IMG/VR virus record: IMGVR_UViG_3300030382_003905
Location: 4,399 to 68,398 of that record
Direction: 5' to 3' (one strand)
Source of the DNA: a virus
Length of the DNA stretch: 64,000 nt
The first letter of the stretch is position 1; every line of letters starts with the position of its first letter. Under the pieces are notes generated by a model. It saw only the letters and a program-made list of their open reading frames with translations, was not told where the DNA came from and ran no database searches. Both the position numbers and the translations under genes were made by a program. Shown here piece by piece: positions 1-64,000 of the stretch.

Positions 1-2
1 CT

Positions 3-128
3 GAGTTTACTTACAAAGATCAAATAATTCGTGATGCCATAATGACAACTCAAGAAGATGTCAAAGAGATGAAAGAGACTTTAAAATTATTGGAAACACG
101 AATTTTTGAATTAACAAAAGAAAGATGA
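3..128 (+). CDS. 3' end of a coiled-coil hypothetical protein (partial)
   Basis: Open frame EFTYKDQIIRDAIMTTQEDVKEMKETLKLLETRIFELTKER*; its TGA overlaps the next ATG (ATGA). Confidence 0.7.
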   Translation, partial: EFTYKDQIIRDAIMTTQEDVKEMKETLKLLETRIFELTKER

Positions 129-463
129 AATTATGGATAATAATATTATTTTTAATTCCCACTCTAACTTTTGCGCAATCTTTTAAAGACGGTATTGTTG
201 TAGTTCAGTATTCTGCTGACTTTGTCAAAGCCAACGAAATAGATATTAGCAAGTTAGAAGGGGCTGACTTGATCCGTATGGCTATGACCGATCATCCAAA
301 AATTTTTGAAAAAGAAAACATAAAGTTTCTACCTACCGTATGTCTGTATCATAACAGAAAGTTGGTAGTAAAGGTAGAAAGCGATATATCATTGAAGCTT
401 CCCGAGAACACATTAGAAAAAATCCAAGAACATATTAACAAGATAGTAAAAAGTAAATTTTAG
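125..463 (+). CDS. exported thioredoxin-fold protein lacking CXXC
   Basis: Signal peptide MKLWIIILFLIPTLTFA/Q; VVVQYSA strand; IKFLPTV cis-Pro loop; no CXXC. Confidence 0.6.
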   Translation: MKLWIIILFLIPTLTFAQSFKDGIVVVQYSADFVKANEIDISKLEGADLIRMAMTDHPKIFEKENIKFLPTVCLYHNRKLVVKVESDISLKLPENTLEKIQEHINKIVKSKF

Positions 464-465
464 AT

Positions 466-1758
466 ATGAAAAGAAAAGACAAAACTAAACTACTAACTAA
501 TAAGGTTATACTTGTTGTAGTAGTAATAATTTTAGCCCTGTTTTGCGTAGCATCTCAGGCTCAAGAGGCACAAGAGTTAGATCCTGTAGAAGAACAAAAA
601 TTAATAGAGGGATTTGAAAAAACTCAAAAGAAAGGTAAGTTTTTTAAAAAGGTTTATGAAGACCTGTTAAGGTACGGGACTATTTATGTTGCAGGAGACA
701 TAAGCACTCCTTACCAAAAACAATCTATTGATTATATAGTTAGAACCAATCCCAGCGGGAGTCTGTATGATGTTCCTGTGGTCGAAGACGCCACTGAGTA
801 TCATGAATTTGATTACAGATACGGTTTTGGCATAAGAAGAATTGCGCGATTTGATTATGAAAATAAAGAAAAAGCCTATTATGATGGCACAGAAAAAAAC
901 GTAGCCCTATCCGCCCCTACTGCTGCATTTAACGGATGGGAGTATTTATTTCATTGGGAGCGAGAAAGAGAAAGAGGTAAGGTATTTACTAATCACCGAT
1001 ACTTTCTTAGGCATACAGGTAAGCATCACATTGCTAAAATCGAATCCCGCGAGGAAGGTAATGTAGGCTTTAAATACCAATCAGCTGAAGTGAGAGGAAG
1101 ATTGCCAATCGGAAAAAAGTTTAGTATTTCCGCAGGAGTCATTGCCAGAACTCACCAGCAAGCTTTTGGTTATAATCCTGTAGAGATATGGCTGAATGAA
1201 ACCAATGAATTTGGTAATGCTGTAAATCCTTGGTATACTTTAGGATTTGAATATGGTTATGATGACCATTTTGTTACAATAGAATATGAGGGAGAAACCA
1301 TATCTGATTGGTATTGGACAGACCCTGATGGCAATGTGGTAGCACATACAGATTTAGAGTTTCGTGAGACGGTTTTTGCTGATCTCATGAATCGATACAA
1401 CAGAGAACAATGGGCGCTGTTAGATGCGTTTGCGGAAGTTGCGCCAATTATCGGAGCAGACTGGTATACCTATACTGAGAAAATCTGGGTACATGCGTAT
1501 GCCAATTATATATTACCTTATCATCATTATTTCAAAGGAGATGAGGCTTTTAGTTATTTAAATAGAAACAACCAAGGAATGGGTGGACCAACAATAGATG
1601 GAGATGAAGGATATGAACAATGGGAAGATTATCAGGCAGGATTAATTCTGGGCTGGAACATTAATTCAAAATTAGGTATATTTGTAGAAGGTGAATATAC
1701 CAAGTTTTGGGACACCGAAATATTTAAATCAACTATTGGCTTAAACCTTGAATTGTGA
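466..1758 (+). CDS. putative outer-membrane beta-barrel protein
   Basis: Signal-like N-terminus ending ASQA/QE; aromatic-rich amphipathic strands (GLILGWNINSKLGIFVEGEY, STIGLNLEL). Confidence 0.55.
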   Translation: MKRKDKTKLLTNKVILVVVVIILALFCVASQAQEAQELDPVEEQKLIEGFEKTQKKGKFFKKVYEDLLRYGTIYVAGDISTPYQKQSIDYIVRTNPSGSLYDVPVVEDATEYHEFDYRYGFGIRRIARFDYENKEKAYYDGTEKNVALSAPTAAFNGWEYLFHWERERERGKVFTNHRYFLRHTGKHHIAKIESREEGNVGFKYQSAEVRGRLPIGKKFSISAGVIARTHQQAFGYNPVEIWLNETNEFGNAVNPWYTLGFEYGYDDHFVTIEYEGETISDWYWTDPDGNVVAHTDLEFRETVFADLMNRYNREQWALLDAFAEVAPIIGADWYTYTEKIWVHAYANYILPYHHYFKGDEAFSYLNRNNQGMGGPTIDGDEGYEQWEDYQAGLILGWNINSKLGIFVEGEYTKFWDTEIFKSTIGLNLEL

Positions 1759-2213
1759 TAATAAGCGATCATATAACTTATGCGGAAGCTATACATTCTA
1801 ATACGGCAAAACGTAAAAGAATAGACAACACACCTAATCCAACGCAAGTGGATGCGATGAAGCTTACGGCAGAACGGGTGTTTGAACCGCTGCGTGAATG
1901 GGTAGGAGGACCAATTAAAGTTAATTCGTTCTTTCGCTCTGTTGCGCTTAATGAGGCGATTGGGGGGGTATCCAGTAGCCAACACTGTAAAGGTCAAGCA
2001 ATTGATCTCGATGATGTTTATGGTCGGAAGTCAAATGCAGAAATGTATCATTGGATTAAGGAAAATATTTGTTTCGACCAGCTTATATGGGAATTTGGAA
2101 CGGACATGAACCCTAACTGGATACATGTATCGTATGTCTCAAAAGAGGATAATAGGAATAGATGCTTAAAAGCTTATAAGGAAAGTTATAAAACTAAATA
2201 TAAAGTGATATAA
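1755..2213 (+). CDS. endolysin, peptidase M15 family (Zn D-Ala-D-Ala carboxypeptidase-like)
   Basis: SFFRSxxLNxAIGG, SxSQHCKGQAID and WIHVS motifs; GTG start. Confidence 0.9.
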   Translation: MIISDHITYAEAIHSNTAKRKRIDNTPNPTQVDAMKLTAERVFEPLREWVGGPIKVNSFFRSVALNEAIGGVSSSQHCKGQAIDLDDVYGRKSNAEMYHWIKENICFDQLIWEFGTDMNPNWIHVSYVSKEDNRNRCLKAYKESYKTKYKVI

Positions 2214-2229
2214 TTATAAGGAGCTTACA

Positions 2230-2382
2230 ATGAAGGATTTAAAAAAAATACACGTAACATTACAGGAGATTTGGGCAGCTACTAAACCTAATGTTTATAA
2301 AAACAAAAAGAAGTATAATAGAAAGAAAAAATCCCCCGTAAGTCACAGTCAAACATATTTTAATAATGGAATAGGATTATGA
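2230..2382 (+). CDS. 50-aa basic peptide, ArfA-like (absent from ORF track)
   Basis: MKDLKKIHVTLQEIWAATKPNVYKNKKKYNRKKKSPVSHSQTYFNNGIGL*; fills the gap and overlaps the holin start (ATGA). Confidence 0.65.
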   Translation: MKDLKKIHVTLQEIWAATKPNVYKNKKKYNRKKKSPVSHSQTYFNNGIGL

Positions 2383-2789
2383 GTAAAAAAAAGTTCAAAG
2401 ACACGAAGGTAGGGCAGTTTTTATTGCAAAAAATTCCTAATGTAGTTGGAGCAATAGCAGGAAACACTCCTGTGGGCGGAGTTATAAAAGCTATAATTGG
2501 AGGCTCGGATATGAGCGCAGAAGATAAAGCAATAGCTCTTGAAAAGCTCAAATTGGAAGAAGCGGAAATGGAAGCCATTACCAGGCGATGGGAGGCCGAT
2601 GCACAGAGTGGATGGTTAGCAGCTAATGTAAGACCATTAACATTGATATTTTTTTCTATAGCTTATATAGTTGGTTGGTATTTAGATTATCAATTAGATT
2701 CTGTAGCAGGAGTCTTATCTTTAATTGTTGGAGCATATTTCGGATCGAGAGGAATTGAAAAAGTAATGGGCAATAACAGGCATAAATAA
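2379..2789 (+). CDS. holin (GTA/3TM-holin-like)
   Basis: RWEAD..SGWLAANVRP motif, C-terminal TM helices, YFGSRGIEK; next to the endolysin. Confidence 0.8.
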   Translation: MSKKKFKDTKVGQFLLQKIPNVVGAIAGNTPVGGVIKAIIGGSDMSAEDKAIALEKLKLEEAEMEAITRRWEADAQSGWLAANVRPLTLIFFSIAYIVGWYLDYQLDSVAGVLSLIVGAYFGSRGIEKVMGNNRHK

Positions 2790-2794
2790 AAAGA

Positions 2795-3532
2795 ATGGCA
2801 AGAATTAGTACCTATGTAAATCAAGATGTTGTCCAGGCGGATGATAAATGGATTGGAACAGATGCGCGTTTTTTAAATGCAACAAAAAACTTTACTGCTC
2901 AGTCAGTAGCGGATTTTTTAAACTTAGATGCCAGGATTGAATTAGATGTTCCTCGGTTTTATTACCAAATAATAGACGCAAATATTCCAGGGCAAACAGT
3001 AAGAAACTCAGGAAGTATTACTTTTGACCCTCCGCAAGATTCGCTTGTAGCTTTTAATACGGTTGCAACCTTTAGATTAAGCAAAGCTCAAATAGGACAC
3101 CCTACTGTAAATATATCTTCATGGTACAGCTCACCATTAGTTGGTTCTTCGGTTATAATCTCTAAATGCTCCGATATATCTCAGTGGGGTATATTCTCCT
3201 GGGTTTCCTCAACACAAAACGGGGTTGATGCTAATTTTTATGACATCGTTGTTGCTCATACGGCAAGCAATGGCGGCTTCGAACATAATGAAGATTATTT
3301 TATATCTTTGTTGGACTATGGAACGAATGTTCCTGGAGACAAAAATTATGTAGCAAACCTCACTCCAGCTAATGCAGTATTTGTGGTTAATCATAACTTA
3401 AACAAATATCCCGCAGTCTCCACAATAGATACGGGAGATATAGCGGTAGAGTGTAATGTGCAGTATAACAGCTTAAATCAATGTACGTTGACGTTTAATG
3501 ATCAATTTACTGGAAAAGCATTTTTTAATTAG
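2795..3532 (+). CDS. virion/tail-associated protein
   Basis: MARISTY..DKWIGTD N-terminus; C-terminal HNLNKYPAV beta domain; start of the fibre cluster. Confidence 0.55.
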   Translation: MARISTYVNQDVVQADDKWIGTDARFLNATKNFTAQSVADFLNLDARIELDVPRFYYQIIDANIPGQTVRNSGSITFDPPQDSLVAFNTVATFRLSKAQIGHPTVNISSWYSSPLVGSSVIISKCSDISQWGIFSWVSSTQNGVDANFYDIVVAHTASNGGFEHNEDYFISLLDYGTNVPGDKNYVANLTPANAVFVVNHNLNKYPAVSTIDTGDIAVECNVQYNSLNQCTLTFNDQFTGKAFFN

Positions 3533-3551
3533 AAAATAAAGAGACAATATT

Positions 3552-5735
3552 ATGGCAGACAATAAATTTTATGTTGACATTAACGCCTTAAACAACGAGG
3601 TACAAAATTTTAAAGTTGACAATGAATCATCAGACCCGTCAGGTTTAACTGGAGAAGGTCAGTTAATCTATAGAACAGACACAAATGTTCTTAAATATCA
3701 CACAGGCTCTGATACCTGGGTAGAGGTTGGAACTGGCTCTGGCTCTGGTTCAGTAACTTCGGTTGCATTAACAGAAACAGGAACTGCCTTAACAATAACA
3801 GGCTCTCCAATAACAACATCTGGAACTTTTAATATAGCAGGAGCAGGCACATCTTCACAAGTAATACTTGGAGATTTATCCTTAGCAACATTGCCAGTAA
3901 GTGGAGTTACTTCAATAGCAACTACCGCCCCTATAACAGGAGGTACTATAACAACTACTGGAACAATAGCAATTAGTAATGCAGCAGGCACTACAGTAGG
4001 TGCGGCTGCATTAGATGCTGGGGCTGGCATAAGTTTATCAGATTCTTCTGGAGTTTATACAGTTACTAATTCAGGAGTTACAAGCATAGTGGCTGGAACT
4101 AACGTTACTATTAGTGGAGCAACTGGTGCTGTAACAATTAACGCAGATACACAAGGAGATCTAACAGCAATAGCAGCTTCAACAGATAATGACCAATTAG
4201 GTATTGAAGTTGTTAACCCAACTGGACCTATTCCAGAGGTAGGAGTAAATATTATTGGGCAAACAAATTTAGGTGCTACAGCAGCAGTTGGTGATGAGCT
4301 TCTTATTTATGATCTTGACACAACAACAAACAAATCTATTACAGTAGCTAATTTATTAGCAGCTGCTCCTCAGGGAGATCTAACAGGTTTAACAGCGGGG
4401 ACAGCTATATCTATTACAGACCCTACAGGACCTGTACCTACTATAAATAACACAGGTGTAACCTCTGCGGTTGCAAGTACAGGTATTAGTGTAAGTGGTG
4501 CGACAGGAGATGTAACCTTTACCAATACAGGTGTAACCTCTGCGGTTGCAGGATCAAACATAAGTGTTTCTTCAGCAACAGGAGCAGTAACAATAGCTTA
4601 CACAGGCGGCACAGGCTCAATGTCAAGCTGGATAGTATCAGACGGTACTACTACACAAACTATAGCTGATGGTAATACACTATTAGTAACTTCACCAGCA
4701 GATGATACCGCAAAAGCGGGTATTGATCCTGTTGTAAGTGCCACGGACACACTAACTTTAAATCTTGATTTAGAAGAAATAAACACAGTAACTTCAGTTG
4801 CAACTGGTGACTTCCTTATTTCTTCTGCTGTTTCAGATGATGATAACCAAAAAATCACTGTAGCAAACATTCACTTAGATCAATGGGGTGATGCAGAAGC
4901 AGATGTTGATTTTGGTGGAAACAAATTATTAGATGTTGCTGACGGTGTTGCGAGTTCAGACGGTGTTAACTTAGGTCAGGTACAAACTTTAATTGCTGGC
5001 ACAGGTCAATTTAAGGGAGGGTATAATGCTACCACTGGTCTAACAACCGATTTAGGTGGAGGTAATGGTTCTTTAGATGGAGCAAGTAACATTGCTTTAG
5101 ATTTAGGAGATTTCTTTGTAGTAACTGTAGATGGTAGTGCTTTTTATAGTACAGCTCTTGAGGTTGGAGATATGATCTTTGCTAACCAAGATATATCAGC
5201 ATCTTCTACTCCTGCTGAATCAGTTTATACGGTTGTTATTCAAGATCAAAACATTGCAGGCGCTGGAGCAACAGATGGAGCAACAGAAAAAGGTGTAGCT
5301 GGATTTGATTCTGATAACTTTAGTGTAACAGCTAATGGTTGGGTTACTTTAGATACCACAGGAGTAACTGCAGCAGCTTATGGGTCAGCGTCTGAAACAT
5401 TAACAGCAACAGTTGATGCACAAGGTCTGGTAACAGCGATGGCCGATGTTAGTATTTCTATTACAGCCTCACAAGTAAGTGATTTCTGCACAGCGGTTGC
5501 AACATGTGTGGCAGATGAATCTGCAGTAGCTACTATAGGAAATGGATCATCTAATGAAATTGATGTAACACATACTTTAGGGCAAGATGTAATAGTACAG
5601 GTTGTTGATTTAAATAATGATTATGCTCAGATTTTCCCTGAGATTCAAAGAACATCAACAACTAATGTTAAAATTTTAACTAATACGCCAATAGCCGCCA
5701 GTGGAGCGAAAGTATACATACAAAAAGTATCCTAA
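3552..5735 (+). CDS. tail fibre protein 1 (G/T/S-rich repeats)
   Basis: 727 aa with repeated GVTSxxAGxxIxxSxATGxVT units. Confidence 0.75.
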   Translation: MADNKFYVDINALNNEVQNFKVDNESSDPSGLTGEGQLIYRTDTNVLKYHTGSDTWVEVGTGSGSGSVTSVALTETGTALTITGSPITTSGTFNIAGAGTSSQVILGDLSLATLPVSGVTSIATTAPITGGTITTTGTIAISNAAGTTVGAAALDAGAGISLSDSSGVYTVTNSGVTSIVAGTNVTISGATGAVTINADTQGDLTAIAASTDNDQLGIEVVNPTGPIPEVGVNIIGQTNLGATAAVGDELLIYDLDTTTNKSITVANLLAAAPQGDLTGLTAGTAISITDPTGPVPTINNTGVTSAVASTGISVSGATGDVTFTNTGVTSAVAGSNISVSSATGAVTIAYTGGTGSMSSWIVSDGTTTQTIADGNTLLVTSPADDTAKAGIDPVVSATDTLTLNLDLEEINTVTSVATGDFLISSAVSDDDNQKITVANIHLDQWGDAEADVDFGGNKLLDVADGVASSDGVNLGQVQTLIAGTGQFKGGYNATTGLTTDLGGGNGSLDGASNIALDLGDFFVVTVDGSAFYSTALEVGDMIFANQDISASSTPAESVYTVVIQDQNIAGAGATDGATEKGVAGFDSDNFSVTANGWVTLDTTGVTAAAYGSASETLTATVDAQGLVTAMADVSISITASQVSDFCTAVATCVADESAVATIGNGSSNEIDVTHTLGQDVIVQVVDLNNDYAQIFPEIQRTSTTNVKILTNTPIAASGAKVYIQKVS

Positions 5736-5750
5736 CTTGGCCTATTTGCT

Positions 5751-5758
5751 TATATTTG
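5751..5758 (+). promoter_or_regulatory. Bacteroidota-type -7 promoter element TATATTTG
   Basis: Matches TAnnTTTG; intergenic, 6 nt upstream of the next ATG. Confidence 0.45.
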
Positions 5759-5764
5759 TAATAT

Positions 5765-8700
5765 ATGGCTAATAATATTTTTTATACTAATATAGTACCA
5801 AGCGCAGACAATTCTGTAGATTTAGGTACTACTGACTCTTTAGATTTTAAAACTTTATATATTAGAACTATTGATATATATAACCAAAGAGTTAATATAT
5901 CCTCTACTGGCACTTTAGCTACATTTGCAGACCACACTTCAGTAGGAGACGGAATTCAATTCTCCCACTTGGGAACAGAAATACTACGACTTGGAAATGG
6001 CAGTGATACATCTGCAACTTTTGCAGGGGACATCGCAGCAACTAGCGGTAAACTAAATATCACCAGCGATGGATCAGCTGCTAGTGGAGCAGAAATATAT
6101 TTAAAACACGCTAATAATAATACCACTGATACTATAGGTACTATATTCTTTGGTAACAATGCTGATGACACTCTTTCTTTAATAGTTGCTGAAACCAACG
6201 GTGCTAATAATACAAGTAATTTAAAATTTAGAACAAGCAACGCTGGTACTTTAGAAACTGCTCTTACTTTAAACGCTGATAATAGCGCAACTTTTGTAGG
6301 TACTGTAGATATTGACACTATTAACGAAATAGGTAGTGATACAGATAAAATCCTTATGTCTGACGGTGGTACAGTTAAATATGTAACAGGTGCTAATTTA
6401 TTATCTTATATAGGTGGAGGAACAGGAAGTGGCAATGTTTCAAACACTGGGACGCCACTTAATAACCAGGTAGCTATATGGACAAACGCCACTACAATAG
6501 AAGGAGACGCGGATTTAACATTTGACGGAACTCATTTAACAGTAGGTACTGGAGGAAGTATATACTCAGGGGATGATTTTGTTTTACCGACTTTAGGTAC
6601 AAGTGGGTCTCCGAGTAATCATTATTTAATGTGTAACAATACTTCTACGGGAGGAGGCAAATTATATGTCCAAGCAGGAGCAGGTTCTTCAGGGTATGGA
6701 GGAGGATTAATTTTATATGGTCATTCTCACGCAAGTCAACCAGGATGGATAAAAGCAGGAATTTCTTCTGGTTCTGGAGGAAAATTTGGTGTAAACACAC
6801 AAGGTCTTGGAGGTGGTACAGATGTATTCACGGTAGATGCTTCAGGTGTTGTATCTATAACTGCCGATGGTAGTAATGCAGCTACGCTTACAGAAAGTGA
6901 TAGTGGTGATTTTACTATTGCTTCTACTGATGATTTAAGATTAGATTCAGGCGGTAATGATATAGTATTAAGAGGAGCAAGTAGTCAAGAATTTGGTAGA
7001 TTATCAAATGATGATGGTAATTTCCGTATTAGAAATATTACAAGTGATAAAGATATTAATATTGAAGGAAATGATGGTGGCTCTACAATAACAGCGCTAT
7101 CATTAGATATGTCTGCATCTGGTTACGCTACGTTTTATGATGGCGCAACTCTTTCAGGACACGTAATTATTAGTGATGCAGGAAATGGAAATTCGCCAAT
7201 ACTTTCAGTTACAGATACAGCCGACACAGAAGCTGCTTGGTTTACAAGTAATAGGGCAGGAGACACAGGAGGATATATTGCAATAAGACATTTGCCTACA
7301 ACAGCAGCCGAATCTAATAGGACAGGTATTAAGTTTCAAGCAAAAGATGATGGAGATGTTGTAACCACTTACGCAGCAATAACTCAATATATAAAAGATT
7401 ATACAGGAGGAACAGAAGATGGTTATTTAGCATTTAGTACAATTCAAAATGCTACTTTAACAGAAGTTATGAGAATAAGTGACAATGTAGGAATAGGTTG
7501 CACAGACCCAACAGGAAAGTTGGAAATTCAACAAGCACAAGTAACAACTCAATTTGATAGAGATTGTTTCTTAAGATTACACCCATCTGCAACCACAGAT
7601 GCAGGTGGCTTTACAAATATGTTTTTTGGTACTTCAACAACTAATAATTATGGAGTTGCTATAGGTGGTAAAAGAGAGGGTACAGGAGATGGAGAGCCTA
7701 CTTTTGCTATTAGAATGTTAGATGATGGTATTACAGGAACAGAAGTTTTAAATATTAATAGTACTGGTGATGCAACTTTTGCAGGTAGTGTAACCATAGG
7801 TAGTATTGCTGAAGTTGGTAGTGATACTGACAAATTCTTAATGTCAGATAGCGGGGTAGTTAAGTATGTAACAGGAGCTAATCTTGCTACTTATATAGGA
7901 GCAGCTGTTGGAGCTGATTACTTACCTCTCGCTGGTGGCACTATGACAGGTGCTATAACCATGCCTAATAATATAGGTATAACTTGGTCAACTGGATCTA
8001 TAAGAACAGAGAGTAGTGTTTTAAAATTAGTAGGTAATAACGGCATACAATTACAAGATAATACTCAAATATATTTTGATGGTGGTGATGCCCCTGTAAG
8101 TTTAGACATACATAATGCAGGTACTGCCTCTGGGGATGATGCTAAAATAACATTTGAAACCCAAGCTGCAATGGACTGGGCTATTGGTATTGATAAAAGT
8201 GATAGCAATTCATTTAAAATCTCAAGACATCAGAATTTAGGAACTAATGATGTTTTTAGCCTTACAACTAACGATGCAACTTTTGCAGGTGATGGGGATT
8301 TTGATGGTCATGTTAGTGTAAATAAAAATAACACATCAGGCGTAGCTTTAACTATAGGTGGAGAGTCAGGAAATGGAATTAAAACTCAATACATTTTTGG
8401 GGGCACGGGTCAATATAATTGGCAAATTGGAACATCAACCCACTTTTCTCAAACATTATCAATAACCCCTTCAAGCGCAACTGCGGGTACTACATTTACA
8501 ACTCCAATTCTAAACTTAGATGGTTCAAATAATGATGCAACTTTTGCAGGTACACTTACCATACCTAGCTATATTTATCATACAAGTGATCCAAGCGATG
8601 ATACTTATTTTGGATTTAGTGCTAATGATACTTTTACAGTTTATACAGCTGGAGGTGAAGGATTAAATATTGATTCAAATAGAGATGTAACTCTTACAGG

Positions 8701-11700
8701 TAGTTTAACTATTCCGCGATATTTACAACATGCTGGTGATACTGACACATATTTAGACTTCCAACCTGATAGAATAACTCTTAGGGCAGGTGATATAGAA
8801 TTTGTAGATTGTATAGAGGCCGCGCAAGACGCACTTACTTTAGGTGGCGCTACGGATATAGATGTTACCATGAGGGGTGGTGATGGATATATATTTATAC
8901 AAGGCAGTAATGGATATATAGGTATAAATGACATAACACCTTCTTACCCATTAGATGTAAATGCTAATACATATATAACAGGCACATTAACTGTATCAGG
9001 AAACACGACTCTTTCTACTATTCCTTCAGTTGGTTCTGATACTGATAAGTTCTTGATGTCTAACGGTGGTTTGGTATCATTTGCAACAGGTGCAGAGGTG
9101 CTATCTTATATCGGAGCTGGAACAGGAAGCGGTAGTGTTACTTCAGTTAATGCTACTCATGCAGGAAACGCATTTACTGTAGGTGGTGTTCCCGTAACAT
9201 CTGCAGGAACAATTGCTGTTACAATGGCAGGATCTTCTTCACAATATATAGATGGTGCAGGTAATTTAGCAACATCTGCAGATTTACCTTTTGTAGATGG
9301 AAGTGGTACAGCTAACAAAATTACTAAATGGTCAGACACAGATACTGTTACCGATTCAAGTATTACTGACGATGGCACTGACGTGAATTTTACATCACCA
9401 GTAATTATAACAGATTCTTTAGCTGACTATTCAACCCCATTTATTACACTATGGAATGATACAAATGGTGGAGGAGCAGGATTTGAATTTAGTGATCAAG
9501 CTAGTAGTAGAGCACAAAAAGGATATTTAACATTCTATCACTCAGATGGGATGTCACAAGGTGGTGGAGCTTCTATGCATTTAACAAGTACTGAAACCGA
9601 TTTTGTTATGGTTGTTGGAGGCCCTTCAACTAATGGTAGATTTTCGGTATATAGTGGAGCAAGTAACGCAGAACCTGATTATGGTTTTTATGATGACCAA
9701 GACACAGGAATGTTACGACCAGAAGCTAATAATCTTAGATTTGTAACAGGTGGTACAGCAGCTTTAGATTTAAATAGTTCACAAACAGCATCTTTCTCAG
9801 GTAAAGTAACTATCGCTAGTATTGCTTCAGTTGGTTCTGATACTGATAAGTTTTTAATGTCTAATAGCGGGGATGTAACATTTGCAACGGGAGCTGAAGT
9901 ACTGTCCTACATAGGTGCTGCACCTTCATCAGGAGGTGCGTATTTACCACTTGCTGGTGGTACAATGACAGGAGATGTCATATACAATGATAATGTTAAA
10001 ATTAAGTTAGGCACAGGGGGTGGAAATTCTGACATATATCACAACGGAACAGATATGTTTATTAGACAACATACTGCGGCTGGAGATATGCATTTTTCTG
10101 CTGATAGCACAGGTAGTGGTGGAAGCTCTACTGCATATTTTGCTTTAGATGGGGGTGTGGTATTAACAAGATTTTATAAAGGTGCTAATTTCAATGATGA
10201 TGTAAAACTTAGTTTTGGAGATATAACTGTTCCTGGAGATTTAGAAATTTGGCATGATGAAGATAATAGTTATATAACTGATACTGGAACTGGAAGTTTA
10301 AAAGTAGGTGCTGCTAATTTTCATTTAATGAATGCAGATCATACTGAATATATGATGACTGGTACTCCAGATGAGGGTATGATTCTTTATTATAATAATG
10401 TTGTAAGATTAACTACAGATGGTTCAGGAGTTACCATCTCGTCTGAATTAGCATCAGGTACAGCAAAATTTACAGATAATGTTTATATGTCTGGCGGACA
10501 ACTATATATTGGTGCATTAGATAGTTCAACAGATGATACATATAGGATATACCAGTCATCAGGACAATTTATTTTAGCGTCAAGAGAAAGTGGAACTTGG
10601 ACTACACGTATGGATATAGATACATCTGGTCATACAACTTTTGCAGGGACTCTTACAGTTTCTACTATAGATGAAGTTGGAAGCGATACTGATAAATTTT
10701 TAATGTCAGATTCTGGTGAGGTTAAATATGTAACAGGTGCTAACTTAAGAAGTTATATTGGAGCTGGTACAGGAAGTGGCAATGTTTCTAATACAGGTAC
10801 TCCAGTTAATAATCAAGTTGCTATTTGGACGGATGCAACTACAGTTGAAGGAAGTGCTAATATGACATTTAGTGGAACTGTTTTAACAGTTACAGGCGGA
10901 ACTTCTACAGAATGGGATACTGCGTACACAGACAGATTTAAATGGAATGGCACATCAACAGGATTACTTGCTTCAACAGGTAGAACATCATTAGGGGCGA
11001 CCACTATAGGAGCAGCTTATTTCATGCTTTCTAATCCAGGAGCAATTACATTCCCAAGACAGAATGCTGATAATACACTATCTTCTTTATCTGCTTCAGA
11101 TTTTAGAACAGCAATTGGTGCAGGAACAGGAAGTGGTACAGTAACTGCTGTAACAGCCACTTCACCTATAACATCTACAGGTGGAACAACTCCAGTAATC
11201 GCTGCTGATACTGCCGCGGTAACCAATGGGGGTAGTAAGTTAGCAACTGGTGATCAAATATATGACTTTGTTAATGATAATTATTTAGCACTTGGTGGCG
11301 GCACAATGACTGGAAATATAGTTTTATCTACTGATGCTCAAATAGAACTTGATGTTACTCCAGGCTCAGGAAATGCTTCAGGGACTATAATTAAAATTTG
11401 GAGCACAGCAGTTACTTATGGAATGTGCTATGCTTTAGTACAATCTCCTGGGCCAACTGGAGGCTGGGAAGATGCAATGTCTAATGATGATCCAGAATAT
11501 GCTATTAATTTATTAGGTATTGCAGTTGGTACAAATTCTGTAACTCATGGTATGTTAACCCAAGGAGTTTTTTATTCTTCTGGTCATGGTTTTGAAATTG
11601 GAGCACCTTTATATTTAGCAGATGACCCTGGAGCACTTATGAACTCAGTTCCTGGCAGCGGTGAGATAGCAAGGGTAGTAGGACATGCTATATCTGAGGA

Positions 11701-11746
11701 CGAAATCTATTTCAATCCAGATAACACATGGGTGCTAATAGATTAA
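5765..11746 (+). CDS. long modular tail fibre protein 2
   Basis: 1993 aa; five GSDTDKxLMS repeats, three YLxLxGGTMTG repeats, ATFAG repeats, NVGIG-type fibre motifs. Confidence 0.85.
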   Translation: MANNIFYTNIVPSADNSVDLGTTDSLDFKTLYIRTIDIYNQRVNISSTGTLATFADHTSVGDGIQFSHLGTEILRLGNGSDTSATFAGDIAATSGKLNITSDGSAASGAEIYLKHANNNTTDTIGTIFFGNNADDTLSLIVAETNGANNTSNLKFRTSNAGTLETALTLNADNSATFVGTVDIDTINEIGSDTDKILMSDGGTVKYVTGANLLSYIGGGTGSGNVSNTGTPLNNQVAIWTNATTIEGDADLTFDGTHLTVGTGGSIYSGDDFVLPTLGTSGSPSNHYLMCNNTSTGGGKLYVQAGAGSSGYGGGLILYGHSHASQPGWIKAGISSGSGGKFGVNTQGLGGGTDVFTVDASGVVSITADGSNAATLTESDSGDFTIASTDDLRLDSGGNDIVLRGASSQEFGRLSNDDGNFRIRNITSDKDINIEGNDGGSTITALSLDMSASGYATFYDGATLSGHVIISDAGNGNSPILSVTDTADTEAAWFTSNRAGDTGGYIAIRHLPTTAAESNRTGIKFQAKDDGDVVTTYAAITQYIKDYTGGTEDGYLAFSTIQNATLTEVMRISDNVGIGCTDPTGKLEIQQAQVTTQFDRDCFLRLHPSATTDAGGFTNMFFGTSTTNNYGVAIGGKREGTGDGEPTFAIRMLDDGITGTEVLNINSTGDATFAGSVTIGSIAEVGSDTDKFLMSDSGVVKYVTGANLATYIGAAVGADYLPLAGGTMTGAITMPNNIGITWSTGSIRTESSVLKLVGNNGIQLQDNTQIYFDGGDAPVSLDIHNAGTASGDDAKITFETQAAMDWAIGIDKSDSNSFKISRHQNLGTNDVFSLTTNDATFAGDGDFDGHVSVNKNNTSGVALTIGGESGNGIKTQYIFGGTGQYNWQIGTSTHFSQTLSITPSSATAGTTFTTPILNLDGSNNDATFAGTLTIPSYIYHTSDPSDDTYFGFSANDTFTVYTAGGEGLNIDSNRDVTLTGSLTIPRYLQHAGDTDTYLDFQPDRITLRAGDIEFVDCIEAAQDALTLGGATDIDVTMRGGDGYIFIQGSNGYIGINDITPSYPLDVNANTYITGTLTVSGNTTLSTIPSVGSDTDKFLMSNGGLVSFATGAEVLSYIGAGTGSGSVTSVNATHAGNAFTVGGVPVTSAGTIAVTMAGSSSQYIDGAGNLATSADLPFVDGSGTANKITKWSDTDTVTDSSITDDGTDVNFTSPVIITDSLADYSTPFITLWNDTNGGGAGFEFSDQASSRAQKGYLTFYHSDGMSQGGGASMHLTSTETDFVMVVGGPSTNGRFSVYSGASNAEPDYGFYDDQDTGMLRPEANNLRFVTGGTAALDLNSSQTASFSGKVTIASIASVGSDTDKFLMSNSGDVTFATGAEVLSYIGAAPSSGGAYLPLAGGTMTGDVIYNDNVKIKLGTGGGNSDIYHNGTDMFIRQHTAAGDMHFSADSTGSGGSSTAYFALDGGVVLTRFYKGANFNDDVKLSFGDITVPGDLEIWHDEDNSYITDTGTGSLKVGAANFHLMNADHTEYMMTGTPDEGMILYYNNVVRLTTDGSGVTISSELASGTAKFTDNVYMSGGQLYIGALDSSTDDTYRIYQSSGQFILASRESGTWTTRMDIDTSGHTTFAGTLTVSTIDEVGSDTDKFLMSDSGEVKYVTGANLRSYIGAGTGSGNVSNTGTPVNNQVAIWTDATTVEGSANMTFSGTVLTVTGGTSTEWDTAYTDRFKWNGTSTGLLASTGRTSLGATTIGAAYFMLSNPGAITFPRQNADNTLSSLSASDFRTAIGAGTGSGTVTAVTATSPITSTGGTTPVIAADTAAVTNGGSKLATGDQIYDFVNDNYLALGGGTMTGNIVLSTDAQIELDVTPGSGNASGTIIKIWSTAVTYGMCYALVQSPGPTGGWEDAMSNDDPEYAINLLGIAVGTNSVTHGMLTQGVFYSSGHGFEIGAPLYLADDPGALMNSVPGSGEIARVVGHAISEDEIYFNPDNTWVLID

Positions 11747-11755
11747 ATATAAATT

Positions 11756-12466
11756 ATGGCAACAGTAACAGCGAGTAAATATGGCTATGTAAACGCATCA
11801 AGTGAATTAGGGTGGACGACAGCTCGTAATGCTACCACAGGAAATAGTATTCAAAATCAGTCGACAAGTACAAATACTCTACAAGTTTCAACAAAATATA
11901 CATCAGGAAGTAAAGGGAGTGAATGGTTTGTATCAAGACAGTTTTTAGCATTTAATGTTACAGCTTACCAAACTGGATATACTATAACAGATTTAAAATT
12001 ATATTATTTACCTACTACAAGTACAGCAGGAAGCGGTGGTGCTGGTATGAAAATAGCTCTTGTACAATCAACGGCCCAAGGAAATGCTAATACAAATTTA
12101 GCAGTTGCTGATTTTAATAATTTTGATGATACTGTAGATTATGCTGCCAACGATGGATCTGCAGGTCTTACTTGGCGAGATTTAGCAACTCTACAATCAT
12201 TTGATTTAAATGCTACAGCTATTACCGCAATAACTGGTACAGGGTATCTTAAGATATGTATAATGGAATATTTATATGATTATCCTGATACAGCACCAAC
12301 TCCATTAGATTATAAAGGTTATGCTAATTTTAATACAGTACCTTATTTAAGTTTTACCGCAACTGCTACTGGATACGGGAATGATGTAATAGGTGTTGGA
12401 CATTCAGATATAGGTGAAGTAATTAGTGTAGCATCTGCAGATATATCAGAAGTTATAGGCGTATAA
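11756..12466 (+). CDS. tail fibre-associated protein (possible distal/receptor-binding subunit)
   Basis: Directly follows the long fibre; beta-rich; C-terminal VIGV repeats. Confidence 0.5.
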   Translation: MATVTASKYGYVNASSELGWTTARNATTGNSIQNQSTSTNTLQVSTKYTSGSKGSEWFVSRQFLAFNVTAYQTGYTITDLKLYYLPTTSTAGSGGAGMKIALVQSTAQGNANTNLAVADFNNFDDTVDYAANDGSAGLTWRDLATLQSFDLNATAITAITGTGYLKICIMEYLYDYPDTAPTPLDYKGYANFNTVPYLSFTATATGYGNDVIGVGHSDIGEVISVASADISEVIGV

Positions 12467-12483
12467 TATTAAAAAAAAATCCG

Positions 12484-12491
12484 TATCTTTG
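12484..12491 (+). promoter_or_regulatory. Bacteroidota-type -7 promoter element TATCTTTG
   Basis: Exact TAnnTTTG, intergenic. Confidence 0.6.
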
Positions 12492-12517
12492 TGTTTATTA
12501 ATTTAAAAAAAAATCAA

Positions 12518-12766
12518 ATGAAATTAAGTGAAGAACAATTAAAAGCAGTACAAGACCTACAAAATGAATTTTCTAATAACAAATTACGTTTAGGAGATTT
12601 AGTTTATCAGCAATCTTTCGTGGTTAAAAAAATTGATGAGCTAAAAGATCAATTTGGAACAATGGAAAAAGCTTTAATTGAAGAATTTGGACAAGATTCA
12701 GTTATAGATTTAAAAACAGGGGAAGTCAAACTAAAAGAAGACGTCGAAGAACTTAAAAAAGCATAA
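12518..12766 (+). CDS. small coiled-coil protein (possible fibre assembly chaperone)
   Basis: ATG at 12518 after an A-rich leader preferred over GTG 12491; coiled coil ending IDLKTGEV. Confidence 0.6.
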   Translation: MKLSEEQLKAVQDLQNEFSNNKLRLGDLVYQQSFVVKKIDELKDQFGTMEKALIEEFGQDSVIDLKTGEVKLKEDVEELKKA

Positions 12767-13284
12767 TGTCAAAAATAAGCAACAAAACCGCATACCCAGC
12801 TATCGCTCCAGTTTTAGAGGATTATTTTGTATTAACTGATTCAGACACTGAGTTAGCCACAAAAACATGCACTCTTACTGGTTTAAAGAATTTATTTGAA
12901 GTAGAGGCTAATGATGTAACGGTTTCGGTTTCTGCTGCTAATTTACAAACTCTATTAACTCCATACACTTTAATAGCCGCCCCTGGAGCAGGGAAGGTTA
13001 TTGATGTCTTAAGTATTTTTGCTTATGTAGATGTTGGGGTTACAGCTTTTGATTTTGGACAAGATGTAACAGTACAAACAGGAAGCAATGTTTGGGCTAC
13101 TTATGATAATACTACTTTTATGAACGCTGTTGCAGATGTTATGCAACATGATTCAGTAGCATCCACCGCATGTACAGCTAACTCAGCTTTACAGCTATTA
13201 ACTACAGTTGGAAATGCCACGGTAGGTGATGGAATCCTTAAGGTAAATATTAGATATAGAGTCTTGACATTGTCTACATTTTAA
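12766..13284 (+). CDS. hypothetical virion protein
   Basis: 172-aa ORF, TAATG-coupled to the previous gene. Confidence 0.6.
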   Translation: MSKISNKTAYPAIAPVLEDYFVLTDSDTELATKTCTLTGLKNLFEVEANDVTVSVSAANLQTLLTPYTLIAAPGAGKVIDVLSIFAYVDVGVTAFDFGQDVTVQTGSNVWATYDNTTFMNAVADVMQHDSVASTACTANSALQLLTTVGNATVGDGILKVNIRYRVLTLSTF

Positions 13285-13288
13285 TTAA

Positions 13289-13507
13289 ATGGACATAAGA
13301 AAAATCTCTGTCGGAGCAGACTATAAGTCTGGAGCGATGCATTATATAGTAGGGCAAGAAGTTTTAGGAGGCAACCATAAAATACACCTTATTCAGCAAG
13401 AAAGTCAAGCATTTAAAATTTGGATTATAAAAGGAGAAGAAGTGCTACTTTGGAAAGAATTTAAAACAACAATGCCTGTTTCGTTAGAATATAATATAAA
13501 TTTTTAA
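13289..13507 (+). CDS. conserved phage hypothetical protein
   Basis: IRKISVGADYK..AMHYIVGQ; coupled to the next gene. Confidence 0.65.
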   Translation: MDIRKISVGADYKSGAMHYIVGQEVLGGNHKIHLIQQESQAFKIWIIKGEEVLLWKEFKTTMPVSLEYNINF

Positions 13508-14085
13508 TGCAATCTCCATATTCTTTTATTGTTACACCTGTTAACAATAGGCGGTATGCAAATATAAAAAAAATAGGAGGTGTTGATTTTTTTACCAGCA
13601 CTTCTGAAGAAGACCATACTGCTTCTAACCGATACGCTACTGTAGTATCATTACCAATTAATTATAAAGGGGAAATTAAAAAAGGAGATATTCTTTTAGT
13701 CCATCATAATGTGTTTAAGTTTTATAATGATATGTATGGGCGAAGAAAAAGCGGTAAAAGTTTTTTTAAAGATGATTTGTTTTTTGTTGACTATGATCAG
13801 TTTTTTTTATATCAGCACAACAATGTTTGGAAGGCTCATGATAAATATTGCTTTGTCAAACCTATAAAGATAAAAGAAAAATTTTTAAATTCTGGCAGCA
13901 CGGAAGAGCCTTTAATGGGCACTATAAAATATATAAATAACCAGCTTTTAAAAATGGGATTAAAAGAAGGGGACGAGGTAAGTTTTCAGCCTGAATCAGA
14001 GTATGAGTTTAAAGTGGAAGGAGAAAAGCTTTATAGAATGTTTACTAACAATATAACTTTAAATTTTGGACAACACAAAGCTTAA
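13507..14085 (+). CDS. GroES-like co-chaperonin with two tandem GroES-type domains
   Basis: Two repeats of the pattern (F)hVxP ... K(K/E)GDxV/I; the second ends EFKVEGEKLYRM. Confidence 0.6.
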   Translation: MQSPYSFIVTPVNNRRYANIKKIGGVDFFTSTSEEDHTASNRYATVVSLPINYKGEIKKGDILLVHHNVFKFYNDMYGRRKSGKSFFKDDLFFVDYDQFFLYQHNNVWKAHDKYCFVKPIKIKEKFLNSGSTEEPLMGTIKYINNQLLKMGLKEGDEVSFQPESEYEFKVEGEKLYRMFTNNITLNFGQHKA

Positions 14086-14338
14086 ATTAGAGATTATAAA
14101 AGCAGGAGAATTAGCTGTGGTTCAGCTGATTAAAGTAGCTAAAGAAGATATTATTAAGTATGACAAAGATGATGAGCTTGCGCCTGATAGATTAAAAAAT
14201 GCAGCAGCTACGAAAAAATTAGCAATTTTTGATGCTTTTGAAATACTCAAAAGAATTAGAGAAGAAAAAGATATATTAGAAGGAATTGAAGTAAAAACTA
14301 ATACCCCTAAAGGTTTTGCAGAATCAAGGTCTAAATAG
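14066..14338 (+). CDS. helical protein upstream of TerL (possible small terminase subunit)
   Basis: Position directly before TerL; DRLKNAAATKKLAIFDAFEIL; TTG start. Confidence 0.5.
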   Translation: MDNTKLKLEIIKAGELAVVQLIKVAKEDIIKYDKDDELAPDRLKNAAATKKLAIFDAFEILKRIREEKDILEGIEVKTNTPKGFAESRSK

Positions 14339-16559
14339 AATTTATATTAAAAACAATCATTTAGTGCCTAAATCGGTTAGGGCCACTAAAAATCGTTCAC
14401 ACTCCTGGCAATCAGGATATAATAAAAAATATGATATAGTTGTAATATCTAAGGACGGAACAATTGGTGATATTTATACTATTAGTGGGTTAAGTATAGC
14501 TCTCCCTTTAGCCCCTAAACTTAGCTCTAACTTAAAAAAAGAAAATCAATATTGGAAACCCGAAGTGTTTCCTAAAGAATTAAAAAGAATACAAACTATA
14601 TTTCACTGGCACGAAGCCCCTGGGTTATTTAAATCCAAATGGGTGGATTATATTGAGTCCGAATTTGATAAGCGCGAACAAGGTTATTGGTTTTTAAATA
14701 ATGGTATTCCCACCTATATTACTGGCACGCATTATATGTACCTGCAGTGGACTAAAATTGACGTAGGGCATCCAGATTTTCGTGAAGCAAATAGAATATT
14801 TTATATATTTTGGGAGGCTTGTAAGGTTGACAACAGATCCTTTGGTATATGTTATTTAAAAATAAGACGTTCAGGATTTTCTTTTATGAGCTCATGCGAG
14901 GGAGTAAACAAGGCTACTATATCTAAGGATTCTCGAATAGGAATACTCTCTAAAACAGGAGCTGATGCTAAAAAAATGTTTACCGACAAAGTAGTTCCTA
15001 TTTCTAACAATTATCCTTTTTTCTTTAAACCCATACAAGATGGTATGGATAAACCTAAAACAGAATTAGCATACCGAGTTCCCGCTTCAAAAATTACTAA
15101 AAAAAATATGTATGACATGGGAGAAGAAGAGTTGGAGGGATTAGACACAACTATTGACTGGAAAAATACTTCTGACAATTCTTATGACGGGGAAAAATTA
15201 CAATTACTAATACATGATGAGAGTGGAAAATGGGAAAGGCCTGAAAATATTTTAAATAACTGGGGAGTTACTAAGACTTGTTTAAGATTAGGTAGTAAAA
15301 TTATTGGCAAATGTATGATGGGTTCTACATCTAATGCTTTGGATAAGGGAGGTAATAATTTTAAAAAGCTTTTTGAAGACTCTGATTGTTCACAAAGAAA
15401 TCAAAACGGCCAAACTAAATCAGGTTTATATAATTTGTTTATACCTATGGAATGGAATTTTGAAGGATATATAGATAGATATGGGATGCCTATATTTCAC
15501 TCCCCAGCTAAAAGTGTAAGAGGAATTGATGACGAGGATATATATGTAGGAGCTGTGGATTATTGGACTAATGAGGTGGATTCATTAAGTGAAGATCCTG
15601 ATGCTTTAAATGAGTTTTACAGACAATTCCCTCGAACTGAGTCTCACGCATTTCGTGATGAATCTAAACAATCTCTTTTTAATTTAACTAAAATATACCA
15701 ACAAATCGACTATAATGATTCATTAATTAGAGAGCATTTTGTAACTCAAGGATCGTTTAGGTGGAAGGATGGAGTTAAAGATTCCGAAGTTATTTGGAGT
15801 CCAAATAAAAATGGAAGATTTTTTGTAACTTGGCTACCGAGAAAAGAATTACAAAATCAGGTTATAACAAAGCTCAGCTCAAAGTATCCTGGGAACGAAC
15901 ATTTAGGCTCGTTTGGTTGTGATTCTTACGATATTTCTGGCGTAGTTGTAGGAAAAGGGTCTAACGGATCTTTGCATGGGTTGACCAAATTTAATATGGA
16001 TGAAGCTCCTTCTAATTATTTTTTTTTAGAATATATAGCTCGCCCACAGACAGCAGAAATATTTTTTGAAGAAGTATTGATGGCGTGTATATTTTACGGT
16101 ATGCCGATTTTGTGCGAAAACAATAAACCTCGATTATTGTATCACTTTAAAAATAGAGGATACAGGGGGTTTTGTACGAACAGGCCTGACAAAAGATACA
16201 ATAAACTATCAAAGACAGAACGAGAATTAGGAGGAATCCCTAATACTTCGGAAGATGTAAAGCAATCTCACGCTTCTGCGATTGAATCTTATATAGAAAA
16301 ACATATAGGGTTGGATTTAACAGGAGCTTATAGAGAAAAAGACGATATGGGTGAAATGTATTTTGGAAGAACATTAGAGGATTGGGCAAGATTTGATATT
16401 AATAATAGAACAAAATTTGATGCTTCAATTAGTTCGGGATTAGCAATTATGGCAAATCAAAAACATTTATATACTCCTGTTCAAAAACAATCAAAAATAA
16501 GCGTTAACTTTGCAAGATATAATAACAAAAGTACAGTAAGTCAACTAATTAATAGATGA
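14316..16559 (+). CDS. terL: terminase large subunit
   Basis: Walker A-like LKIRRSGFS, Walker B LLIHDESGKW, nuclease FGCDSYD; start uncertain (TTG). Confidence 0.92.
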   Translation: MQNQGLNRIYIKNNHLVPKSVRATKNRSHSWQSGYNKKYDIVVISKDGTIGDIYTISGLSIALPLAPKLSSNLKKENQYWKPEVFPKELKRIQTIFHWHEAPGLFKSKWVDYIESEFDKREQGYWFLNNGIPTYITGTHYMYLQWTKIDVGHPDFREANRIFYIFWEACKVDNRSFGICYLKIRRSGFSFMSSCEGVNKATISKDSRIGILSKTGADAKKMFTDKVVPISNNYPFFFKPIQDGMDKPKTELAYRVPASKITKKNMYDMGEEELEGLDTTIDWKNTSDNSYDGEKLQLLIHDESGKWERPENILNNWGVTKTCLRLGSKIIGKCMMGSTSNALDKGGNNFKKLFEDSDCSQRNQNGQTKSGLYNLFIPMEWNFEGYIDRYGMPIFHSPAKSVRGIDDEDIYVGAVDYWTNEVDSLSEDPDALNEFYRQFPRTESHAFRDESKQSLFNLTKIYQQIDYNDSLIREHFVTQGSFRWKDGVKDSEVIWSPNKNGRFFVTWLPRKELQNQVITKLSSKYPGNEHLGSFGCDSYDISGVVVGKGSNGSLHGLTKFNMDEAPSNYFFLEYIARPQTAEIFFEEVLMACIFYGMPILCENNKPRLLYHFKNRGYRGFCTNRPDKRYNKLSKTERELGGIPNTSEDVKQSHASAIESYIEKHIGLDLTGAYREKDDMGEMYFGRTLEDWARFDINNRTKFDASISSGLAIMANQKHLYTPVQKQSKISVNFARYNNKSTVSQLINR

Positions 16560-18991
16560 AAGACGTTAAAGTAAATTTACAGTCTGCTGCTTTTCCTGAT
16601 CAATTTGTTTCGGATGCCACTAAAGAAACTTCTGAATACGGGTTACAAGTAGGGCAGGCTATCCAATACGAGTGGTTTAGAAAAGATAGTAATCAATGTA
16701 GATTCTACAGTCAATGGCAACAATTTAACAAGCTTAGGCTTTACGCCAGAGGAGAGCAATCTATAGCTAAATATAAAAATGAATTAGCAATAGATGGAGA
16801 TTTAAGTTATCTTAATTTAGATTGGACGCCTATAGCTATTATCCCTAAATTTATAGACATCGTAGTTAACGGAATGTCAGACAGACTGTTTGACGTCAAG
16901 TGTTATGCCGAGGACGCTTTATCCGCTGAACGTAGAGGTTCGTTTGAGCAAAACGTGAAAGACAATATGGTAGCTGCGCCTTTGTTTAGGCAGATTCAAC
17001 AAGATTTTGGCGTAGAAGTGTTCACAATGGACGAAGATGAAGTTCCAGAAACCGATGAGGAATTGGCTTTATATATGAATATGAAATATAAACCTGCTAT
17101 TGAAATAGCAGCTGAAGAAGCCATCAACACTCTGCTTGCAGAAAACCATTATAACGATATTAGAAAAAGAGTAGACTATGACATTACAACAATAGGAATA
17201 GGCATTACTCGTCATCAATTTCAATTAGGACAAGGAGTAGTGTTAGACTATGTCGATCCAGCTAATGTGGTGTATAGTTATACAGAAGACCCTTATTTTA
17301 AAGATTGTTTTTATTGGGGTGAAATTAAAACTGTTCCAATGACGGAGTTGGTAAAAATAGAACCAAATATTACTAATGAAGATTTAGAGGAGATTTCTAA
17401 ATATAGCCAGGCCTGGTATAATTATTTTAATGTAGCGCAGTTTTATGAAAACAGTATGTTTGCGCGAGACACATGCACCTTGATGTATTTTAATTATAAA
17501 ACCACTAATAGTTTTGTTTATAAAAAGAAGTCTACTCCTGATGGAAATTTTAAAGTAGTTGAAAAAGACGACCAGTTTAACCCTCCCCAAGAAATGATGG
17601 ATGAAGGTAAGTTTGAGAAAGTAGAAAGGAAAATAGATATCTGGTATGACGGAGTAATGGTAATGGGTACAAATATTATGTTAAAATGGGAGAAGTCAAA
17701 AAATATGGTTAGACCTGCAGCAGCAACTCAATACGCTTTACCTAATTATATAGCCTGTGCGCCAAGAATGTATAAAGGAACAATTGAATCTTTATGTAGA
17801 CGAATGATTCCATTTGCCGACTTAATTCAAATGACACACTTAAAAATACAACAAGTATTATCAAGAGTTGTCCCAGATGGTGTTTTTATTGATGCTGACG
17901 GACTTAATGAGGTAGACTTAGGGACGGGTAATGCCTACAACCCTGAAGACGCTCTAAGGCTTTATTTTCAAACAGGTAGTGTAATAGGAAGAAGTTATAC
18001 TCAAGACGGGGAATTTAATAATGCCAGAGTCCCTATTCAACAATTAACTGCATCGAGTGGGGCTAATAAAATGCAAATGTTAATTCAAAACTTTAATTAC
18101 TATTTAGATATGGTACGACAAGTGACTGGGTTAAATGAAGCAAGAGACGGATCGACTCCAGATCCTAATTCTTTAGTTGGTGTTCAGAAATTAGCTGCAT
18201 TAAATTCTAATACAGCTACTCGTCATATATTACAGGGAAGTTTATATATAACTAAGACGATTGCCGAAGCCTTAGCTATTAGAACTGCCGATGTTTTAGA
18301 ATATTCGGATTTTGCCGATGAATTTGCAATGCAGATAGGCAAATATAATGTAAAACTATTAGGGGATATTAAAAACTTATACCTTCATAGTTTTGGAATA
18401 TTTATTGAACTTGCTCCTGACGAAGAGCAAAAGGCGATGCTTGAAGCTAATATTCAGATGGCTTTATCTCAGAAAGATATAAATTTAGAAGATGCTATAG
18501 ATGTTAGAGAAATAAAAAACATTAAAATGGCTAATCAACTATTAAAATTAAAGCGTAAGAAAAAACAAGAAGCAGAGCAAGAGATGAAAATGCAAGAGCA
18601 ACAGATGGCTGCTCACATGCAAATGCAGGCTCAGCAAGCTGAAGCTCAGGCAGATGGTCAGCGTATTCAAATGGAAACTCAAGCTAAAATGCAGTACCGA
18701 CAAGCGGATATTTCTTTTGAAATTGAAAAAATGAAAGCTGAAGCTGCATTAAAAGGGCAGTTAATGCAGGAAGAGTTCCAGTATCAAATGCAGCTAAAAG
18801 GCGTGGAGCAATCGCAATTAGACGCAAGAGAGCAGAAAAAAGAAGACTCAAAAGATTTTAGAACTAAACTCCAAGCCACTCAACAGTCAAAAATGATAGA
18901 GCAGCGTAAGCGTAATTTACCATCTATTAACTTTGAGTCAAACGAGGACAGTTTAGATGGTTTTGATTTAGCGGAATTTGACCCCAGATAA
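16556..18991 (+). CDS. portal protein
   Basis: 811 aa after TerL; IIPKFIDIVVNG, VTGLNEARDG; Q-rich C-terminal coiled coil typical of podoviral portals. Confidence 0.88.
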   Translation: MKDVKVNLQSAAFPDQFVSDATKETSEYGLQVGQAIQYEWFRKDSNQCRFYSQWQQFNKLRLYARGEQSIAKYKNELAIDGDLSYLNLDWTPIAIIPKFIDIVVNGMSDRLFDVKCYAEDALSAERRGSFEQNVKDNMVAAPLFRQIQQDFGVEVFTMDEDEVPETDEELALYMNMKYKPAIEIAAEEAINTLLAENHYNDIRKRVDYDITTIGIGITRHQFQLGQGVVLDYVDPANVVYSYTEDPYFKDCFYWGEIKTVPMTELVKIEPNITNEDLEEISKYSQAWYNYFNVAQFYENSMFARDTCTLMYFNYKTTNSFVYKKKSTPDGNFKVVEKDDQFNPPQEMMDEGKFEKVERKIDIWYDGVMVMGTNIMLKWEKSKNMVRPAAATQYALPNYIACAPRMYKGTIESLCRRMIPFADLIQMTHLKIQQVLSRVVPDGVFIDADGLNEVDLGTGNAYNPEDALRLYFQTGSVIGRSYTQDGEFNNARVPIQQLTASSGANKMQMLIQNFNYYLDMVRQVTGLNEARDGSTPDPNSLVGVQKLAALNSNTATRHILQGSLYITKTIAEALAIRTADVLEYSDFADEFAMQIGKYNVKLLGDIKNLYLHSFGIFIELAPDEEQKAMLEANIQMALSQKDINLEDAIDVREIKNIKMANQLLKLKRKKKQEAEQEMKMQEQQMAAHMQMQAQQAEAQADGQRIQMETQAKMQYRQADISFEIEKMKAEAALKGQLMQEEFQYQMQLKGVEQSQLDAREQKKEDSKDFRTKLQATQQSKMIEQRKRNLPSINFESNEDSLDGFDLAEFDPR

Positions 18992-18993
18992 CA

Positions 18994-19335
18994 ATGTCTC
19001 TTATAAAAAAAAATAGAAAAAGACATGCCCGAAACATCAGAAAAGGAGTAGGCAACAAATTAGCTGATGGAAGAACTGAAACCCATAGAATGGCAGACTA
19101 CGAAGGGGTAAATAAAAAAGGGAAAAAAAGATATTACGCAGCTCCTACTATAACTTTTAACAAAAAAGGGGAAAAACAACCCCAAACTTTTAAAGAAGCT
19201 TTAGAAGCAGGAGAGGTCTATGAATTTAAAAGTAAAAAGAGGGCGGAAAAATTTGCTTGGGGAAGCTGGAAAAAAGGGAAAGACAGAAGACAAGCAATGA
19301 AGCAATATCGTAGTTTTAAGAAAAATAGAGCTTAA
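18994..19335 (+). CDS. basic hypothetical protein
   Basis: 113-aa K/R-rich ORF between portal and scaffold. Confidence 0.65.
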   Translation: MSLIKKNRKRHARNIRKGVGNKLADGRTETHRMADYEGVNKKGKKRYYAAPTITFNKKGEKQPQTFKEALEAGEVYEFKSKKRAEKFAWGSWKKGKDRRQAMKQYRSFKKNRA

Positions 19336-19392
19336 ATTTTAAGCTCAAAATAAATATAATATAATTATTAACTTTGTAAAAAATTTAATCAA

Positions 19393-20520
19393 ATGGATAT
19401 AAAAGTAAAAGAAGTAAGTTTAGTTGAAGAAAAATCTGCCCAAGAAATTGAAGCGGATTTACTAAAAAAACACGAAGAGGAAACGCAAGCGGCTGAACAG
19501 CCTGTAGTTGAAGAGCCTGTAGAAGAAGCTCCTAACACAGAAGAACCTGTAGAGGCCGAAGCACAAGAAAAAACTCCCTCGTCAGAGTTAAATGACGAAG
19601 ACGTTCTTTCATATATTAAAAAAAGATATGATAAAGAAATAGATTCAGTAGATGATTTGTTTACTCAAACCGAGATTAATGAAGATTTACCTGAAGATGT
19701 TTCGGCATATTTTAAGTATAAAAAAGAAACTGGTCGAGGAATAGAAGATTTTGTAGCCTTACAAAAAGACTACACTTCTATGGAAGACGACCAAGTCTTG
19801 GCTAATTATTATGGCGCTACCGAAGATGGGTTAGACGCTATAGATATTCAAGATATTATTGAGGAGAAGTTTATGTTCGATACAGAATTAGATGAACCAA
19901 AAGATATTAAGAAGAAAAAATTAGCCAAAAAACGAGAACTTGCGAAAGCAAAGAAGTTTTTAAATGAACAAAAAGATAAATATAAAGTTCCGCTTGAGTC
20001 AAGTGGGGATGGGTTATCGGAAGATCAGGAAAAAAATCTTAATGCTTATAAGAGTTATAAAGAAGAATCGGAAGCTGTAAATGACATTTTAGCAAAAAGG
20101 CACGATGCTTTTCTTAAAAGAACTAATGAAGTTTTTAACGATGGATTCAAAGGTTTTGAGTACAGCGTAGGAGAAAAGAGTTTTACCTTTAAGCCAGGAG
20201 ATACAGCGGAAGTAAGAAATCGACAATCAGATTTTATGAACTTTGTTTCTAAATTTCAGGACAAAAATGGAGATGTGGTTGATGCAAAAGGATATCATAG
20301 GGCTTTAGCGCCTGCGTTTAATCCTGAAAAATTTGCACAGTTTTTTTACGACCAAGGTGTAGCCAATACTGTTGAAAGTGTAGCTAAGAAGTCTAAAAAC
20401 ATTGATATGGAAGTAAGACCGACTGCTCCAACATACAACAAAGATGGTTTAAAAATCAGAGCTGTAGGAGACACAAGTAGTGGAAGAGGACTCAAAATTA
20501 GAAGTATTAAAAAAGTTTAA
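19393..20520 (+). CDS. capsid scaffolding protein
   Basis: Acidic, helical, directly upstream of MCP; TAACTTTG element just upstream (~19369). Confidence 0.75.
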   Translation: MDIKVKEVSLVEEKSAQEIEADLLKKHEEETQAAEQPVVEEPVEEAPNTEEPVEAEAQEKTPSSELNDEDVLSYIKKRYDKEIDSVDDLFTQTEINEDLPEDVSAYFKYKKETGRGIEDFVALQKDYTSMEDDQVLANYYGATEDGLDAIDIQDIIEEKFMFDTELDEPKDIKKKKLAKKRELAKAKKFLNEQKDKYKVPLESSGDGLSEDQEKNLNAYKSYKEESEAVNDILAKRHDAFLKRTNEVFNDGFKGFEYSVGEKSFTFKPGDTAEVRNRQSDFMNFVSKFQDKNGDVVDAKGYHRALAPAFNPEKFAQFFYDQGVANTVESVAKKSKNIDMEVRPTAPTYNKDGLKIRAVGDTSSGRGLKIRSIKKV

Positions 20521-20550
20521 AAAAATTATTAATTTAAAAAATATAAAATT

Positions 20551-22002
20551 ATGGCAGTACAAGCAGCGCCAGGATGGGATTTGCAGCCTTCGGCTCAGAA
20601 ACAGGTCTTGGAAACAAACTACATAACAAACTTTGATTTCTTGAATCAGTATCTTCCTGATACTTATGAAAAGGAATTTGAGCGTTATGGAAATAGAACA
20701 ATTGCTTCTTTCCTTAGAATGGTAGGAGCAGAAATGCCGACTAACTCAGATATGATTAAGTGGGCAGAGCAAGGTAGATTACACACTAAATATACTAACT
20801 GTACTCTTGCAGGTGGTGGAGCAGGTGTAGCTACAACAGCAAACGTAACAATTAATGATGTGTTTAACCCTACATTAGTGGCAAGTCAAACAACGCCAGC
20901 GGTTAGAGTAGGACAAACAGTTATGTTATCAGATAACGTAGTGGGTTCTACATTAACTAACAAAGCGGTTGTAACAGCAATTAATGTTGGTGCAAACCCA
21001 TTAGTAATCACAGTAGCATTTTATGAAGCTACACAGTTAGTACCTAACGGTGGAGTGGGATGTACAATGTTTATTTATGGTTCTGAATTTAAAAAAGGCG
21101 AAACAGGAATGGTTGGATCTCTTGAGGCTGATGACGTATTCTTTTCTAACAAACCAATTATCCTAAAAGATACTTACCAAGTAAGTGGATCTGATATGGC
21201 TCAAATTGGATGGGTAGAAATAACATCAGAAAATGGAGCAAACGGCTACCTGTGGTATCTAAAATCTGAGCATGACACAAGACTACGTTTTGAGGATTAC
21301 TTAGAAACATCAATGATTGAAGCAGTTCCAGCAGCAAATGCTTCTGGTGCAGAAGCTGCATTAAGTTCAGCAGCTGGTGGAGCAGGCATTGTAAATGCAG
21401 GTTCTGAAGGTATCTTCTATGTAGTAAATGATAGAGGAAATGTGTGGGGCGGTGGAAACCCAACTACACTTGCAGGATTTGATTCAGTAATTCAAAGACT
21501 TGATAAGCAAGGAGCTATTGAAGAAAACGTGATTTTCGTAAATAGACAATACTCATTTGATATTGACGATATGTTAGCAGCCCAAAACTCTTACGGAGCA
21601 GGTGGAACTTCATATGGTTTATTTGATAATGATGCGGATATGGCTTTAAATCTTGGCTTTACAGGATTTAGAAGAGGTTATGACTTTTATAAGTCTGACT
21701 GGAAATATCTTAACGATCCTACTATGAGAGGTGGTATTACCGCAGGAGCAGTTAATGGACTATTAGTTCCAGCTGGTTCAACTTCGGTATATGACCAAAT
21801 CTTAGGTAAAAACGCTAAGAGACCATTCTTACACGTAAGATATAGAGCTTCTGAAACTGAAGACAGACGTTATAAAACTTGGATCACTGGTTCTGCTGGT
21901 GGCGCAAGAACATCTGACTTAGATGCAATGACAGTGAATTTCTTAAGTGAAAGAGCAGTATGTACTTTAGGTGCAAACAACTTCTTCTTATTCCAACAAT
22001 AA
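20551..22002 (+). CDS. major capsid protein
   Basis: 483 aa after the scaffold, followed by a terminator; IKWAEQGRLH and YKSDWKYLND motifs. Confidence 0.88.
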   Translation: MAVQAAPGWDLQPSAQKQVLETNYITNFDFLNQYLPDTYEKEFERYGNRTIASFLRMVGAEMPTNSDMIKWAEQGRLHTKYTNCTLAGGGAGVATTANVTINDVFNPTLVASQTTPAVRVGQTVMLSDNVVGSTLTNKAVVTAINVGANPLVITVAFYEATQLVPNGGVGCTMFIYGSEFKKGETGMVGSLEADDVFFSNKPIILKDTYQVSGSDMAQIGWVEITSENGANGYLWYLKSEHDTRLRFEDYLETSMIEAVPAANASGAEAALSSAAGGAGIVNAGSEGIFYVVNDRGNVWGGGNPTTLAGFDSVIQRLDKQGAIEENVIFVNRQYSFDIDDMLAAQNSYGAGGTSYGLFDNDADMALNLGFTGFRRGYDFYKSDWKYLNDPTMRGGITAGAVNGLLVPAGSTSVYDQILGKNAKRPFLHVRYRASETEDRRYKTWITGSAGGARTSDLDAMTVNFLSERAVCTLGANNFFLFQQ

Positions 22003-22014
22003 GTTGAATTAACT

Positions 22015-22056
22015 AATATTAGGGGAGTGTAAAAGCTCCCCTTATATTTATTTTTA
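22015..22056 (+). terminator. intrinsic terminator after MCP
   Basis: AGGGGAG-loop-CTCCCCT followed by a T-rich tract. Confidence 0.75.
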
Positions 22057-22083
22057 AATTAAATTAAATTAAATTATATTATA

Positions 22084-22839
22084 ATGAAAACAGAAAAATA
22101 TATTACCAAAACCTATAGGTTAAAAAACAACAGAAAACCTTTATCCTATATGTTATCCTCAAGACATTCGAGGCGTTCACCCTTATTACATTTTGACGCA
22201 GAAACAGGAGTAAACAAGCCTTTACGTTATGCTCGTAATCAAAAATCTCCTTTTGAAGATGAGCAAGATGGAAATGCAATTTTAGAACCTGTTGTTTTTG
22301 AAGACGGAATGCTTGTTGTTGAGAGAGAAAATCAAGTATTGCAGCAATTCCTACATTATCATCCCCAAAACGGACAAGTTTTTGAAGAGGTTAATAAAGA
22401 AGCTGATGCGTCTCATGAGTTAGAAAGAGTAGAAAGAGAGTTAGATGCGCAAATTGCCGCTAAACAATTATCTACCCAAAAACTAATTATGGTTAGCAGA
22501 GTGCTGATGGGGGGCAATGTAGATAGAATGACCATCCCTGAATTAAAAAGAGATGTTTTAGTTTTTGCTAAAAATGACCCTACTGATTTTATGAGCATTC
22601 TTAATGATCCTATGTTGGATTTACAAGATACAGTTTACCAATTTTTTGACGGACAGCTGTTGAGTTTGAGAAATCAAAATAAAGATGTTTATTTCAATTT
22701 ACCTAAAAATAAAAAGAAACTTTTAACTGTACCTTATGGAGAAGATTATTCATATATCGTGGCTTCATATATGCAGTCTGATGAAGGTCTGGAAACATTT
22801 AAGTTGTTGAAAAAATACTTAAATAAGAAAGAAAAATAA
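22084..22839 (+). CDS. conserved phage protein (head module)
   Basis: 251 aa; LRYARNQKSPFEDEQ; follows MCP. Confidence 0.65.
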   Translation: MKTEKYITKTYRLKNNRKPLSYMLSSRHSRRSPLLHFDAETGVNKPLRYARNQKSPFEDEQDGNAILEPVVFEDGMLVVERENQVLQQFLHYHPQNGQVFEEVNKEADASHELERVERELDAQIAAKQLSTQKLIMVSRVLMGGNVDRMTIPELKRDVLVFAKNDPTDFMSILNDPMLDLQDTVYQFFDGQLLSLRNQNKDVYFNLPKNKKKLLTVPYGEDYSYIVASYMQSDEGLETFKLLKKYLNKKEK

Positions 22840-22891
22840 ATCTTATCTTTGTAGGGAGAATATTCTCATATAACCCTTAAATTTTTATATT

Positions 22892-23221
22892 ATGGAAAAA
22901 TTCCTAAAAATTTATGTCACTGCTGCTGGAGACACAGGAGGCTGGCGGATTGTTAGCGTAAACAACGTCTTAGCAGTAGAACAAGCGTCTGCCACTACGG
23001 TAACGGTAACTTATGCTGGAATTGCGGCAGCTGACGTACTAACAATTACTCATGATGCTATCACAGCTGGTGATACCACTATGAGAGAATGGTTTACTGA
23101 TAGTATGGTTGTAGCTTTAGCTCAGAGTTGGCAAAAATCACAAACTGAAGCTATTGCACCACTACCAAATGATGCGGCAGGAACTGCTCCTGTAACAGTA
23201 ACAGGTATGGCATTAGCATAA
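22892..23221 (+). CDS. small structural protein
   Basis: 109-aa A/T/V-rich ORF with its own TATCTTTG element (~22844) and terminator. Confidence 0.6.
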   Translation: MEKFLKIYVTAAGDTGGWRIVSVNNVLAVEQASATTVTVTYAGIAAADVLTITHDAITAGDTTMREWFTDSMVVALAQSWQKSQTEAIAPLPNDAAGTAPVTVTGMALA

Positions 23222-23243
23222 ATTGAGATTACATGCTTTCAAG

Positions 23244-23279
23244 AAGAGGTCTTAAAAAAATAAGGCCTCTTTTTTTTTC
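23244..23279 (+). terminator. intrinsic terminator
   Basis: AAGAGGTCTTA-A6-TAAGGCCTCTT plus T run; TATCTTTG element follows at 23281. Confidence 0.8.
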
Positions 23280-23304
23280 TTATCTTTGTACAAACAATTT
23301 CCTT

Positions 23305-24255
23305 ATGATAGATGATGTAAGAAATACTGTATTAGCGATAGCTAACAAAAACAATTATGGATACATAAGTCCACAAGACTTTAATCTATATTGCCAGCAA
23401 GCTCAAATGGATTTGTTTGAGGATTATTTTTACCAATACAATAATTGGATTCTAAAACAAAACACCAGAACTTCAGGGTCTGGCTATGCAGATATAGTAA
23501 AAAACTTAGAAGAAGTAATTGACTTGTTTTCTCAAGAAGTTTTTCTTACACAAGTAGGAGTAGCTAACACTTATTCCTTGCCTGCAGATTACTATTTAAT
23601 TAATAAATTATTTTATTATCCAAATTCTTTAGCATCAGGGACTAACACTTTTGTTGCAGCTTTTAAACTAACTGATTCTACGGCAGTATTTTCTAACTTA
23701 ACTAACCCTACTACTCCTCCTGTGGGAAGTATTATAGTTAATACCACTACTGGGGATCAGTGCTATGTTACAGCAGTAGATGATTCTACAACGCTCTCTA
23801 TTAGTGCAAACATTATGAACTTAAATGATGCTTATATTATCTATTCAAACACCAATATTGCTGAAGTAGAGAGAGTGAGTCAGAATAAATTATTTTATCT
23901 TACCAGCTCCCCTTTAACAGCGCCAAGCAATCAGTTTCCCGCTTATGTTTTAGATGCAAACACAATAACAGTGTATCCTTCTACTATTGATGGATCACGA
24001 AGTGTTAAAACACAATATATACGCTATCCACTACCGCCTAAATGGACTTATAGTATTATTTCGGCCACTGAAGGGACGCCAGTTTTTAATGAGAATCAGC
24101 TCGATTATCAAGATTTCGAGCTGCCATTATCTGATGAACCAACGCTGGTGGCAAAAATATGTCAATACGTAGGGATAGAAATAAGAGAAGAAGATGTTTA
24201 TACTTTTGGAACAACAGGAGTAACGCAAGAAAATACAGAAGAAAACGCACAATAA
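23305..24255 (+). CDS. tail adaptor/ring protein
   Basis: Start moved to ATG 23305, past the terminator; NKNNYGYISPQDFN, YIRYPxxPKW, QDFELP. Confidence 0.65.
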   Translation: MIDDVRNTVLAIANKNNYGYISPQDFNLYCQQAQMDLFEDYFYQYNNWILKQNTRTSGSGYADIVKNLEEVIDLFSQEVFLTQVGVANTYSLPADYYLINKLFYYPNSLASGTNTFVAAFKLTDSTAVFSNLTNPTTPPVGSIIVNTTTGDQCYVTAVDDSTTLSISANIMNLNDAYIIYSNTNIAEVERVSQNKLFYLTSSPLTAPSNQFPAYVLDANTITVYPSTIDGSRSVKTQYIRYPLPPKWTYSIISATEGTPVFNENQLDYQDFELPLSDEPTLVAKICQYVGIEIREEDVYTFGTTGVTQENTEENAQ

Positions 24256-24256
24256 T

Positions 24257-25180
24257 ATGGCTTATATAACAGATTATCAATATTACGAAAACAGCGGTGT
24301 AAATCCAGAAAATGAAAATTGGGGTTCATATCAATACGTGACCTTACAAGAGGTGGTAAGTAACTTTATGCTTATATATCAAGGAAACACTGAGTTATTA
24401 AATAATATTAATCGCTATCAAGTTTTGTTTTATGCTAAAAGAGGCATCCAAGAGTTAAACTATGATGCTATGAAAGAAATTAAAATATTAGAGCTTGAGG
24501 TAGGGGAAGATTTAAGATTTATAATGCCTCAAGATTATGTGAATTGGGTTAGAATTTCATTATATGAAGGTGGGGTATTATATCCATTAACAGAAAACAT
24601 ACAAGCAAATTGGGCAGGTGCATATTTACAAGACAACAATGCAAGAATACTTTTTGATCAAGACGGGAATGTTTTAAAGCCCGAATATTCTTCTGTGACA
24701 TATGACCGTATACAAGGTACTAAGAGAACTATTTACCTAAATGTAGACAGCCCTTATAACAACTCATTAGGTTATTTTATAGACGGTGGTTGGTATTTCG
24801 ATTATTCGGTAGGAGCAAGATTTGGTTTAAATACTGAGACCGCTAATATAAACCCTACGTTTAGTATTAACAAACAAGTGGGGGTAATTAACTTTGACTC
24901 CTCAATGTCTGGAAGAACTGCTGTATTGGAATATGTTTCAGATGGCATGGAAAGCGGAGACGATGCTAATGTAAGTGTTAATAAATTATTTGAAGATTAT
25001 CTATATGCATTTATCAGATTTTCATTATTAAACGGCAGATTAGGAGTTCAAGAATATATTATTAATAGAGCAAGAAAAGACAAATCTTCTTTATTAAGAA
25101 ACGCTAAAATTAGATTAAGCAATATACATCCTGGCAGACTATTAATGAATTTAAGAGGTCAGGATAAATGGATAAAGTAA
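24257..25180 (+). CDS. tail ring/tubular structural protein
   Basis: 307 aa in the tail operon; MPQDYVNWVRIS, LEYVSDG. Confidence 0.6.
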   Translation: MAYITDYQYYENSGVNPENENWGSYQYVTLQEVVSNFMLIYQGNTELLNNINRYQVLFYAKRGIQELNYDAMKEIKILELEVGEDLRFIMPQDYVNWVRISLYEGGVLYPLTENIQANWAGAYLQDNNARILFDQDGNVLKPEYSSVTYDRIQGTKRTIYLNVDSPYNNSLGYFIDGGWYFDYSVGARFGLNTETANINPTFSINKQVGVINFDSSMSGRTAVLEYVSDGMESGDDANVSVNKLFEDYLYAFIRFSLLNGRLGVQEYIINRARKDKSSLLRNAKIRLSNIHPGRLLMNLRGQDKWIK

Positions 25181-25181
25181 T

Positions 25182-28100
25182 ATGGATATAAAAAGTATTT
25201 CAACTTTTATAAAAGGCAGGATGAATAAGTCTGTGGACGAAAGAATACTTCCGCCAGGCGAGTATGTTGATGCTTTAAATGTAAGGATAGGAGCAACTGA
25301 AACTACAGAAATTGGAGCTGTAGAAAATTCCAAAGGTAATGACATATTAACAGGTCTGCGTTTTAGAGGAGTAGTGCTATCGCCTCAAGCAAGATGTATT
25401 GGAGCGTTAGAAGATGGCATGAATGAAACTATTTATTGGTTTGTTCACGATCCGAACAATCCTCAAGCCCCTAATCCTCCAAGCAGCGCGGATTTAATTG
25501 TTTCTTATAATACAACTACTGAGGTTACCAGGTATCATGTAGAAAGCACCAGTGTTTTAAATTTTAACCCTTCATATCTTATAACAGGAGTAGATTTAAT
25601 TGAAGATTTGTTGTTTTGGACCGATGACTATAATCCTCCTCGTAAAATCAATATAAATTTTGACTATCTAAGTGTAGATTCTAACGGTGTAGATCAAATT
25701 GAAGAAGAAGATATAAGCGTAATAGTAAAACCTCCAGGGTTTCAAGATGCAGCTTTAGTAGCTGTTCCTGATGCGGAAACACTAACATCTCCGAATGTTC
25801 GTTTATTGCAGCTAACAAACCAAGAAAACTATATGGAAGATAAGTTTATTTCTTTTGCATATAGATATAGGTATTTAAACTCTGAATATAGCGCTACCTC
25901 TTTATTCACTTTACCTTCTTTTCAGCCAGGAAGATTTATTTTTAGTTATGAGAATTACTACAATGAGTCTATGCAAAATAGATTTAACGGAGCTGAAGTA
26001 ACTTTTAATACAGGCTCAAAAAGAGTGATAGAAATAGATGTGTTATATAAGTTTTCTAACAGCACTACAATATTTAAAATAGACACTTATAACAAGCAGC
26101 AAGCAGGATGGGGTGATAATCAGGACAGAACTATAGAGTTCTCTAATAGTAAAATATATACAGTTTTAGGTAGTGATGAAATTTTAAGATTATATGACAA
26201 TGTACCTCGTGTAGCTAAAGCTCAAACCATAATGGCTAATCGCTTAGTATATGGAAATTATATAGACGGCTATAATATTTCTGTAGGATCAGCGGAAGGC
26301 GCAAAAATAACACCCAACTATACTGTCTCAGTTTTAGCTGATCAAGTGGGCGTATTCTATATCCCTTATCCTACTTTATCCAGTCAATTGTACGGTATAA
26401 ATCCGTCAAACCCCACTACTGTCCTACAAGCCTCAGCTTTAATTGATTTAGACAGCGTTAAAGATGAACTGAAAAACGGATCGCAGCTGGTTATTAGCTT
26501 ATCCCTAACCTCAGACACAACCCAAGCTCGAGCTCAAGAAAATAGTACGTTGGTATATACAACATGTACAAACACCGCAACACCAGCTCCAGCTTGTAAT
26601 TCATGGACCTCTACAATTAATAGTGGAACTATTGAGGTGGAGTGTTTTGTGGATTTAACTGCAGATTATACAGGAGGCTCAGCGGTATATGATTTTTTAT
26701 TATCAGATGATTTTCAAAATGCTATAGGCACAGTCGAGTCGGTTAATTTCCAGCCCATGGCAACAGCTTCTGCAGGATATTCTTTGACAGACAGTTTTAA
26801 CACTAATGTCTTAACTCAAGGTGCTTTTACCAAGACTATTAGCTCTATAAGCAGTGCTACTAACCAAGAAGGTTTTGGTTTAGACGTAACAGGCCCAGCC
26901 GACACTACTTTCACATTAACGTCTTTGGCGATGGAATCTCAATATGATGATGGGACTTACACAGTAAGCGATTATGAGTATTTTACTATAACAGACGTAA
27001 ATGTAGTTCTTTATACCGATGCTGACCAAGGCAGCTTGCATAGTAATCGTGATTATGAAGTAGGGCTGGTGTATATGGATGAGTATGCCAGAGCATCCAC
27101 TGTATTAGTCTCCCCTAATAATACTAAATTTGTTCCTCCATCTAATAGTATATTAAGAAATAGATTGCAGGTTCTTTTAGAAAGCATACCCCCTTACTGG
27201 GCTACACGATGGAAATATGTAGTTAAACCCAGTACTGATAATTATGAAACTATATATACTAACTTTTTTGTTCAAGCTCCAGATGGGACATATTGGTGTA
27301 AATTAGAAGGAGATAATGCTGAGAAGGTAAAAACAGGAGATTTGCTTTTGGTAAAAAGAGACGCATTAGGGCCAGTTCCTGATGAAGTACAAGTAGAGGT
27401 ATTACAGGCTCAAGCTCAGGCTGAAGATTTTGTGCCAGATGGTGCGATCCCTGATAAGCAGCCACCAGGTTTTTACATGAATATAAAGGCTTTAAGTTTT
27501 ACTCTCGTAGATTCATCTACTCCTACGGTATGGAATTATTCCAGAAAAGATGAAAACCAAAAAATAAAAAGATGTTATAGTGTTAAGAAAATCCCTTTAT
27601 ATTATGATGAGAATTTTACACAAGGTGGGTCTTCAGGGGCTAAAACCAATATAGCTATTCCTGCTGGAACATCTATTACTCTAACCTATCATGCCTGGAG
27701 ATATGCAGGAGGAAGTGATGTAGAATCAATTGACTACCATTATGAAGGAACTTTTACTTCCCCTCAAGATTTTGATAATCTCCGTGACTGGTGGGGTGCT
27801 GCAAATCCTGATTTAAATACAGGAATAAATTCAGGTGAGGGAATTTATAATGTAACCTACCGCCATGCGTTAGGAAATGTATCTTATGCAATAACGATGA
27901 GTGGATCAGATTGTCCCTCCAACTGGAATGACTATGTTCCTCCTTGTATAGATGGGAATGGGAACGGCTGTCCTGGAGCGTGGTGGGGAAGTTTTCAATT
28001 TGCTTCAGATGACCCTTCTGATCCAGATGCCCCTATCTATTTAGCTTGGAGAGTGGGTATAAGAAAAGGAAGCGGACATAACGGATACTCCAGACTTACC

Positions 28101-30269
28101 ATAAGCATTATACAAGGCGGTAGTTTGGTGGTTTTTGAAACTGATCCAACACCAGCAAATGCTGAATTATTTTACGACTCTCCTAAAAGTTATCCAATTA
28201 TCGGAGGTTACCATTCTGTGGGAAGTGTAGTGGCTCAAAGCATAAACACCACACCTATTACTGTAAACCAACTGAATGATTCGACAGCTCAATTTACCGC
28301 CTCTGTATCGGTAGGAGATTTTATTTATAATACCACTGCAAATCCAGTTACAACAGCTACTGTTGTAACAATTAACTCTGCCACAAGCTTAACACTGAAT
28401 GCAAATATTTTTCCAGTAATTGACCAAGCTTATAGTATAGTTCATAACAGTGAAAATGATCAAAACCAAACTCCTACGCAAGCATCTATTATAAACATCC
28501 CATTCATAAATTGCTATTCATTTGGTAATGGAGTAGAGAGTTTTAAAATTTTGGATAAAATTGAGGGGATGTCTATGAATTTAGGAGAAAGGGTTTTAGC
28601 TGTTTCTAATAGTGAATTTAAAGAAGCTGATAGGTTTGCAGGATTAACCTATAGCGGAATATTTAGCGGTCCATCAAATTTTAATAACCTTAATGAATTT
28701 AATTTAGGGTTAGTGAATTTTAAAGACTTAGAGACTTATTTTGGGGAAATTCAAGTGTTACACGCCAGACGAACAGATATTTTAGTGTTACAAGAAGATA
28801 GAATATCTTATGTGTTGGCAGGCAAAAACATATTAACTGATGCTGTTGGGGGAGGAACTGTTACTTCTGTGCCTGAAGTTTTAGGCGAGCAGGTTGCCAG
28901 AGCTGAGGAGTATGGAAATAGTTTTAACCCCGAGAGCTTTGCTGCGTGGGGGAAAGAAATGTTCTTTACTGATACTAAAAGAGGAGCGGTATTAAAGCTT
29001 ACTGGAAGCTCAATGCAAAACGATCAACTAACTGTTATATCCGAACAAGGCATGCGTTCATGGTTTAGGGATGAGTTTTATTTATCACTAACTACACAAA
29101 AATTAGGAGGATATGATCCTTATATGGATGAATATATTTTAGCTACAAATGATGTGTCTGTTCCTTTCCCAACACCGCCTATTCCCTGCGGAACTCTTGT
29201 AGAAGACATAACGTGTGGACAGACTATACTTTTTGATGCAGATGTAGGCAGTGTAATTGGAAATGTTGTAATCACTCTGACTTTAGGCGGTGGATCATGT
29301 TTTTTTAATGCTGTATGGAATGGAGTTACCTATACCACCACACCAAATCCTGCTGTAACGATTCCCCCAGGACCTACTGTTTATACTATTACTATTCCTA
29401 AAACCTCTGCAGCGCCTAACCTGGTGAGTTGTTCATTAGTTCCTTCTGGAGGTGTGTGTGATTTTACAATTTTAGTAGAATGCCCAGTAGAGCTTGAGAT
29501 AACAGTAGTAAAAGTGGTATTAAACGCTCCAGATGATGTTGGAAAAACAATACATGCAGAATACTTTTGGGATAACGGAGTTCAAATTAGTCCTCCTTCC
29601 AGCGATCCAGTAGTTATGAATAATGACCCTACAATTGCTTGTGCGTGGATAGCTCAAACAGGGGTTAGGTCACAAGGAGTATTTCCTTATAATGGTGTAA
29701 ACTTATCTATTCAGACAAACAAAATAGGAAGTGATAATTTTGATTTTAATTTAGCCCAAGATTCAATAAAATGGTTTTCTTCTAACACTTTATACGCTAA
29801 TACTCAAGCAGATATAGCTTCTTTATTAGGTCAGTCTTTAAATTCAGTTACTGTTACTAATGTTGCAGGAAATATTTTTAGAGGAGTACAGGCGAGTGCT
29901 ACCATACCAGATGTTAATGAGTATTTATATTTAATATATGACTTAAGAACTGTAGCATCTCAATATTTATGTTATGATGCAACGTCCTCTCAAGCAGCTT
30001 GTTGTGATTGCATTGTTCCGTGTAAAGGAGTTGCTGCGTCTTTAACAGCAAGCTCTCCTGGGGTAGCTTGCAATCAGCTAATAGATCAAACCTATTATTA
30101 CACAGGTCAAGGAGCACTTCCAGTTGTAGGGGATTTAATTTATACAAGCCTTCTGTGTGCTCAAGGAGCTCCTCCTACTACACTTCAATCAGGGTTTTAT
30201 AAATTTAATACCAACCAAGTTATGGAAGTAAATGTTAACGGGGTTATAATACTAATAAATAATTGTTAA
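25182..30269 (+). CDS. tail nozzle/stabilisation protein (P22 gp10-like/crAss muzzle-like) with Cys-rich C-terminal extension
   Basis: GRMNKSVDERILPPGEYVDALN, LFWTDDYNPPRKIN, NRLVYGNY, FFTDTKRGAVLKL, GGYDPYMDEY. Confidence 0.75.
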   Translation: MDIKSISTFIKGRMNKSVDERILPPGEYVDALNVRIGATETTEIGAVENSKGNDILTGLRFRGVVLSPQARCIGALEDGMNETIYWFVHDPNNPQAPNPPSSADLIVSYNTTTEVTRYHVESTSVLNFNPSYLITGVDLIEDLLFWTDDYNPPRKININFDYLSVDSNGVDQIEEEDISVIVKPPGFQDAALVAVPDAETLTSPNVRLLQLTNQENYMEDKFISFAYRYRYLNSEYSATSLFTLPSFQPGRFIFSYENYYNESMQNRFNGAEVTFNTGSKRVIEIDVLYKFSNSTTIFKIDTYNKQQAGWGDNQDRTIEFSNSKIYTVLGSDEILRLYDNVPRVAKAQTIMANRLVYGNYIDGYNISVGSAEGAKITPNYTVSVLADQVGVFYIPYPTLSSQLYGINPSNPTTVLQASALIDLDSVKDELKNGSQLVISLSLTSDTTQARAQENSTLVYTTCTNTATPAPACNSWTSTINSGTIEVECFVDLTADYTGGSAVYDFLLSDDFQNAIGTVESVNFQPMATASAGYSLTDSFNTNVLTQGAFTKTISSISSATNQEGFGLDVTGPADTTFTLTSLAMESQYDDGTYTVSDYEYFTITDVNVVLYTDADQGSLHSNRDYEVGLVYMDEYARASTVLVSPNNTKFVPPSNSILRNRLQVLLESIPPYWATRWKYVVKPSTDNYETIYTNFFVQAPDGTYWCKLEGDNAEKVKTGDLLLVKRDALGPVPDEVQVEVLQAQAQAEDFVPDGAIPDKQPPGFYMNIKALSFTLVDSSTPTVWNYSRKDENQKIKRCYSVKKIPLYYDENFTQGGSSGAKTNIAIPAGTSITLTYHAWRYAGGSDVESIDYHYEGTFTSPQDFDNLRDWWGAANPDLNTGINSGEGIYNVTYRHALGNVSYAITMSGSDCPSNWNDYVPPCIDGNGNGCPGAWWGSFQFASDDPSDPDAPIYLAWRVGIRKGSGHNGYSRLTISIIQGGSLVVFETDPTPANAELFYDSPKSYPIIGGYHSVGSVVAQSINTTPITVNQLNDSTAQFTASVSVGDFIYNTTANPVTTATVVTINSATSLTLNANIFPVIDQAYSIVHNSENDQNQTPTQASIINIPFINCYSFGNGVESFKILDKIEGMSMNLGERVLAVSNSEFKEADRFAGLTYSGIFSGPSNFNNLNEFNLGLVNFKDLETYFGEIQVLHARRTDILVLQEDRISYVLAGKNILTDAVGGGTVTSVPEVLGEQVARAEEYGNSFNPESFAAWGKEMFFTDTKRGAVLKLTGSSMQNDQLTVISEQGMRSWFRDEFYLSLTTQKLGGYDPYMDEYILATNDVSVPFPTPPIPCGTLVEDITCGQTILFDADVGSVIGNVVITLTLGGGSCFFNAVWNGVTYTTTPNPAVTIPPGPTVYTITIPKTSAAPNLVSCSLVPSGGVCDFTILVECPVELEITVVKVVLNAPDDVGKTIHAEYFWDNGVQISPPSSDPVVMNNDPTIACAWIAQTGVRSQGVFPYNGVNLSIQTNKIGSDNFDFNLAQDSIKWFSSNTLYANTQADIASLLGQSLNSVTVTNVAGNIFRGVQASATIPDVNEYLYLIYDLRTVASQYLCYDATSSQAACCDCIVPCKGVAASLTASSPGVACNQLIDQTYYYTGQGALPVVGDLIYTSLLCAQGAPPTTLQSGFYKFNTNQVMEVNVNGVIILINNC

Positions 30270-30280
30270 TTTAGCAAAAT

Positions 30281-31672
30281 ATGGCAACATACGGACAATA
30301 TTATTATGATGGGTTAGATTTTGTTTCTTGCACCAGTGTATATACTGACGCGGCTTTAACTACAGTTGCGCCTGATGGCTGGTATTCTCAAGGAGGAATA
30401 TTTAGGCAGATGCTTAATGGAATTTTATTAGCCGCAAGTCCATGCCCATCATGTACAGATCCTTGTGGTGATCCTGTAAGTGCAAATGGCAACTTTGGTG
30501 TTTACCGCGCAACTTTTGATTTTGGAACTTCAACAGGTGCGGCTATTATCAATTTTAATGTAGGAGGGAGCGCTCTTAATGACAACCCTATACCAGATAA
30601 ATTAACCTGGACTTTTGACGGCACAACAGCTTCTGAATACTCTTCTCTATTAGGAGGGTATTTAAGTGGATATATTGGGGCAGCTGATCAGGACGGTAGT
30701 GGATATGCGTGTAGCTGTTGTTCTGACTGTCATGTAGGGGTCTACGGGTCTAACGGGATAACCACAGCTAATGGAAGTAATGGTGTATCTCAGGCAAGTG
30801 TACCAATATTTGAATATATATCGGGGACATTTCAGCAGGCCATGGGACAAACAGCCAGTATACCTGCCTGGAGCGGGAACAGCTCCCCCGATCAGTCATT
30901 AAACACTTGTAGTGCTAATGGTGTTGCTACAACTCCATATAGAGTTTATAACGCCACTATGGTTGTACCTGTTCCTGTATCAGCCTCTACCACTACTGTA
31001 GACATAGAAGTGTCTGCGCCTTGTACAGGTACGTTTTTTACATTTACAGTAAATTGCCCAGCCCTTTTAATAGGGTTTCCTTCCACTATTCTTCAGGCCA
31101 GTGAAGTTTTATCATGTGCTGCGACTAAAACTACTACTATTTATCACGCAGGGGTCAATACTTTAGGTAACGCTATAAGGCCTGTGCCTCAGGGAGGGCC
31201 AATTGCAGCAACACCCGCTACACAAATGGGTCTTCATGATTGGGTGTTTACTGACGCTTATGGAGAGAATCAATTACCAGCAGGATGGTATGGTATTACA
31301 AATACTATAGCGGGAGTTTTAACTTCTCAAGCTATAGAGGTTTCCTCAGACGGAATTATTGTCACGATCAACACTTGCGCAAGCTGTGGGAACTCGATTT
31401 ATATTTCAGGAATCCAAGCCGCTTGTTCTACTTTCTGTGACGGTGTAAATAGAACTATTCCAACTGAAAAACAAACCACTGATTGCAAGGCTTATGCAGG
31501 TATTGCTCCAGGAGATGTACTATTAGGGTCTGCTATAGCAACAGGCTGGTATGCATATGCAGCAAGCAGTACCGATACAGCTACAGGTCCATTTAGGCTG
31601 ATGCAAATAGGAGCAGGGAATGAAATATTAAGCATACAAGAATGTAGTGGAGTTAATTGTGTAACACCTTAA
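30281..31672 (+). CDS. Cys-rich virion protein
   Basis: 463 aa; CPSC, CSCCSDC, CASC; repeated DGWY/GWY units. Confidence 0.6.
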   Translation: MATYGQYYYDGLDFVSCTSVYTDAALTTVAPDGWYSQGGIFRQMLNGILLAASPCPSCTDPCGDPVSANGNFGVYRATFDFGTSTGAAIINFNVGGSALNDNPIPDKLTWTFDGTTASEYSSLLGGYLSGYIGAADQDGSGYACSCCSDCHVGVYGSNGITTANGSNGVSQASVPIFEYISGTFQQAMGQTASIPAWSGNSSPDQSLNTCSANGVATTPYRVYNATMVVPVPVSASTTTVDIEVSAPCTGTFFTFTVNCPALLIGFPSTILQASEVLSCAATKTTTIYHAGVNTLGNAIRPVPQGGPIAATPATQMGLHDWVFTDAYGENQLPAGWYGITNTIAGVLTSQAIEVSSDGIIVTINTCASCGNSIYISGIQAACSTFCDGVNRTIPTEKQTTDCKAYAGIAPGDVLLGSAIATGWYAYAASSTDTATGPFRLMQIGAGNEILSIQECSGVNCVTP

Positions 31673-31674
31673 TT

Positions 31675-32487
31675 ATGGCAGAATATACTTTATCATATAA
31701 TACAGAAAATATAGGATGGCCTTCATTTTATAGTTATAAACCTGATTTTATAATTGGAATGAACAGTTATTTATACACCTTTGACGGAGGTAACCTCTAT
31801 AGGCATAATACAAATGATATAAGAAATCAGTATTATGGATCTTATTATGCCAGCACCATAACAGGGGTGTTAAATACTAAACCTTTAGAAATTAAGCTTT
31901 TTAAAACGATGTCTTACGAGTCAAATACAACTGTTGCTGACACTGGTCAAGCCAGATGGGAGGTAGTTAGTTTGGCTACAGATTTAAGTGAAGGTTCAAT
32001 GCTGACCACTTATTTTGAACAAAAAGAAGGAGAATGGTTTTCATATGTGAGAAACAACGATGACACACTTAATTTTCAATTAAGATCAGCTCACGGAATA
32101 GGAGTATGTACGGTGGTTACTAATCCTTTAACTAACGCTTGTGTTATAGAGTTTAGCCAGCCGCCAGGATATATTATAAGTATAGGAGATTCAGCTTACG
32201 CAACAACCACTTCTGTCCCACCAGCTGTTTCTCCAGTTCCAGATTTAATTGGCGAGGTAACAGGCGTTAATAATACTACTGTTCCTTATAGCATAACTAT
32301 AGATAATGATAATACTCCCGCGACTCCAGCTCCTGTTGTAGGTGAATTAATTATGTATTATAAAAACCCTGTAGCAGAAAGCTCAGGAGCGAGAGGATAT
32401 TATATGGAATATAAACTGAGTAATTCATCAACCTCACCTGTAGAATTGTTTTCTGTATCAGGAAGTGTGATGAAAAGTTTTCCATAG
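31675..32487 (+). CDS. tail protein, probably the separated C-terminal part of the nozzle
   Basis: MAEYTLSY..GWPSFYSYKPD, KLFKTMSYES, QKEGEWFSY, RGYYMEYKL; ATG 31675 preferred. Confidence 0.6.
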   Translation: MAEYTLSYNTENIGWPSFYSYKPDFIIGMNSYLYTFDGGNLYRHNTNDIRNQYYGSYYASTITGVLNTKPLEIKLFKTMSYESNTTVADTGQARWEVVSLATDLSEGSMLTTYFEQKEGEWFSYVRNNDDTLNFQLRSAHGIGVCTVVTNPLTNACVIEFSQPPGYIISIGDSAYATTTSVPPAVSPVPDLIGEVTGVNNTTVPYSITIDNDNTPATPAPVVGELIMYYKNPVAESSGARGYYMEYKLSNSSTSPVELFSVSGSVMKSFP

Positions 32488-32517
32488 TTTTTTGTATCTT
32501 TGTCCATATTAAATTAA

Positions 32518-33051
32518 ATGAACAAGAAAGAGAGTCTAATTGCTAAAAAAGTTTTAGGGGAAATAGCAAATAAGAGAGGTGTAATGTGGGATAAAATTTC
32601 ACATTTTAAACAACAGTTAAATAAAATTGAAGGAGTATTAACTCATAAGGCAGGTGAAGAACAAAGTGCAGGTTTAAAAAAAGCCGCTCCCTTAAAGCAT
32701 AATTTTGAAGGAGGGTTATATACCAGAACAATGTTTATGCCAAAGGGGTCTATAATAGTAAGTATGATACATAGACAGCAACATCCTTCTTTTTTATTAA
32801 AAGGAGAATTATCATATCTTACTGATGAAGGAGAGGTGAAAAGAATAAAAGCTCCACATACGGTGTTCACTCAAGAAGGGACTCAAAGAGTCTTTTATGT
32901 GCATCAAGAAAGTATATGGACATGTGTATACAAAACAGACGCTACTACAGTAGAGGGTGCAGAGTTAGACATATATGCGGATGAATATGTGGAATTACCA
33001 CAAGAATTAATAAATAAAACTAAAAAATTATGGCAGGAACAGCCGCAATAG
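32518..33051 (+). CDS. cupin-like protein
   Basis: HNFEGGLYTRTMFMPKG..SMIHRQQH..LLKG..APHTVFT cupin pattern; TATCTTTG at ~32495. Confidence 0.7.
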   Translation: MNKKESLIAKKVLGEIANKRGVMWDKISHFKQQLNKIEGVLTHKAGEEQSAGLKKAAPLKHNFEGGLYTRTMFMPKGSIIVSMIHRQQHPSFLLKGELSYLTDEGEVKRIKAPHTVFTQEGTQRVFYVHQESIWTCVYKTDATTVEGAELDIYADEYVELPQELINKTKKLWQEQPQ

Positions 33052-33806
33052 TATTAGCTGCAGTAGCAGCAGTAGCCGCTTTAACAGGGGCGGGAATGTC
33101 TTTTGGTCAAGCTGCAAAACAAAGAAAAGCAGCCCAAAGAGCAGCGGATAAATCAGCAGCAATGATGAGGGAAGCTGAAAAAAAACTTAAAATGAATATG
33201 TATGAAGGGTTAAACGTCCCTTTAGACGCCTATGAAAAGCAAAGAGAAATGAGTGTTTTAGGATCTCAAACTGCCATGCAAGCTCTTCAAGAAGGAGATC
33301 CACGAAATCTGGCTGCAGGAGTAGGAGCAGTAGGTCAAGTGGCTTCACTGGCAGATGAGAAGATGCGAATAGGTTTAGCTGAAGATTTATATAAAAACAG
33401 AGAGATGAAGGCTGATAAAAGAGCGGCTATACAAGAGCAGTTAGTTAATATGCATTTAGGGCAAGCAAAGCAATTTAAACAAGAAGAGCAAGACGCTACA
33501 GAAGCAGCTAATGCGGCAGTGATAGCTGGAGTTCAAGGTATAGGGGAGGCGGCTTCAATTGGAGCTTCAGCAACACCGTTATTTGGTAAGGGAAAAACCA
33601 ATAAACAAATAGCCGACATATCAACAAGCCTTAAAACTCGAGGTAGTTTTAAGGATTATGATGAAAGTCAAATTAGATCTATAATAAGTAAAGGAGCTTC
33701 ACCTAACCAGATTGCTGCTTACACTAAAGACCCTTCCACTATCCCTGATTGGATGAAAGGTTTATTTCCAGACATAGAGTGGGGAGTTGAAGTAACAGAT
33801 AATTAG
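33030..33806 (+). CDS. internal virion (ejection) protein 1
   Basis: A/G-rich hydrophobic N-terminus followed by coiled coil. Confidence 0.6.
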   Translation: MAGTAAIVLAAVAAVAALTGAGMSFGQAAKQRKAAQRAADKSAAMMREAEKKLKMNMYEGLNVPLDAYEKQREMSVLGSQTAMQALQEGDPRNLAAGVGAVGQVASLADEKMRIGLAEDLYKNREMKADKRAAIQEQLVNMHLGQAKQFKQEEQDATEAANAAVIAGVQGIGEAASIGASATPLFGKGKTNKQIADISTSLKTRGSFKDYDESQIRSIISKGASPNQIAAYTKDPSTIPDWMKGLFPDIEWGVEVTDN

Positions 33807-33818
33807 TACCGAATAAAT

Positions 33819-35825
33819 ATGTCAAGAACAGTATCAGATTTTGATTTAACGCCACAAAGAGGAGAAAATGCCCAAATAAATTGGGGGCAGGTGGCTACAG
33901 ATTTTAGCTCAAAAATACGAGCCGAAATTACTAAAAGGGAAGCTCGTAAAAAAGCTATCGCTGATGATTATGCAAAACAAGCAGAGAAGTTATCAGAAAT
34001 TCCTGAATCAGAAGATTTCACTATACAAGCTCAATTAGTGAAGGCTTCTCAAGCTTCTATGCGTGAGCTATCAGACAGGTATGATTTAGTCAAAAGCGGT
34101 TTATTATCTCCAGAGGATTTTACTTTATTTCAAACAAATCAAAAAGCAGACTACAAAACAACTTCTATACTTATGAAGGGTCTGGGTAAATGGGCGGTAG
34201 ATACAAGAGGAAGTATAGAAAATCAAACCGCTACAAACCAAACTATATTTATATATGATTATTTAACAAAATATGCAGGATTAAACGGGGTTGAGATAAC
34301 TACAGGAAAAGACGGAAGGATAGTTTACAAAACCAAAAAAAATCTGATGACAACGGAAGAGGCTAAAAGGATATTAGCTGAACAACGAACAGCTAAGGAA
34401 GGAGAGGTTGTTCTTCCAGGAGCTATTTCTGATAAGGATGCTAAAGCTTATGTAAAGGCGAATCCAATTTATGGGGATGAGTTTAGTGATGATAGAGGTG
34501 ATACTATAGGAGTTCAAGACTTATATAACTTATTTAATTATAGAGGTGACCCAGGGGTAGTAGTAGATACCACGGGTGCAATAAAAGAACAGGTAGATGT
34601 GATGGGTCAATATATTAGAAGTTATTTTGATGATGTCACAGGTGTAACTACAACCATAAATGATTTTAGAAATGCTCCAGGCACTACGGACAAGAAACCA
34701 GGAGGTGCTTACAGAGAGTCATTACAGATTCTGCAAGATAAGCTGGCTACATCCGAAGGTGAAATCGTACAGGTGCTAACTAATTTAGGAGGATATCAAT
34801 TAGCTCTAAGCGCTCAAGACGCTAAAAACAAGTATGGAGATGATGTAGATTTAAGCAAAATAATTTATATGAATTATGATAATGGTGTGGTAACCTATAC
34901 TAATATGGAGGGGAAAAAAGCGATAGCTGATAGTGTTCTTGATAGCGAGTTTAATAGACAATTAGATAGTTCAGTAACAAAATCAGCTCCTAACACTCCT
35001 TTCTTAAACTACATTAAAGGAGAAGGGAAGAAAGCAGAAAAATTAACTTCTTACGTAAGCGCTGTAGAAAAAATGCTTACAACTAATGATACAGAAGAGT
35101 TTAACACTCAAGCTCGTTTATTAATTCAAAGAATAAATGCTGGAGGCACATTAGGAGACAATAAATTAAACAGGATTATTCGTGAAGGAGATAGCTATGT
35201 ATTAGAGTTTATGGATGCAGATGGTGAGTTCTATAGAGAAACCCCTATAACCTTCAACAAAGGAGACAGCACTAAGGCGATGCATGAAGCTTTATTCGCG
35301 CTTATAACACCTGATGCTGATCTAAACTTTGATGCATATTCAGGAGCTATAACAGACTTTGGTGATCTTGCTAATATAAATATAGATTATGAAAGAGCAA
35401 GAACACGCCCAGCTGTTAGGAGCTTTAATGATGCTGTAATGGTAGGGAAAGACAATAGCCTGGTCAGCACTATAGATTTCTTGAAACAGAAGTATAACCG
35501 TAACGTAAGGAGGGGAGACATGGAAGGTCTTCCTGGAACAATTTCGTCAATCTTCCAATCCCTGCTTATGGATACAAGGTTAGAAAAACAGATAGTCGTT
35601 GAGTTTAAAAAGACAGGCGGGGGAGATGAAGACGGAGTGAAAGTTATAATTGGAGGTGTAGATTATACTGATGCCTTTAACTGGACAAACGACGGTGGTA
35701 TGGAAGAAGGCGGGGGCGGTATTAATGTTAACAAACTTAATGCAGCGATTCATAAGATTTATAAACAAGCTGTTTCAGGAGGAGATGTTAGTGTAGATGA
35801 CCCTAAGGGAGAGTTAGATGATTAA
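33819..35825 (+). CDS. internal virion (ejection) protein 2
   Basis: 668-aa helical protein between the other two internal protein genes. Confidence 0.55.
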   Translation: MSRTVSDFDLTPQRGENAQINWGQVATDFSSKIRAEITKREARKKAIADDYAKQAEKLSEIPESEDFTIQAQLVKASQASMRELSDRYDLVKSGLLSPEDFTLFQTNQKADYKTTSILMKGLGKWAVDTRGSIENQTATNQTIFIYDYLTKYAGLNGVEITTGKDGRIVYKTKKNLMTTEEAKRILAEQRTAKEGEVVLPGAISDKDAKAYVKANPIYGDEFSDDRGDTIGVQDLYNLFNYRGDPGVVVDTTGAIKEQVDVMGQYIRSYFDDVTGVTTTINDFRNAPGTTDKKPGGAYRESLQILQDKLATSEGEIVQVLTNLGGYQLALSAQDAKNKYGDDVDLSKIIYMNYDNGVVTYTNMEGKKAIADSVLDSEFNRQLDSSVTKSAPNTPFLNYIKGEGKKAEKLTSYVSAVEKMLTTNDTEEFNTQARLLIQRINAGGTLGDNKLNRIIREGDSYVLEFMDADGEFYRETPITFNKGDSTKAMHEALFALITPDADLNFDAYSGAITDFGDLANINIDYERARTRPAVRSFNDAVMVGKDNSLVSTIDFLKQKYNRNVRRGDMEGLPGTISSIFQSLLMDTRLEKQIVVEFKKTGGGDEDGVKVIIGGVDYTDAFNWTNDGGMEEGGGGINVNKLNAAIHKIYKQAVSGGDVSVDDPKGELDD

Positions 35826-35833
35826 ATTAGTTT

Positions 35834-38800
35834 ATGGAAAAATTAACTAAATTATATAGTGTTTTAAAAAGAGACGGTTTTTATACTAAATCTTTAGATG
35901 AGTTTATAAAACAATTTGAAGACCCTACTTATCAAGATAAAGTATTTAATCTTGTAACTCGAGAGCGACTATTTACTAAAAGCAAAGAAGAGTTTTTAGA
36001 CGCTTATAGCGTAAAAAAAAAAGACGCTACGGTATTTCCTTCGGAAACTGGTTCTTCGGACTCGTCAGAAACTAATGAAATTCCTGAGGCAACTGAAACC
36101 TTTGAGGTTGAGGGCCAAGAAGTTTCTCGCGATGAGTTTATAGCAGAAGAAGATAGGCAGCAAAAAATCCCAGGGATAAACCTTGACCCTTTTCACAGAC
36201 CTAATCAATATAGCGGATCTACTCGACAAGTCAATGTGGCTTACGAACCCCGAGAGAGTGGGAATTTAGAAACCATTTTAGTCCCTACAGGTGCATCAAA
36301 GTTTGAAGAAGCTTTATCCACTATAAACGCCTATCAAATAGATGTAGAAGAAGAAGAAGCAGAAGCTCGTTTAAACTATTTGTTTAATGATTTTGGTTTT
36401 ACTTTTGAACAAGGGGGAGGCACTATCCTTCAAGGATTTGATTCAATTACTGTTACTGCGCCTAATGGGAAATCTAAAGCTTTTAATCTTGATCCTGTAA
36501 TGGGGGATATATTTTCAGGAGAAACCAGTGTTGCAAACGAAATGAGACAATGGATGAGAGCGAATCAAACACAGGAGTCTCGAGAAAAAAATATTATTCT
36601 TTCTAACGATGAGCAGTATAGAATTTTTTATTCTATGCAGGGGGTACAGGAAGCTGTAAATGCTTTGCAAGAAGATGAAAACAACTTTAAAGAAAGACAG
36701 GCCGACTTTCTTACTCAGCGTAATGAATGGATGCAGAAGCAAGAGTTTTATAATACGGTAGACCCAAATAGCTACCAAGCTCTGGAATTTAAAGATGAAT
36801 ATTTAGCACATAAAGAAAAAGGAAAACAAATAGACGCTCTTAAGGATGACTTAATGCTGGATATTCAACACTTTAAGCAATATAGCGATGTTCTTCTTAC
36901 CCAAGCTGGAAAATATGTAGACTATAAAAGCCAAAAATCAGGTGGTTGGGAATTTTATCCAAAACAAATCTGGAATGCTATGATGAATACAGTGGGAGGA
37001 ATAGTATCCACAGTAGCAGGGGCGGCTATAGATGTTGCCGCAGAAGGTTTGGAGATTTTTGGCTTCGGGGTATTCCCAGGAGTCTCAGATTTTCAGGAAT
37101 TTTTAGGGTTTGATAACACCATGGGGCAAAGTCAAGAAGATTTTCAGCAAGACTATTTAAATGTGTTAGAAAACACCAGACCCGAAATATACCAAAACAT
37201 AATTGCTAAATATCCAGGGATAAGGGATGGTAAGATAGAAGACTTTAGTCAAGTAAGAGAGTTTACAAAAAAACTAATGGGAACGGTATCCAGGATAAAA
37301 AACCAAGAAGGGCAGGAGGAGACAGAAGCTTTGTTAGGGAAGGACAGTAGCGGAATTACAGAGGAAGAAGAGATTGCAGAATTAGCTCGAGACCAACATA
37401 TAAAAAGAATTAAAGATATAGTTAAAGGAAGACCTGCATCAGCTAAAGATAAAGATGGGAATCTAATTGGATATGAAGCAAAAAACTGGACGGGACTACG
37501 AAATATATTTACAGACTATTTAGGATTTAGCGATGTATCTGAAGAGGCTGATATGGCGGTGAGAAGTAGAGGTGGATTTGCGGCATTTATATGGAAAGGG
37601 ATATTAGGAGGTATGGAAAGCCTACCTGCATTAGTAGCATTTGGAAGAAAGGGTGTAATGAAAAAACCTAAGAAGTCTTTGAATGCTTTGCAGAAAATGG
37701 CGGCTAATACAAAAGCATATTTACTTTCTCCTCACGGTATGCAAAGATCTTTGCAAATGTCAGGATTTATTGCTGATGGTATAAATAAAGAAATGGAAAA
37801 CAATCCAGCATTTGCCTACGTCTCAGAACAACAAAAGAAAAACATCTTACTCCCTATTGCAGTAACCAGTTCAATTTTAGAGGTAGCAGGTTTTAGGAAT
37901 TTAGAAACAGGAACAAACTTTACAGGAGCTGCTTTAAAAATGGCTTTAGGGCAAACCACAAGAAAAACAACAGCTAAGGAATTTACTCAAATTGTAAGTG
38001 ATGTAGTAACTAATCCTTGGAAAAAAGGAGCATTAAGAATTTTAGGAGCAGCAACTGCTGAATTTGAGACAGGACTCTTACAACAGTTAACTGAATTTGA
38101 AATTAAAAGACTTTATGATTTAGTAAACAATGATGAGTTTAACACTCCTGTAATGTGGAGTAAAGAGTATGGAGGAAAAGTATTAGAAGCAGGATTATTA
38201 GAAGCTATTGGGGGTGCAGCTTTAGGTTCAATTGCAGCAATGCATGAGGCGGCTACCAGTGACAACTTACAGAGCATTAGCAATGATATGTTTGAATTAT
38301 TTAATAGTATAGTAGATGATAAGAATTTTAAAACCATGTATGTTGCTGACTTAAAACAACAAGTTATTACAGGAGAAAGAACACAAGAAGAAGCTGATGT
38401 GTTACTCTATCAGTTTAATCAATTAGCAGGGATTAAAGGTCAGATACCATCCGATATGAATGCGGATAATAAGAAAAAAGCTATAGCACTGCTTTTAAGA
38501 AAACAGGAGTTAGAAAATCAGGTAGAAGGAAAAGACGAGTCTTTAACGCGTAAGCAAAGAGATGAAATAAAAGCTATTGATAATGAAATGGCTAAACTTT
38601 CTGAAGAAAGCATTGAAGACATAGGGGATCTGGAGAAGGGAAGAAAAGGAATAAAAGTAGAGGTTACTGAAGAAGATGCAATAGAAGAACTTAAGCAAGA
38701 AGGGGTGGAAAATCCATCTCCAAAACAAATAAAAGAAAAACAAGATGCCATTTATAAGCGAAGCACAGAGACGCTGGATGCACAAGAATCTACCGAAGAT

Positions 38801-41800
38801 AGCGGCCAGGTGGGAGAAGGCGTATCCCAGCAAGAACCTTCCCAAGAGGGCGAGACCGAAGTCGAGACTGAAGACGGGGCGAAGACCCAGGAGGAAGTAG
38901 ATTTAGATAGAGAAGCGCAAGAAGACGCAGATTTAGAAGAAGTTCTGGGTGACACTAATCAAACAGAAGAAGAGGTTGGTGATAATCTATTTAGAAACAC
39001 TAAAGGAAAAACTATAGACGATACTCAGAATCGTAAAGAAAAAAACACTATATACAGACGAGCTAAAAGAGGAGCTAAGTTTATAAGAAAACTTCTCCCT
39101 GGAGTGTCTATCACTTTATATGACGATAACGATGTATATAACAAAGCGGCTGGTCGTGAAAAAGGATTTAGTGAACCAGGGACATATGATCCAGGGTCTC
39201 GTAAAATAATGATTAACGTATCAGTGGCAGCTAAACTGGGAAGAACAGCTGTGATAGCTCATGAAATAGGTCACGCTGTTCTTGTAGAAACCTTAAAAAA
39301 AGCTGGGGAAAACTCAGTGATGGCAAGGAAAGTTGCTCGTAGATTAATGGAGGCAGTATATAAATCAGCCTACCTTTCTAAAGCAGATAAAGCAAAGATA
39401 GAGGCATTTATAGATGCTGGTAAATACGAAGAAAATATAAGAGATGAAGAGCGTTTTGCAGAGGTGGTTAAAATAATAGCCACACACTTTAACAACTTTA
39501 GTCCAGCCAATAAATCCAAAATCAGAAGATTATTAGATAAATTAATAGATGCTCTTCCCAACAAAGTTAAAGCCGCTTTAAACAGGTTAGGTTTTGATGT
39601 TATGACCGCTACAGATAATGAGATAATTCAATTCTTACAAACTATAGGATCAAAAATAGGAGCAGGAGTAGAGGCAGAAGCAAAAGACGTAAAGGTTTTA
39701 AAGAAAATAGTAAAAGAAGAAAAGGCTGACACTAAGGCTAAAACAAAGCCTAAAACAAAGCCTAAAAAACCGAAGAGTGAAGTAAAAGAAAAAGAAAAGG
39801 CTGACACTAAGCCTAAAAGAAAGCCTAAAAAACGTAAGAATGAGAGGCCTTACAATCAGCCTAAATGGCAGAAATTAGATTTAATAGAGAAAGGGGTTCT
39901 ATTTTTCGCTATTGAAGATTTGGAAAAAAGAATAGCTCTGATAAAACAAAGGTTAGCGGCAGATTTAAGGTCGTTGGAGAAGGGAATCTGGCCAATGCAA
40001 GATTTTGGAATATACAAGAACGAAGCAGAGTTAAGGGAATATGCCCGAGAGCTTATTCGTGAACACAAAGCTGCACTAGCTGAGCTAAAAAAAGGAATTC
40101 TTCCAAAATCAAAAGCTGCGAAGAAAATGGCATTTCAACCACGAGAATGGGGGGAGAAAAAAACGACAGAAGGAGGTTGGAGTAGAAGGTCTAATAAATT
40201 ATACAATGCCTATTTAGCTAAATGGGAGGCTAAACAACTGGCTAACGAGAAAGTTAAAAACAAGCAAGCTAAAAAAAGTTTAGCAAGAAGAAGGCTGGAG
40301 TTAGGGGAGGAGTATCAAATGAGAGGAGACTATATAAACAATCTAAACTTTGACTTACAGCAATTAGAAAAAAAGGCGGCTGAAGTAAACTTATTGGTAA
40401 AGCCTACTTATAATGAAGTCACAGGTCAGCTAAATGGATACCGTTTTACAACTCTGAGTGGAGCACACATTAACCCGATGGAAGTAGAGCAGGGGTGGAA
40501 TAGAAGATCAAATAGAATTGCAGACGGAGCAGACGGAGAGAATTTAATTAAGGCAGGAAACAATATACTTGAAATAGTGAAGATAGCTATTGATAATGGT
40601 TTTACCAACGACACTATAAAAAGATATTTAAAAAGAAAAAATTATAGTACAACAGAAATCAATGAAGCTCTTAAAATAACTACACAGGGAATATTTGAAA
40701 CCCTTCCTAAGAGTTTTGCTAATCTTCCAGGAGGGATAAAATCTGGACTCACATTAATGATGAAGATTAGTAGTAAATATATTCAGCTCACTGACACTAA
40801 CAGGAAGAGTAAAGATTACAATGAGAAGTTAGAAAAGAAAGCGGCTAAAGGAAAGGCAGAATCCACGTGGTATCTTAAGTTAAGAGAAGTGAAAGATGAC
40901 ACCCAAATAATGAATGAAGTGGTGGAGTATGCAAGAACCCTGCCAGAGTATAAAAGCGCAGGGTATAATACTTCCTTAGCTCTTCTTATTGAGCGTGATG
41001 TAATGCTGGCCTTAAACCCAACTCCTAATAACTATAGTGCGCCTCAAGTCAGAGCGTTAACTCAAATTCTCAAAGGTAAAGCGTTTGCTCAATTAGAAAT
41101 AAGACAAGCGCAAAAGTTTTTAAGAAACTTTATGAGATCGGTTTTGCCTCGAGATTTATACGGGAAAGGAGAAGTAATAAGCTTAATAGATAAAGTTAAT
41201 GCTATTAAAACCAAAGAAGAACTTCCTGCCGTAGTAAAAGAAGTGTTAGATGTGGTAACCAGAAAAGCTAATAAAAGCTATATGGCTTCCATCTTTAATA
41301 TTCTTAACAGAAAGACAAGAAAAATTGAATCAGGAAGATATAAAGGAAAGATAATAAGTGAAAACATAAGGCAAAGAATTAAAGATATTAATGCAATGAT
41401 AGCTGACCCAGAGTCTGGATTCAAAGCTATCAAAAAAAGAATAAATGAGCTTTATAAAATAAGAGAAGAATTAGAAGCTAAATCCGATACTATGACTGAC
41501 CAAGAAATGCAACAGCTGGATGACATTGCGGTTGCTTTAATTGTCAATAATGCTTTTATGTCGGAGAATGACAGCCCTAATAAAACTCAAGAATTAATAG
41601 AAGCTTTAACTATTTTAAATGAGTTAGAGGTTCAAGGACGTACTGAGTTTCAAACCCAATTAGAAGAAGCGCGGCTACGCTATCGTAAAAACTTTGCTAT
41701 GGCATTTAAAGAAGTTACAGGGCTAACTATTAATTGGAAAGACTTAACTGAGGAGGAGGCTTATAAGGAGGTGACGGAGCGGGAAAAAGGAAATAACACA

Positions 41801-44512
41801 GAGCTTGGAAGAATTGTAGATAAACAAGAAAATAACGAAGTGTTAACCACTGCAGAGTTTAATAAGTTTAGAGATGCCGTAGAAAAGAAAAGAAAAAGTG
41901 CCTGGGGTGATGCCAGAGCCGATGCTCTGGATAGATTAAAGTTAGAAAACCAAAGCGCACCAGTTAAAGGAGTTGTAAGGAGTGTGAAGAGGAAGATGGC
42001 TGTGGCAGCTAAAGGTATGTTGAGATTTTTAGATCACAATATAGTTGCCACTGCGGAGGATTTATCAGGGTTAATGGATAGAGTATTAAGATCTACTGGT
42101 GACTTATTTGGAGGCCCTCTTATGGAGTTTGTGGCAGATAGTGTTCGCGCCTCTACGCGTGAGTTTAAAAAGCAAAGAAGATTACAGCAAGGAATATTTT
42201 ATGACAAATATGAAGAGATATATGGTAAAAAATGGCGCAAAGCTGTGAGACAAAATTCTGTCATAAACCCTTTAGACATTTATTACAGTAAAAAAGCTCA
42301 TGATATTTTAGTAGAACAAAAGGAAAAAATTAAAAAAAGTAACGCCAGTGAGCGAACTCAAAAGGATTTGATTCTTCACATAGATAAACAAATTCTAAGA
42401 AACCAACTGGAGTTAAGTCAAAACCAAATGTATTATATATATAATCAATTCAAAGACCCAGCACTTAGGTATTTGAATGGAGTGGATGGTGATGCGAGTA
42501 AAACTTTAGATAATACTTTTTCCCCAGACCGTGGTTTAAAAACTATGCTTTTATACGAGTTTGACTCCAAAGGTAATTTAATAGTAGATTCTAATGGAGA
42601 GTTTAAGGTATCCCAACAAGCGGTTCAAGGAGATGCGGCTAATGTCTTAAGTAAAATAGAAGAAGCTTTGGATGATAAAGTAAAAGAGTGGGCAGACTGG
42701 CAAGTAGATGTTTACTATCCCTCTGTATATTCGCGCTATAACGATGTATATAAAAATATATACAGAACAGCTATGCCTCAAAACCAGTATTATGCAGGAA
42801 GATTATTTAGAGAAGCTCCTGAACAGGCAGAGCCAATAACTGTGTTGCCTGTAGATAAAAATGGTGCGTACAACCCTATTGCGCCTCAATCTACCAAAGC
42901 AAGATTAGCCTCTGATAAAGGAATACATTTTGCAGACGGTGATAACGCAATGGTTAACTATATGCGTGATATGGAATATTTTGCAGCCTACGCAGAAACC
43001 ATTAGGGATATACATAAAGTGTTTAGTGATAAGGCTATGAAAGGGGCGATTGCAGAACTCCACGGAGAGAATATAAATGAATACATTAATAATGCTATAA
43101 AGAAAATAGCTAACAAAGGGAGTGAGTTGGGGGATGTCAACGTAAAAATGATCAACGCCTTTAATACAATGTTCTTGTTGTCGCGTCTGGGCGCTAACCT
43201 TACTTTGGTGGCTAAGCAGATGACCTCCTTCCTTACTTATGGTAATGATATAGGATATCTTAATTGGGCGAAATATGCCGCTATCTCTTTAACCAAACTT
43301 TTCAAAACACACAGGGAGATTATGGAAAACTCAATTGTGCTTCAAGATAGATACGGATACACGATAGATGTTAATGGTAAAAGAGTTTACGTTAAATCTA
43401 CACCTATTCAAAAAAACGTAGAGAACTATGCCGAGCAGCAGATGATTAACATGATACCACTGAAGGCACGGGAGGTGGGTATAGAGAATATTATAAAGTA
43501 TTTAATGCTTACTACAATGGTTGGGGATAGGGCTGCAATTTTAATAGGAGGTATACCTAACTATCTTTATTATAAAAGTAAATTTAAAAAGGCAGGTCTA
43601 AGTGAAGAAGAGGCTATCCAGAAAGCTATTGTGAGCTTTGAAAAAGACACCTTAAAAACTCAGCAGTCATACGACTTGCAGGATAAAGATTATTATCAAA
43701 CAGGATATCCTTTCATGAGGGCCTTTAATATGTTCTTAACCACGCCTAAACAATACTTTAGAAGAGAGGTTGTCGCAACCCGAAACCTATACCGAAAACT
43801 AAAAGCCTGGGATGTAAACGCTGGAAGAGGAACATTGACTGAAAACCTAAGAACTTTATTTACCTATCACTTTATAATGCCAATGCTGTTTCAGTATGTA
43901 AGTCAAGGATTCCCAGGGCTTTTAAGAGCCATGACAGACGAAGATAAAGAAGAGCTTAAATGGGCGGCTCTACTTGGAAACCTTAATGCTATCTTTATTT
44001 ATGGGCAAGCTTTGGAGAGCGTGGTAGACTACCTTATACTTGATAAAAGCTATGGATCAGTTCCTCAAAGTCTTCCTATTTTAGAGTCAATATCTAAATT
44101 AACTGAACTATGGAAGCGCGCTCAAAACGCTAAAACAGAGGAAACTCGTGAAAGAAATATGGATAAATTTTTCTTAGAATTAGTTCAAGCTTGGGGACTT
44201 CCTGCTTCTCAAATAAAAAAAATATGGAAGAACTACAGTGAGCTTGGAAGTGCTGATGGGCCTGGAGACGCGATGCTTTTAATTATGGGCTTTAGTGAGT
44301 ATATGAGAAAAAGAGCAGAGAAAAAAGGAGGAGTTAAACTAACCGAGAGAGAAAAAGAATTATATATACCAGGGTATAAGAAAAACAAGGATCGTCTCCA
44401 AAACACTCCCCAATACAAGTTAATGCAGAAAAGAAAAGACCAGGAAAGGGAAAGAAAAAAGAAACTAAGAGAAGATTATTTAAAAAGGACTTATGGCAGA
44501 AAACGTAGATAG
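35834..44512 (+). CDS. giant internal virion/polyvalent protein with zincin-like metallopeptidase domain
   Basis: 2892 aa; GTYDP..IMIN..VIAHEIGH..DEERFAE; helical C-terminal region. Confidence 0.75.
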   Translation: MEKLTKLYSVLKRDGFYTKSLDEFIKQFEDPTYQDKVFNLVTRERLFTKSKEEFLDAYSVKKKDATVFPSETGSSDSSETNEIPEATETFEVEGQEVSRDEFIAEEDRQQKIPGINLDPFHRPNQYSGSTRQVNVAYEPRESGNLETILVPTGASKFEEALSTINAYQIDVEEEEAEARLNYLFNDFGFTFEQGGGTILQGFDSITVTAPNGKSKAFNLDPVMGDIFSGETSVANEMRQWMRANQTQESREKNIILSNDEQYRIFYSMQGVQEAVNALQEDENNFKERQADFLTQRNEWMQKQEFYNTVDPNSYQALEFKDEYLAHKEKGKQIDALKDDLMLDIQHFKQYSDVLLTQAGKYVDYKSQKSGGWEFYPKQIWNAMMNTVGGIVSTVAGAAIDVAAEGLEIFGFGVFPGVSDFQEFLGFDNTMGQSQEDFQQDYLNVLENTRPEIYQNIIAKYPGIRDGKIEDFSQVREFTKKLMGTVSRIKNQEGQEETEALLGKDSSGITEEEEIAELARDQHIKRIKDIVKGRPASAKDKDGNLIGYEAKNWTGLRNIFTDYLGFSDVSEEADMAVRSRGGFAAFIWKGILGGMESLPALVAFGRKGVMKKPKKSLNALQKMAANTKAYLLSPHGMQRSLQMSGFIADGINKEMENNPAFAYVSEQQKKNILLPIAVTSSILEVAGFRNLETGTNFTGAALKMALGQTTRKTTAKEFTQIVSDVVTNPWKKGALRILGAATAEFETGLLQQLTEFEIKRLYDLVNNDEFNTPVMWSKEYGGKVLEAGLLEAIGGAALGSIAAMHEAATSDNLQSISNDMFELFNSIVDDKNFKTMYVADLKQQVITGERTQEEADVLLYQFNQLAGIKGQIPSDMNADNKKKAIALLLRKQELENQVEGKDESLTRKQRDEIKAIDNEMAKLSEESIEDIGDLEKGRKGIKVEVTEEDAIEELKQEGVENPSPKQIKEKQDAIYKRSTETLDAQESTEDSGQVGEGVSQQEPSQEGETEVETEDGAKTQEEVDLDREAQEDADLEEVLGDTNQTEEEVGDNLFRNTKGKTIDDTQNRKEKNTIYRRAKRGAKFIRKLLPGVSITLYDDNDVYNKAAGREKGFSEPGTYDPGSRKIMINVSVAAKLGRTAVIAHEIGHAVLVETLKKAGENSVMARKVARRLMEAVYKSAYLSKADKAKIEAFIDAGKYEENIRDEERFAEVVKIIATHFNNFSPANKSKIRRLLDKLIDALPNKVKAALNRLGFDVMTATDNEIIQFLQTIGSKIGAGVEAEAKDVKVLKKIVKEEKADTKAKTKPKTKPKKPKSEVKEKEKADTKPKRKPKKRKNERPYNQPKWQKLDLIEKGVLFFAIEDLEKRIALIKQRLAADLRSLEKGIWPMQDFGIYKNEAELREYARELIREHKAALAELKKGILPKSKAAKKMAFQPREWGEKKTTEGGWSRRSNKLYNAYLAKWEAKQLANEKVKNKQAKKSLARRRLELGEEYQMRGDYINNLNFDLQQLEKKAAEVNLLVKPTYNEVTGQLNGYRFTTLSGAHINPMEVEQGWNRRSNRIADGADGENLIKAGNNILEIVKIAIDNGFTNDTIKRYLKRKNYSTTEINEALKITTQGIFETLPKSFANLPGGIKSGLTLMMKISSKYIQLTDTNRKSKDYNEKLEKKAAKGKAESTWYLKLREVKDDTQIMNEVVEYARTLPEYKSAGYNTSLALLIERDVMLALNPTPNNYSAPQVRALTQILKGKAFAQLEIRQAQKFLRNFMRSVLPRDLYGKGEVISLIDKVNAIKTKEELPAVVKEVLDVVTRKANKSYMASIFNILNRKTRKIESGRYKGKIISENIRQRIKDINAMIADPESGFKAIKKRINELYKIREELEAKSDTMTDQEMQQLDDIAVALIVNNAFMSENDSPNKTQELIEALTILNELEVQGRTEFQTQLEEARLRYRKNFAMAFKEVTGLTINWKDLTEEEAYKEVTEREKGNNTELGRIVDKQENNEVLTTAEFNKFRDAVEKKRKSAWGDARADALDRLKLENQSAPVKGVVRSVKRKMAVAAKGMLRFLDHNIVATAEDLSGLMDRVLRSTGDLFGGPLMEFVADSVRASTREFKKQRRLQQGIFYDKYEEIYGKKWRKAVRQNSVINPLDIYYSKKAHDILVEQKEKIKKSNASERTQKDLILHIDKQILRNQLELSQNQMYYIYNQFKDPALRYLNGVDGDASKTLDNTFSPDRGLKTMLLYEFDSKGNLIVDSNGEFKVSQQAVQGDAANVLSKIEEALDDKVKEWADWQVDVYYPSVYSRYNDVYKNIYRTAMPQNQYYAGRLFREAPEQAEPITVLPVDKNGAYNPIAPQSTKARLASDKGIHFADGDNAMVNYMRDMEYFAAYAETIRDIHKVFSDKAMKGAIAELHGENINEYINNAIKKIANKGSELGDVNVKMINAFNTMFLLSRLGANLTLVAKQMTSFLTYGNDIGYLNWAKYAAISLTKLFKTHREIMENSIVLQDRYGYTIDVNGKRVYVKSTPIQKNVENYAEQQMINMIPLKAREVGIENIIKYLMLTTMVGDRAAILIGGIPNYLYYKSKFKKAGLSEEEAIQKAIVSFEKDTLKTQQSYDLQDKDYYQTGYPFMRAFNMFLTTPKQYFRREVVATRNLYRKLKAWDVNAGRGTLTENLRTLFTYHFIMPMLFQYVSQGFPGLLRAMTDEDKEELKWAALLGNLNAIFIYGQALESVVDYLILDKSYGSVPQSLPILESISKLTELWKRAQNAKTEETRERNMDKFFLELVQAWGLPASQIKKIWKNYSELGSADGPGDAMLLIMGFSEYMRKRAEKKGGVKLTEREKELYIPGYKKNKDRLQNTPQYKLMQKRKDQERERKKKLREDYLKRTYGRKRR
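38745..38900 (+). CDS. overprinted 51-aa basic protein in the +1 frame of the giant gene
   Basis: MPFISEAQRRWMHKNLPKIAARWEKAYPSKNLPKRARPKSRLKTGRRPRRK*; A-rich leader AAAACAAATAAAAGAAAAACAAG; local GC rise. Confidence 0.7.
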   Translation: MPFISEAQRRWMHKNLPKIAARWEKAYPSKNLPKRARPKSRLKTGRRPRRK

Positions 44513-44747
44513 CGAAAGAAAATTAATGGAGGATAGTTATTACTTAATAACAGGCCGTAAGTCTTTTGAGGAGGTATTAGAAGACGAGAAAGAGTTGGCT
44601 GTTATTTTTAATCCCTACCAGCCCATAAAAGTAATGGATGGGGACGCTTATGATTGTTTAATAGAATATTATATATCTACAGAAGAGTATGAAAAATGTG
44701 ACGAACTAATGCAAATGAAAGAATTAAACCAACTTATTAACCTATAA
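44493..44747 (+). CDS. small acidic protein with UVR-like motif
   Basis: LIEYYISTEEYEKCDEL; last gene of the + strand block. Confidence 0.6.
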   Translation: MAENVDSERKLMEDSYYLITGRKSFEEVLEDEKELAVIFNPYQPIKVMDGDAYDCLIEYYISTEEYEKCDELMQMKELNQLINL

Positions 44748-45099
44748 TATATCCTACTCCACTTGCTACAACATCTGTATCAAAATTCTCTTTATAGTTT
44801 ATTCTTTCCACTTCTAATTTATAAAATTGAGTAGCCATCATTCCCGCCACATGAGAGTCAGTGGGAAAAAAATATTTCCACCCTTGGGAACACCCTCTGT
44901 TTATATAATAGAAAAATCCCATCCCTAATTTGCGTGTATTTTTTTTAAAAAACACTACAGCTGTTTGGTCAGATGTAGGAATTATTTCGTGTACACTAAA
45001 AGTTTCTCCCTTGTAATTACCTTCTCGGGTTTTATTGGAGAAATTATCTGCCACATCTCTTGCGGCTTTCCCTAAAGCTTTTGCTATTTGTTTATTCAT
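44737..45099 (-). CDS. hypothetical protein
   Basis: 120-aa ORF, last gene of the - strand block. Confidence 0.7.
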   Translation of the reverse strand: MNKQIAKALGKAARDVADNFSNKTREGNYKGETFSVHEIIPTSDQTAVVFFKKNTRKLGMGFFYYINRGCSQGWKYFFPTDSHVAGMMATQFYKLEVERINYKENFDTDVVASGVGYIIG

Positions 45100-45203
45100 T
45101 TAAGTTTTTGTTGAAGTTTACGTATTCTTAACCGAACCTCTTTTGTTTGAGGTTTAGATAATTTGAGTCTTAATATTTCTTGCACTATTTCATGTGATTT
45201 CAT
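45096..45203 (-). CDS. 35-aa basic peptide (absent from ORF track)
   Basis: MKSHEIVQEILRLKLSKPQTKEVRLRIRKLQQKLK*; ATGA overlaps at both ends. Confidence 0.55.
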   Translation of the reverse strand: MKSHEIVQEILRLKLSKPQTKEVRLRIRKLQQKLK

Positions 45204-45958
45204 AAGTCCATCATACAATTTATAGCAGTGTGCCCTCCTAAAACAACACCACACGATATACTTTGTTTTTTAAAGTTTTTAGCGTAGGCCGCTGCATATG
45301 ATTTAGCATCTATACCGCACCCTACCTGCATAGCAAACACTCTAAACTTCTTTCCTACAAACCAGTGAACATATGCCTCGGTATGAATATGGCCACATAC
45401 GCTTGACATCATATTGTTTTTGGCTTTAGTTTTTGCTTGCCCTCCTTCTCCGTGTTCATACAGAACGTTATCATACACTATGTTTTCCACCCATCTCCAT
45501 TTAGGAGTGCCTAAGACGTCATTGTAGGATCTTATCCACGCTGAAGGTACTCCCCCTGTCATCGCCTTTCTTGAGGCCATTCTGTCGTGATTTCCAATCA
45601 GCACGTCAGCTACAGGAAAAGCGGAATACCAGTCTTTTACAAATTCTTTAGCCATCTTTAACTCATAGCCAGGGGAAAGTCCGTCAGGATCTGGCTCATG
45701 ATAGCTGAAGGCATGGTTGTCTAAAATATCTCCTATAAATATTACTTGATTGCAGTTATAGCTGGCATAAGTTTCTTGACAATGGCTTAAATATCCTTCT
45801 AATACAAAAGGGGCGTGGAGGTCTCCTATAACTAAAACTCTACGCTCTTTTTTATTTAAGTTTTCAAAAGCCTTTCTTTTATTTCCTGACAGCCGAGGCC
45901 TGATTTCGTCTACATTATTTTTGTCTCCTGTAAGAACGTCGGGGTCATTATATTTCAT
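45200..45958 (-). CDS. calcineurin-like metallophosphoesterase
   Basis: GDLH, GDILD, GNHD, HG and GHIH motifs. Confidence 0.9.
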   Translation of the reverse strand: MKYNDPDVLTGDKNNVDEIRPRLSGNKRKAFENLNKKERRVLVIGDLHAPFVLEGYLSHCQETYASYNCNQVIFIGDILDNHAFSYHEPDPDGLSPGYELKMAKEFVKDWYSAFPVADVLIGNHDRMASRKAMTGGVPSAWIRSYNDVLGTPKWRWVENIVYDNVLYEHGEGGQAKTKAKNNMMSSVCGHIHTEAYVHWFVGKKFRVFAMQVGCGIDAKSYAAAYAKNFKKQSISCGVVLGGHTAINCMMDL

Positions 45959-46139
45959 CAGTAAGTGATTGAATTAAGTCAGCAAGAAGTTGGATTAAGG
46001 CTTGCGCCTTCTTCTTTGCGTGTTGGTTTTCTCTCTCCATCAAATCCTCATAAATATCATCGCCAAGTCGGTGGATGCTTTCTGACACATAAGTTATGTG
46101 CCGTATGGCATTTACATCCTCCTTGGCTACTCGTGGCAT
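45948..46139 (-). CDS. hypothetical protein
   Basis: 63-aa ORF packed in the operon. Confidence 0.6.
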   Translation of the reverse strand: MPRVAKEDVNAIRHITYVSESIHRLGDDIYEDLMERENQHAKKKAQALIQLLADLIQSLTDEI

Positions 46140-46570
46140 TTATAGTTTAGTTTTTTTAATTTATTGAGGTCATGTTGTAATTGCTCTATGGCTAAAGATA
46201 GCAGAATATTTGACTTATGCAAGTTATTTAAAGATTTTTTTATTAACACAATATCAACGACATCTACACTGGTGTCAAGCAGATCGTTTTTTGTTTTGAA
46301 CAGGTTTAAACATACCTTATATTTCTCTTTTAAAGCAGGTTTAAATTTTACCATATAAGGAAACTCTCTGACTCCGTGAATAATAGTTGCATGGTTTTTT
46401 AAAAAATGTTTTCCGATTTCTGCAAAACTCATCTGGAGTTCTTTTCTCATTATGGTATAACAAGTAGCTCTGGCTTCAATAGTAGCTGCTTGTCTGCTTT
46501 TAGAGTTTACATCAACACTAAACACGTTGTTGGCTATTCCTTTGAGCCTGTTTATTTTTACAAATTTCAT
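46127..46570 (-). CDS. DnaA domain IV-like HTH DNA-binding protein
   Basis: KSRQ..IEAR..SFAEIGKHFLKNHATIIHG resembles the DnaA C-terminal signature. Confidence 0.8.
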   Translation of the reverse strand: MKFVKINRLKGIANNVFSVDVNSKSRQAATIEARATCYTIMRKELQMSFAEIGKHFLKNHATIIHGVREFPYMVKFKPALKEKYKVCLNLFKTKNDLLDTSVDVVDIVLIKKSLNNLHKSNILLSLAIEQLQHDLNKLKKLNYKCHE

Positions 46571-46886
46571 TTGATTTTATGTATAAATTTAAATTTCTTA
46601 GGTCTAAGTATTCATCCATAGAAATAGGGGTTATGTCGGTGAGTGTCATATTCTCTAATTCTATTTTTACCACTTCTAATGCAAAGGTTATCGGCTTGCC
46701 CGCATACACCACTAAACCTCCCAATATATGGGAAACTAAGCTGTTGTTTTCTACCTCAATACTGTTCTCTTCAAGAAATCGAGCTATCTTAAGACTAACG
46801 GGTAGCTCAAATTCTTCCAGTGCCTCCAGGAAGTAATCATCCACCTCATAAATCTTCTCCTCTATATATTTCTGTTTCAATTCCAT
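46518..46886 (-). CDS. acidic hypothetical protein
   Basis: 122-aa ORF overlapping both neighbours. Confidence 0.6.
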   Translation of the reverse strand: MELKQKYIEEKIYEVDDYFLEALEEFELPVSLKIARFLEENSIEVENNSLVSHILGGLVVYAGKPITFALEVVKIELENMTLTDITPISMDEYLDLRNLNLYIKSNEICKNKQAQRNSQQRV

Positions 46887-47094
46887 GGTCGTGTAATTCT
46901 TTTAATCTATATTGTTGCAAAGTAGACACCCTTCCGTTAGGTTTTTTGATTTCTGAAAACACAACGCTGGAGTCTCTCGGAATAGCAATAAGATCAGGAA
47001 TACCATTTTTATTTGTTTTGATAAGCTTAATAACATAGTATCCTTCTTCTTCAAATTTTTTTATTCTTTTCGCCTGTATCCTTTGCTCCGTCAT
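46846..47094 (-). CDS. VRR-NUC/Holliday junction resolvase-like nuclease
   Basis: EQRIQ..GIPDL..FSEIKKPNGRVSTLQ. Confidence 0.85.
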   Translation of the reverse strand: MTEQRIQAKRIKKFEEEGYYVIKLIKTNKNGIPDLIAIPRDSSVVFSEIKKPNGRVSTLQQYRLKELHDHGIETEIYRGEDL

Positions 47095-47095
47095 A

Positions 47096-48343
47096 TTACA
47101 AAGTTAATAAATCTCTCTTGAAATGAGTTAAAGTATAATCCTTTTTCTTTACTACAGCCTTATATATTTGTCTTTCAATCCCTTCATTGCTAAAAACCCA
47201 GTAAATTTTATTAAACCTTCTGGACTTGGTAGTCATACGATCTCGGGACTGCCAATAGCTTGTGGCTGAAAAATCAATATTATAATAAACTATACATTCA
47301 GCATTTCTTAAACTAATCCCCTCTCTTCCGCTTACAATTTGTAAAGCAATAGATTTGTTGGTGGTATCAAACTCCTCTAAGTCGGTTGTTATTCTGTCTT
47401 TATACACTTCTTTAATAGCACTCAGCTCGTTAACAAACTTGTAAAATATAGCGATTTTTCTTTCTTTAAATCTATCAGCTATAAAATAAGCTTTAGTGTG
47501 GTCGACCACCATTCCATTACCGCTCTCAAATTTTATAGTACCAGAGCTTAATTGGTGTATCTTCATCATCAGCTTTACCGAAGTGTCAGCGAGTATTACC
47601 TCTTCTTTGCCTTGAACCACTAAGTCTTGTTTTAATTTTTTAATAAGCTTAAGGGTTTTAGGATCTAAAGGAACCATTAAAACTTCCTCATCTATAGTAG
47701 ATTCAAATCCTGCTAATTTTTGCGTGTAAGATATTAGATAGGGCTTCATGTGGTGCAAAATCAACTCCAAACCATTAGAGTAGTCATTGATCATCATTCC
47801 TCCAATTTTTCTCTGTCTCACCTTCACATAGCGTTTGCTAAATGAATAGAAGTTTTTATGAGAGTTGAAAGGGTTTTTAGGTATAGCGTATACTTGATGA
47901 TACATTTGACTATAAGATTCTGGAGTAGGTGTGCCTGACAACAGGACAACATAAGGTTTAGATTTGGAAACTATTTCTTTAATCTGCTTAGCTCTTTTGC
48001 TTGGTTTAGGGAAAGCGCCCATTCCATGAGCTTCATCGCAAATCAATCCATCCCATCCTTTAGTGGGTACTTTGTGGAGAGATTCGTAGTTTGTAATCAT
48101 AATATCATAACCGCATCCAGAGTCATCATAATCATTCTCAATGCTTGTTATAGCTTTCTTCTTGGTAACGAATAAAACTTTTTTCCTCTTGGCGTCTTTG
48201 GCCCACATATAGGTAAAAAGATTTAAAGAGGTTATAGTTTTTCCTGTCCTTACTTCCATAGCTAAATAGAGAAAACGAAAAGGGATAAGAATTTTTATCC
48301 CTCTTTTTACAATCTCCTCTTGGTATGGTCTTAGCTTTAACAT
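47096..48343 (-). CDS. SF2 (SNF2-like) helicase
   Basis: LRPYQ, RTGKT, DEAH, LSGTP, GREGISL, QSRDR. Confidence 0.9.
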   Translation of the reverse strand: MLKLRPYQEEIVKRGIKILIPFRFLYLAMEVRTGKTITSLNLFTYMWAKDAKRKKVLFVTKKKAITSIENDYDDSGCGYDIMITNYESLHKVPTKGWDGLICDEAHGMGAFPKPSKRAKQIKEIVSKSKPYVVLLSGTPTPESYSQMYHQVYAIPKNPFNSHKNFYSFSKRYVKVRQRKIGGMMINDYSNGLELILHHMKPYLISYTQKLAGFESTIDEEVLMVPLDPKTLKLIKKLKQDLVVQGKEEVILADTSVKLMMKIHQLSSGTIKFESGNGMVVDHTKAYFIADRFKERKIAIFYKFVNELSAIKEVYKDRITTDLEEFDTTNKSIALQIVSGREGISLRNAECIVYYNIDFSATSYWQSRDRMTTKSRRFNKIYWVFSNEGIERQIYKAVVKKKDYTLTHFKRDLLTL

Positions 48344-48359
48344 TAAAACTCAATCTTTT

Positions 48360-48581
48360 TTATTTAATTATTATTACTTCTCCTTGTGTTTCAATCCAAA
48401 CATGCGCACCACAACTTAAGGGTTTTTGAGGGCTATACACCACTTTGCTTGGACCTTTTATCTCTACCTCATGTGCGTATGTATTACTCTTATATGTTTT
48501 GCATGTTAGAACAGGATTATCTTGATTGTTTTTCCTGTTGGCTTTTATTACATGCTGGTTTACGTGGATTACTGTTTTCAC
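48360..48581 (-). CDS. conserved phage hypothetical protein
   Basis: IHVNQHVI..YAHEV..PLSCGAHVWIET. Confidence 0.7.
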   Translation of the reverse strand: MKTVIHVNQHVIKANRKNNQDNPVLTCKTYKSNTYAHEVEIKGPSKVVYSPQKPLSCGAHVWIETQGEVIIIK

Positions 48582-48583
48582 TA

Positions 48584-50995
48584 TTATAATTTTAACTTAC
48601 CCGTATACTCTTTAGAGTGTTTGTTTACAAACTTAATCCACTTACCTATCATATCTCTTCCTTCTTCAGGGGCGGTGTTGTATTGATATATACCATAAGA
48701 AACCAGCCATTTATAAAACCTAATACGACTAATAGTCATTTTAGATTTTGGGGCTCTGTCAGGATTCTCTTCTATAAAATCGAGATACAGATCATTCTTG
48801 TATATCTTTTCATTAAACTTCAACTTATCTTGATCAGGAACTCCTCCAACTAATCCACACCATTCAATAAAGTCATGACCTGTTTTGGCTGACAGCTTTC
48901 TAATTCTCAAATTAACAAACTCGCTTTTTAATAATCCACTACTAAAATACATTTGTAAATTTTTAATCATATAGTTATCAAACTGACACCACTCATCATC
49001 ATTCCATTCTCCAAACATCAGCCGACCAAACTCTACTAAAGGGGTAAAGTCTTTGGTATAATATTGAGAAAGTTCTAACTCCCATTTTCTTCTTTCAAAA
49101 CTTGTTCCTTCCCCACTTATAGCATAATTTGTTGTAATGGCTATCTTAGGGGATTTATTGAAGGGTATTTTAATTGCATCTTTATTCTTTTTCTCTAAAG
49201 TTAATCCTTCGGTAATTACGCTAAACAATCTCTCAAATTCAAAATATTTTTTTACATCATCAAAACACAGTATCTGGGTATCAGCAGACACGGTTTGATA
49301 GGCAAAAGACCTTTCAAAATTAAATGACTTCCCATCAATAAATACTAATTTTTTCATTTGGCTAAGTGCATTCATAAATAACCCTTTCCCAGTTCCTCCT
49401 TCTGGGTTGTCTGTAATTACTTCATCGTTGAGAATAACAGCAGGGCAATAGGCTAAGTTTTTCCATCCATGCAATAAATATCCAATAGTGGTTTCCATAG
49501 ATTTAATTCTTGATTTATCTGCACCACAAATGTTTGATATAAAAGATTGATATTCACAATTCCCTACATCACATAATGTAAAAGCCCTATCTATTACGTG
49601 ATCCTTCCACACGTACCCTCCTAAATCTATGTAGTCTATGGTTTCAATTTTATTGTGAGTAATTTGTACAGCACAATTCTTGTAATACAAATAAGAAGTG
49701 TCTTTTTTATCTTCGATAAAATAAACCTGGATAGAAGATAAAAGAGTAAGAAACTCTTCTCTAAAATAACGAGTCCTTTCAGCGAAATAATTATATATAG
49801 CGTAGTCTTCTATTTCTAACAAATAACTCAGAATAAAATCTTTAATCTCTTTTTCAGATGTATGATCTATAAGATTATTTGTAACCTTTACAAACACATA
49901 GTTCTTGCTTCCTTGTGGATTAAATTTATAAAATCCATTATCTTCTAAAAAGTTTTTAAAAAGTATATGTATAATTTTTACTACACCCTTCTCGTTTTTA
50001 CTCCAGAAAACATTATTAGAGTTCTCCTCTTCCAGCTTATTAATTACATTGTCTATTACGCCAACCTCAATATTGTCATCTACTAATTGAGATCTAATTT
50101 CTTTTTTTGTTGCCCCGCTTCGTAGTTTAGTTTTTATTTGGTTAAGCTTCTCTTCATCTTCATAAAATTTGGTAGCAAAGTTTTGTTTTTGAGAATAGGC
50201 AGATTGGATAGTTCTTTTAACCTCTGTTATAGGAAAATCTTTAGTTGCAAATTGGCTCATCACGTATTCAGCCAGGGTTTTATTAATTCCAAAATCATTA
50301 AAGGCTGATGCTAAAATATACACATTGTTGTTTCTCTCCCCTTCAATTAGTCCGTATTTTTTCTCCCACCATTTAACCAGGATTTCTACAATTTTATTTT
50401 CATCTGTTACTGGGATAGTGGTATTGACATCCAGCCTACCTACCTCGGTGTATTCTTGCTCTATAATCTCATCCCACAGACTTGAATTATAGTTTATATA
50501 AATTAAAGGATCGTAGGATTCGTAGCATACTCGAGATAAATTTTTAACTGATACATCAAAAAATTCACTTCCAAAATGATGCTGTAAAGAGTTAAAGTAT
50601 TGTTTATGTGTGTCTTGTTGATCAGGTATCTTTACAAGAACTTTTAACCCTAAACCACTGGGAGATATAAAACAAGCGAAGGTATATCTATCGTTAGTAA
50701 TTACTTCTTTCTCTTCCAACATTAATTTTTCTGATGGAAAATTATCAAAATCTAAACAGATTAATCCTGAGTGTTTGATTAAACTACTATCGTTTCTTTT
50801 TGTAAATTGCCCACTAAAACATATTGCTGGTAATGATTGCTTTATTTCATTTCGTTTGGTCTTGTCTGACTCTTGCCGTATACGTTTTACTAAGTCTTTC
50901 GATGCACCTTCTTTTATTCTTTTTAATACTACTTCAACTTCTCTATAGAAGGGTTGAGAGGTATTTTTAATACTTTTAAATATAGTTATTTCCAT
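48584..50995 (-). CDS. primase-helicase (BT4734/VirE-N-like primase, PriCT, SF3-type helicase)
   Basis: KQSLPAICFSG, SGLICLDFD, FISPSGxGLK, SYDP, GERNN, GGTGKG, CFDD. Confidence 0.88.
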   Translation of the reverse strand: MEITIFKSIKNTSQPFYREVEVVLKRIKEGASKDLVKRIRQESDKTKRNEIKQSLPAICFSGQFTKRNDSSLIKHSGLICLDFDNFPSEKLMLEEKEVITNDRYTFACFISPSGLGLKVLVKIPDQQDTHKQYFNSLQHHFGSEFFDVSVKNLSRVCYESYDPLIYINYNSSLWDEIIEQEYTEVGRLDVNTTIPVTDENKIVEILVKWWEKKYGLIEGERNNNVYILASAFNDFGINKTLAEYVMSQFATKDFPITEVKRTIQSAYSQKQNFATKFYEDEEKLNQIKTKLRSGATKKEIRSQLVDDNIEVGVIDNVINKLEEENSNNVFWSKNEKGVVKIIHILFKNFLEDNGFYKFNPQGSKNYVFVKVTNNLIDHTSEKEIKDFILSYLLEIEDYAIYNYFAERTRYFREEFLTLLSSIQVYFIEDKKDTSYLYYKNCAVQITHNKIETIDYIDLGGYVWKDHVIDRAFTLCDVGNCEYQSFISNICGADKSRIKSMETTIGYLLHGWKNLAYCPAVILNDEVITDNPEGGTGKGLFMNALSQMKKLVFIDGKSFNFERSFAYQTVSADTQILCFDDVKKYFEFERLFSVITEGLTLEKKNKDAIKIPFNKSPKIAITTNYAISGEGTSFERRKWELELSQYYTKDFTPLVEFGRLMFGEWNDDEWCQFDNYMIKNLQMYFSSGLLKSEFVNLRIRKLSAKTGHDFIEWCGLVGGVPDQDKLKFNEKIYKNDLYLDFIEENPDRAPKSKMTISRIRFYKWLVSYGIYQYNTAPEEGRDMIGKWIKFVNKHSKEYTGKLKL

Positions 50996-51000
50996 TTGAT

Positions 51001-51194
51001 TTGAGTTTATGTTGAGTTTATGTTAAGTTTATGTTGACTTATTTTTTTCTAACTATTTGATTATTAGTTATTTATATATTTATTTTTATTTTTATGTTGA
51101 AAATTAGTTAATATAAATAATAAAAAAAAATATTATAAGAGTTAAATAATTATAAAGTGTAAAAAAGAGAACTAAAAATTAACATTACAACATA
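51001..51194. other. iteron/IHF-site element, copy A (putative replication origin)
   Basis: TATGTTRA at 51008/51019/51030/51093; IHF consensus 51049-51062; AT-rich core; inverted AACAT copies at 51179-51194. Confidence 0.6.
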
Positions 51195-51224
51195 AAAAAA
51201 GGAGGGGTAAACCTCCTTTTGTTT
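51194..51224. terminator. bidirectional intrinsic terminator
   Basis: AAAAAAAGGAGG-GGTAAA-CCTCCTTTT. Confidence 0.8.
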
Positions 51225-51236
51225 ACATTGTTAGGT

Positions 51237-51488
51237 TTAAAAAGGAAGGTCTTTCTCTTCTTTTTCCTCTTCCTTTTTAGGTTCAGGTTTCCAGGTGTCT
51301 ACAGCTACATAATGTGTTTTACCATACTGATCTTCCTCTCTTTTCTTTTGAACGATCAGTTTAATATACTTCTTACCATTATACTCAAACATGTGTTCTT
51401 GTGGTAGGTCTGTTAAACATAAACTGCAAGCCACTTGATCTCCATCAAATTTTGATGTACCTGATCCTACATAGATTTTTTCTGACAT
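51237..51488 (-). CDS. small SSB-like protein
   Basis: Beta-rich, acidic tail ending DLPF, in the recombination operon. Confidence 0.6.
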   Translation of the reverse strand: MSEKIYVGSGTSKFDGDQVACSLCLTDLPQEHMFEYNGKKYIKLIVQKKREEDQYGKTHYVAVDTWKPEPKKEEEKEEKDLPF

Positions 51489-51661
51489 TTTTTATTTATT
51501 TTAATTATTTGTTCCAAATGATTTATTGTAGATATGATGATATCATCCTTATCTTCTCTACTATTACAGGTCATTGGAACTTCAACCACGCAATAGTTTT
51601 TCTTTTTGGTTTTTTTAATCAACCATTTCCATAATTTTTTAAAGTATTTCACGATGCACAA
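51467..51661 (-). CDS. hypothetical protein
   Basis: 64-aa ORF bridging its neighbours. Confidence 0.45.
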   Translation of the reverse strand: MCIVKYFKKLWKWLIKKTKKKNYCVVEVPMTCNSREDKDDIIISTINHLEQIIKINKKCQKKSM

Positions 51662-52364
51662 ATTGGTTAATATCTTGTTGAGATTCAGGGGTAAAAAAAG
51701 TGTTGTAAATAAAAATTGCTTGTTCGACTTTTTCTTTTCCTCTATCTATAAATTCATCTCCTGGAATAAATATTCCTAATTGCAAGGTGTTCTTATCTAT
51801 TACAAAAAATTCTAAAGGTTTGTTAAATAATTCTTGATATATATATGCTTGGCTATCGTAGTTATATTTTCGAGCCGAGTATCTAAAATCTGAAATTGAA
51901 CTTGAAGTTTTGATATCAATTAATTTATCTTCACATACTATATCAGCTTTACCCTTCCATTCTATCCCTTGTATATTTTTTATCATAGGAACTTCATACT
52001 GATTGCTGAGGTTATTAATTTGAGAACTCATTTCTTCATTGTTATTAACTATCTCTATCATCTTATCCAGGTTTTCTTTTTCTTTCTGGAGCAACATCAT
52101 CTTCCCTTCCTTTTCTAACAACTCTTTATACGCTTTAGTGTTTCTGCTTGTGAAATCTACCACTTTATATTGGGATAGTTTGTTGGGCTCTAACAAAGCT
52201 GTATGAAAATATCTACCCTCAAGCATAGCTTTAGTTTGATCTTTGGGTTGTCTAAAAGACAGAGGATCTTTCAATAAAGAGTATATATCCGAGTTGGAGA
52301 GCCATTGTTGACCAAACTCCCCATAATACAGCTCATCATTTTTTAATTTGTCAAGATCGGTCAC
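51639..52364 (-). CDS. RecE/Cas4-like PD-(D/E)XK exonuclease (DUF3799-like)
   Basis: LSNS, GRYFHTALLEP, KGKAD, DIKTS, YDSQAYIY. Confidence 0.85.
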   Translation of the reverse strand: MTDLDKLKNDELYYGEFGQQWLSNSDIYSLLKDPLSFRQPKDQTKAMLEGRYFHTALLEPNKLSQYKVVDFTSRNTKAYKELLEKEGKMMLLQKEKENLDKMIEIVNNNEEMSSQINNLSNQYEVPMIKNIQGIEWKGKADIVCEDKLIDIKTSSSISDFRYSARKYNYDSQAYIYQELFNKPLEFFVIDKNTLQLGIFIPGDEFIDRGKEKVEQAIFIYNTFFTPESQQDINQFVHREIL

Positions 52365-52990
52365 GCCAGTAATTTAGAAAGTTCTTTTTTCATTTTAGCA
52401 TCTACAATATAATGCTTTTCTATATCCTTCATTAACAAGCTTAAACTCTTGTCAGGGTTTTTCTTTATATGCTTTACAGCGTTGTCAAACTCTTTTGTAT
52501 TAACCTCTAACTTTACTTTTGTTTTTCCAGTTTTTAAATTAGTAATCTTAACCTCCTCTAAATCAAATGATTTTTTTAAAGTATCTAATTTAGTTTTAGG
52601 AGATTTTAAAGGTGTGGATGTATATACTTTAGCATCAGTATCTGCATCTGTAATAACCCCCAACATTGAAGACAACGCATATCTTCTGAAATATGTTATA
52701 CCAGCACCAGCCGACTGAAACTTATTCATCCCTTTCATATCGCATTCAGGAATATGACACCACGCATCTATACTCTCTCCTGTTGTAGTGTGAAATAAAG
52801 TTGTTCTCAATCCATCTTGCTCTACGAACTGCGTAAAACCTAAATGGTGTTTTTTAAGAACAGGTTTTATTTGAGCAATAATATGTTCTAACTTTACATA
52901 TTTATAGCCATAGCCATCCGTATCTTTTAGTAATACTGGCACTTCTTGTTGAAAATTAGCCAACGCTTTGTAAATGTTTTTTCTTTCCAT
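52361..52990 (-). CDS. ERF-family single-strand annealing protein
   Basis: YKYVKLEHI..HTTTGE..QSAGAGITYFRRYALSSMLG..DTD. Confidence 0.9.
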   Translation of the reverse strand: MERKNIYKALANFQQEVPVLLKDTDGYGYKYVKLEHIIAQIKPVLKKHHLGFTQFVEQDGLRTTLFHTTTGESIDAWCHIPECDMKGMNKFQSAGAGITYFRRYALSSMLGVITDADTDAKVYTSTPLKSPKTKLDTLKKSFDLEEVKITNLKTGKTKVKLEVNTKEFDNAVKHIKKNPDKSLSLLMKDIEKHYIVDAKMKKELSKLLA

Positions 52991-53000
52991 TGTTTTTAAT

Positions 53001-53402
53001 TTAATTAGTAATTTGATTTAATTTTACATTATGATCTGCATATTTTTTTATCAGATTTGCCCTCCGAGTTTTTAAATTTTGAATATGCTTATCGTTTTTC
53101 CTGGTGTTCATTTCCACTTTCATACGCCTCTCAATTAATTCCAGCTTGTGTTTACAATTATTAATAGCAACCTGGATCTTCCCTTTCTTCCATCCATTCT
53201 CTAAAAAATACTCATATTCATCTTCTTCTATTTCTTGGTAGTAATGTCCTCCTTTTGAGCAATTAAGTATTTCTATTTTACTGGCAAAGGATTGTAGCTT
53301 AACCCCATTACCCATCACGCTTAATCCCTTAGGAAGAGTAGAGGTAACAGCTGTACTATCTTTTTGTGCTTGATTTACTATGTCTTTTAAAGTGTATCGC
53401 AC
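53001..53402 (-). CDS. hypothetical protein
   Basis: 133-aa ORF with C-terminal coiled coil. Confidence 0.65.
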   Translation of the reverse strand: MRYTLKDIVNQAQKDSTAVTSTLPKGLSVMGNGVKLQSFASKIEILNCSKGGHYYQEIEEDEYEYFLENGWKKGKIQVAINNCKHKLELIERRMKVEMNTRKNDKHIQNLKTRRANLIKKYADHNVKLNQITN

Positions 53403-53695
53403 TACGCCTCTTGTATTTTTTCAATCATATCGTAATAATCCCTGTCTTCATCTATCAGGGCTTTAGCTTGTTTATAGCCATGAATTATCGTGGAGTGAGC
53501 AACCTTACATCCATTGTCCTCCATAAATTTTTGCACATACGATACTCGTATTGGGCGTTCTAAACATAAATAAAATAAAAGTTGCCTGGCATCTACCAAA
53601 TCTCTTCTTCTACTTTTGTCAAACATTTCATCTAATGTTAAGTGAAATTGTTCTGCTATTGCGTGTGCGTACTTATCAAATATCTGTTTTTTCAT
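53402..53695 (-). CDS. second DnaA domain IV-like protein
   Basis: KSRRRDLVDARQ..HSTIIHG. Confidence 0.78.
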   Translation of the reverse strand: MKKQIFDKYAHAIAEQFHLTLDEMFDKSRRRDLVDARQLLFYLCLERPIRVSYVQKFMEDNGCKVAHSTIIHGYKQAKALIDEDRDYYDMIEKIQEA

Positions 53696-53928
53696 TTGTT
53701 TAATTTTTCGTTTAATCTTTCTATTTCAAATTCTAAATGAGCAATCGCCTTACGGAGATCCTCAACAGGAGTGTCGTGCTTTCGAGAACTTCGGAGGCAG
53801 TAGGTTACTGCTGTGCCTATATTATAGGTACAATCAAAATCGCTAACTACATAGCGAGCTTGATAGTTTCTGTTGGTATTTGTGCCTATATAATAAGAAG
53901 GCACTCTGTCATCAGTGGTGTTTTGCAT
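53692..53928 (-). CDS. DUF3310-like protein (T7 gp1.7-related)
   Basis: PSYY..YNIGTAVTYCLRS.RK..EDLRKA..L..EI; start set at MQNTTD. Confidence 0.7.
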   Translation of the reverse strand: MQNTTDDRVPSYYIGTNTNRNYQARYVVSDFDCTYNIGTAVTYCLRSSRKHDTPVEDLRKAIAHLEFEIERLNEKLNK

Positions 53929-54004
53929 TTTTAAGCTGGATTGGAATAACTTTGGTAAAAATAACAAATTACTTGTTCATAAACAAGCGAATTAAGGCAA
54001 ACTT

Positions 54005-54118
54005 TTATTCGTTATCATCAGCATAATCACAGGCCTGGTTATATATGTTAATGTTCTGATCTTCCACATAGTTTACAAACAGATCATACCATTTTAATAG
54101 TTGCTTTTCTTTGTTCAT
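54005..54118 (-). CDS. 37-aa peptide (absent from ORF track)
   Basis: MNKEKQLLKWYDLFVNYVEDQNINIYNQACDYADDNE*; ATGA-coupled. Confidence 0.55.
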   Translation of the reverse strand: MNKEKQLLKWYDLFVNYVEDQNINIYNQACDYADDNE

Positions 54119-54279
54119 CTTTTTAATACTTCGTTAATTACTTCCTGAGCATCTTCGCACCCTTCTACCATTTTTTTATCTGCATAATCAAATAATATAT
54201 CGTTGTGTTTTTCTAATAGCTCTACTTTTTTTTGCAAAGCCCTTGTTTGCTGATACAGAAAATCTATTGTTTCTTTCAT
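54115..54279 (-). CDS. 54-aa protein (absent from ORF track)
   Basis: MKETIDFLYQQTRALQKKVELL...VLKR*. Confidence 0.55.
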   Translation of the reverse strand: MKETIDFLYQQTRALQKKVELLEKHNDILFDYADKKMVEGCEDAQEVINEVLKR

Positions 54280-54290
54280 AATTTTAAAAT

Positions 54291-54545
54291 TTAATCTATT
54301 AGTTCTATCTCATCCATATCTTCGATCATCTCCTCATCCATATACTCGAGCTGGTTACCCTCCATTATCCATACAGGCAGTACATCTCTCTCGGCTAACA
54401 TATCTTCAATGGTATACTCTATTTTTCCATTTTCTTTAAACTCATTAAGAAGATACCCTCCCCAATACTGAATGTCATCAAAATCACTAAACATCCAGTC
54501 CAGAAATCTTGATTTTTTTAATTTATATAGTTTTTTGCTTTTCAT
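54291..54545 (-). CDS. acidic early protein
   Basis: 84 aa, D/E-rich. Confidence 0.65.
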   Translation of the reverse strand: MKSKKLYKLKKSRFLDWMFSDFDDIQYWGGYLLNEFKENGKIEYTIEDMLAERDVLPVWIMEGNQLEYMDEEMIEDMDEIELID

Positions 54546-54557
54546 AAGTTTTTTATT

Positions 54558-55361
54558 TTAAGTAGTGGATTTTGAATTATATTCAAGCATTTTAACATTG
54601 TTTTTTCTATCTTGGTGAGTATAAAATTCTAACACGTCTTTTTCTGTTTCTCCCACAAACTCTTCTAAAGAATATTCCTCATACCATCCTCTCGTGTAAG
54701 TGTCGTCTATATTTGTATATTCATCCTCATCCAGATAAGTTACACAACATAAATAATCCCAATCTTCATACAGAGCATCTTGATACGAGTGATCTTCTGG
54801 GATTTCTTTAATAACCCCTTGTTTATTTATAATAAAATATTTATGGGTAGTCCAATTAGGAATATCATATTGTCCCCACTCATAACATACTCCATCTTTA
54901 TAGCTCATCCATCCTCCCCATCCTTGTTCTTCTTCATAGGTATAGACAAAAGAGGTTACCAATTTAGAAAACTCTTCTATTAACTCTGAACAAAGAGGCG
55001 ACCAAGCTGTTGTAAAATGATAAACACTCTCTGATACACTATTTTCATAACAACCCCATTTAGTTCCCCAATTATGCAAACTCCAGTCATACCAATTATC
55101 AAATTTATATTTGTCAATATACTCTTCTTGCATTTCTTTGGTTATTCTTCGCGTCCAAAACTTCTCTGTGTCTTTCTTTTTTTCGTGTTCTTTATACGCT
55201 TGAGGCGATACCACTTGCGTAGGAGAGGTTGTGTTCTGGAGTTCTTTAGGCATAGGCAAAAGATATTCGGCTAAACCTCCATCTTTTTTTACTATTTCTT
55301 CTAATAGTGTTCTGTCTTTGTCGTTGTGTACAATTATTGCACAATAGCAGTGATTAGGCAT
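54558..55361 (-). CDS. DUF1281/YubB-like protein
   Basis: MPNHC..PMPKEL..WYDWSLHNWGTKW..FTTAWSP..YEEE. Confidence 0.75.
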   Translation of the reverse strand: MPNHCYCAIIVHNDKDRTLLEEIVKKDGGLAEYLLPMPKELQNTTSPTQVVSPQAYKEHEKKKDTEKFWTRRITKEMQEEYIDKYKFDNWYDWSLHNWGTKWGCYENSVSESVYHFTTAWSPLCSELIEEFSKLVTSFVYTYEEEQGWGGWMSYKDGVCYEWGQYDIPNWTTHKYFIINKQGVIKEIPEDHSYQDALYEDWDYLCCVTYLDEDEYTNIDDTYTRGWYEEYSLEEFVGETEKDVLEFYTHQDRKNNVKMLEYNSKSTT

Positions 55362-55833
55362 TTTTTATAATTTTAGTAGTTAGTAATTGTTTTAAATGAT
55401 TAAAAACCCTGTTGAATAAAGGTAGGGGTTTCTTTTCCTGTTCAGGTAGCCCCAAAAATTTCTCAGGAGTTCCATCAAACAAGGTGTCGGCTTTTCCTTT
55501 TAAACCATATACGCTGGCTACTTTTATTTTGATCTTGTTGTCTTCTAAATAAATAGTGTAGTCGTACTCTTCCCAGCAATCTTTGGTGTTTGGTGGATAG
55601 ATATAAATATTTCCACACTCTTTTTTAAAGTGCGCTATTAGTTGAGCAGTTAAACAACCCATTCCATTAGCTAATTTTGTTGTATCGCCAGAATATCCAT
55701 TAACGACTTTAAAATCTTTTAAAAATTCTGCCAGATCGTTTCCGTGTCCTGATAAATACCCATCAAATTGTCGGTACATTGTTGTTAATGTTTTTTTGTC
55801 TTCGATAATATGTGTTAAGCTTCTTGTTCCCAT
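55354..55833 (-). CDS. conserved phage early protein (MGTRS..DGY family)
   Basis: MGTRS..YRQFDGYLSGHG..EEYDY. Confidence 0.7.
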   Translation of the reverse strand: MGTRSLTHIIEDKKTLTTMYRQFDGYLSGHGNDLAEFLKDFKVVNGYSGDTTKLANGMGCLTAQLIAHFKKECGNIYIYPPNTKDCWEEYDYTIYLEDNKIKIKVASVYGLKGKADTLFDGTPEKFLGLPEQEKKPLPLFNRVFNHLKQLLTTKIIKNA

Positions 55834-55882
55834 TGTTATAGTTTTAGTTATTAAATATATTATAGTTTGTGTATAATATTAG

Positions 55883-55912
55883 CAAAGATAATTATATTGC
55901 GTTAGTATCCAA
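55883..55912 (-). promoter_or_regulatory. Bacteroidota-type promoter
   Basis: - strand TTGG-N18-TATCTTTG. Confidence 0.6.
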
Positions 55913-55913
55913 G

Positions 55914-56204
55914 CTATTTTGATAGAAATATCCAAATAAAGCACAGAATTAAGCCAATTACAGATATAAAAGCACTCTTTATTTTGTTTTCATATCTCTT
56001 TTTTTCTCGCATTGTTACTTCTTTTTTTTCTTTTTTTGTTAAAGGGTTTATGTATTTTTTTATATCCTCGCCTCTCCATTCTAAACTCTTTTCTATACAA
56101 TACTCGCTACAAAAAATACTCCCTGTCCCATCATCAACAGGCCTGTCTAAATCATCATCTCCACAATTTTCACAATAATAGTTTGTCTTTTTCATATCTT
56201 TCAT
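55914..56204 (-). CDS. Zn-finger protein with C-terminal TM helix
   Basis: CENC..FCSEYC; hydrophobic C-terminus. Confidence 0.65.
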   Translation of the reverse strand: MKDMKKTNYYCENCGDDDLDRPVDDGTGSIFCSEYCIEKSLEWRGEDIKKYINPLTKKEKKEVTMREKKRYENKIKSAFISVIGLILCFIWIFLSK

Positions 56205-56449
56205 ATCCAGCCTTTAATGGAGAAATCAATATTGTAATCTCCCTCGTTAATAATTTCATCTGTAATTTCTTCAATATAGTTTTCAAAGCGATCTGTTACA
56301 TCATCTCCATTCATTGACATTTTATCAATACAAATTTCTTCGTATGCAGGTTGAAACCTGTCGCCATCTTCTTGTGTATAGGTGTATTGTATTTCTACAA
56401 TATTATTAGGAGAAATCTCCCAATCAAATGTTAAGTGTTTTGTTTTCAT
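56201..56449 (-). CDS. acidic early protein
   Basis: 82 aa, preceded by the repeat motif. Confidence 0.65.
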   Translation of the reverse strand: MKTKHLTFDWEISPNNIVEIQYTYTQEDGDRFQPAYEEICIDKMSMNGDDVTDRFENYIEEITDEIINEGDYNIDFSIKGWI

Positions 56450-56461
56450 AGTTATTTAGTT

Positions 56462-56632
56462 TTAGTTATTAGTGTATTGTTTAACCATTTTTCTTATTAC
56501 TTTCTCAATTATTTCGTCTAATTCTTCCCCTTCATATTTCAAAGTATAGGCCTCAATTATATCTCTTACGTCGCCGTATATATTCTCCGTCCAAATATCT
56601 TCAACCTTGTTTATTAATTGTGTTTTTTCCAT
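56462..56632 (-). CDS. 56-aa early protein (absent from ORF track)
   Basis: MEKTQLINKVEDIW...KQYTNN*; preceded by the repeat motif. Confidence 0.6.
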   Translation of the reverse strand: MEKTQLINKVEDIWTENIYGDVRDIIEAYTLKYEGEELDEIIEKVIRKMVKQYTNN

Positions 56633-56651
56633 TGTTATAGTTTTTATTTAT

Positions 56652-56777
56652 TTATTTGTTTTCATAATAATAGCTTTCATACCAGGCATTAAATACTTGA
56701 GGGTAGTTGCCTTGTACAAAGTCGTGTAAGTTCATTAACTCCTTGATTTCTTCTCTTAACTCTTTTTTTGTTTCCAT
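56652..56777 (-). CDS. 41-aa early protein (absent from ORF track)
   Basis: METKKELREEIKEL...YYYENK*. Confidence 0.55.
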   Translation of the reverse strand: METKKELREEIKELMNLHDFVQGNYPQVFNAWYESYYYENK

Positions 56778-56779
56778 GG

Positions 56780-57061
56780 TTATTGTTTTAAAATGAATTC
56801 ATTTAATAGTTCTTTGTTGCTGGTATCAAGCATCATATAGAATTGGTAAAAGAGTTCAGTGCCACTCATATTTCTTATAAGGGAATTGTTACTCTCTTTT
56901 CTTGCCTGGGTTAATTGTGTAACCAAGATATCCCATTTACCTTTAAGATGTTCTTTAAGTGCTGGGTTGTCTTTCCATACTCTATCAATAAAGTCATAGT
57001 GGAAATTGTTAGCATAATAAGTGAATGCTATAATTGGATGTTGTTTTTGTTTTGTTTTCAT
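56780..57061 (-). CDS. early hypothetical protein
   Basis: 93 aa, repeat motif upstream. Confidence 0.65.
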   Translation of the reverse strand: MKTKQKQHPIIAFTYYANNFHYDFIDRVWKDNPALKEHLKGKWDILVTQLTQARKESNNSLIRNMSGTELFYQFYMMLDTSNKELLNEFILKQ

Positions 57062-57077
57062 AGTTATTTAGTTTTAA

Positions 57078-57311
57078 TTAGTTATTTATTTGAAATTCTG
57101 TTTTTAATTTGTCTATTTCTTTCTTTAGCTTAATATTATCAGTCCATACATTTATCCAATCATTATCTGTTTTTATCCATATTTTTGAAAAAAATTGTCC
57201 GTTTTCTTTTTCTTGTTGAGATAAGTTGTCCCAAAATTCCTCTGCCTCCTGTTTATCGTCGATTTTAAATATGATGTTCTTATAAGTTATTGTATATTCT
57301 TTTGCTTTCAT
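57078..57311 (-). CDS. early hypothetical protein
   Basis: 77 aa, repeat motif upstream. Confidence 0.65.
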   Translation of the reverse strand: MKAKEYTITYKNIIFKIDDKQEAEEFWDNLSQQEKENGQFFSKIWIKTDNDWINVWTDNIKLKKEIDKLKTEFQINN

Positions 57312-57337
57312 AGTTATTTAATTTTAGTTATTTTATT

Positions 57338-57694
57338 CTATTCTGTTTCTTCTGCGTCTTGTTCACAATTAGGACATTCAAAATTACTCCTATCTTCTAC
57401 CCAATAGTGACAACCACAATCGGCACATTCAAATTTTTCTTGTTCTATTACTCCGTCATATACCTCCTCCTCATTTGTTATTTTTCCCTCATCATAAATT
57501 CTTATTCTTGTGTCATAATCATCCTCAACTTCATATAAAGAAACACAAGTAGTTTTGTCTTCTATACTATGAGCACAATCCATAAATTCTTGTAGTGCAA
57601 ATTCTTTATCATCATAATTCCCACAAGGAATACAATGTGCCTCTGGATATTCTATTTTTTCTATCCAATACTTTTTCGTTTTATTTACTTCCAT
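57338..57694 (-). CDS. acidic early protein with Zn ribbon
   Basis: CADC..CPNC. Confidence 0.65.
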   Translation of the reverse strand: MEVNKTKKYWIEKIEYPEAHCIPCGNYDDKEFALQEFMDCAHSIEDKTTCVSLYEVEDDYDTRIRIYDEGKITNEEEVYDGVIEQEKFECADCGCHYWVEDRSNFECPNCEQDAEETE

Positions 57695-57696
57695 TG

Positions 57697-57834
57697 TTAT
57701 TGTTTTAATTGGTTTGTTAATTTTTTTAATTTTTCTAAATCCCCAGACATTATTATACTATCGTTAGTAAATAGTTTTCTATGTTCAAATAGGGATCCTA
57801 ATTTTTTTAGTTCTTTTAGGGCTTGGCCTTCCAT
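57697..57834 (-). CDS. 45-aa early protein (absent from ORF track)
   Basis: MEGQALKELKKLGS...NQLKQ*. Confidence 0.55.
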   Translation of the reverse strand: MEGQALKELKKLGSLFEHRKLFTNDSIIMSGDLEKLKKLTNQLKQ

Positions 57835-57836
57835 TG

Positions 57837-58148
57837 TTATTTTATTTTAAGTTTATAATTGTCTTTGTCAAATATTCTTCCTGAGTTATAAAGTTCATCT
57901 CTAACTCCCAGATAACATACCTCGCCTAAAGTTTGAGGGTTATCAAGATGTGAGAAGTCGTATAAGTGTAACTCTTTTAGCACTTCAATTTGATCTGCAT
58001 AGTGTGTTAAACTCCAATCCAATTCTTCGTGCAGAAAATCAGCAATTTTATCGTTAAACTCGTCTTCGGTTAAACTCTCGTTTTCTAACTCAAAGTTTAG
58101 TTTGTCAATAAAATCATCTTCAAAATCTGTTATATATCCTATTTCCAT
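57837..58148 (-). CDS. Ocr-like acidic DNA-mimic protein
   Basis: Very acidic 103 aa; IADFLHEELDWSLTHYADQIEVL resembles the T7 gp0.3 core [24 protein letters not shown]. Confidence 0.55.
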   Translation of the reverse strand: MEIGYITDFEDDFIDKLNFELENESLTEDEFNDKIADFLHEELDWSLTHYADQIEVLKELHLYDFSHLDNPQTLGEVCYLGVRDELYNSGRIFDKDNYKLKIK

Positions 58149-58150
58149 TG

Positions 58151-58627
58151 TTATTTTATTTTAAGTTTATAATGTTCTCCCATAGGGCTATCATGATGCG
58201 ATATGTTTATCTCATACTCATTTTCTTTTATCTTTCTTATAGAGTAGGTTAAGTCGCATTCAGGCGCAATTTCTCTAAATATATCTTCTCCCTTTTTTAG
58301 TTCAAACTCTTTATGTCCTGTTCGATTTCTCCAGCCCATATTTTTTCCCTGAACATATATTGTTTTGCCTATATGTTGTCTAAACTCTTCTTCAAGATCT
58401 TCTGTAAAAAATACCCAATGATCTTCCCCACTCCAAGAAGCGTAAAAGTGTTCTTCTATCTCTTTGTCTGTTATAGTGGTTGGATCTTTTTCTTCATCTC
58501 CTAATATAGATACACAAAATTCCTGTTTATCTCTTTTAAAAAAGTCAATTTCGTTTTCGATATAAGCATTAACATCATAAAATGTTTCCCAGCTTATTAC
58601 ATCTGTTTGTTGTGTTGTAGTTTTCAT
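58151..58627 (-). CDS. acidic early protein
   Basis: 158 aa; GWRNRTG..SHHDSPMGE. Confidence 0.7.
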   Translation of the reverse strand: MKTTTQQTDVISWETFYDVNAYIENEIDFFKRDKQEFCVSILGDEEKDPTTITDKEIEEHFYASWSGEDHWVFFTEDLEEEFRQHIGKTIYVQGKNMGWRNRTGHKEFELKKGEDIFREIAPECDLTYSIRKIKENEYEINISHHDSPMGEHYKLKIK

Positions 58628-58639
58628 TGTTATAGTTAT

Positions 58640-58759
58640 TTAGTTAGTGGAAAATATCCAAATTGATAAGTAAAATAAAATACTTAACACCACCAGAAAT
58701 ATTACACCCTGTAATATCTCAAATGGATTTTGTTTGATTTGTTTTAGTAGTTCTTTCAT
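58640..58759 (-). CDS. 39-aa membrane peptide (absent from ORF track)
   Basis: MKELLKQIKQNPFEILQGVIFLVVLSILFYLSIWIFSTN*. Confidence 0.55.
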   Translation of the reverse strand: MKELLKQIKQNPFEILQGVIFLVVLSILFYLSIWIFSTN

Positions 58760-58761
58760 TG

Positions 58762-58950
58762 TTATTTAGTTTTAGTTAATTCATAATCTTTATAGATTAA
58801 TGTTGGCTCCTCGTTTTCTTCACACCAGGAGCTATCATCATCTAACACAACATTTTTGTATTTATATTTTCTAATTATAGTTCCCTTAATACATTCTTGT
58901 CCTATAACTTGTACTCTGTCTCCAATTTCAAATGTTTCTTGTTTGTCCAT
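58762..58950 (-). CDS. small SH3/KOW-like protein
   Basis: FEIGDRVQV..GTI..YxEL pattern. Confidence 0.6.
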   Translation of the reverse strand: MDKQETFEIGDRVQVIGQECIKGTIIRKYKYKNVVLDDDSSWCEENEEPTLIYKDYELTKTK

Positions 58951-58981
58951 TGTTATTTAGTTTTAGTTATTTATTTTCTCT

Positions 58982-59212
58982 TTAATATAAACCCATAAAG
59001 TCAAGCACTCTGTCAAGATCAAACTCATTCGTGCACGTAATTACGATACAATCTGTTTCATTTTCATATTTTAAAGGGTTGTTTCTGCTGGTATACATTA
59101 TTTTGCCCTTATCATTCAGGTAAAGGTATTCGATTACTCCGTTGGGTACAATAATTTCATCTCCCAGGTTTAATTTTTCTGTATTTCCTATTTCCGTTAA
59201 ATGTTTTTCCAT
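58982..59212 (-). CDS. early hypothetical protein
   Basis: 76 aa, repeat motif upstream. Confidence 0.65.
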   Translation of the reverse strand: MEKHLTEIGNTEKLNLGDEIIVPNGVIEYLYLNDKGKIMYTSRNNPLKYENETDCIVITCTNEFDLDRVLDFMGLY

Positions 59213-59222
59213 TGTTATAGTT

Positions 59223-59429
59223 TTAGTTATTTATTTTTTCTTTAATATATTTTAATGCCATTAGATAACCAAATTGTACTGCCATTTGCGTCAGCACTAC
59301 ATCATTAGATCCATTGTTGGCGTTAGCAAAATTATCTAACGCATCTCTATCTTCTGGCGTGGCCACTAAAGATCTCTCAAAAATCTTTAGTTGTTTCTCT
59401 ATTATTTTCTCTATTTTTTTTGTTTGCAT
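59223..59429 (-). CDS. early hypothetical protein
   Basis: 68 aa, repeat motif upstream. Confidence 0.65.
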   Translation of the reverse strand: MQTKKIEKIIEKQLKIFERSLVATPEDRDALDNFANANNGSNDVVLTQMAVQFGYLMALKYIKEKINN

Positions 59430-59449
59430 TGTTATAGTTTTTAATTGTT

Positions 59450-59668
59450 TTAGTTATCAGATTTATCTTTTATAAATTTAAAATAAGTTTCGTTATCGTC
59501 AATAAAATAACAATGCCAAAACCTGTCTTCAGGCCTGATGGTTGGGCTTGATGAATTAGTAATACCATATATATATCCCTTAACATCTTTTCCATTTTTA
59601 ACATCAATAAACCTGTATTTATATTGATAAAATATTTTTATATCGTTAATTGTAATATCTCTTATCAT
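59450..59668 (-). CDS. early hypothetical protein
   Basis: 72 aa. Confidence 0.6.
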   Translation of the reverse strand: MIRDITINDIKIFYQYKYRFIDVKNGKDVKGYIYGITNSSSPTIRPEDRFWHCYFIDDNETYFKFIKDKSDN

Positions 59669-59683
59669 TTTATTTATTTTAAG

Positions 59684-59962
59684 TTATTTATTATGTTTCT
59701 CAACATCTTTTCCCAAGTATTTTTTAATGGTTTCAAAGTCATAAAAGTTTTCATCACAATTTCTACATACATAAGGATAGTCAATTTCTTTTTCTTTTTC
59801 TAACTCATTGTAGCAGTTCGGACATAGTGTTTTAATCCACCACCCATATTTATCGCCCTGTAATGAAAGATCATTCCAATATTTTAAATATTGAGTTTCT
59901 AAAAATTCAATATCTTCTCTGTTTAATTTATTATAATTAAATACTTCTCTTGGATTTTTCAT
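59684..59962 (-). CDS. Zn-ribbon early protein
   Basis: CPNC..YPYVCRNCDENFY. Confidence 0.7.
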   Translation of the reverse strand: MKNPREVFNYNKLNREDIEFLETQYLKYWNDLSLQGDKYGWWIKTLCPNCYNELEKEKEIDYPYVCRNCDENFYDFETIKKYLGKDVEKHNK

Positions 59963-59967
59963 TTTAT

Positions 59968-60243
59968 TTATTTTAAGTTATTTATTATTTCAGTTATTTG
60001 TGTCCTGGACAACCACCCCACAACATCATCTTCGGCGTCTGTTACAATTTTTCGTGTTGCCCATCCTTTTGAATTAAATACTGCTAGCTCAAATTTAGCA
60101 TAGTCGTCAGCAGATTTTAAATTTTTGCGTGGTAGAGAGTAAGCACCAAGGCCACCAACTACACTAAAAGTGTATCCATTTTTTATATAGATCCCTTGCA
60201 CTCCTTGGCTTGTTTTAGTAAATTTTATATTTTTAAATTCCAT
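59968..60243 (-). CDS. conserved phage early protein
   Basis: NGYTFSVV..AY..FELAV..DDVVGWLS. Confidence 0.7.
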   Translation of the reverse strand: MEFKNIKFTKTSQGVQGIYIKNGYTFSVVGGLGAYSLPRKNLKSADDYAKFELAVFNSKGWATRKIVTDAEDDVVGWLSRTQITEIINNLK

Positions 60244-60280
60244 TGTTATAGTTTTAGTTATTTATTTGTTTTTGCACTTT

Positions 60281-60341
60281 GAAACGCCAGGGTTTTAAAC
60301 CCAGGACTGAAAATAATATTCTCAGATTTTTTCGGCGTTTC
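60281..60341 (-). ncRNA. predicted three-way-junction RNA in the early transcript
   Basis: GAAACGCC/GGCGUUUC closing stem around CUGAGA/UUUCAG and GGGUUU/AAACCC hairpins; GC-rich island in an AT-rich spacer. Confidence 0.45.
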
Positions 60342-60360
60342 GCATTTGCTTGTAATTCTT

Positions 60361-60567
60361 TTATTCAAACAAATCTTTTAAAGTGCATTTTAAGAGGCCG
60401 TGTTCGTCCAGCTGGCGCACTGCTTCAAATATTGCGTTCTGGCAAAGTTTATGCTGTGAGACGCTTAATTTGACGTTATCGTTGTAATTGTCAATTACCT
60501 TACCGATTGAATTCAGGGCTAATACTTCAGCGTTTGAAAACATTTTATATTTTTTAGTTTCTGGCAT
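60361..60567 (-). CDS. early hypothetical protein
   Basis: 68 aa, repeat motif upstream. Confidence 0.65.
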   Translation of the reverse strand: MPETKKYKMFSNAEVLALNSIGKVIDNYNDNVKLSVSQHKLCQNAIFEAVRQLDEHGLLKCTLKDLFE

Positions 60568-60578
60568 AATTTTAAGTT

Positions 60579-60923
60579 TTAGTTAGGGTAAATTATTGTT
60601 GTACCATTATCAAAATGGTAGTTTTCAATTTCTCTCAATTCTCTTTTTAAGCAGTTTTCAGTTAGTGTACTCCTTAATATTATATTATTGTCTTTGCAAT
60701 AAGAGTATAAGCTCCAACACTCTTTAATAGTTTTGTAAAATACTAATATAGATTTTGCTTTTTGCTCGTATTGTGAGCCGTATCCGTATTGTATAGGCAT
60801 TAAAAAAGTTTGCTCTGTTTTCATTCCATAGTTTAGAGTAATAGTTCCACAGAAATAAGAATTTCCGTTTACCTTGTCAAACCACTCTTTTGCCTTTATG
60901 TCGATTGTTTTAGTTTTTGGCAT
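60579..60923 (-). CDS. conserved phage early protein
   Basis: EWFDKVNGNSYF..QYGYGSQY. Confidence 0.7.
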   Translation of the reverse strand: MPKTKTIDIKAKEWFDKVNGNSYFCGTITLNYGMKTEQTFLMPIQYGYGSQYEQKAKSILVFYKTIKECWSLYSYCKDNNIILRSTLTENCLKRELREIENYHFDNGTTIIYPN

Positions 60924-60945
60924 AATTTTAAGTTTTAGTTATTAT

Positions 60946-61197
60946 TTATTTAGAAAAGAATTTTTTTTCTGTGAATTCTGCAATTTCTCTGTCGTTCATT
61001 TCCCTGTTAGAATTTTTTATTTTTCCGAGCTCCTGTTCTAACTTCACGCCCTTTTTTACTAATGCTTCTATAAGGGTTTTATTTCCGTGTTCTTTTGCTC
61101 TTTCTTTCCTGATCGTGCTGGATAGATTGGAGAGTATTTCATCAATTCTCTCTTCTCGTGTTAGTGGGGTTTTTACTTGTTTTATTCTTGTTGTCAT
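60946..61197 (-). CDS. early coiled-coil protein
   Basis: 83 aa, repeat motif upstream. Confidence 0.65.
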   Translation of the reverse strand: MTTRIKQVKTPLTREERIDEILSNLSSTIRKERAKEHGNKTLIEALVKKGVKLEQELGKIKNSNREMNDREIAEFTEKKFFSK

Positions 61198-61226
61198 AAT
61201 TATAAGTTTTAGTTAATATTTATCTG

Positions 61227-61472
61227 TTATTTTATAGCATCAGCATCTTTACAAAGATATTTTTTGTTAGATATTAGCTGGTTTAGTTTTCTTTCTTTGT
61301 TATCCTGTATTGATTTGTCTAATTGTATTAAATACAATCTAAAAGGAATAACAACAAGGTTGTTACATTCACTGCAACAACTCCCTTGTTCCATTGTTTT
61401 AATTGGCTCAGGATTATTGCCCCCTGTAAATTCTTGTTCACAGATTACGCATTTTTGGTTTTTGTGTCCCAT
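61227..61472 (-). CDS. Zn-finger early protein
   Basis: CVIC..GNNPEP..CCSECN..VIPxR. Confidence 0.7.
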   Translation of the reverse strand: MGHKNQKCVICEQEFTGGNNPEPIKTMEQGSCCSECNNLVVIPFRLYLIQLDKSIQDNKERKLNQLISNKKYLCKDADAIK

Positions 61473-61487
61473 TGTTATAAGTGTTAA

Positions 61488-61646
61488 TTAATATTTATCT
61501 GTTATTTTATAACCATCTACTGAAATTTCGATTTCACAAATTTCATCTTGAGCGTCTTTGTCTGTAATTCCTAACTCCGATAAAAAATAGTTCCACTCGT
61601 CTTTATCTTTAAAATAGCGTTCTAAAAATGTTATTTTGTTTCTCAT
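61488..61646 (-). CDS. 52-aa early protein just downstream of the ribozyme (absent from ORF track)
   Basis: MRNKITFLERYFKDKDEWNYFLSELGI...TDKY*. Confidence 0.6.
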   Translation of the reverse strand: MRNKITFLERYFKDKDEWNYFLSELGITDKDAQDEICEIEISVDGYKITDKY

Positions 61647-61670
61647 TGTTATAGATGTTAATTAATATTT

Positions 61671-61730
61671 GCTTGCTCTGTTTCTGCTTTTGCTTCATCA
61701 GGTTAGGCGCGCACCTAACGACAGAAAAGC
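61671..61730 (-). ncRNA. hammerhead ribozyme, type III
   Basis: GCUUUUCUG-UC^GUUAGGU-GCGC-GCCUAAC-CUGAUGA-AGCAAAAGCA-GAAA-CAGAGCAAGC: full catalytic core, GUC cleavage triplet, paired stems I and III, short stem II. Confidence 0.85.
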
Positions 61731-61760
61731 CCCCAGACAGATCAACTCTCTGGAGGCCTT
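61722..61760 (-). terminator. terminator-like hairpin abutting the ribozyme
   Basis: AAGGCCUCCAGA...UCUGGGGGCUUU stem with a short U tract, right after the stop of 61765..62043. Confidence 0.55.
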
Positions 61761-61764
61761 TATT

Positions 61765-62043
61765 TTAATTCAAATCTTTTAATTTATATACTTTATCAGC
61801 TATTTTCTGACGTGTTTGTGCGATATTCTCGCCCAAAAAATGATTTCTATACTTCCCTGTCGTCCTGGAATAGTCCCAGGCGTTACGATCTAATATAGTA
61901 GGTTTATTGCCGTAAGGAATAAACGCAATAATGCTATTATAACTCTGAAAATAAACGCCTTTATTCGTTCTAATTTCAAATTGATTTGGAATTTTATTTC
62001 CGTTGTAACTTGTCATGTTATTGACTTTAATTTTTGTTATCAT
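61765..62043 (-). CDS. conserved phage early protein
   Basis: PNQF..FQSYNSIIA..WDYSRTTGKYRNHFL. Confidence 0.75.
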   Translation of the reverse strand: MITKIKVNNMTSYNGNKIPNQFEIRTNKGVYFQSYNSIIAFIPYGNKPTILDRNAWDYSRTTGKYRNHFLGENIAQTRQKIADKVYKLKDLN

Positions 62044-62058
62044 AATTATAAGTTTTAG

Positions 62059-62226
62059 TTAATATTTAGTTATATATATTTTCTCGATCTTAAAATTTGC
62101 CTTAGTATCTAAGTAAGTTTTATAATTGTATTTTGCTACTTTTACAAATTTTCTCGCTTGATACAAGTTCCTAAAAGTATCTTGTCTGCCATTTATTAAA
62201 TTGGTTACTAATATTATAAATTCCAT
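62059..62226 (-). CDS. 55-aa early protein (absent from ORF track)
   Basis: MEFIILVTNLINGRQDTFRNLYQARKF...TKY*. Confidence 0.55.
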   Translation of the reverse strand: MEFIILVTNLINGRQDTFRNLYQARKFVKVAKYNYKTYLDTKANFKIEKIYITKY

Positions 62227-62231
62227 AATGT

Positions 62232-62393
62232 TTAATTTTTAGTTTCTAAAATGGTATTAAATGCCTGATCTAATATATTTTTAACTCTTGTTACAGCTTT
62301 AGTGGTTGGATAAACTTCAGCATATCGCTCCACCCCATAAAGCAAGATTAAGATGTCTTGCATTGATAAACTTGTTGTTACTCTTTTTTCCAT
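62232..62393 (-). CDS. 53-aa protein, first gene of the early operon (absent from ORF track)
   Basis: MEKRVTTSLSMQDILILLYGVERY...ETKN*; TATCTTTA element upstream at ~62432-62439. Confidence 0.55.
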   Translation of the reverse strand: MEKRVTTSLSMQDILILLYGVERYAEVYPTTKAVTRVKNILDQAFNTILETKN

Positions 62394-62707
62394 AATGTTT
62401 AAATTTAATTAATATTAAAATATAATACTGATAAAGATAGTTAAAAAGATGTGCAAATCTTATTATTATTTAAGTTATTTTTAAACGTATATTCTCGCAT
62501 TCTTATAAATTGTTGAATGTCAAGCACTTACACCGATTAAATGCATTGTTTTTGTTTATGGTTTTTTTGTTTCGGCCTGGGATTAAAGGGAAGGCCTGAC
62601 TGCCTTAACCCCCCCTGAAAAAAGACAGCTGCGCTAACAGATAGAAAATGGGCCACAATTTAAAACAATTCAAACACTCATATTTTATTTATATGTCTAA
62701 CGAGCTG

Positions 62708-62759
62708 GGATCCTGCCGAGGATCCAGGCCAGGATCCAGGCCAGGATCCAGGCCAGGCC
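62708..62759. repeat. GC-rich 12-bp tandem repeat (AGGATCCAGGCC x3 plus degenerate copies)
   Basis: Exact units at 62719, 62731, 62743; a fourth GGATCC at 62708. Confidence 0.95.
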
Positions 62760-62971
62760 GACGAGCTGGAGGCAAGGAAAGGAGCGCATCCAGGACGCCC
62801 AACACCCCAAGAAAAAAAGGTAAAAAATTCCAGAAAAAAATTTGAACTTCATTTTTTCAACTAAATAAAAATCATTTTCTTTTAGGGGGGTAGCAACTGT
62901 ATAATGTAGTATAACCCTAAACCCCAGTATATCTAAAAAAAATTTATTATCTTTACATAAAATTAAAAACT

Positions 62972-63211
62972 ATGAGTTACAAAGACGGTAAAAGAATTTC
63001 TCCCAGCAGATCAACATCAGATTACGTAGAAGGCTTGTATGTTAAAGACGGGAGATTAATTAATGACAGACCAACGGGTATGTCAGGAATTGAAGAAGCT
63101 GCAACACGCAGACAACAAATGAAAAAACAATATAAGATCGACACAATCGCTGACGGCATTGAAAGAGCAAAGATGCGCATGGACGATGATAAAAATATCT
63201 ACGAATTTTAA
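62972..63211 (+). CDS. hypothetical protein
   Basis: 79 aa; TATCTTTA element upstream, terminator downstream. Confidence 0.7.
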   Translation: MSYKDGKRISPSRSTSDYVEGLYVKDGRLINDRPTGMSGIEEAATRRQQMKKQYKIDTIADGIERAKMRMDDDKNIYEF

Positions 63212-63235
63212 TTTCCCTTTGTTTGAGTAGTAGTG

Positions 63236-63271
63236 AAAAGTAGGGTTCTTTTATAGAATCCTATTTTTTTT
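63236..63271 (+). terminator. intrinsic terminator
   Basis: GTAGGGTTCT-TTTAT-AGAATCCTAT plus T run. Confidence 0.75.
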
Positions 63272-63280
63272 GTTATAATT

Positions 63281-63480
63281 CAACATTAAAATGTTATAAA
63301 TATGTTGACTTTATGTTAACTTTATTTTATCTAACTTATTGATTTATAATACTTTATCTTAATATTTTATTATTTATGTTAACTTTATAGTATAATAATA
63401 TAAATAAAATAAATACTAAAGAGTTAAATTACTGTATAGTTAAGAAGTCAAGGAAAACTCAACATTCAACATATGACATT
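63281..63480. other. iteron/IHF-site element, copy B
   Basis: TATGTTRA at 63301/63312/63375; IHF consensus 63331-63344; AAGAGTTAAAT at 63419; inverted TCAACAT at 63459 and 63466. Confidence 0.6.
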
Positions 63481-63526
63481 TAAAATATAATTTGTATATT
63501 TGCTTCTTAATTAAATTTACTATACT

Positions 63527-64000
63527 ATGAGTAATTCGGGATATATTCCTAAAGACATTTGTTTCGATGATGAAGGAAGAAAAAAACTAATCAAAGGAAT
63601 AGCTACAATCTCAAAAGCGGTCAAGTCTACATTAGGACCGCGAGGAAAAACTGTCCTCATAGAATCTCCTCAGCATACCAATAACATTACTATTACTAAA
63701 GACGGCGTGACTGTTGCACGAGCAATAGAGTTAATCGACCCCGTTGAGAATCTGGCTATTCAGATGATGAAAGACGCAGCTAATAGAACAGCCAACGCAG
63801 CAGGCGATGGAACAACTACAGCAATTGTCTTGACTGAAGCTGTTATTATGGCGGGAGAAAAATATATAAGCCCTGAACATAATATTACCGAAGTAGTTAG
63901 GTATATTAATTACTATACCAACAATACTGTTGAGATGCTTAAAAAAGAATCCCAAAAAATTTCTAAAAGAAAACTATTAGACGTAGCTACAATATCAGTT
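63527..64000 (+). CDS. groEL: chaperonin GroEL (5' part, runs off the window; absent from ORF track)
   Basis: AVKSTLGPRGKTVLI..ITKDGVTVARAI..DPVENL..AGDGTTTAIVL; TATATTTG element at 63495. Confidence 0.95.
   Translation, partial: MSNSGYIPKDICFDDEGRKKLIKGIATISKAVKSTLGPRGKTVLIESPQHTNNITITKDGVTVARAIELIDPVENLAIQMMKDAANRTANAAGDGTTTAIVLTEAVIMAGEKYISPEHNITEVVRYINYYTNNTVEMLKKESQKISKRKLLDVATISV

Follow-up and report, generated by a model that had tools for sequence, protein, structure and literature searches.

The DNA examined here, a 64,000-nucleotide stretch of viral sequence that we refer to as the window, contains a gene for a giant protein (Table 1). Pfam and PHROG searches with this protein matched no family. 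A giant homologue in Tenacibaculum phage Gundel_1 is annotated as 'structural protein', one in MW202828.1 as 'reticulocyte binding/rhoptry protein', and a third, from the genome G001, is full-length at 2861 aa. The giant gene of the Flavobacterium elemo phages also carries the annotation 'structural protein', and was itself not matched to that of the window. A preliminary description of this DNA had drawn attention to a 51-codon open reading frame (ORF) lying entirely within the giant gene. Its coordinates were confirmed, and the translation agrees letter for letter with the one quoted there. The giant-frame reading across the nested ORF begins DAIYKRSTETLDAQESTEDSGQVGEG, and the contrast between an acidic linker and a strongly basic peptide on the same bases, also pointed out in that description, is borne out by the composition of the two products. 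The host segment of 53 residues has 17 D/E and 3 K/R (pI 4.1), whereas the nested peptide has 2 D/E and 18 K/R (pI 12.0). Immediately upstream, the host-protein motif VEVTEEDAIEELKQEGVENPSPKQIKEKQD is retained in the genome G002 although no nested gene is present there, and we therefore assign this motif to the giant protein rather than to the small gene. The giant homologues in G001 and G002 lack the dual-coding linker segment itself.

Table 1. Features of the nested locus, in positions of the window.
Feature	Coordinates	Strand	Remarks
Host gene, 2892-aa giant protein	35834..44512	+	Final gene of the + strand structural block
Conserved host-protein motif VEVTEEDAIEELKQEGVENPSPKQIKEKQD	38657..38746	+	Just 5' of the nested gene; in L009 and G002
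Leader of the nested gene, A-rich, unstructured	38720..38744	+	72% A, A at -3, without a Shine-Dalgarno site; also host codons ...PKQIKEKQ(D)
Dual-coding stretch in the giant frame, acidic linker	38744..38902	+	Host codons 971-1023; kept open, free to change
Nested small gene, 51 codons + TAG	38745..38900	+	+1 frame (+1 nt shift) of the giant gene

The length of the nested ORF alone is unremarkable. Five ATG-started ORFs of at least 30 codons occur in alternative frames on the same strand of the giant gene, and although the nested ORF is the longest the runner-up reaches 43 codons. It is family membership, not length, that sets this ORF apart from chance. A profile built from 62 non-nested relatives and searched against 1146 six-frame segments of the window gave the nested ORF as its sole match (E 4.6e-20, 67.7 bits), the second-best segment having an E value of 0.53. 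We call this previously unnamed family, defined in this analysis, the MPFKSE-module family. Its core is an N-terminal module of ~40 residues, MPFKSE(A/K)QRRWM..N.P.IA.RWE...LP.R, which begins at the initiator methionine; M1, P2, S5, Q8, P17 and A20 are invariant, F3, R9 and W23 nearly so, and all are present in the window peptide. A second motif, (T/Y)P..(x)LP.(R/K), lies ~5-10 residues past the hairpin and in short forms is followed by a Lys/Arg-rich tail. The window peptide matches here also, with YPSKNLPKR and then a tail of net charge about +9; the medians are +8 for free and +9 for nested copies. Alignment with free relatives and AlphaFold2 divide the peptide into a conserved helical hairpin module (residues 1-27), an LPKR motif (32-35) and a disordered Arg/Lys/Pro tail. 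The AlphaFold2 model, made from a 61-row alignment, predicts a helix-Pro-helix hairpin with helices at 6-15 and 17-26, pLDDT being 83-93 over residues 1-20 and 60-70 in the tail, which has neither helix nor strand.

The family is large, with at least 367 relatives on viral contigs and 3741 cluster representatives at E<=1e-3 (1513 at E<=1e-10), and among the best 150 representatives the motif begins at residue 1 in 141. The module takes three forms, a free protein of 40-100 aa with a basic tail, the N-terminus of larger proteins, and an out-of-frame gene nested in structural genes. Streptomyces phage FlowerPower (gene 48), phage 023Pt_psg01 and phage C75C1 each have a free gene that begins MPYKSDKQRRYMH.../MPFKSEKQRRYLY..., which bears out the likeness to standalone small phage proteins noted in the preliminary description. 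Searches of Pfam returned nothing at E<=1 for the nested peptide and nothing at E<=10 for three free relatives, the PHROG search with the window peptide gave no match, and no relative in Pfam, PHROG or the PDB yields a function for its family, which at >3700 clusters is without Pfam entry, structure or assigned function. The nearest named cluster to the peptide in the ESM Atlas is labelled DUF3008 (score 0.85, a lead only), and two family members, P0004 and L045, match phrog_1375 weakly (E 0.003-0.004). Like the module family, DUF3008 (PF11450), phrog_1375 and phrog_16759 are small, basic, viral and of unassigned function; membership of DUF3008 was rejected on the Pfam results given above.

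For a spurious ORF the preliminary description had expected no standalone homologues and no preserved ATG or ORF in the +1 frame of homologous genes. Free homologues are abundant, and ATG and ORF are kept in L009, in the elemo phages and in MW202828.1. The ORF is intact in L005, L006, L095 and L096, intact from the contig start to the stop codon in L007, and kept up to the contig end in L009, while 68 elemo phage records and MW202828.1 hold diverged nested variants. The giant proteins of the window and L009 are 28% identical over 882 aligned residues, against 63% for the window peptide and the small ORF of L009 (tblastn).

A check for suppressed synonymous variation, proposed in the same description, bears on which of the two frames is selected. 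Across the three or four near-identical relatives available within the clade, 11 sites of the nested ORF vary; 8 are small-frame third positions, synonymous for the peptide, and the other 3 change it (K>R, R>K, S>P). Only 3/11 are synonymous for the giant protein, 8/11 altering a host residue. The flanks (36500-38744) show the opposite pattern, with 165/267 variable sites at host third positions (Fisher p 0.0025). Counted within each of three host-gene families and summed, the minimum number of changes is 27/20/47 at small-frame positions 1/2/3, and amino-acid identity in the small versus the host frame is 0.85 vs 0.72, 0.67 vs 0.38 and 0.77 vs 0.64; such deep comparisons blend evolution before and after nesting, a problem that the within-family counts lessen. 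The corresponding host frame is open across the whole ORF in 1/54 free copies and closed in 53/54, because TTT-AAR yields TAA. At that site the nested copies use TTC-AAR, TTT-ATA or TTC-GTG. The rise in GC content reported earlier for this interval is real (0.547 in 38750-38899, vs ~0.27-0.45 for the other 150-nt windows of the giant gene), but it does not stand as evidence of foreignness, since it is a general signature of nested copies: relative to their own locus these have a median GC difference of +0.106 (16/17 above zero), against -0.038 for free copies (10/54 above zero). Codon-position counts at shallow and deep divergence, on which selection is judged here, show purifying selection on the small frame, with the host frame no more than kept open.

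These counts also bear on two other accounts of the locus. The conserved island might be a nucleic-acid element, such as a signal for packaging, regulation or recombination, or the ORF might be due to chance, and we regard either as extremely improbable. The segment does form a conserved island of DNA amid hypervariable linker stretches, and assemblies break around it, L007 and L009 ending inside and Logan contigs being fragmented there. What is conserved within the family, however, is the amino-acid sequence, while synonymous sites turn over and codons differ between lineages, and searches for an Rfam match, for excess folding energy and for promoter or terminator patterns were all negative; a chance ORF is ruled out by the profile match. 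Alternatively, a once-free small gene may have been swallowed by an expanding giant linker and persist as a recognisable but untranslated fossil, with only the giant frame mattering. Capture is plausible given that free copies adjoin homologous giant genes, the ORF is of ordinary length, and its translation is deduced from sequence alone. A fossil should nevertheless decay in its own frame and change at host third positions, and the reverse is seen at shallow and deep divergence alike. Even where the giant proteins are only 28-50% identical, the ATG and stop codon are preserved together with the leader or Shine-Dalgarno site, which makes the fossil account very unlikely. A single family match was found per record in 15/15 records, three of them estimated complete (G000, G011 and G013), and in each of these three the nested copy is the sole family copy, which also speaks against a fossil.

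The A-rich initiation region with A at -3 described previously is confirmed over the 25 nt before the ATG (72% A), an A content matched by only 0.2% of the 25-mers of the giant gene, and in the predicted minimum-free-energy fold this leader is unpaired. The genes of the window are likewise without Shine-Dalgarno sites and have A/T-rich leaders. By initiation-context score the nested ATG ranks 7 of 185 internal ATGs, under a scoring matrix that is weak. Where the phage does use Shine-Dalgarno sites, relatives carry AGGAGG 5-8 nt before the ATG (L057, L083) or GGAGG (L016), whereas such a site would be expected at 0.4% of positions in L057, 0.7% in L083 and 2% in L016. No promoter-like site was found near the nested ORF, so that its expression depends on the transcript of the giant gene. 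One metatranscriptome run gave contigs over 38710-38965 only, which shows neither transcription nor translation. We suggest that ribosomes would initiate independently at ATG 38745 on the giant gene's late mRNA to make the peptide, the A-rich unstructured leader serving a Bacteroidota-type initiation without Shine-Dalgarno pairing, as in the other genes of the phage. Both the timing and the quantity of peptide synthesis would thereby follow those of a low-copy virion protein.

Substitutions at its own third positions, the open host frame, the GC rise confined to nested copies, the A-rich or Shine-Dalgarno leader and the sole-copy status together indicate a separately translated, selected gene. 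The preliminary description had read the ORF as a hidden second gene, and both the profile match and the small-frame third-position change favour this over noise. We consider it probable that the same 156 bases encode two proteins, the nested gene being real, selected and separately expressed.

The relative frame is the same wherever nesting occurs, in 14/14 nested loci and 69 GenBank phage records, and the structural genes that harbour the nested small gene are of at least four kinds. In sister lineages the small gene lies 1-10 nt past the stop codon of the giant gene (10 nt after that of the giant homologue in G001) or within the scaffold-position gene, and on the tree the nested state changes at least three times on well-supported branches. 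The small gene, with thousands of free homologues, is the older reading, and the linker piece of the giant the younger. The case is one of an existing gene repeatedly engulfed by, or inserted into, a linker, and not of a new gene arising within an old one. The constant +1 relationship may be explained by codon complementarity, as Glu-rich linkers (GAR) would be read one base later as Lys/Arg codons (ARN). An acidic linker would then be the one place and frame able to take an overlaid basic tail.

This frame rule has a second possible explanation. Ribosomes starting at ATG 38745 might slip -1 into the giant frame to give the MPF module joined to the C-terminal ~1870 residues, the 51-aa peptide being a non-shifted by-product. 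In favour of this, a shift from the small frame to the host frame is always one of -1, and many fused forms carry the module at residue 1. The scaffold-position gene of L078 starts in frame with the module and its body has no start of its own, and a GGGTTTT heptamer common to L078 and L087 is fittingly placed. Against this, an X_XXY_YYZ heptamer is missing from the window ORF and from 11/16 other nested copies listed, and is conserved in no host family. No stable RNA structure is predicted (z -0.54), and a programmed -1 frameshift cassette was on these grounds rejected for the window ORF. The stop codon and basic tail are retained in every complete nested copy, and the frame rule is accounted for by the Glu versus Lys/Arg complementarity. 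We therefore think frameshifting very improbable.

As to the function of the peptide, both free and fused copies of the module have terminase, portal and scaffold-position genes as neighbours, and in the fused forms translation is coupled to that of the portal gene. The module is found at the N-terminus of proteins with InPase, DUF5661, lysozyme, NUDIX plus Mu-like protease, LigD phosphoesterase, HU and SET domains, although most fused partners have no recognised domain (informative PHROG families, 0 among 52; Pfam families, only 5, each found in 1-2 of 89). Heading lysozyme, pyrophosphatase-like, NUDIX, ligase-type, HU and SET proteins, it is a candidate virion-loading label; InPase-bearing polyvalent proteins are predicted to be packaged in the virion and injected, according to Iyer et al. 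2017 (PMC5512222). The preliminary description had suggested that the peptide may chaperone or neutralise the giant protein or DNA during packaging; these varied fusions and neighbours point to a more general head-associated or packaging/injection role rather than a chaperone specific to the giant protein. A head-associated, packaged or injected DNA-binding peptide would be the likeliest role of the nested product, and DNA binding by its basic tail is plausible. Tentatively, the hairpin may be a docking or address module for the head interior, the portal or DNA, and the free form a small peptide that binds DNA and is packaged, perhaps even co-injected.

The copy in FlowerPower sits between a 'peptidase' and a holin, a position compatible with lysis as well as with a head function. 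The peptide might then be a small cationic envelope-acting peptide or endolysin accessory, nested as the o-spanin gene Rz1 is. A few proteins fuse the module to GH24 and tail-type lysozyme domains, and the embedded, adjacent and separate architectures resemble those of spanins (PMC6139136). The 51-aa peptide, however, contains no cysteine, and thus no lipobox, and no hydrophobic (signal or membrane) segment. Most copies adjoin the head genes named above, with fused forms coupled to the portal gene, and the HU, NUDIX, InPase, ligase-type and SET partners are not envelope-directed. We consider a lysis role very improbable.

Taken further, the head-associated reading would make the MPFKSE module a widespread address label by which proteins are loaded into the heads of tailed phages and delivered along with the DNA, the free basic form a packaged peptide acting at DNA ends or condensing DNA, and the small gene with its giant virion-protein or scaffold-position genes a second 'Rz/Rz1-like' system that switches between separate, fused and nested states. 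This switching would recur because reading an acidic linker from the next base yields a ready-made basic tail. We think this extended proposal unlikely as a whole. If it were true, nesting would fix the dose of the peptide to its giant cargo protein, whose acidic linker the peptide may bind.

Gene callers miss the nested small gene. It is unannotated in the three GenBank records whose feature tables were checked, and in the 40 records listed, of 69, the small-gene match lies only under the feature of the giant gene. The GenBank records with a nested copy include a cultured Flavobacterium phage-host system allowing direct testing. Simple sequence signatures by which further cases may be found are a GC island within a gene, variability reversed between codon positions, and an internal leader that is A-rich or of Shine-Dalgarno type.

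Out-of-frame nested genes are textbook examples in tiny viruses. For large tailed phages essentially a single well-studied example is known, Rz/Rz1, with Rz1 in the +1 frame of Rz. These two-component spanin genes of lambda and its relatives occur in embedded, overlapped and separated architectures, as described by Kongari et al. 2018 (PMC6139136), and are the closest analogy to the nested gene. In both systems a small late gene is read in another frame within a bigger phage gene, and the gene pair or family is nested in certain phages but separate in others. Unlike the o-spanin Rz1, the nested peptide has no lipobox cysteine or membrane segment; its host is a giant virion protein, or a scaffold-position gene in relatives, and not an inner-membrane spanin; the neighbourhood is one of head morphogenesis, not lysis; and the small gene also serves as the N-terminal domain of many other proteins.

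A second comparison is with the MuF and SPP1 gp7-type head-incorporation domains, also portable modules encoded beside the portal gene and fused to varied enzymatic domains (InPase, NUDIX, lysozyme and others) predicted to be packaged and injected (PMC5512222). The analogy is one of how the module might work only, as there is no sequence or fold relationship, a hairpin of ~40 residues stands against a full domain, and packaging of MPFKSE members is hypothetical. Overprinted viral genes, arising de novo and out of frame, are reviewed in Pavesi 2021 (PMC8227390) and Sabath et al. 2012 (PMC3494269). Like such genes, the nested locus has one DNA stretch with two kept frames, shifted GC and composition, and one disordered reading. 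Unlike those de novo genes, the small gene here is old and the linker reading of the giant, absent from the G001 and G002 giants, young, making this a case of the less-discussed direction of overprinting, in which the linker of a big gene grows over an existing small gene.

The nested ORF was initially described as encoding a 51-residue, strongly basic peptide wholly inside the gene for the 2892-aa structural protein, whose own frame reads an acidic linker there, in an interval of raised GC content. All of these features were recovered. Translation of the ORF gave a peptide identical to the one quoted, and its frame lies one base 3' of the host frame (that of the giant gene), across host codons 971-1023. 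The nested reading has 18 Lys/Arg and two Asp/Glu (pI 12.0), and the host reading of the same bases has 17 Asp/Glu and three Lys/Arg in 53 residues (pI 4.1). GC content reaches 0.547 at 38750-38899, the top value within the giant gene. The giant gene has five alternative-frame ORFs of 30 codons or more on the same strand, and the nested ORF is the longest, the runner-up having 43 codons; on its own this length is no proof of a gene. We also observed a 100-codon antisense ORF (38543..38845, minus strand) that overlaps the nested gene. An ORF of this kind is to be expected on the pyrimidine-rich strand opposite purine-rich coding sequence, and nothing indicates that it is a gene. A blastn search with 3 kb around the nested ORF against GenBank phages gave no match.

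Features of the window, and groups of host genes (by BLAST) that contain nested copies of the small gene
Feature	Position	Strand	Description
Giant gene	35834..44512	+	2892-aa structural protein
Nested small gene	38745..38900	+	ATG-started, 51-residue translation, +1 frame of giant gene
Host-protein motif (…EDAIEELKQEGVENPSPKQIKEKQD)	38657-38746	+	Just upstream of nested gene
Scaffold-position gene	19393-20520	+	375 aa; between portal gene and 483-aa structural gene
Very large ORF	5765-11746	+	1993 aa; no PHROG match
Very large ORF	25182-30269	+	1695 aa; matches phrog_14478 (virion structural protein)
Host group (a)			Window-type giant protein: window, L005-L007, L009
Host group (b)			Giants of 2500-2600 aa: L012, L057, L083; C-terminal phrog_11358 in common with L016
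Host group (c)			L018; phrog_32588
Host group (d)			~400-aa protein, seven loci: L051, L063, L076, L078, L082, L086, L087

Pfam and PHROGs, searched with the peptide and with the giant protein, gave nothing usable. The preliminary description had pointed to a likeness to standalone small phage proteins, and this was borne out by tblastn against GenBank phages, in which the N-terminus of the peptide was found to open small annotated genes. The first 23-25 residues match at 52-61% identity across a set comprising Streptomyces phage FlowerPower and six relatives, phage 023Pt_psg01 and phage C75C1. Scanning IMG/VR with a pattern drawn from five aligned sequences identified at least 367 confirmed relatives, the best 80 of which were used for analysis of the loci. 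Using a 32-column profile against 1.84 billion cluster representatives we obtained 3741 matches at E<=1e-3 and 1513 at E<=1e-10. The module begins at residue 1 in 141 of the 150 best matches, which are up to 100 aa (61), 101-300 aa (37), 301-500 aa (44) or more than 500 aa (8) in length. A profile of 62 non-nested members (L065 and duplicates excluded), searched against 1146 six-frame segments of the window, matches the nested ORF alone with an E value of 4.6e-20, the second-best segment having 0.53.

Within the module alignment M1, P2, S5, Q8, P17 and A20 are invariant and F3, R9 and W23 near-invariant. A second short motif in the family, ...LP.(R/K)..., is present in the window peptide as NLPKR. 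AlphaFold2 (61 rows) predicts a helix-Pro-helix hairpin, with helices at residues 6-15 and 17-26 and a pLDDT of 83-93 over residues 1-20, followed by a tail with no predicted secondary structure (pLDDT 60-70). No named family or solved structure was matched in PDB sequence, Foldseek and ESM Atlas searches. The family profile found only a 13-residue chance match to SH3BGRL proteins among PDB sequences; Foldseek gave no match in the PDB and uncharacterised family members only in BFVD; and the ESM Atlas returned unnamed viral clusters, with DUF3008 at 0.85 as a lead only. Literature searches, with the supplementary domain lists of Iyer et al. outside their scope, found no publication on the family.

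The best 80 IMG/VR loci contain 81 family copies, 78 of which (77 loci) were located by regular expressions, with three loci that use GTG or other starts assigned by hand. Free small ORFs account for 54 copies, a further 13 form the N-terminus of ORFs of 150-1073 aa, and 14 lie wholly inside an ORF in another frame, taken as a stop-to-stop ORF of at least 150 codons. The nested copy of L021 is borderline, as its host ORF has just 184 codons and starts at the small gene. The host frame is the small frame +2, placing the small gene +1 to its host, in 14 of 14 nested loci, the window, L005 and L006. Among 54 free copies (51 from IMG/VR and three GenBank genes, the hand-checked three excluded), the host-equivalent frame is open across the whole gene in one and across the first 28 codons in two; the other shifted frame is open across the first 28 codons in 42. 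Since the host-equivalent frame is so seldom open in free copies, the frame rule is not what composition would predict. The usual Phe-Lys pair, TTT-AAR, makes TAA in the host frame, and nested copies use TTC-AAR, TTT-ATA or TTC-GTG. Acidic linkers are rich in GAR, which read one base later would become ARN (Lys, Arg, Asn, Ser), suggesting that a basic tail and an acidic linker can share DNA in the +1 relation only.

The small-frame third position is the host first position. Nucleotide entropy at small-frame positions 1/2/3 was 0.74/0.57/1.47 for distinct free copies and 0.70/0.61/1.02 for distinct nested copies; in the latter the host third position is the least variable, the reverse of the expectation from host-only selection. 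Minimum changes within families, counted over the first 27 codons at the same positions, were 6/3/8 for the window, L006 and L009, 12/7/18 for L012, L057 and L083, and 9/10/21 for the seven ~400-aa hosts, summing to 27/20/47. In each of these families the small frame had a higher mean amino-acid identity than the host frame (0.85 versus 0.72, 0.67 versus 0.38 and 0.77 versus 0.64). Suppressed synonymous variation in the giant gene had been put forward as a check, and of the 11 variable sites in the ORF among the window and its close relatives L005, L006 and L007, only three are silent for the giant protein. Eight of the 11, all of them host first positions, leave the peptide unchanged, the remaining three being K>R, R>K and S>P. 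Within the flank at 36500-38744 host third positions hold 165 of 267 variable sites. The excess of host first positions in the ORF against all flanks, which include the noisy, indel-rich stretch 39501-40500, gave p 0.0025 in a Fisher test.

Contigs from three marine metagenome runs (three studies) contained one difference in the ORF, 38828 C>G, which leaves the peptide unchanged and replaces Q with E in the giant. Immediately upstream of the ORF one run had six differences, and immediately downstream there were eight, in one or two runs; a scan of metagenome contigs found two extra loci with ORFs identical to known alleles. The ORF forms a conserved island, with hypervariable linker on either side. 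We also observed that the IMG/VR contigs L007 (position 1) and L009 (position 5131) end inside the small ORF, and that Logan contigs of three runs (X4-X6) are broken around it, at 38500-39060 of the window, with holes in the flanks. The island probably splits the assembly graphs of mixed strains.

The GC content of nested copies exceeds that of their own locus (median +0.106, above zero in 16 of 17); for free copies the value is -0.038, with 10 of 54 above zero. As the rise is limited to nested copies, it reflects the price that an AT-rich genome pays for holding both frames open, and a foreign origin of the GC island was ruled out on the same grounds. The A-rich initiation region noted in the preliminary description is present: the 25 bases 5' of the ATG are 72% A, with A at -3, a leader equalled by merely 0.2% of the 25-mers of the giant gene. 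The 41 long ORFs of the window have A/T-rich leaders and no Shine-Dalgarno sites. For loci of Shine-Dalgarno-using hosts, AGGAGG is found 5-8 nt 5' of the nested ATG in L057 and L083, and GGAGG in L016, where such sites are expected at 0.4%, 0.7% and 2% of positions in the respective genes; the leader of L012 has AAGGAA only. AT-rich lineages have an A-rich leader in place of Shine-Dalgarno. Measured against the 25-mers of its host gene, the leader is among the top 0.2-3.3% in the window, L005, L006, L009, L018, L078, L086, L087 and L012 (0.9%), and in the top 6-17% in L051, L063, L076 and L082. The window's ORF has no X_XXY_YYZ heptamer, and the nested copies conserve none.

Explanations at the RNA level were rejected: Rfam gave no match, folding energy was not in excess (z -0.54), and neither promoter nor terminator patterns were found. 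In metatranscriptome run X19, contigs with a depth of about 21 cover only 38710-38965 within the 1 kb examined. These may derive from related phages sharing this island alone, or from DNA in the library, and are no evidence of expression.

Relatives of the giant gene place the small gene in two positions. Among the best 80 loci the closest free copies to the window peptide (L008, L010, L013 and L015; 55-64% identity) start 1-10 nt past the stop codon of a giant ORF, at least 1662 codons of which are visible. The giants of L010 and L015 are homologous to that of the window, and the giant of L013 to the host in L018. L010 comes from record G001, in which the window's giant has a full-length homologue of 2861 aa (30% identical over residues 8-910 and 997-1281) that contains no nested gene. 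The motif just upstream of the nested gene is kept in L009, whose giant is otherwise 28% identical. A second record, G002, keeps it as ...AIE.LK..G...P...QIK.K..., followed by unrelated sequence and no nested gene. These two records and the adjacent free copies indicate that the same gene lies inside the giant in some lineages and directly after it in their sisters. A tree was built from 42 columns of 77 distinct module sequences, with L005, L065 and duplicates excluded; many of its forks are unresolved. In this tree the window groups with L006 and L009 (98/81), beside the free copies of L008, L010 and L013, and the nested state requires eight changes, at least three on well-supported branches. 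A profile search found exactly one family copy in each of 15 records. In G000, G011 and G013, which CheckV rates complete, this sole copy is the nested one; the other twelve are fragments, for which the count means less.

The scaffold-position protein of the window (encoded between the portal gene and the phrog_13704 structural gene) matches Flavobacterium phages of the 'elemo' group and MW202828.1. These phages carry a diverged module variant in the +1 frame of giant structural genes, at host residues of about 1215 and 866, with a profile E of about 1e-4 (small search) and the same ...KETP..KSLP.KV... ending. The variant is present in 68 of 68 elemo records and in MW202828.1. Among the 40 of these 69 records listed, the match falls under the feature of the giant gene only, and no separate CDS is annotated in the three GenBank feature tables examined. 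Unlike the main family, the variant (L091:35334-35459; L088:37075-37203) has two cysteines in the hairpin region (…KACY…NPKWDCKKW…) and may be a disulfide- or metal-stabilised version.

The host gene of group (d) sits between the portal gene (phrog_6547) and the phrog_13704 structural gene; the portal and 483-aa genes of the window belong to these two PHROGs as well. The scaffold-position gene of the window is homologous to this host (36% identity over 283 aa, E 8e-55) and has no nested copy inside; the two other very large ORFs of the window likewise contain no family copy. Fused forms lie directly 3' of portal genes with a gap of -1 to +3 nt (L017, L043, L068, L047), and free copies are found between terminase and portal (L014, L029) or after the portal (L046, L053, L058). 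Many fused members of 330-490 aa (P0013-P0155) also directly follow portal genes; they have a glycine-rich variable middle, a conserved C-terminal ending, …GGLANLFRVKN, and no PHROG or Pfam family. In L078 (4930-5129) the ~400-aa scaffold-position gene starts in the reading frame of the nested module, making a 67-aa ORF, and the host body has a stop seven codons 5' of the module ATG and no start of its own. This locus is without about 45 codons that its relative L087 (2445-2775) has, and the two have in common a GGGTTTT heptamer, placed so that slippage by -1 would fuse the module to the body of the host. An indel in the assembly, internal initiation or genuine frameshifting may account for the arrangement.

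In nearly all loci read the neighbourhood is that of head morphogenesis, and the module is portable, starting at residue 1 in 104 of 112 further long relatives. Precomputed Pfam domains among the 120 relatives listed were DUF5661 (7), InPase (6) and one each of GH24 lysozyme, tail lysozyme, NUDIX with Mu-like protease, LigD phosphoesterase, HU, SET, DnaJ and others; the majority of the 120 have no Pfam domain. Longer family members gave next to no assignments in tallies of PHROG (52 members) and Pfam (89 members). Iyer et al. 2017 (PMC5512222) argue for packaging and injection of phage polyvalent proteins that bear InPase, and for MuF-type head domains as carriers of such effectors. Nesting in, or coupling to, low-copy virion genes and the portal gene suggests low-copy synthesis. 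On the basis of this context, the portability, the argument of Iyer et al. and the low-copy coupling we tentatively favour a docking module for the head interior, portal or DNA, the free form being a putative packaged DNA-binding peptide. The main functional rival is a lysis-related role for the small gene. FlowerPower is an exception in its neighbourhood, with the gene between 'peptidase' and holin; the peptide has no cysteine and so fails the defining feature of an o-spanin.

The sequence comparisons indicate that the nested ORF is a real, selected and previously unannotated nested gene. The nearest known arrangement is Rz/Rz1, for which embedded, overlapped and separated architectures are described (PMC6139136). 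Compared with classical overprinting (PMC8227390, PMC3494269), the polarity here runs the other way, with an old small gene and a new stretch of the large gene overlapping it.

What the first reader, a model, noticed from the sequence alone, without database searches (positions are those of the whole stretch)
61671..61760. Self-cleaving hammerhead ribozyme inside the early operon, interlocked with a terminator-like hairpin
Seen: the - strand, which is the sense strand here, reads GCUUUUCUG-UC^GUUAGGU(GCGC)GCCUAAC-CUGAUGA-AGC(AAAA)GCA-GAAA-CAGAGCAAGC. It has the CUGAUGA/GAAA core, a GUC cleavage triplet (cut predicted between 61720 and 61719), a 7-bp stem I and a ~9-bp bulged stem III. Stem II is unusually small: 2 bp, with A-A where the usual G-C pair sits. 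The 5' strand of stem III doubles as the 3' end and U tract of a 12-bp hairpin directly upstream. Known: this is type III hammerhead topology. Inference: the phage cuts its own polycistronic early mRNA after the third gene without host RNases, leaving a hairpin-protected upstream piece and a 5'-OH downstream mRNA that carries the small-gene array. Competition between the hairpin and stem III could couple termination to cleavage.
Basis: partly seen in the sequence, partly recalled or inferred. Interest (0 to 1): 0.85.

Follow-up and report, generated by a model that had tools for sequence, protein, structure and literature searches.

The report
Phage hammerhead ribozyme with minimal stem II
The reported motif is a genuine type III hammerhead (self-cutting RNA) between two small genes of an uncultured phage; it belongs to a large phage family with an unusually small second stem, a known kind of element whose role in cutting long phage messages is still untested.

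Summary
The motif is present on the - strand exactly as described. It is not chance: a relaxed hammerhead descriptor finds it once in the window and 0 times in 300 simulated windows.

Two pattern scans of viral contigs gave 80 distinct related elements. The parts that were not in the search patterns covary strongly:
- Stems I and III are 95.1% paired, with 214 double-change cells against 60 in shuffles.
- The A15.1-U16.1 pair is present in 80/80.
- The cleavage triplets are all NUH.

The window's odd stem II (A.A plus two G-C pairs) recurs in 23/80. Within that subclass stems I and III still covary. A model built only from the other 57 sequences finds the window element at 51.8 bits.

Rfam misses the element entirely. 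A canonical relative scores 45.4 bits on Hammerhead_3, below the 48.5 cut-off.

A stable hairpin abuts stem III in 58/80 relatives, against 119/800 control positions. It is compatible with the ribozyme fold rather than competing with it.

Cleavage and its function are not tested. This is a new member of a known kind (Perreault 2011). The scan has noted phage hammerheads on other DNA before.

The parts
61765..62043 (-). Upstream gene, 92 aa, unknown function (phrog_21575); stop codon TAA at 61767-61765
   Evidence: homologues found in 78 viral loci
61729..61757 (-). G+C-rich hairpin directly 5' of the ribozyme (9 pairs, a G/G mismatch, 2 more pairs, loop UUGAU). The minimum-energy fold extends it by A-U and G.U pairs to 61760-61726
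   Evidence: A comparable hairpin ends within 3 nt of stem III in 58/80 relatives, against 119/800 random positions. It aligns weakly to the terminator parts of unrelated leader RNA models
61725..61728 (-). UUUU run after the hairpin (UUUUCUGU to 61721). Its last U (61725) is the outermost base of the conserved stem III
   Evidence: Not listed by the terminator scan
61721..61725 (-). Stem III, 5' strand (UCUGU); U61721 is U16.1
   Evidence: U-A pair in 80/80; the other four pairs show 4-5 pair types
61719..61720 (-). Predicted cleavage site: 3' of C61720 (C17 of the GUC triplet), 5' of G61719
   Evidence: Position follows from the hammerhead rule. Triplets in 80 relatives: GUC 50, GUA 18, AUA 4, UUC 3, GUU 2, UUA 1, AUC 1, CUA 1, all NUH. 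Cleavage not tested
61702..61719 (-). Stem-loop I: GUUAGGU-GCGC-GCCUAAC. The tip AGGUGYGYRCCU is the family signature
   Evidence: the three outer pairs are 100% paired with 5 pair types each; the inner pairs were fixed by the search pattern
61695..61701 (-). Core CUGAUGA (C3-A9)
   Evidence: N7 varies in relatives: U 57, A 12, C 9, G 2
61685..61694 (-). Minimal stem-loop II: A10.1.A11.1 mismatch, G-C and C-G pairs, loop AAAA
   Evidence: this class in 23/80; invariant within the class
61677..61684 (-). Core GAAA (61684-61681) and stem III 3' strand (A61681 to A61677)
61488..61646 (-). Downstream gene, 52 aa, no family match; its AUG lies 30 nt after the end of stem III

Best explanation
61677-61725 (- strand) encodes a genuine type III hammerhead self-cleaving ribozyme. 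It belongs to a large family found on uncultured phage contigs. The family signature is the stem I tip AGGUGYGYRCCU. The window's copy is of a recurrent subclass whose stem II is cut down to an A.A mismatch, two G-C pairs and a tetraloop.

Inferred mechanism:
- The element is transcribed as part of the - strand small-gene operon and folds just after the stop codon of the 92-aa gene.
- It cuts 3' of C61720.
- The upstream message then ends in a G+C hairpin followed by ...UUUUCUGUC with a 2',3'-cyclic phosphate.
- The downstream message starts with a 5'-OH and the stem I hairpin, 73 nt before the AUG of the next gene.
- The hairpin abuts stem III and probably shields the ribozyme fold from the translated upstream sequence. 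It may stack on the short stem III, and it caps the upstream product.

Shown here: the sequence features, the family, the covariation, the hairpin association and the intergenic same-strand setting.

Inferred, not shown: cleavage in vitro or in vivo, the fate of the products, and the timing of the operon.

The confidence given applies to the identification as a functional hammerhead. I put the mRNA-punctuation role at about 0.55.
For: (1) All hammerhead elements are present at the stated coordinates.

(2) Chance is excluded. The relaxed descriptor gives 1 hit in the window and 0 in 300 simulated windows.

(3) A scan using only the core, stem II and GAAA gave 6 loci. Four of them (L083, L084, L085, L086) also carry GUC, stem I and stem III, with compensatory changes.

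Of 83 distinct matches I kept 79. With L086 that makes 80 aligned sequences.

(5) Stems I and III: 95.1% of 1040 cells are paired, against 73.7% in shuffles. There are 214 double-change cells against 60. None of 500 shuffles reach the observed values, and slid controls pair 31-44%. The U16.1-A15.1 pair is present in 80/80.

(6) Stem II covaries in the other classes. The three inner pairs show 3-6 pair types.

(7) The A.A subclass (23 sequences) on its own is 94.2% paired, and 7 pairs show changes on both sides.

(8) Leave-out model R2 was built from the 57 sequences that are not A.A. It finds 61672-61729(-) at 51.8 bits, E 1.7e-13. The next hit scores 12.9 bits.

(9) The canonical relative L091 matches Rfam Hammerhead_3 end to end at 45.4 bits, E 2.6e-9.

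(10) Setting:
- A same-strand ORF ends within 150 nt upstream in 56/80; the commonest gap is about 25-40 nt.
- A same-strand ORF starts within 150 nt downstream in 63/80.
- Both hold in 44/80.

(11) At least 10 loci carry 2-3 copies spaced about 370-530 nt apart. The published idea is that phage hammerheads cut long transcripts into gene-length mRNAs. Stem II of two pairs and a U10.1-U11.1 mismatch are documented (PMC3088659, passages and section 8).
Against: - No Rfam hammerhead model matches the window element, even at E<=10 in a 111-nt search.
- 10.1-11.1 is the best-conserved stem pair after 15.1-16.1. The source cited in PMC3088659 found U.U to be the most active mismatch, so A.A may be slow.
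- The nearest-neighbour minimum-energy fold pairs the 5' strand of stem I with part of CUGAUGA instead. It is 4 kcal/mol better than the canonical secondary structure: -35.7 against -31.7.
- The core CUGANGA and the inner stem I pairs were fixed by my search patterns, so their invariance proves nothing.
- The sequences are related to each other, and the shuffle control ignores that.
- My crude ORF caller puts 22/80 elements inside a same-strand ORF of at least 60 aa, and 13/80 inside an opposite-strand one.
- Only 2 of 78 loci that encode the upstream gene's homologue carry such a ribozyme, so it is dispensable at this junction.
- There is no RNA evidence of any kind.
Confidence: 0.85

Rival explanations
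1. It is a decayed or very slow hammerhead. The fold is inherited, but the A.A mismatch with only two stem II pairs leaves too little activity to matter, and the RNA is kept for another reason or not yet lost.
For: - Rfam models do not recognise it.
- The 10.1-11.1 pair is the most conserved stem pair after 15.1-16.1, and among mismatches only U.U is reported as well tolerated.
- The element is absent from 76 of 78 loci that share the upstream gene.
Against: - The same A.A stem II occurs in 23 of 80 distinct elements on many contigs.
- Within that class stems I and III keep pairing through changes on both sides (94.2% paired).
- The closest relative differs at 5 of about 50 positions, all tolerated by the model: N7, the loop, A-U to G.U, and the optional sixth pair.
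- Stem II of two pairs, or even one pair, is active in published cases.
Confidence: 0.1
2. The functional unit is the hairpin plus U tract, acting as an intrinsic terminator at the end of a three-gene transcript. The ribozyme acts only on read-through transcripts, or termination and cleavage compete.
For: - The hairpin is followed by UUUUCUGU.
- It aligns weakly to the terminator hairpins of unrelated leader RNA models, with E values of 0.47-3.8.
- The fold z-score for the region is -3.19.
- Termination within the U tract and ribozyme cleavage would give nearly the same 3' end.
Against: - The terminator scan did not list it.
- The close relative L086 and the canonical relative L091 have the hairpin but no U run after it.
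- The hairpin and the conserved 5-pair stem III do not overlap, and they form together in the minimum-energy fold, so no switch is needed.
- A ribozyme that is conserved downstream implies substantial read-through.
Confidence: 0.2
3. The ribozyme is active, but its purpose is not message punctuation. Possibilities: it makes a 2',3'-cyclic-phosphate or 5'-OH end used for ligation or circularisation, for priming, or in an interplay with host RNA repair or defence. Alternatively it belongs to a mobile cassette that spreads between gene junctions.
For: - Its distribution among junctions is sporadic: 2 of 78 loci with the same upstream gene have it, and L006 has three copies at other junctions.
- The stem I tip is identical at the nucleotide level across many contigs, including 14 hammerhead-like hits on contigs binned to very different bacteria.
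- The literature leaves the function open (PMC3088659 and PMC6765202, passages only).
Against: - The stereotyped position fits mRNA processing most simply: about 25-40 nt after a stop codon and about 15-35 nt before the next start, on the coding strand.
- Perreault et al. report that they did not detect spliced or circular products.
Confidence: 0.12
4. It is a chance resemblance: two unrelated hairpins after a gene, plus fortuitous CUGAUGA and GAAA.
For: - Rfam gives no hit.
- A 2-bp stem II is easy to find by chance.
Against: - 0 of 300 simulated windows contain such a motif.
- 80 related elements show covarying stems and invariant core positions that were not part of the search patterns.
Confidence: 0.01

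Closest known systems
Hammerhead ribozyme, type III (Rfam RF00008, Hammerhead_3)
   Same: - Core CUGANGA...GAAA.
- A15.1-U16.1 pair and NUH triplet.
- Three helices; open at stem III, with loops closing stems I and II.
- A canonical family member (L091) aligns to the model end to end at 45.4 bits.
   Different: - The window copy has A.A where G10.1-C11.1 normally sits, and only two further stem II pairs.
- No Rfam hit for the window copy at E<=10.
- None of the 24 pattern matches in the 17 loci tested reached the gathering score.
Clustered hammerheads flanking genes in prophages and phages (Perreault et al. 2011, PMC3088659)
   Same: - Intergenic, on the coding strand of phage operons.
- Relatives carry 2-3 copies about 370-530 nt apart.
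- The proposed role is cutting long phage transcripts into gene-length mRNAs.
   Different: - This genome has a single copy.
- The conserved stem I tip and the abutting upstream hairpin are not mentioned in the passages I read.
- The paper's figures and supplements could not be seen.
Natural hammerheads with weak stem II: two-pair or one-pair stem II and the U10.1-U11.1 mismatch (PMC3088659, section 8)
   Same: - Minimal stem II, with a mismatch at its base.
- 21 of 80 family members carry U.U.
   Different: - Here the mismatch is A.A (23 of 80).
- I found no description of a natural A10.1.A11.1 hammerhead in the passages read. A full-text search for 'hammerhead' with 'A10.1' gave 2 unrelated papers.
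RNase III processing sites of the phage T7 early transcript
   Same: Works alike: a polycistronic early phage RNA is cut between genes, and the upstream product keeps a 3' hairpin.
   Different: - Here the cut would be made by the RNA itself, not by a host enzyme.
- The ends would be a 2',3'-cyclic phosphate and a 5'-OH.
Intrinsic (rho-independent) terminator
   Same: G+C hairpin followed by UUUUCUGU in the window.
   Different: - It is followed at once by a conserved ribozyme that must be transcribed.
- Two relatives checked by eye (L086, L091) lack the U run.
- It was not listed by the consensus scan.

Membership tests
Hammerhead ribozyme (type III) | Conserved core C3-U4-G5-A6-N7-G8-A9 and G12-A13-A14 | tested here: met
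   CUGAUGA at 61701-61695 and GAAA at 61684-61681. GAAA was not in the search pattern. It is present in all but 2 of the 83 distinct matches; L135 and L148 lack it.
Hammerhead ribozyme (type III) | A15.1-U16.1 pair and an NUH cleavage triplet | tested here: met
   GUC at 61722-61720. U-A pair in 80/80 relatives. All 80 triplets are NUH.
Hammerhead ribozyme (type III) | Three helices around the core, supported by covariation | tested here: met
   Stems I and III. Stem II in the classes that are not A.A. In the window's own class stem II is invariant, so it is uninformative.
Hammerhead ribozyme (type III) | G10.1-C11.1 pair at the base of stem II (quasi-conserved) | tested here: not met
   A61694 and A61685 face each other. 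Family tally: G-C 25, extra U plus G-C 11, U.U 21, A.A 23, of 80. The U.U exception is published.
Hammerhead ribozyme (type III) | Type III topology: open at stem III, with stems I and II closed by loops | tested here: met
Hammerhead ribozyme (type III) | Tertiary contact between the stem I and stem II loops | not testable with these tools
   Only indirect evidence. The four true hits of the scan that did not specify stem I all carry the RGGUGYGYRCCU tip. Two loop II positions are A in at least 90% of the 80 aligned sequences.
Hammerhead ribozyme (type III) | Site-specific self-cleavage giving a 2',3'-cyclic phosphate and a 5'-OH | not testable with these tools
   No RNA run was listed.
Rfam RF00008 Hammerhead_3 | Score at or above the curated gathering cut-off (48.5 bits) | tested here: not met
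   Window: no hit even at E<=10. Relative L091: 45.4 bits. The 17 related loci at gathering gave 0 hammerhead hits.
Intrinsic terminator | Stable G+C hairpin followed directly by a U tract | tested here: inconclusive
   Hairpin and UUUUCUGU are present. Not listed by the scan. The U run is absent in L086 and L091.

The most novel reading that the evidence does not exclude
The G+C hairpin and the hammerhead form one self-contained cassette that makes mRNA ends and moves between gene junctions of uncultured phages.
- The hairpin abuts the short stem III, stacks on it and insulates the fold from translation of the upstream gene.
- After the cut the hairpin caps the upstream message. Terminated transcripts and cleaved transcripts then share one 3' end.
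- The four interchangeable designs at the junction of the core with stem II (G-C, extra U, U.U, A.A) set different cleavage speeds, and so tune how much of each neighbouring gene's message survives.
- The same operon may use a different punctuation device at another junction: the three-way-junction RNA at 60281-60341.
Probability: 0.25. Interest if true: 0.6.

Novelty: new member of a known kind. Interest (0 to 1): 0.4.

Why it matters
Hammerheads in phage operons have been known since 2011, but their function has never been shown (PMC3088659 and PMC6765202, passages). This case adds four things:
- A large phage family that the curated Rfam cut-off misses, so standard annotation will not see it.
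- A recurrent natural A10.1.A11.1, two-pair stem II design. It can be compared directly with sister elements that carry G-C, U.U or an extra U at the same place.
- A measurable association with an abutting hairpin, which suggests how both cleavage products are stabilised.
- A compact single-copy setting: three genes, then hairpin and ribozyme, then the gene array. A catalytically dead point mutant there could test what the cut does for gene expression.

Tried and rejected
- Rfam at gathering score on the whole window: 0 matches.
- Rfam at E<=10 on 61400-62000 and on 61650-61760: no hammerhead family. The only hits were weak matches of the upstream hairpin to terminator parts of unrelated leader and sRNA models.
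- Exact 28-nt scan of viral contigs: 0 matches.
- blastn of 2 kb around the site against named phages: three weak matches of 68-74 nt to Pelagibacter phage genes, none covering the ribozyme.
- blastn of the 58-nt element against named phages: no match.
- RNA evidence: no RNA holder was listed by the look-up of sequencing runs.
Only 14 passed my hammerhead filter, and one more (L187) looked hammerhead-like by eye. These lie on contigs binned to very different taxa, and the rest are chance matches in G+C-rich sequence. No host could be inferred.
- Second copies: models R1 and R2 found none in the window or in the whole 68,398-nt record. The weak hits at 32812-32850 and 6910-6971 lack stem I.
See the first-reader verdict.
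- tRNA-like reading of 60281-60341:
  - ARAGORN found nothing.
  - Rfam gave only a weak mascRNA-like match, E 1.1.
  - blastn-short against the fetched viral loci found nothing.
  - My T-arm regex did not recognise it either.
  - It is left as a lead.
- The supplements of PMC3088659 (Figures S6-S8, sequence lists) are closed. They may already contain A.A variants or members of this family.
- The extra-nucleotide (A10) viroid hammerhead of De la Pena and Flores is recalled from memory only. It was not read, and I do not rely on it.

Full report
**What is there.**
- The window is the last 64 kb of a 68,398-nt viral record.
- The - strand from about 62,850 down to about 55,800 carries an array of small genes. 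Helicase and primase-like genes follow on the same strand. Terminase, portal and structural genes lie on the + strand.
- After the stop codon of a 92-aa gene (61767-61765), the - strand reads as follows:
  - a hairpin with G+C core 61757-61729;
  - UUUU;
  - CUGUC, followed by the stem I hairpin GUUAGGU-GCGC-GCCUAAC;
  - CUGAUGA;
  - A-GC-AAAA-GC-A;
  - GAAA-CAGAG.
- The AUG of the next gene follows at 61646.
The hammerhead rule puts the cut between C61720 and G61719.

**Is it chance?**
- I wrote a relaxed hammerhead III descriptor. It required stem I of at least 5 pairs, stem II of at least 2 pairs with a mismatch allowed at its base, stem III of at least 4 pairs, NUH, CUGANGA and GAAA.
- It finds this site and nothing else on either strand of the window. 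It finds nothing in 300 first-order Markov simulations of the window.

**Rfam.**
- No family reaches its gathering score anywhere in the window.
- No hammerhead model matches at E<=10, in a 601-nt or a 111-nt search.
- On its face this argues against the claim, so the case rests on comparative evidence.

**Relatives.**
- The 92-aa gene has homologues in 78 viral loci.
- The closest locus, L004 (80% protein identity; the same contig as L086), has the same hairpin and motif at the same junction.
- Within about 50 nt of the motif L004 differs at 5 positions. All are places the hammerhead model tolerates:
  - N7;
  - two loop I bases;
  - one A-U to G.U change in stem I;
  - the optional sixth pair of stem III.
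- A scan with only core + stem II + GAAA gave 6 loci. Four carry a GUC, a stem I and a stem III that were not in the pattern, with compensatory changes. For example, stem I is GUUAGGU/GCCUAAC, GUAAGGU/ACCUUAC, UAUAGGU/GCCUAUA or AAUAGGU/GCCUAUU, and stem III is CUGU/ACAG or AACGU/ACGUU. The other two loci (L082, L087) are plain chance matches.
- A second scan with only the stem I tip and CUGANGA hit the 100-stretch limit. It gave 83 distinct matches, and 79 were kept. With L086 they form the 80-row alignment A2.

**Covariation.**
- On A2, stems I and III are 95.1% paired, against 73.7% after shuffling. There are 214 cells changed on both sides, against 60. The covariation score is 0.588 against 0.162. 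None of 500 shuffles reach these values, and slid controls pair only 31-44%.
- The three outer pairs of stem I were not in the pattern. They are paired in 80/80 and show 5 pair types each.
- Four of the pairs of stem III show 4-5 pair types. U16.1-A15.1 is invariant.
- A sixth stem III pair forms in only 37/80.
- The cleavage triplets are GUC 50, GUA 18, AUA 4, UUC 3, GUU 2, and UUA, AUC and CUA one each. All are NUH. N7 varies freely.
- Caveats:
  - the inner stem I pairs and CUGANGA were fixed by the pattern;
  - the sequences are related to each other;
  - the shuffle control ignores that relatedness.

**The odd stem II.**
- The family shows four designs at the junction of the core with stem II:

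| Design | Count of 80 |
|---|---|
| G10.1-C11.1 | 25 |
| Extra U, then G-C | 11 |
| U.U | 21 |
| A.A with two G-C pairs and a GAAA or AAAA loop | 23 |

- In the non-A.A classes the three inner pairs of stem II covary.
- The 23 A.A sequences analysed alone are 94.2% paired, and 7 pairs show changes on both sides in stems I and III. The fold is therefore under selection in the window's own subclass.
- A covariance model built only from the 57 sequences that are not A.A finds 61672-61729(-) at 51.8 bits, E 1.7e-13. It places the two A's on the 10.1/11.1 pair. The next hit scores 12.9 bits.
- A canonical relative (L091) aligns end to end to Rfam Hammerhead_3 at 45.4 bits, E 2.6e-9. That is just under the 48.5 cut-off.
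- At gathering score, none of the 24 pattern matches in the 17 related loci was reported.
- The family is therefore recognisably hammerhead type III, yet it falls through the curated threshold.

**The hairpin.**
- In 58 of 80 elements, a hairpin of -8 kcal/mol or better ends within 3 nt of stem III. The figure for random positions of the same loci is 119 of 800. The hairpin sequences differ widely.
- In the window the hairpin's G+C core ends 3 nt before the conserved stem III.
- The minimum-energy fold of the 116-nt region forms the hairpin and a three-way junction together. They are neighbours, not competitors.
- Only the window and a few relatives have a U run after the hairpin. L086 and L091 do not.
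- I therefore read the hairpin as a companion of the ribozyme, serving as an insulator, a stacking partner or a 3' cap of the upstream product. It may also terminate some transcripts in this phage. That reading is inference.
- A point against tidy folding: the nearest-neighbour optimum pairs the 5' strand of stem I with part of CUGAUGA. It is 4 kcal/mol better than the canonical secondary structure. Such models ignore the tertiary structure of the core.

**Setting.**
- In relatives a same-strand ORF typically ends about 25-40 nt upstream of the element, and the next one starts about 15-35 nt downstream.
- An ORF lies within 150 nt upstream in 56/80, downstream in 63/80, and on both sides in 44/80.
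- My crude ORF caller also places 22/80 elements inside a same-strand ORF of at least 60 aa.
- At least 10 loci carry 2-3 copies spaced about 370-530 nt apart.
- This genome has one copy.
- Among the 78 loci sharing the upstream gene, only L004 (same junction) and L006 (three copies at other junctions) carry the ribozyme. It comes and goes between junctions.

**Literature.**
- Perreault et al. 2011 (PMC3088659; passages and section 8 read) describe the following:
  - hundreds of bacterial hammerheads, many in prophages;
  - multiple copies flanking genes;
  - the idea that long phage transcripts are cut into gene-length mRNAs;
  - stem II of two pairs or even one pair;
  - a U10.1-U11.1 mismatch.
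- A 2019 review (PMC6765202; passages read) says the purpose remains to be defined.
- I found no mention of a natural A10.1.A11.1 hammerhead in what I read. A full-text search for 'hammerhead' with 'A10.1' gave two unrelated papers. The supplements are closed.
- Earlier notes of this scan report many phage hammerheads on other DNA. They include an A.A variant of a type I hammerhead and hairpins preceding phage hammerheads. I treated these as leads only.

**Verdict.**
- The identification as a type III hammerhead is well supported by comparative evidence.
- The proposed processing role is the most likely function, but it is untested.
- The 'interlocked terminator' idea is not supported as stated.
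- This is a new member, of a recurrent minimal-stem-II subclass, of a known kind of element.

Noticed in passing
window 60281-60341 (- strand): A second structured RNA lies in another gene junction of the same operon. An 8-9-bp closing stem encloses two hairpins (-25.2 kcal/mol, z -4.17). It has a weak match to the tRNA-like mascRNA model (15.5 bits, E 1.1). ARAGORN calls no tRNA, and there is no blastn match in the fetched loci. It could be a different processing signal.
   Followed up: partly
L091:3733-3765 (+): A DUF805b RNA motif (Rfam RF02914) scores above its gathering cut-off (42.7 bits against 35.6). It lies about 530 nt downstream of that contig's hammerhead.
   Followed up: no
window 61634-61670, 61460-61496 and 59415-59446 (- strand): The stretch just after the ribozyme, which includes the next gene's start region, recurs at two other small-gene junctions at 89% and 85% identity.
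   Followed up: no
L104, L144 (three copies each); L102, L113, L126, L136, L142, L143, L145, L152 (two each): Related contigs carry arrays of these hammerheads at roughly 370-530-nt spacing, about one per small gene. Different stem II classes occur side by side in one array.
   Followed up: partly
L188, L209, L219, L223, L230, L232, L253, L259, L262, L271, L274, L279, L295, L303: Hammerhead-like elements with the same stem I tip occur on contigs binned to very different bacteria, including candidate-phyla-radiation groups and a Flavobacteriaceae bin. None is of the A.A class. The other rows of that scan are chance matches.
   Followed up: partly
window 61696-61720 (- strand): The predicted minimum-energy fold pairs C61720-U61713 with A61703-G61696. 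This alternative helix would hide C17 and most of the CUGAUGA core. It could be an inactive conformer or an artefact of the energy model.
   Followed up: partly
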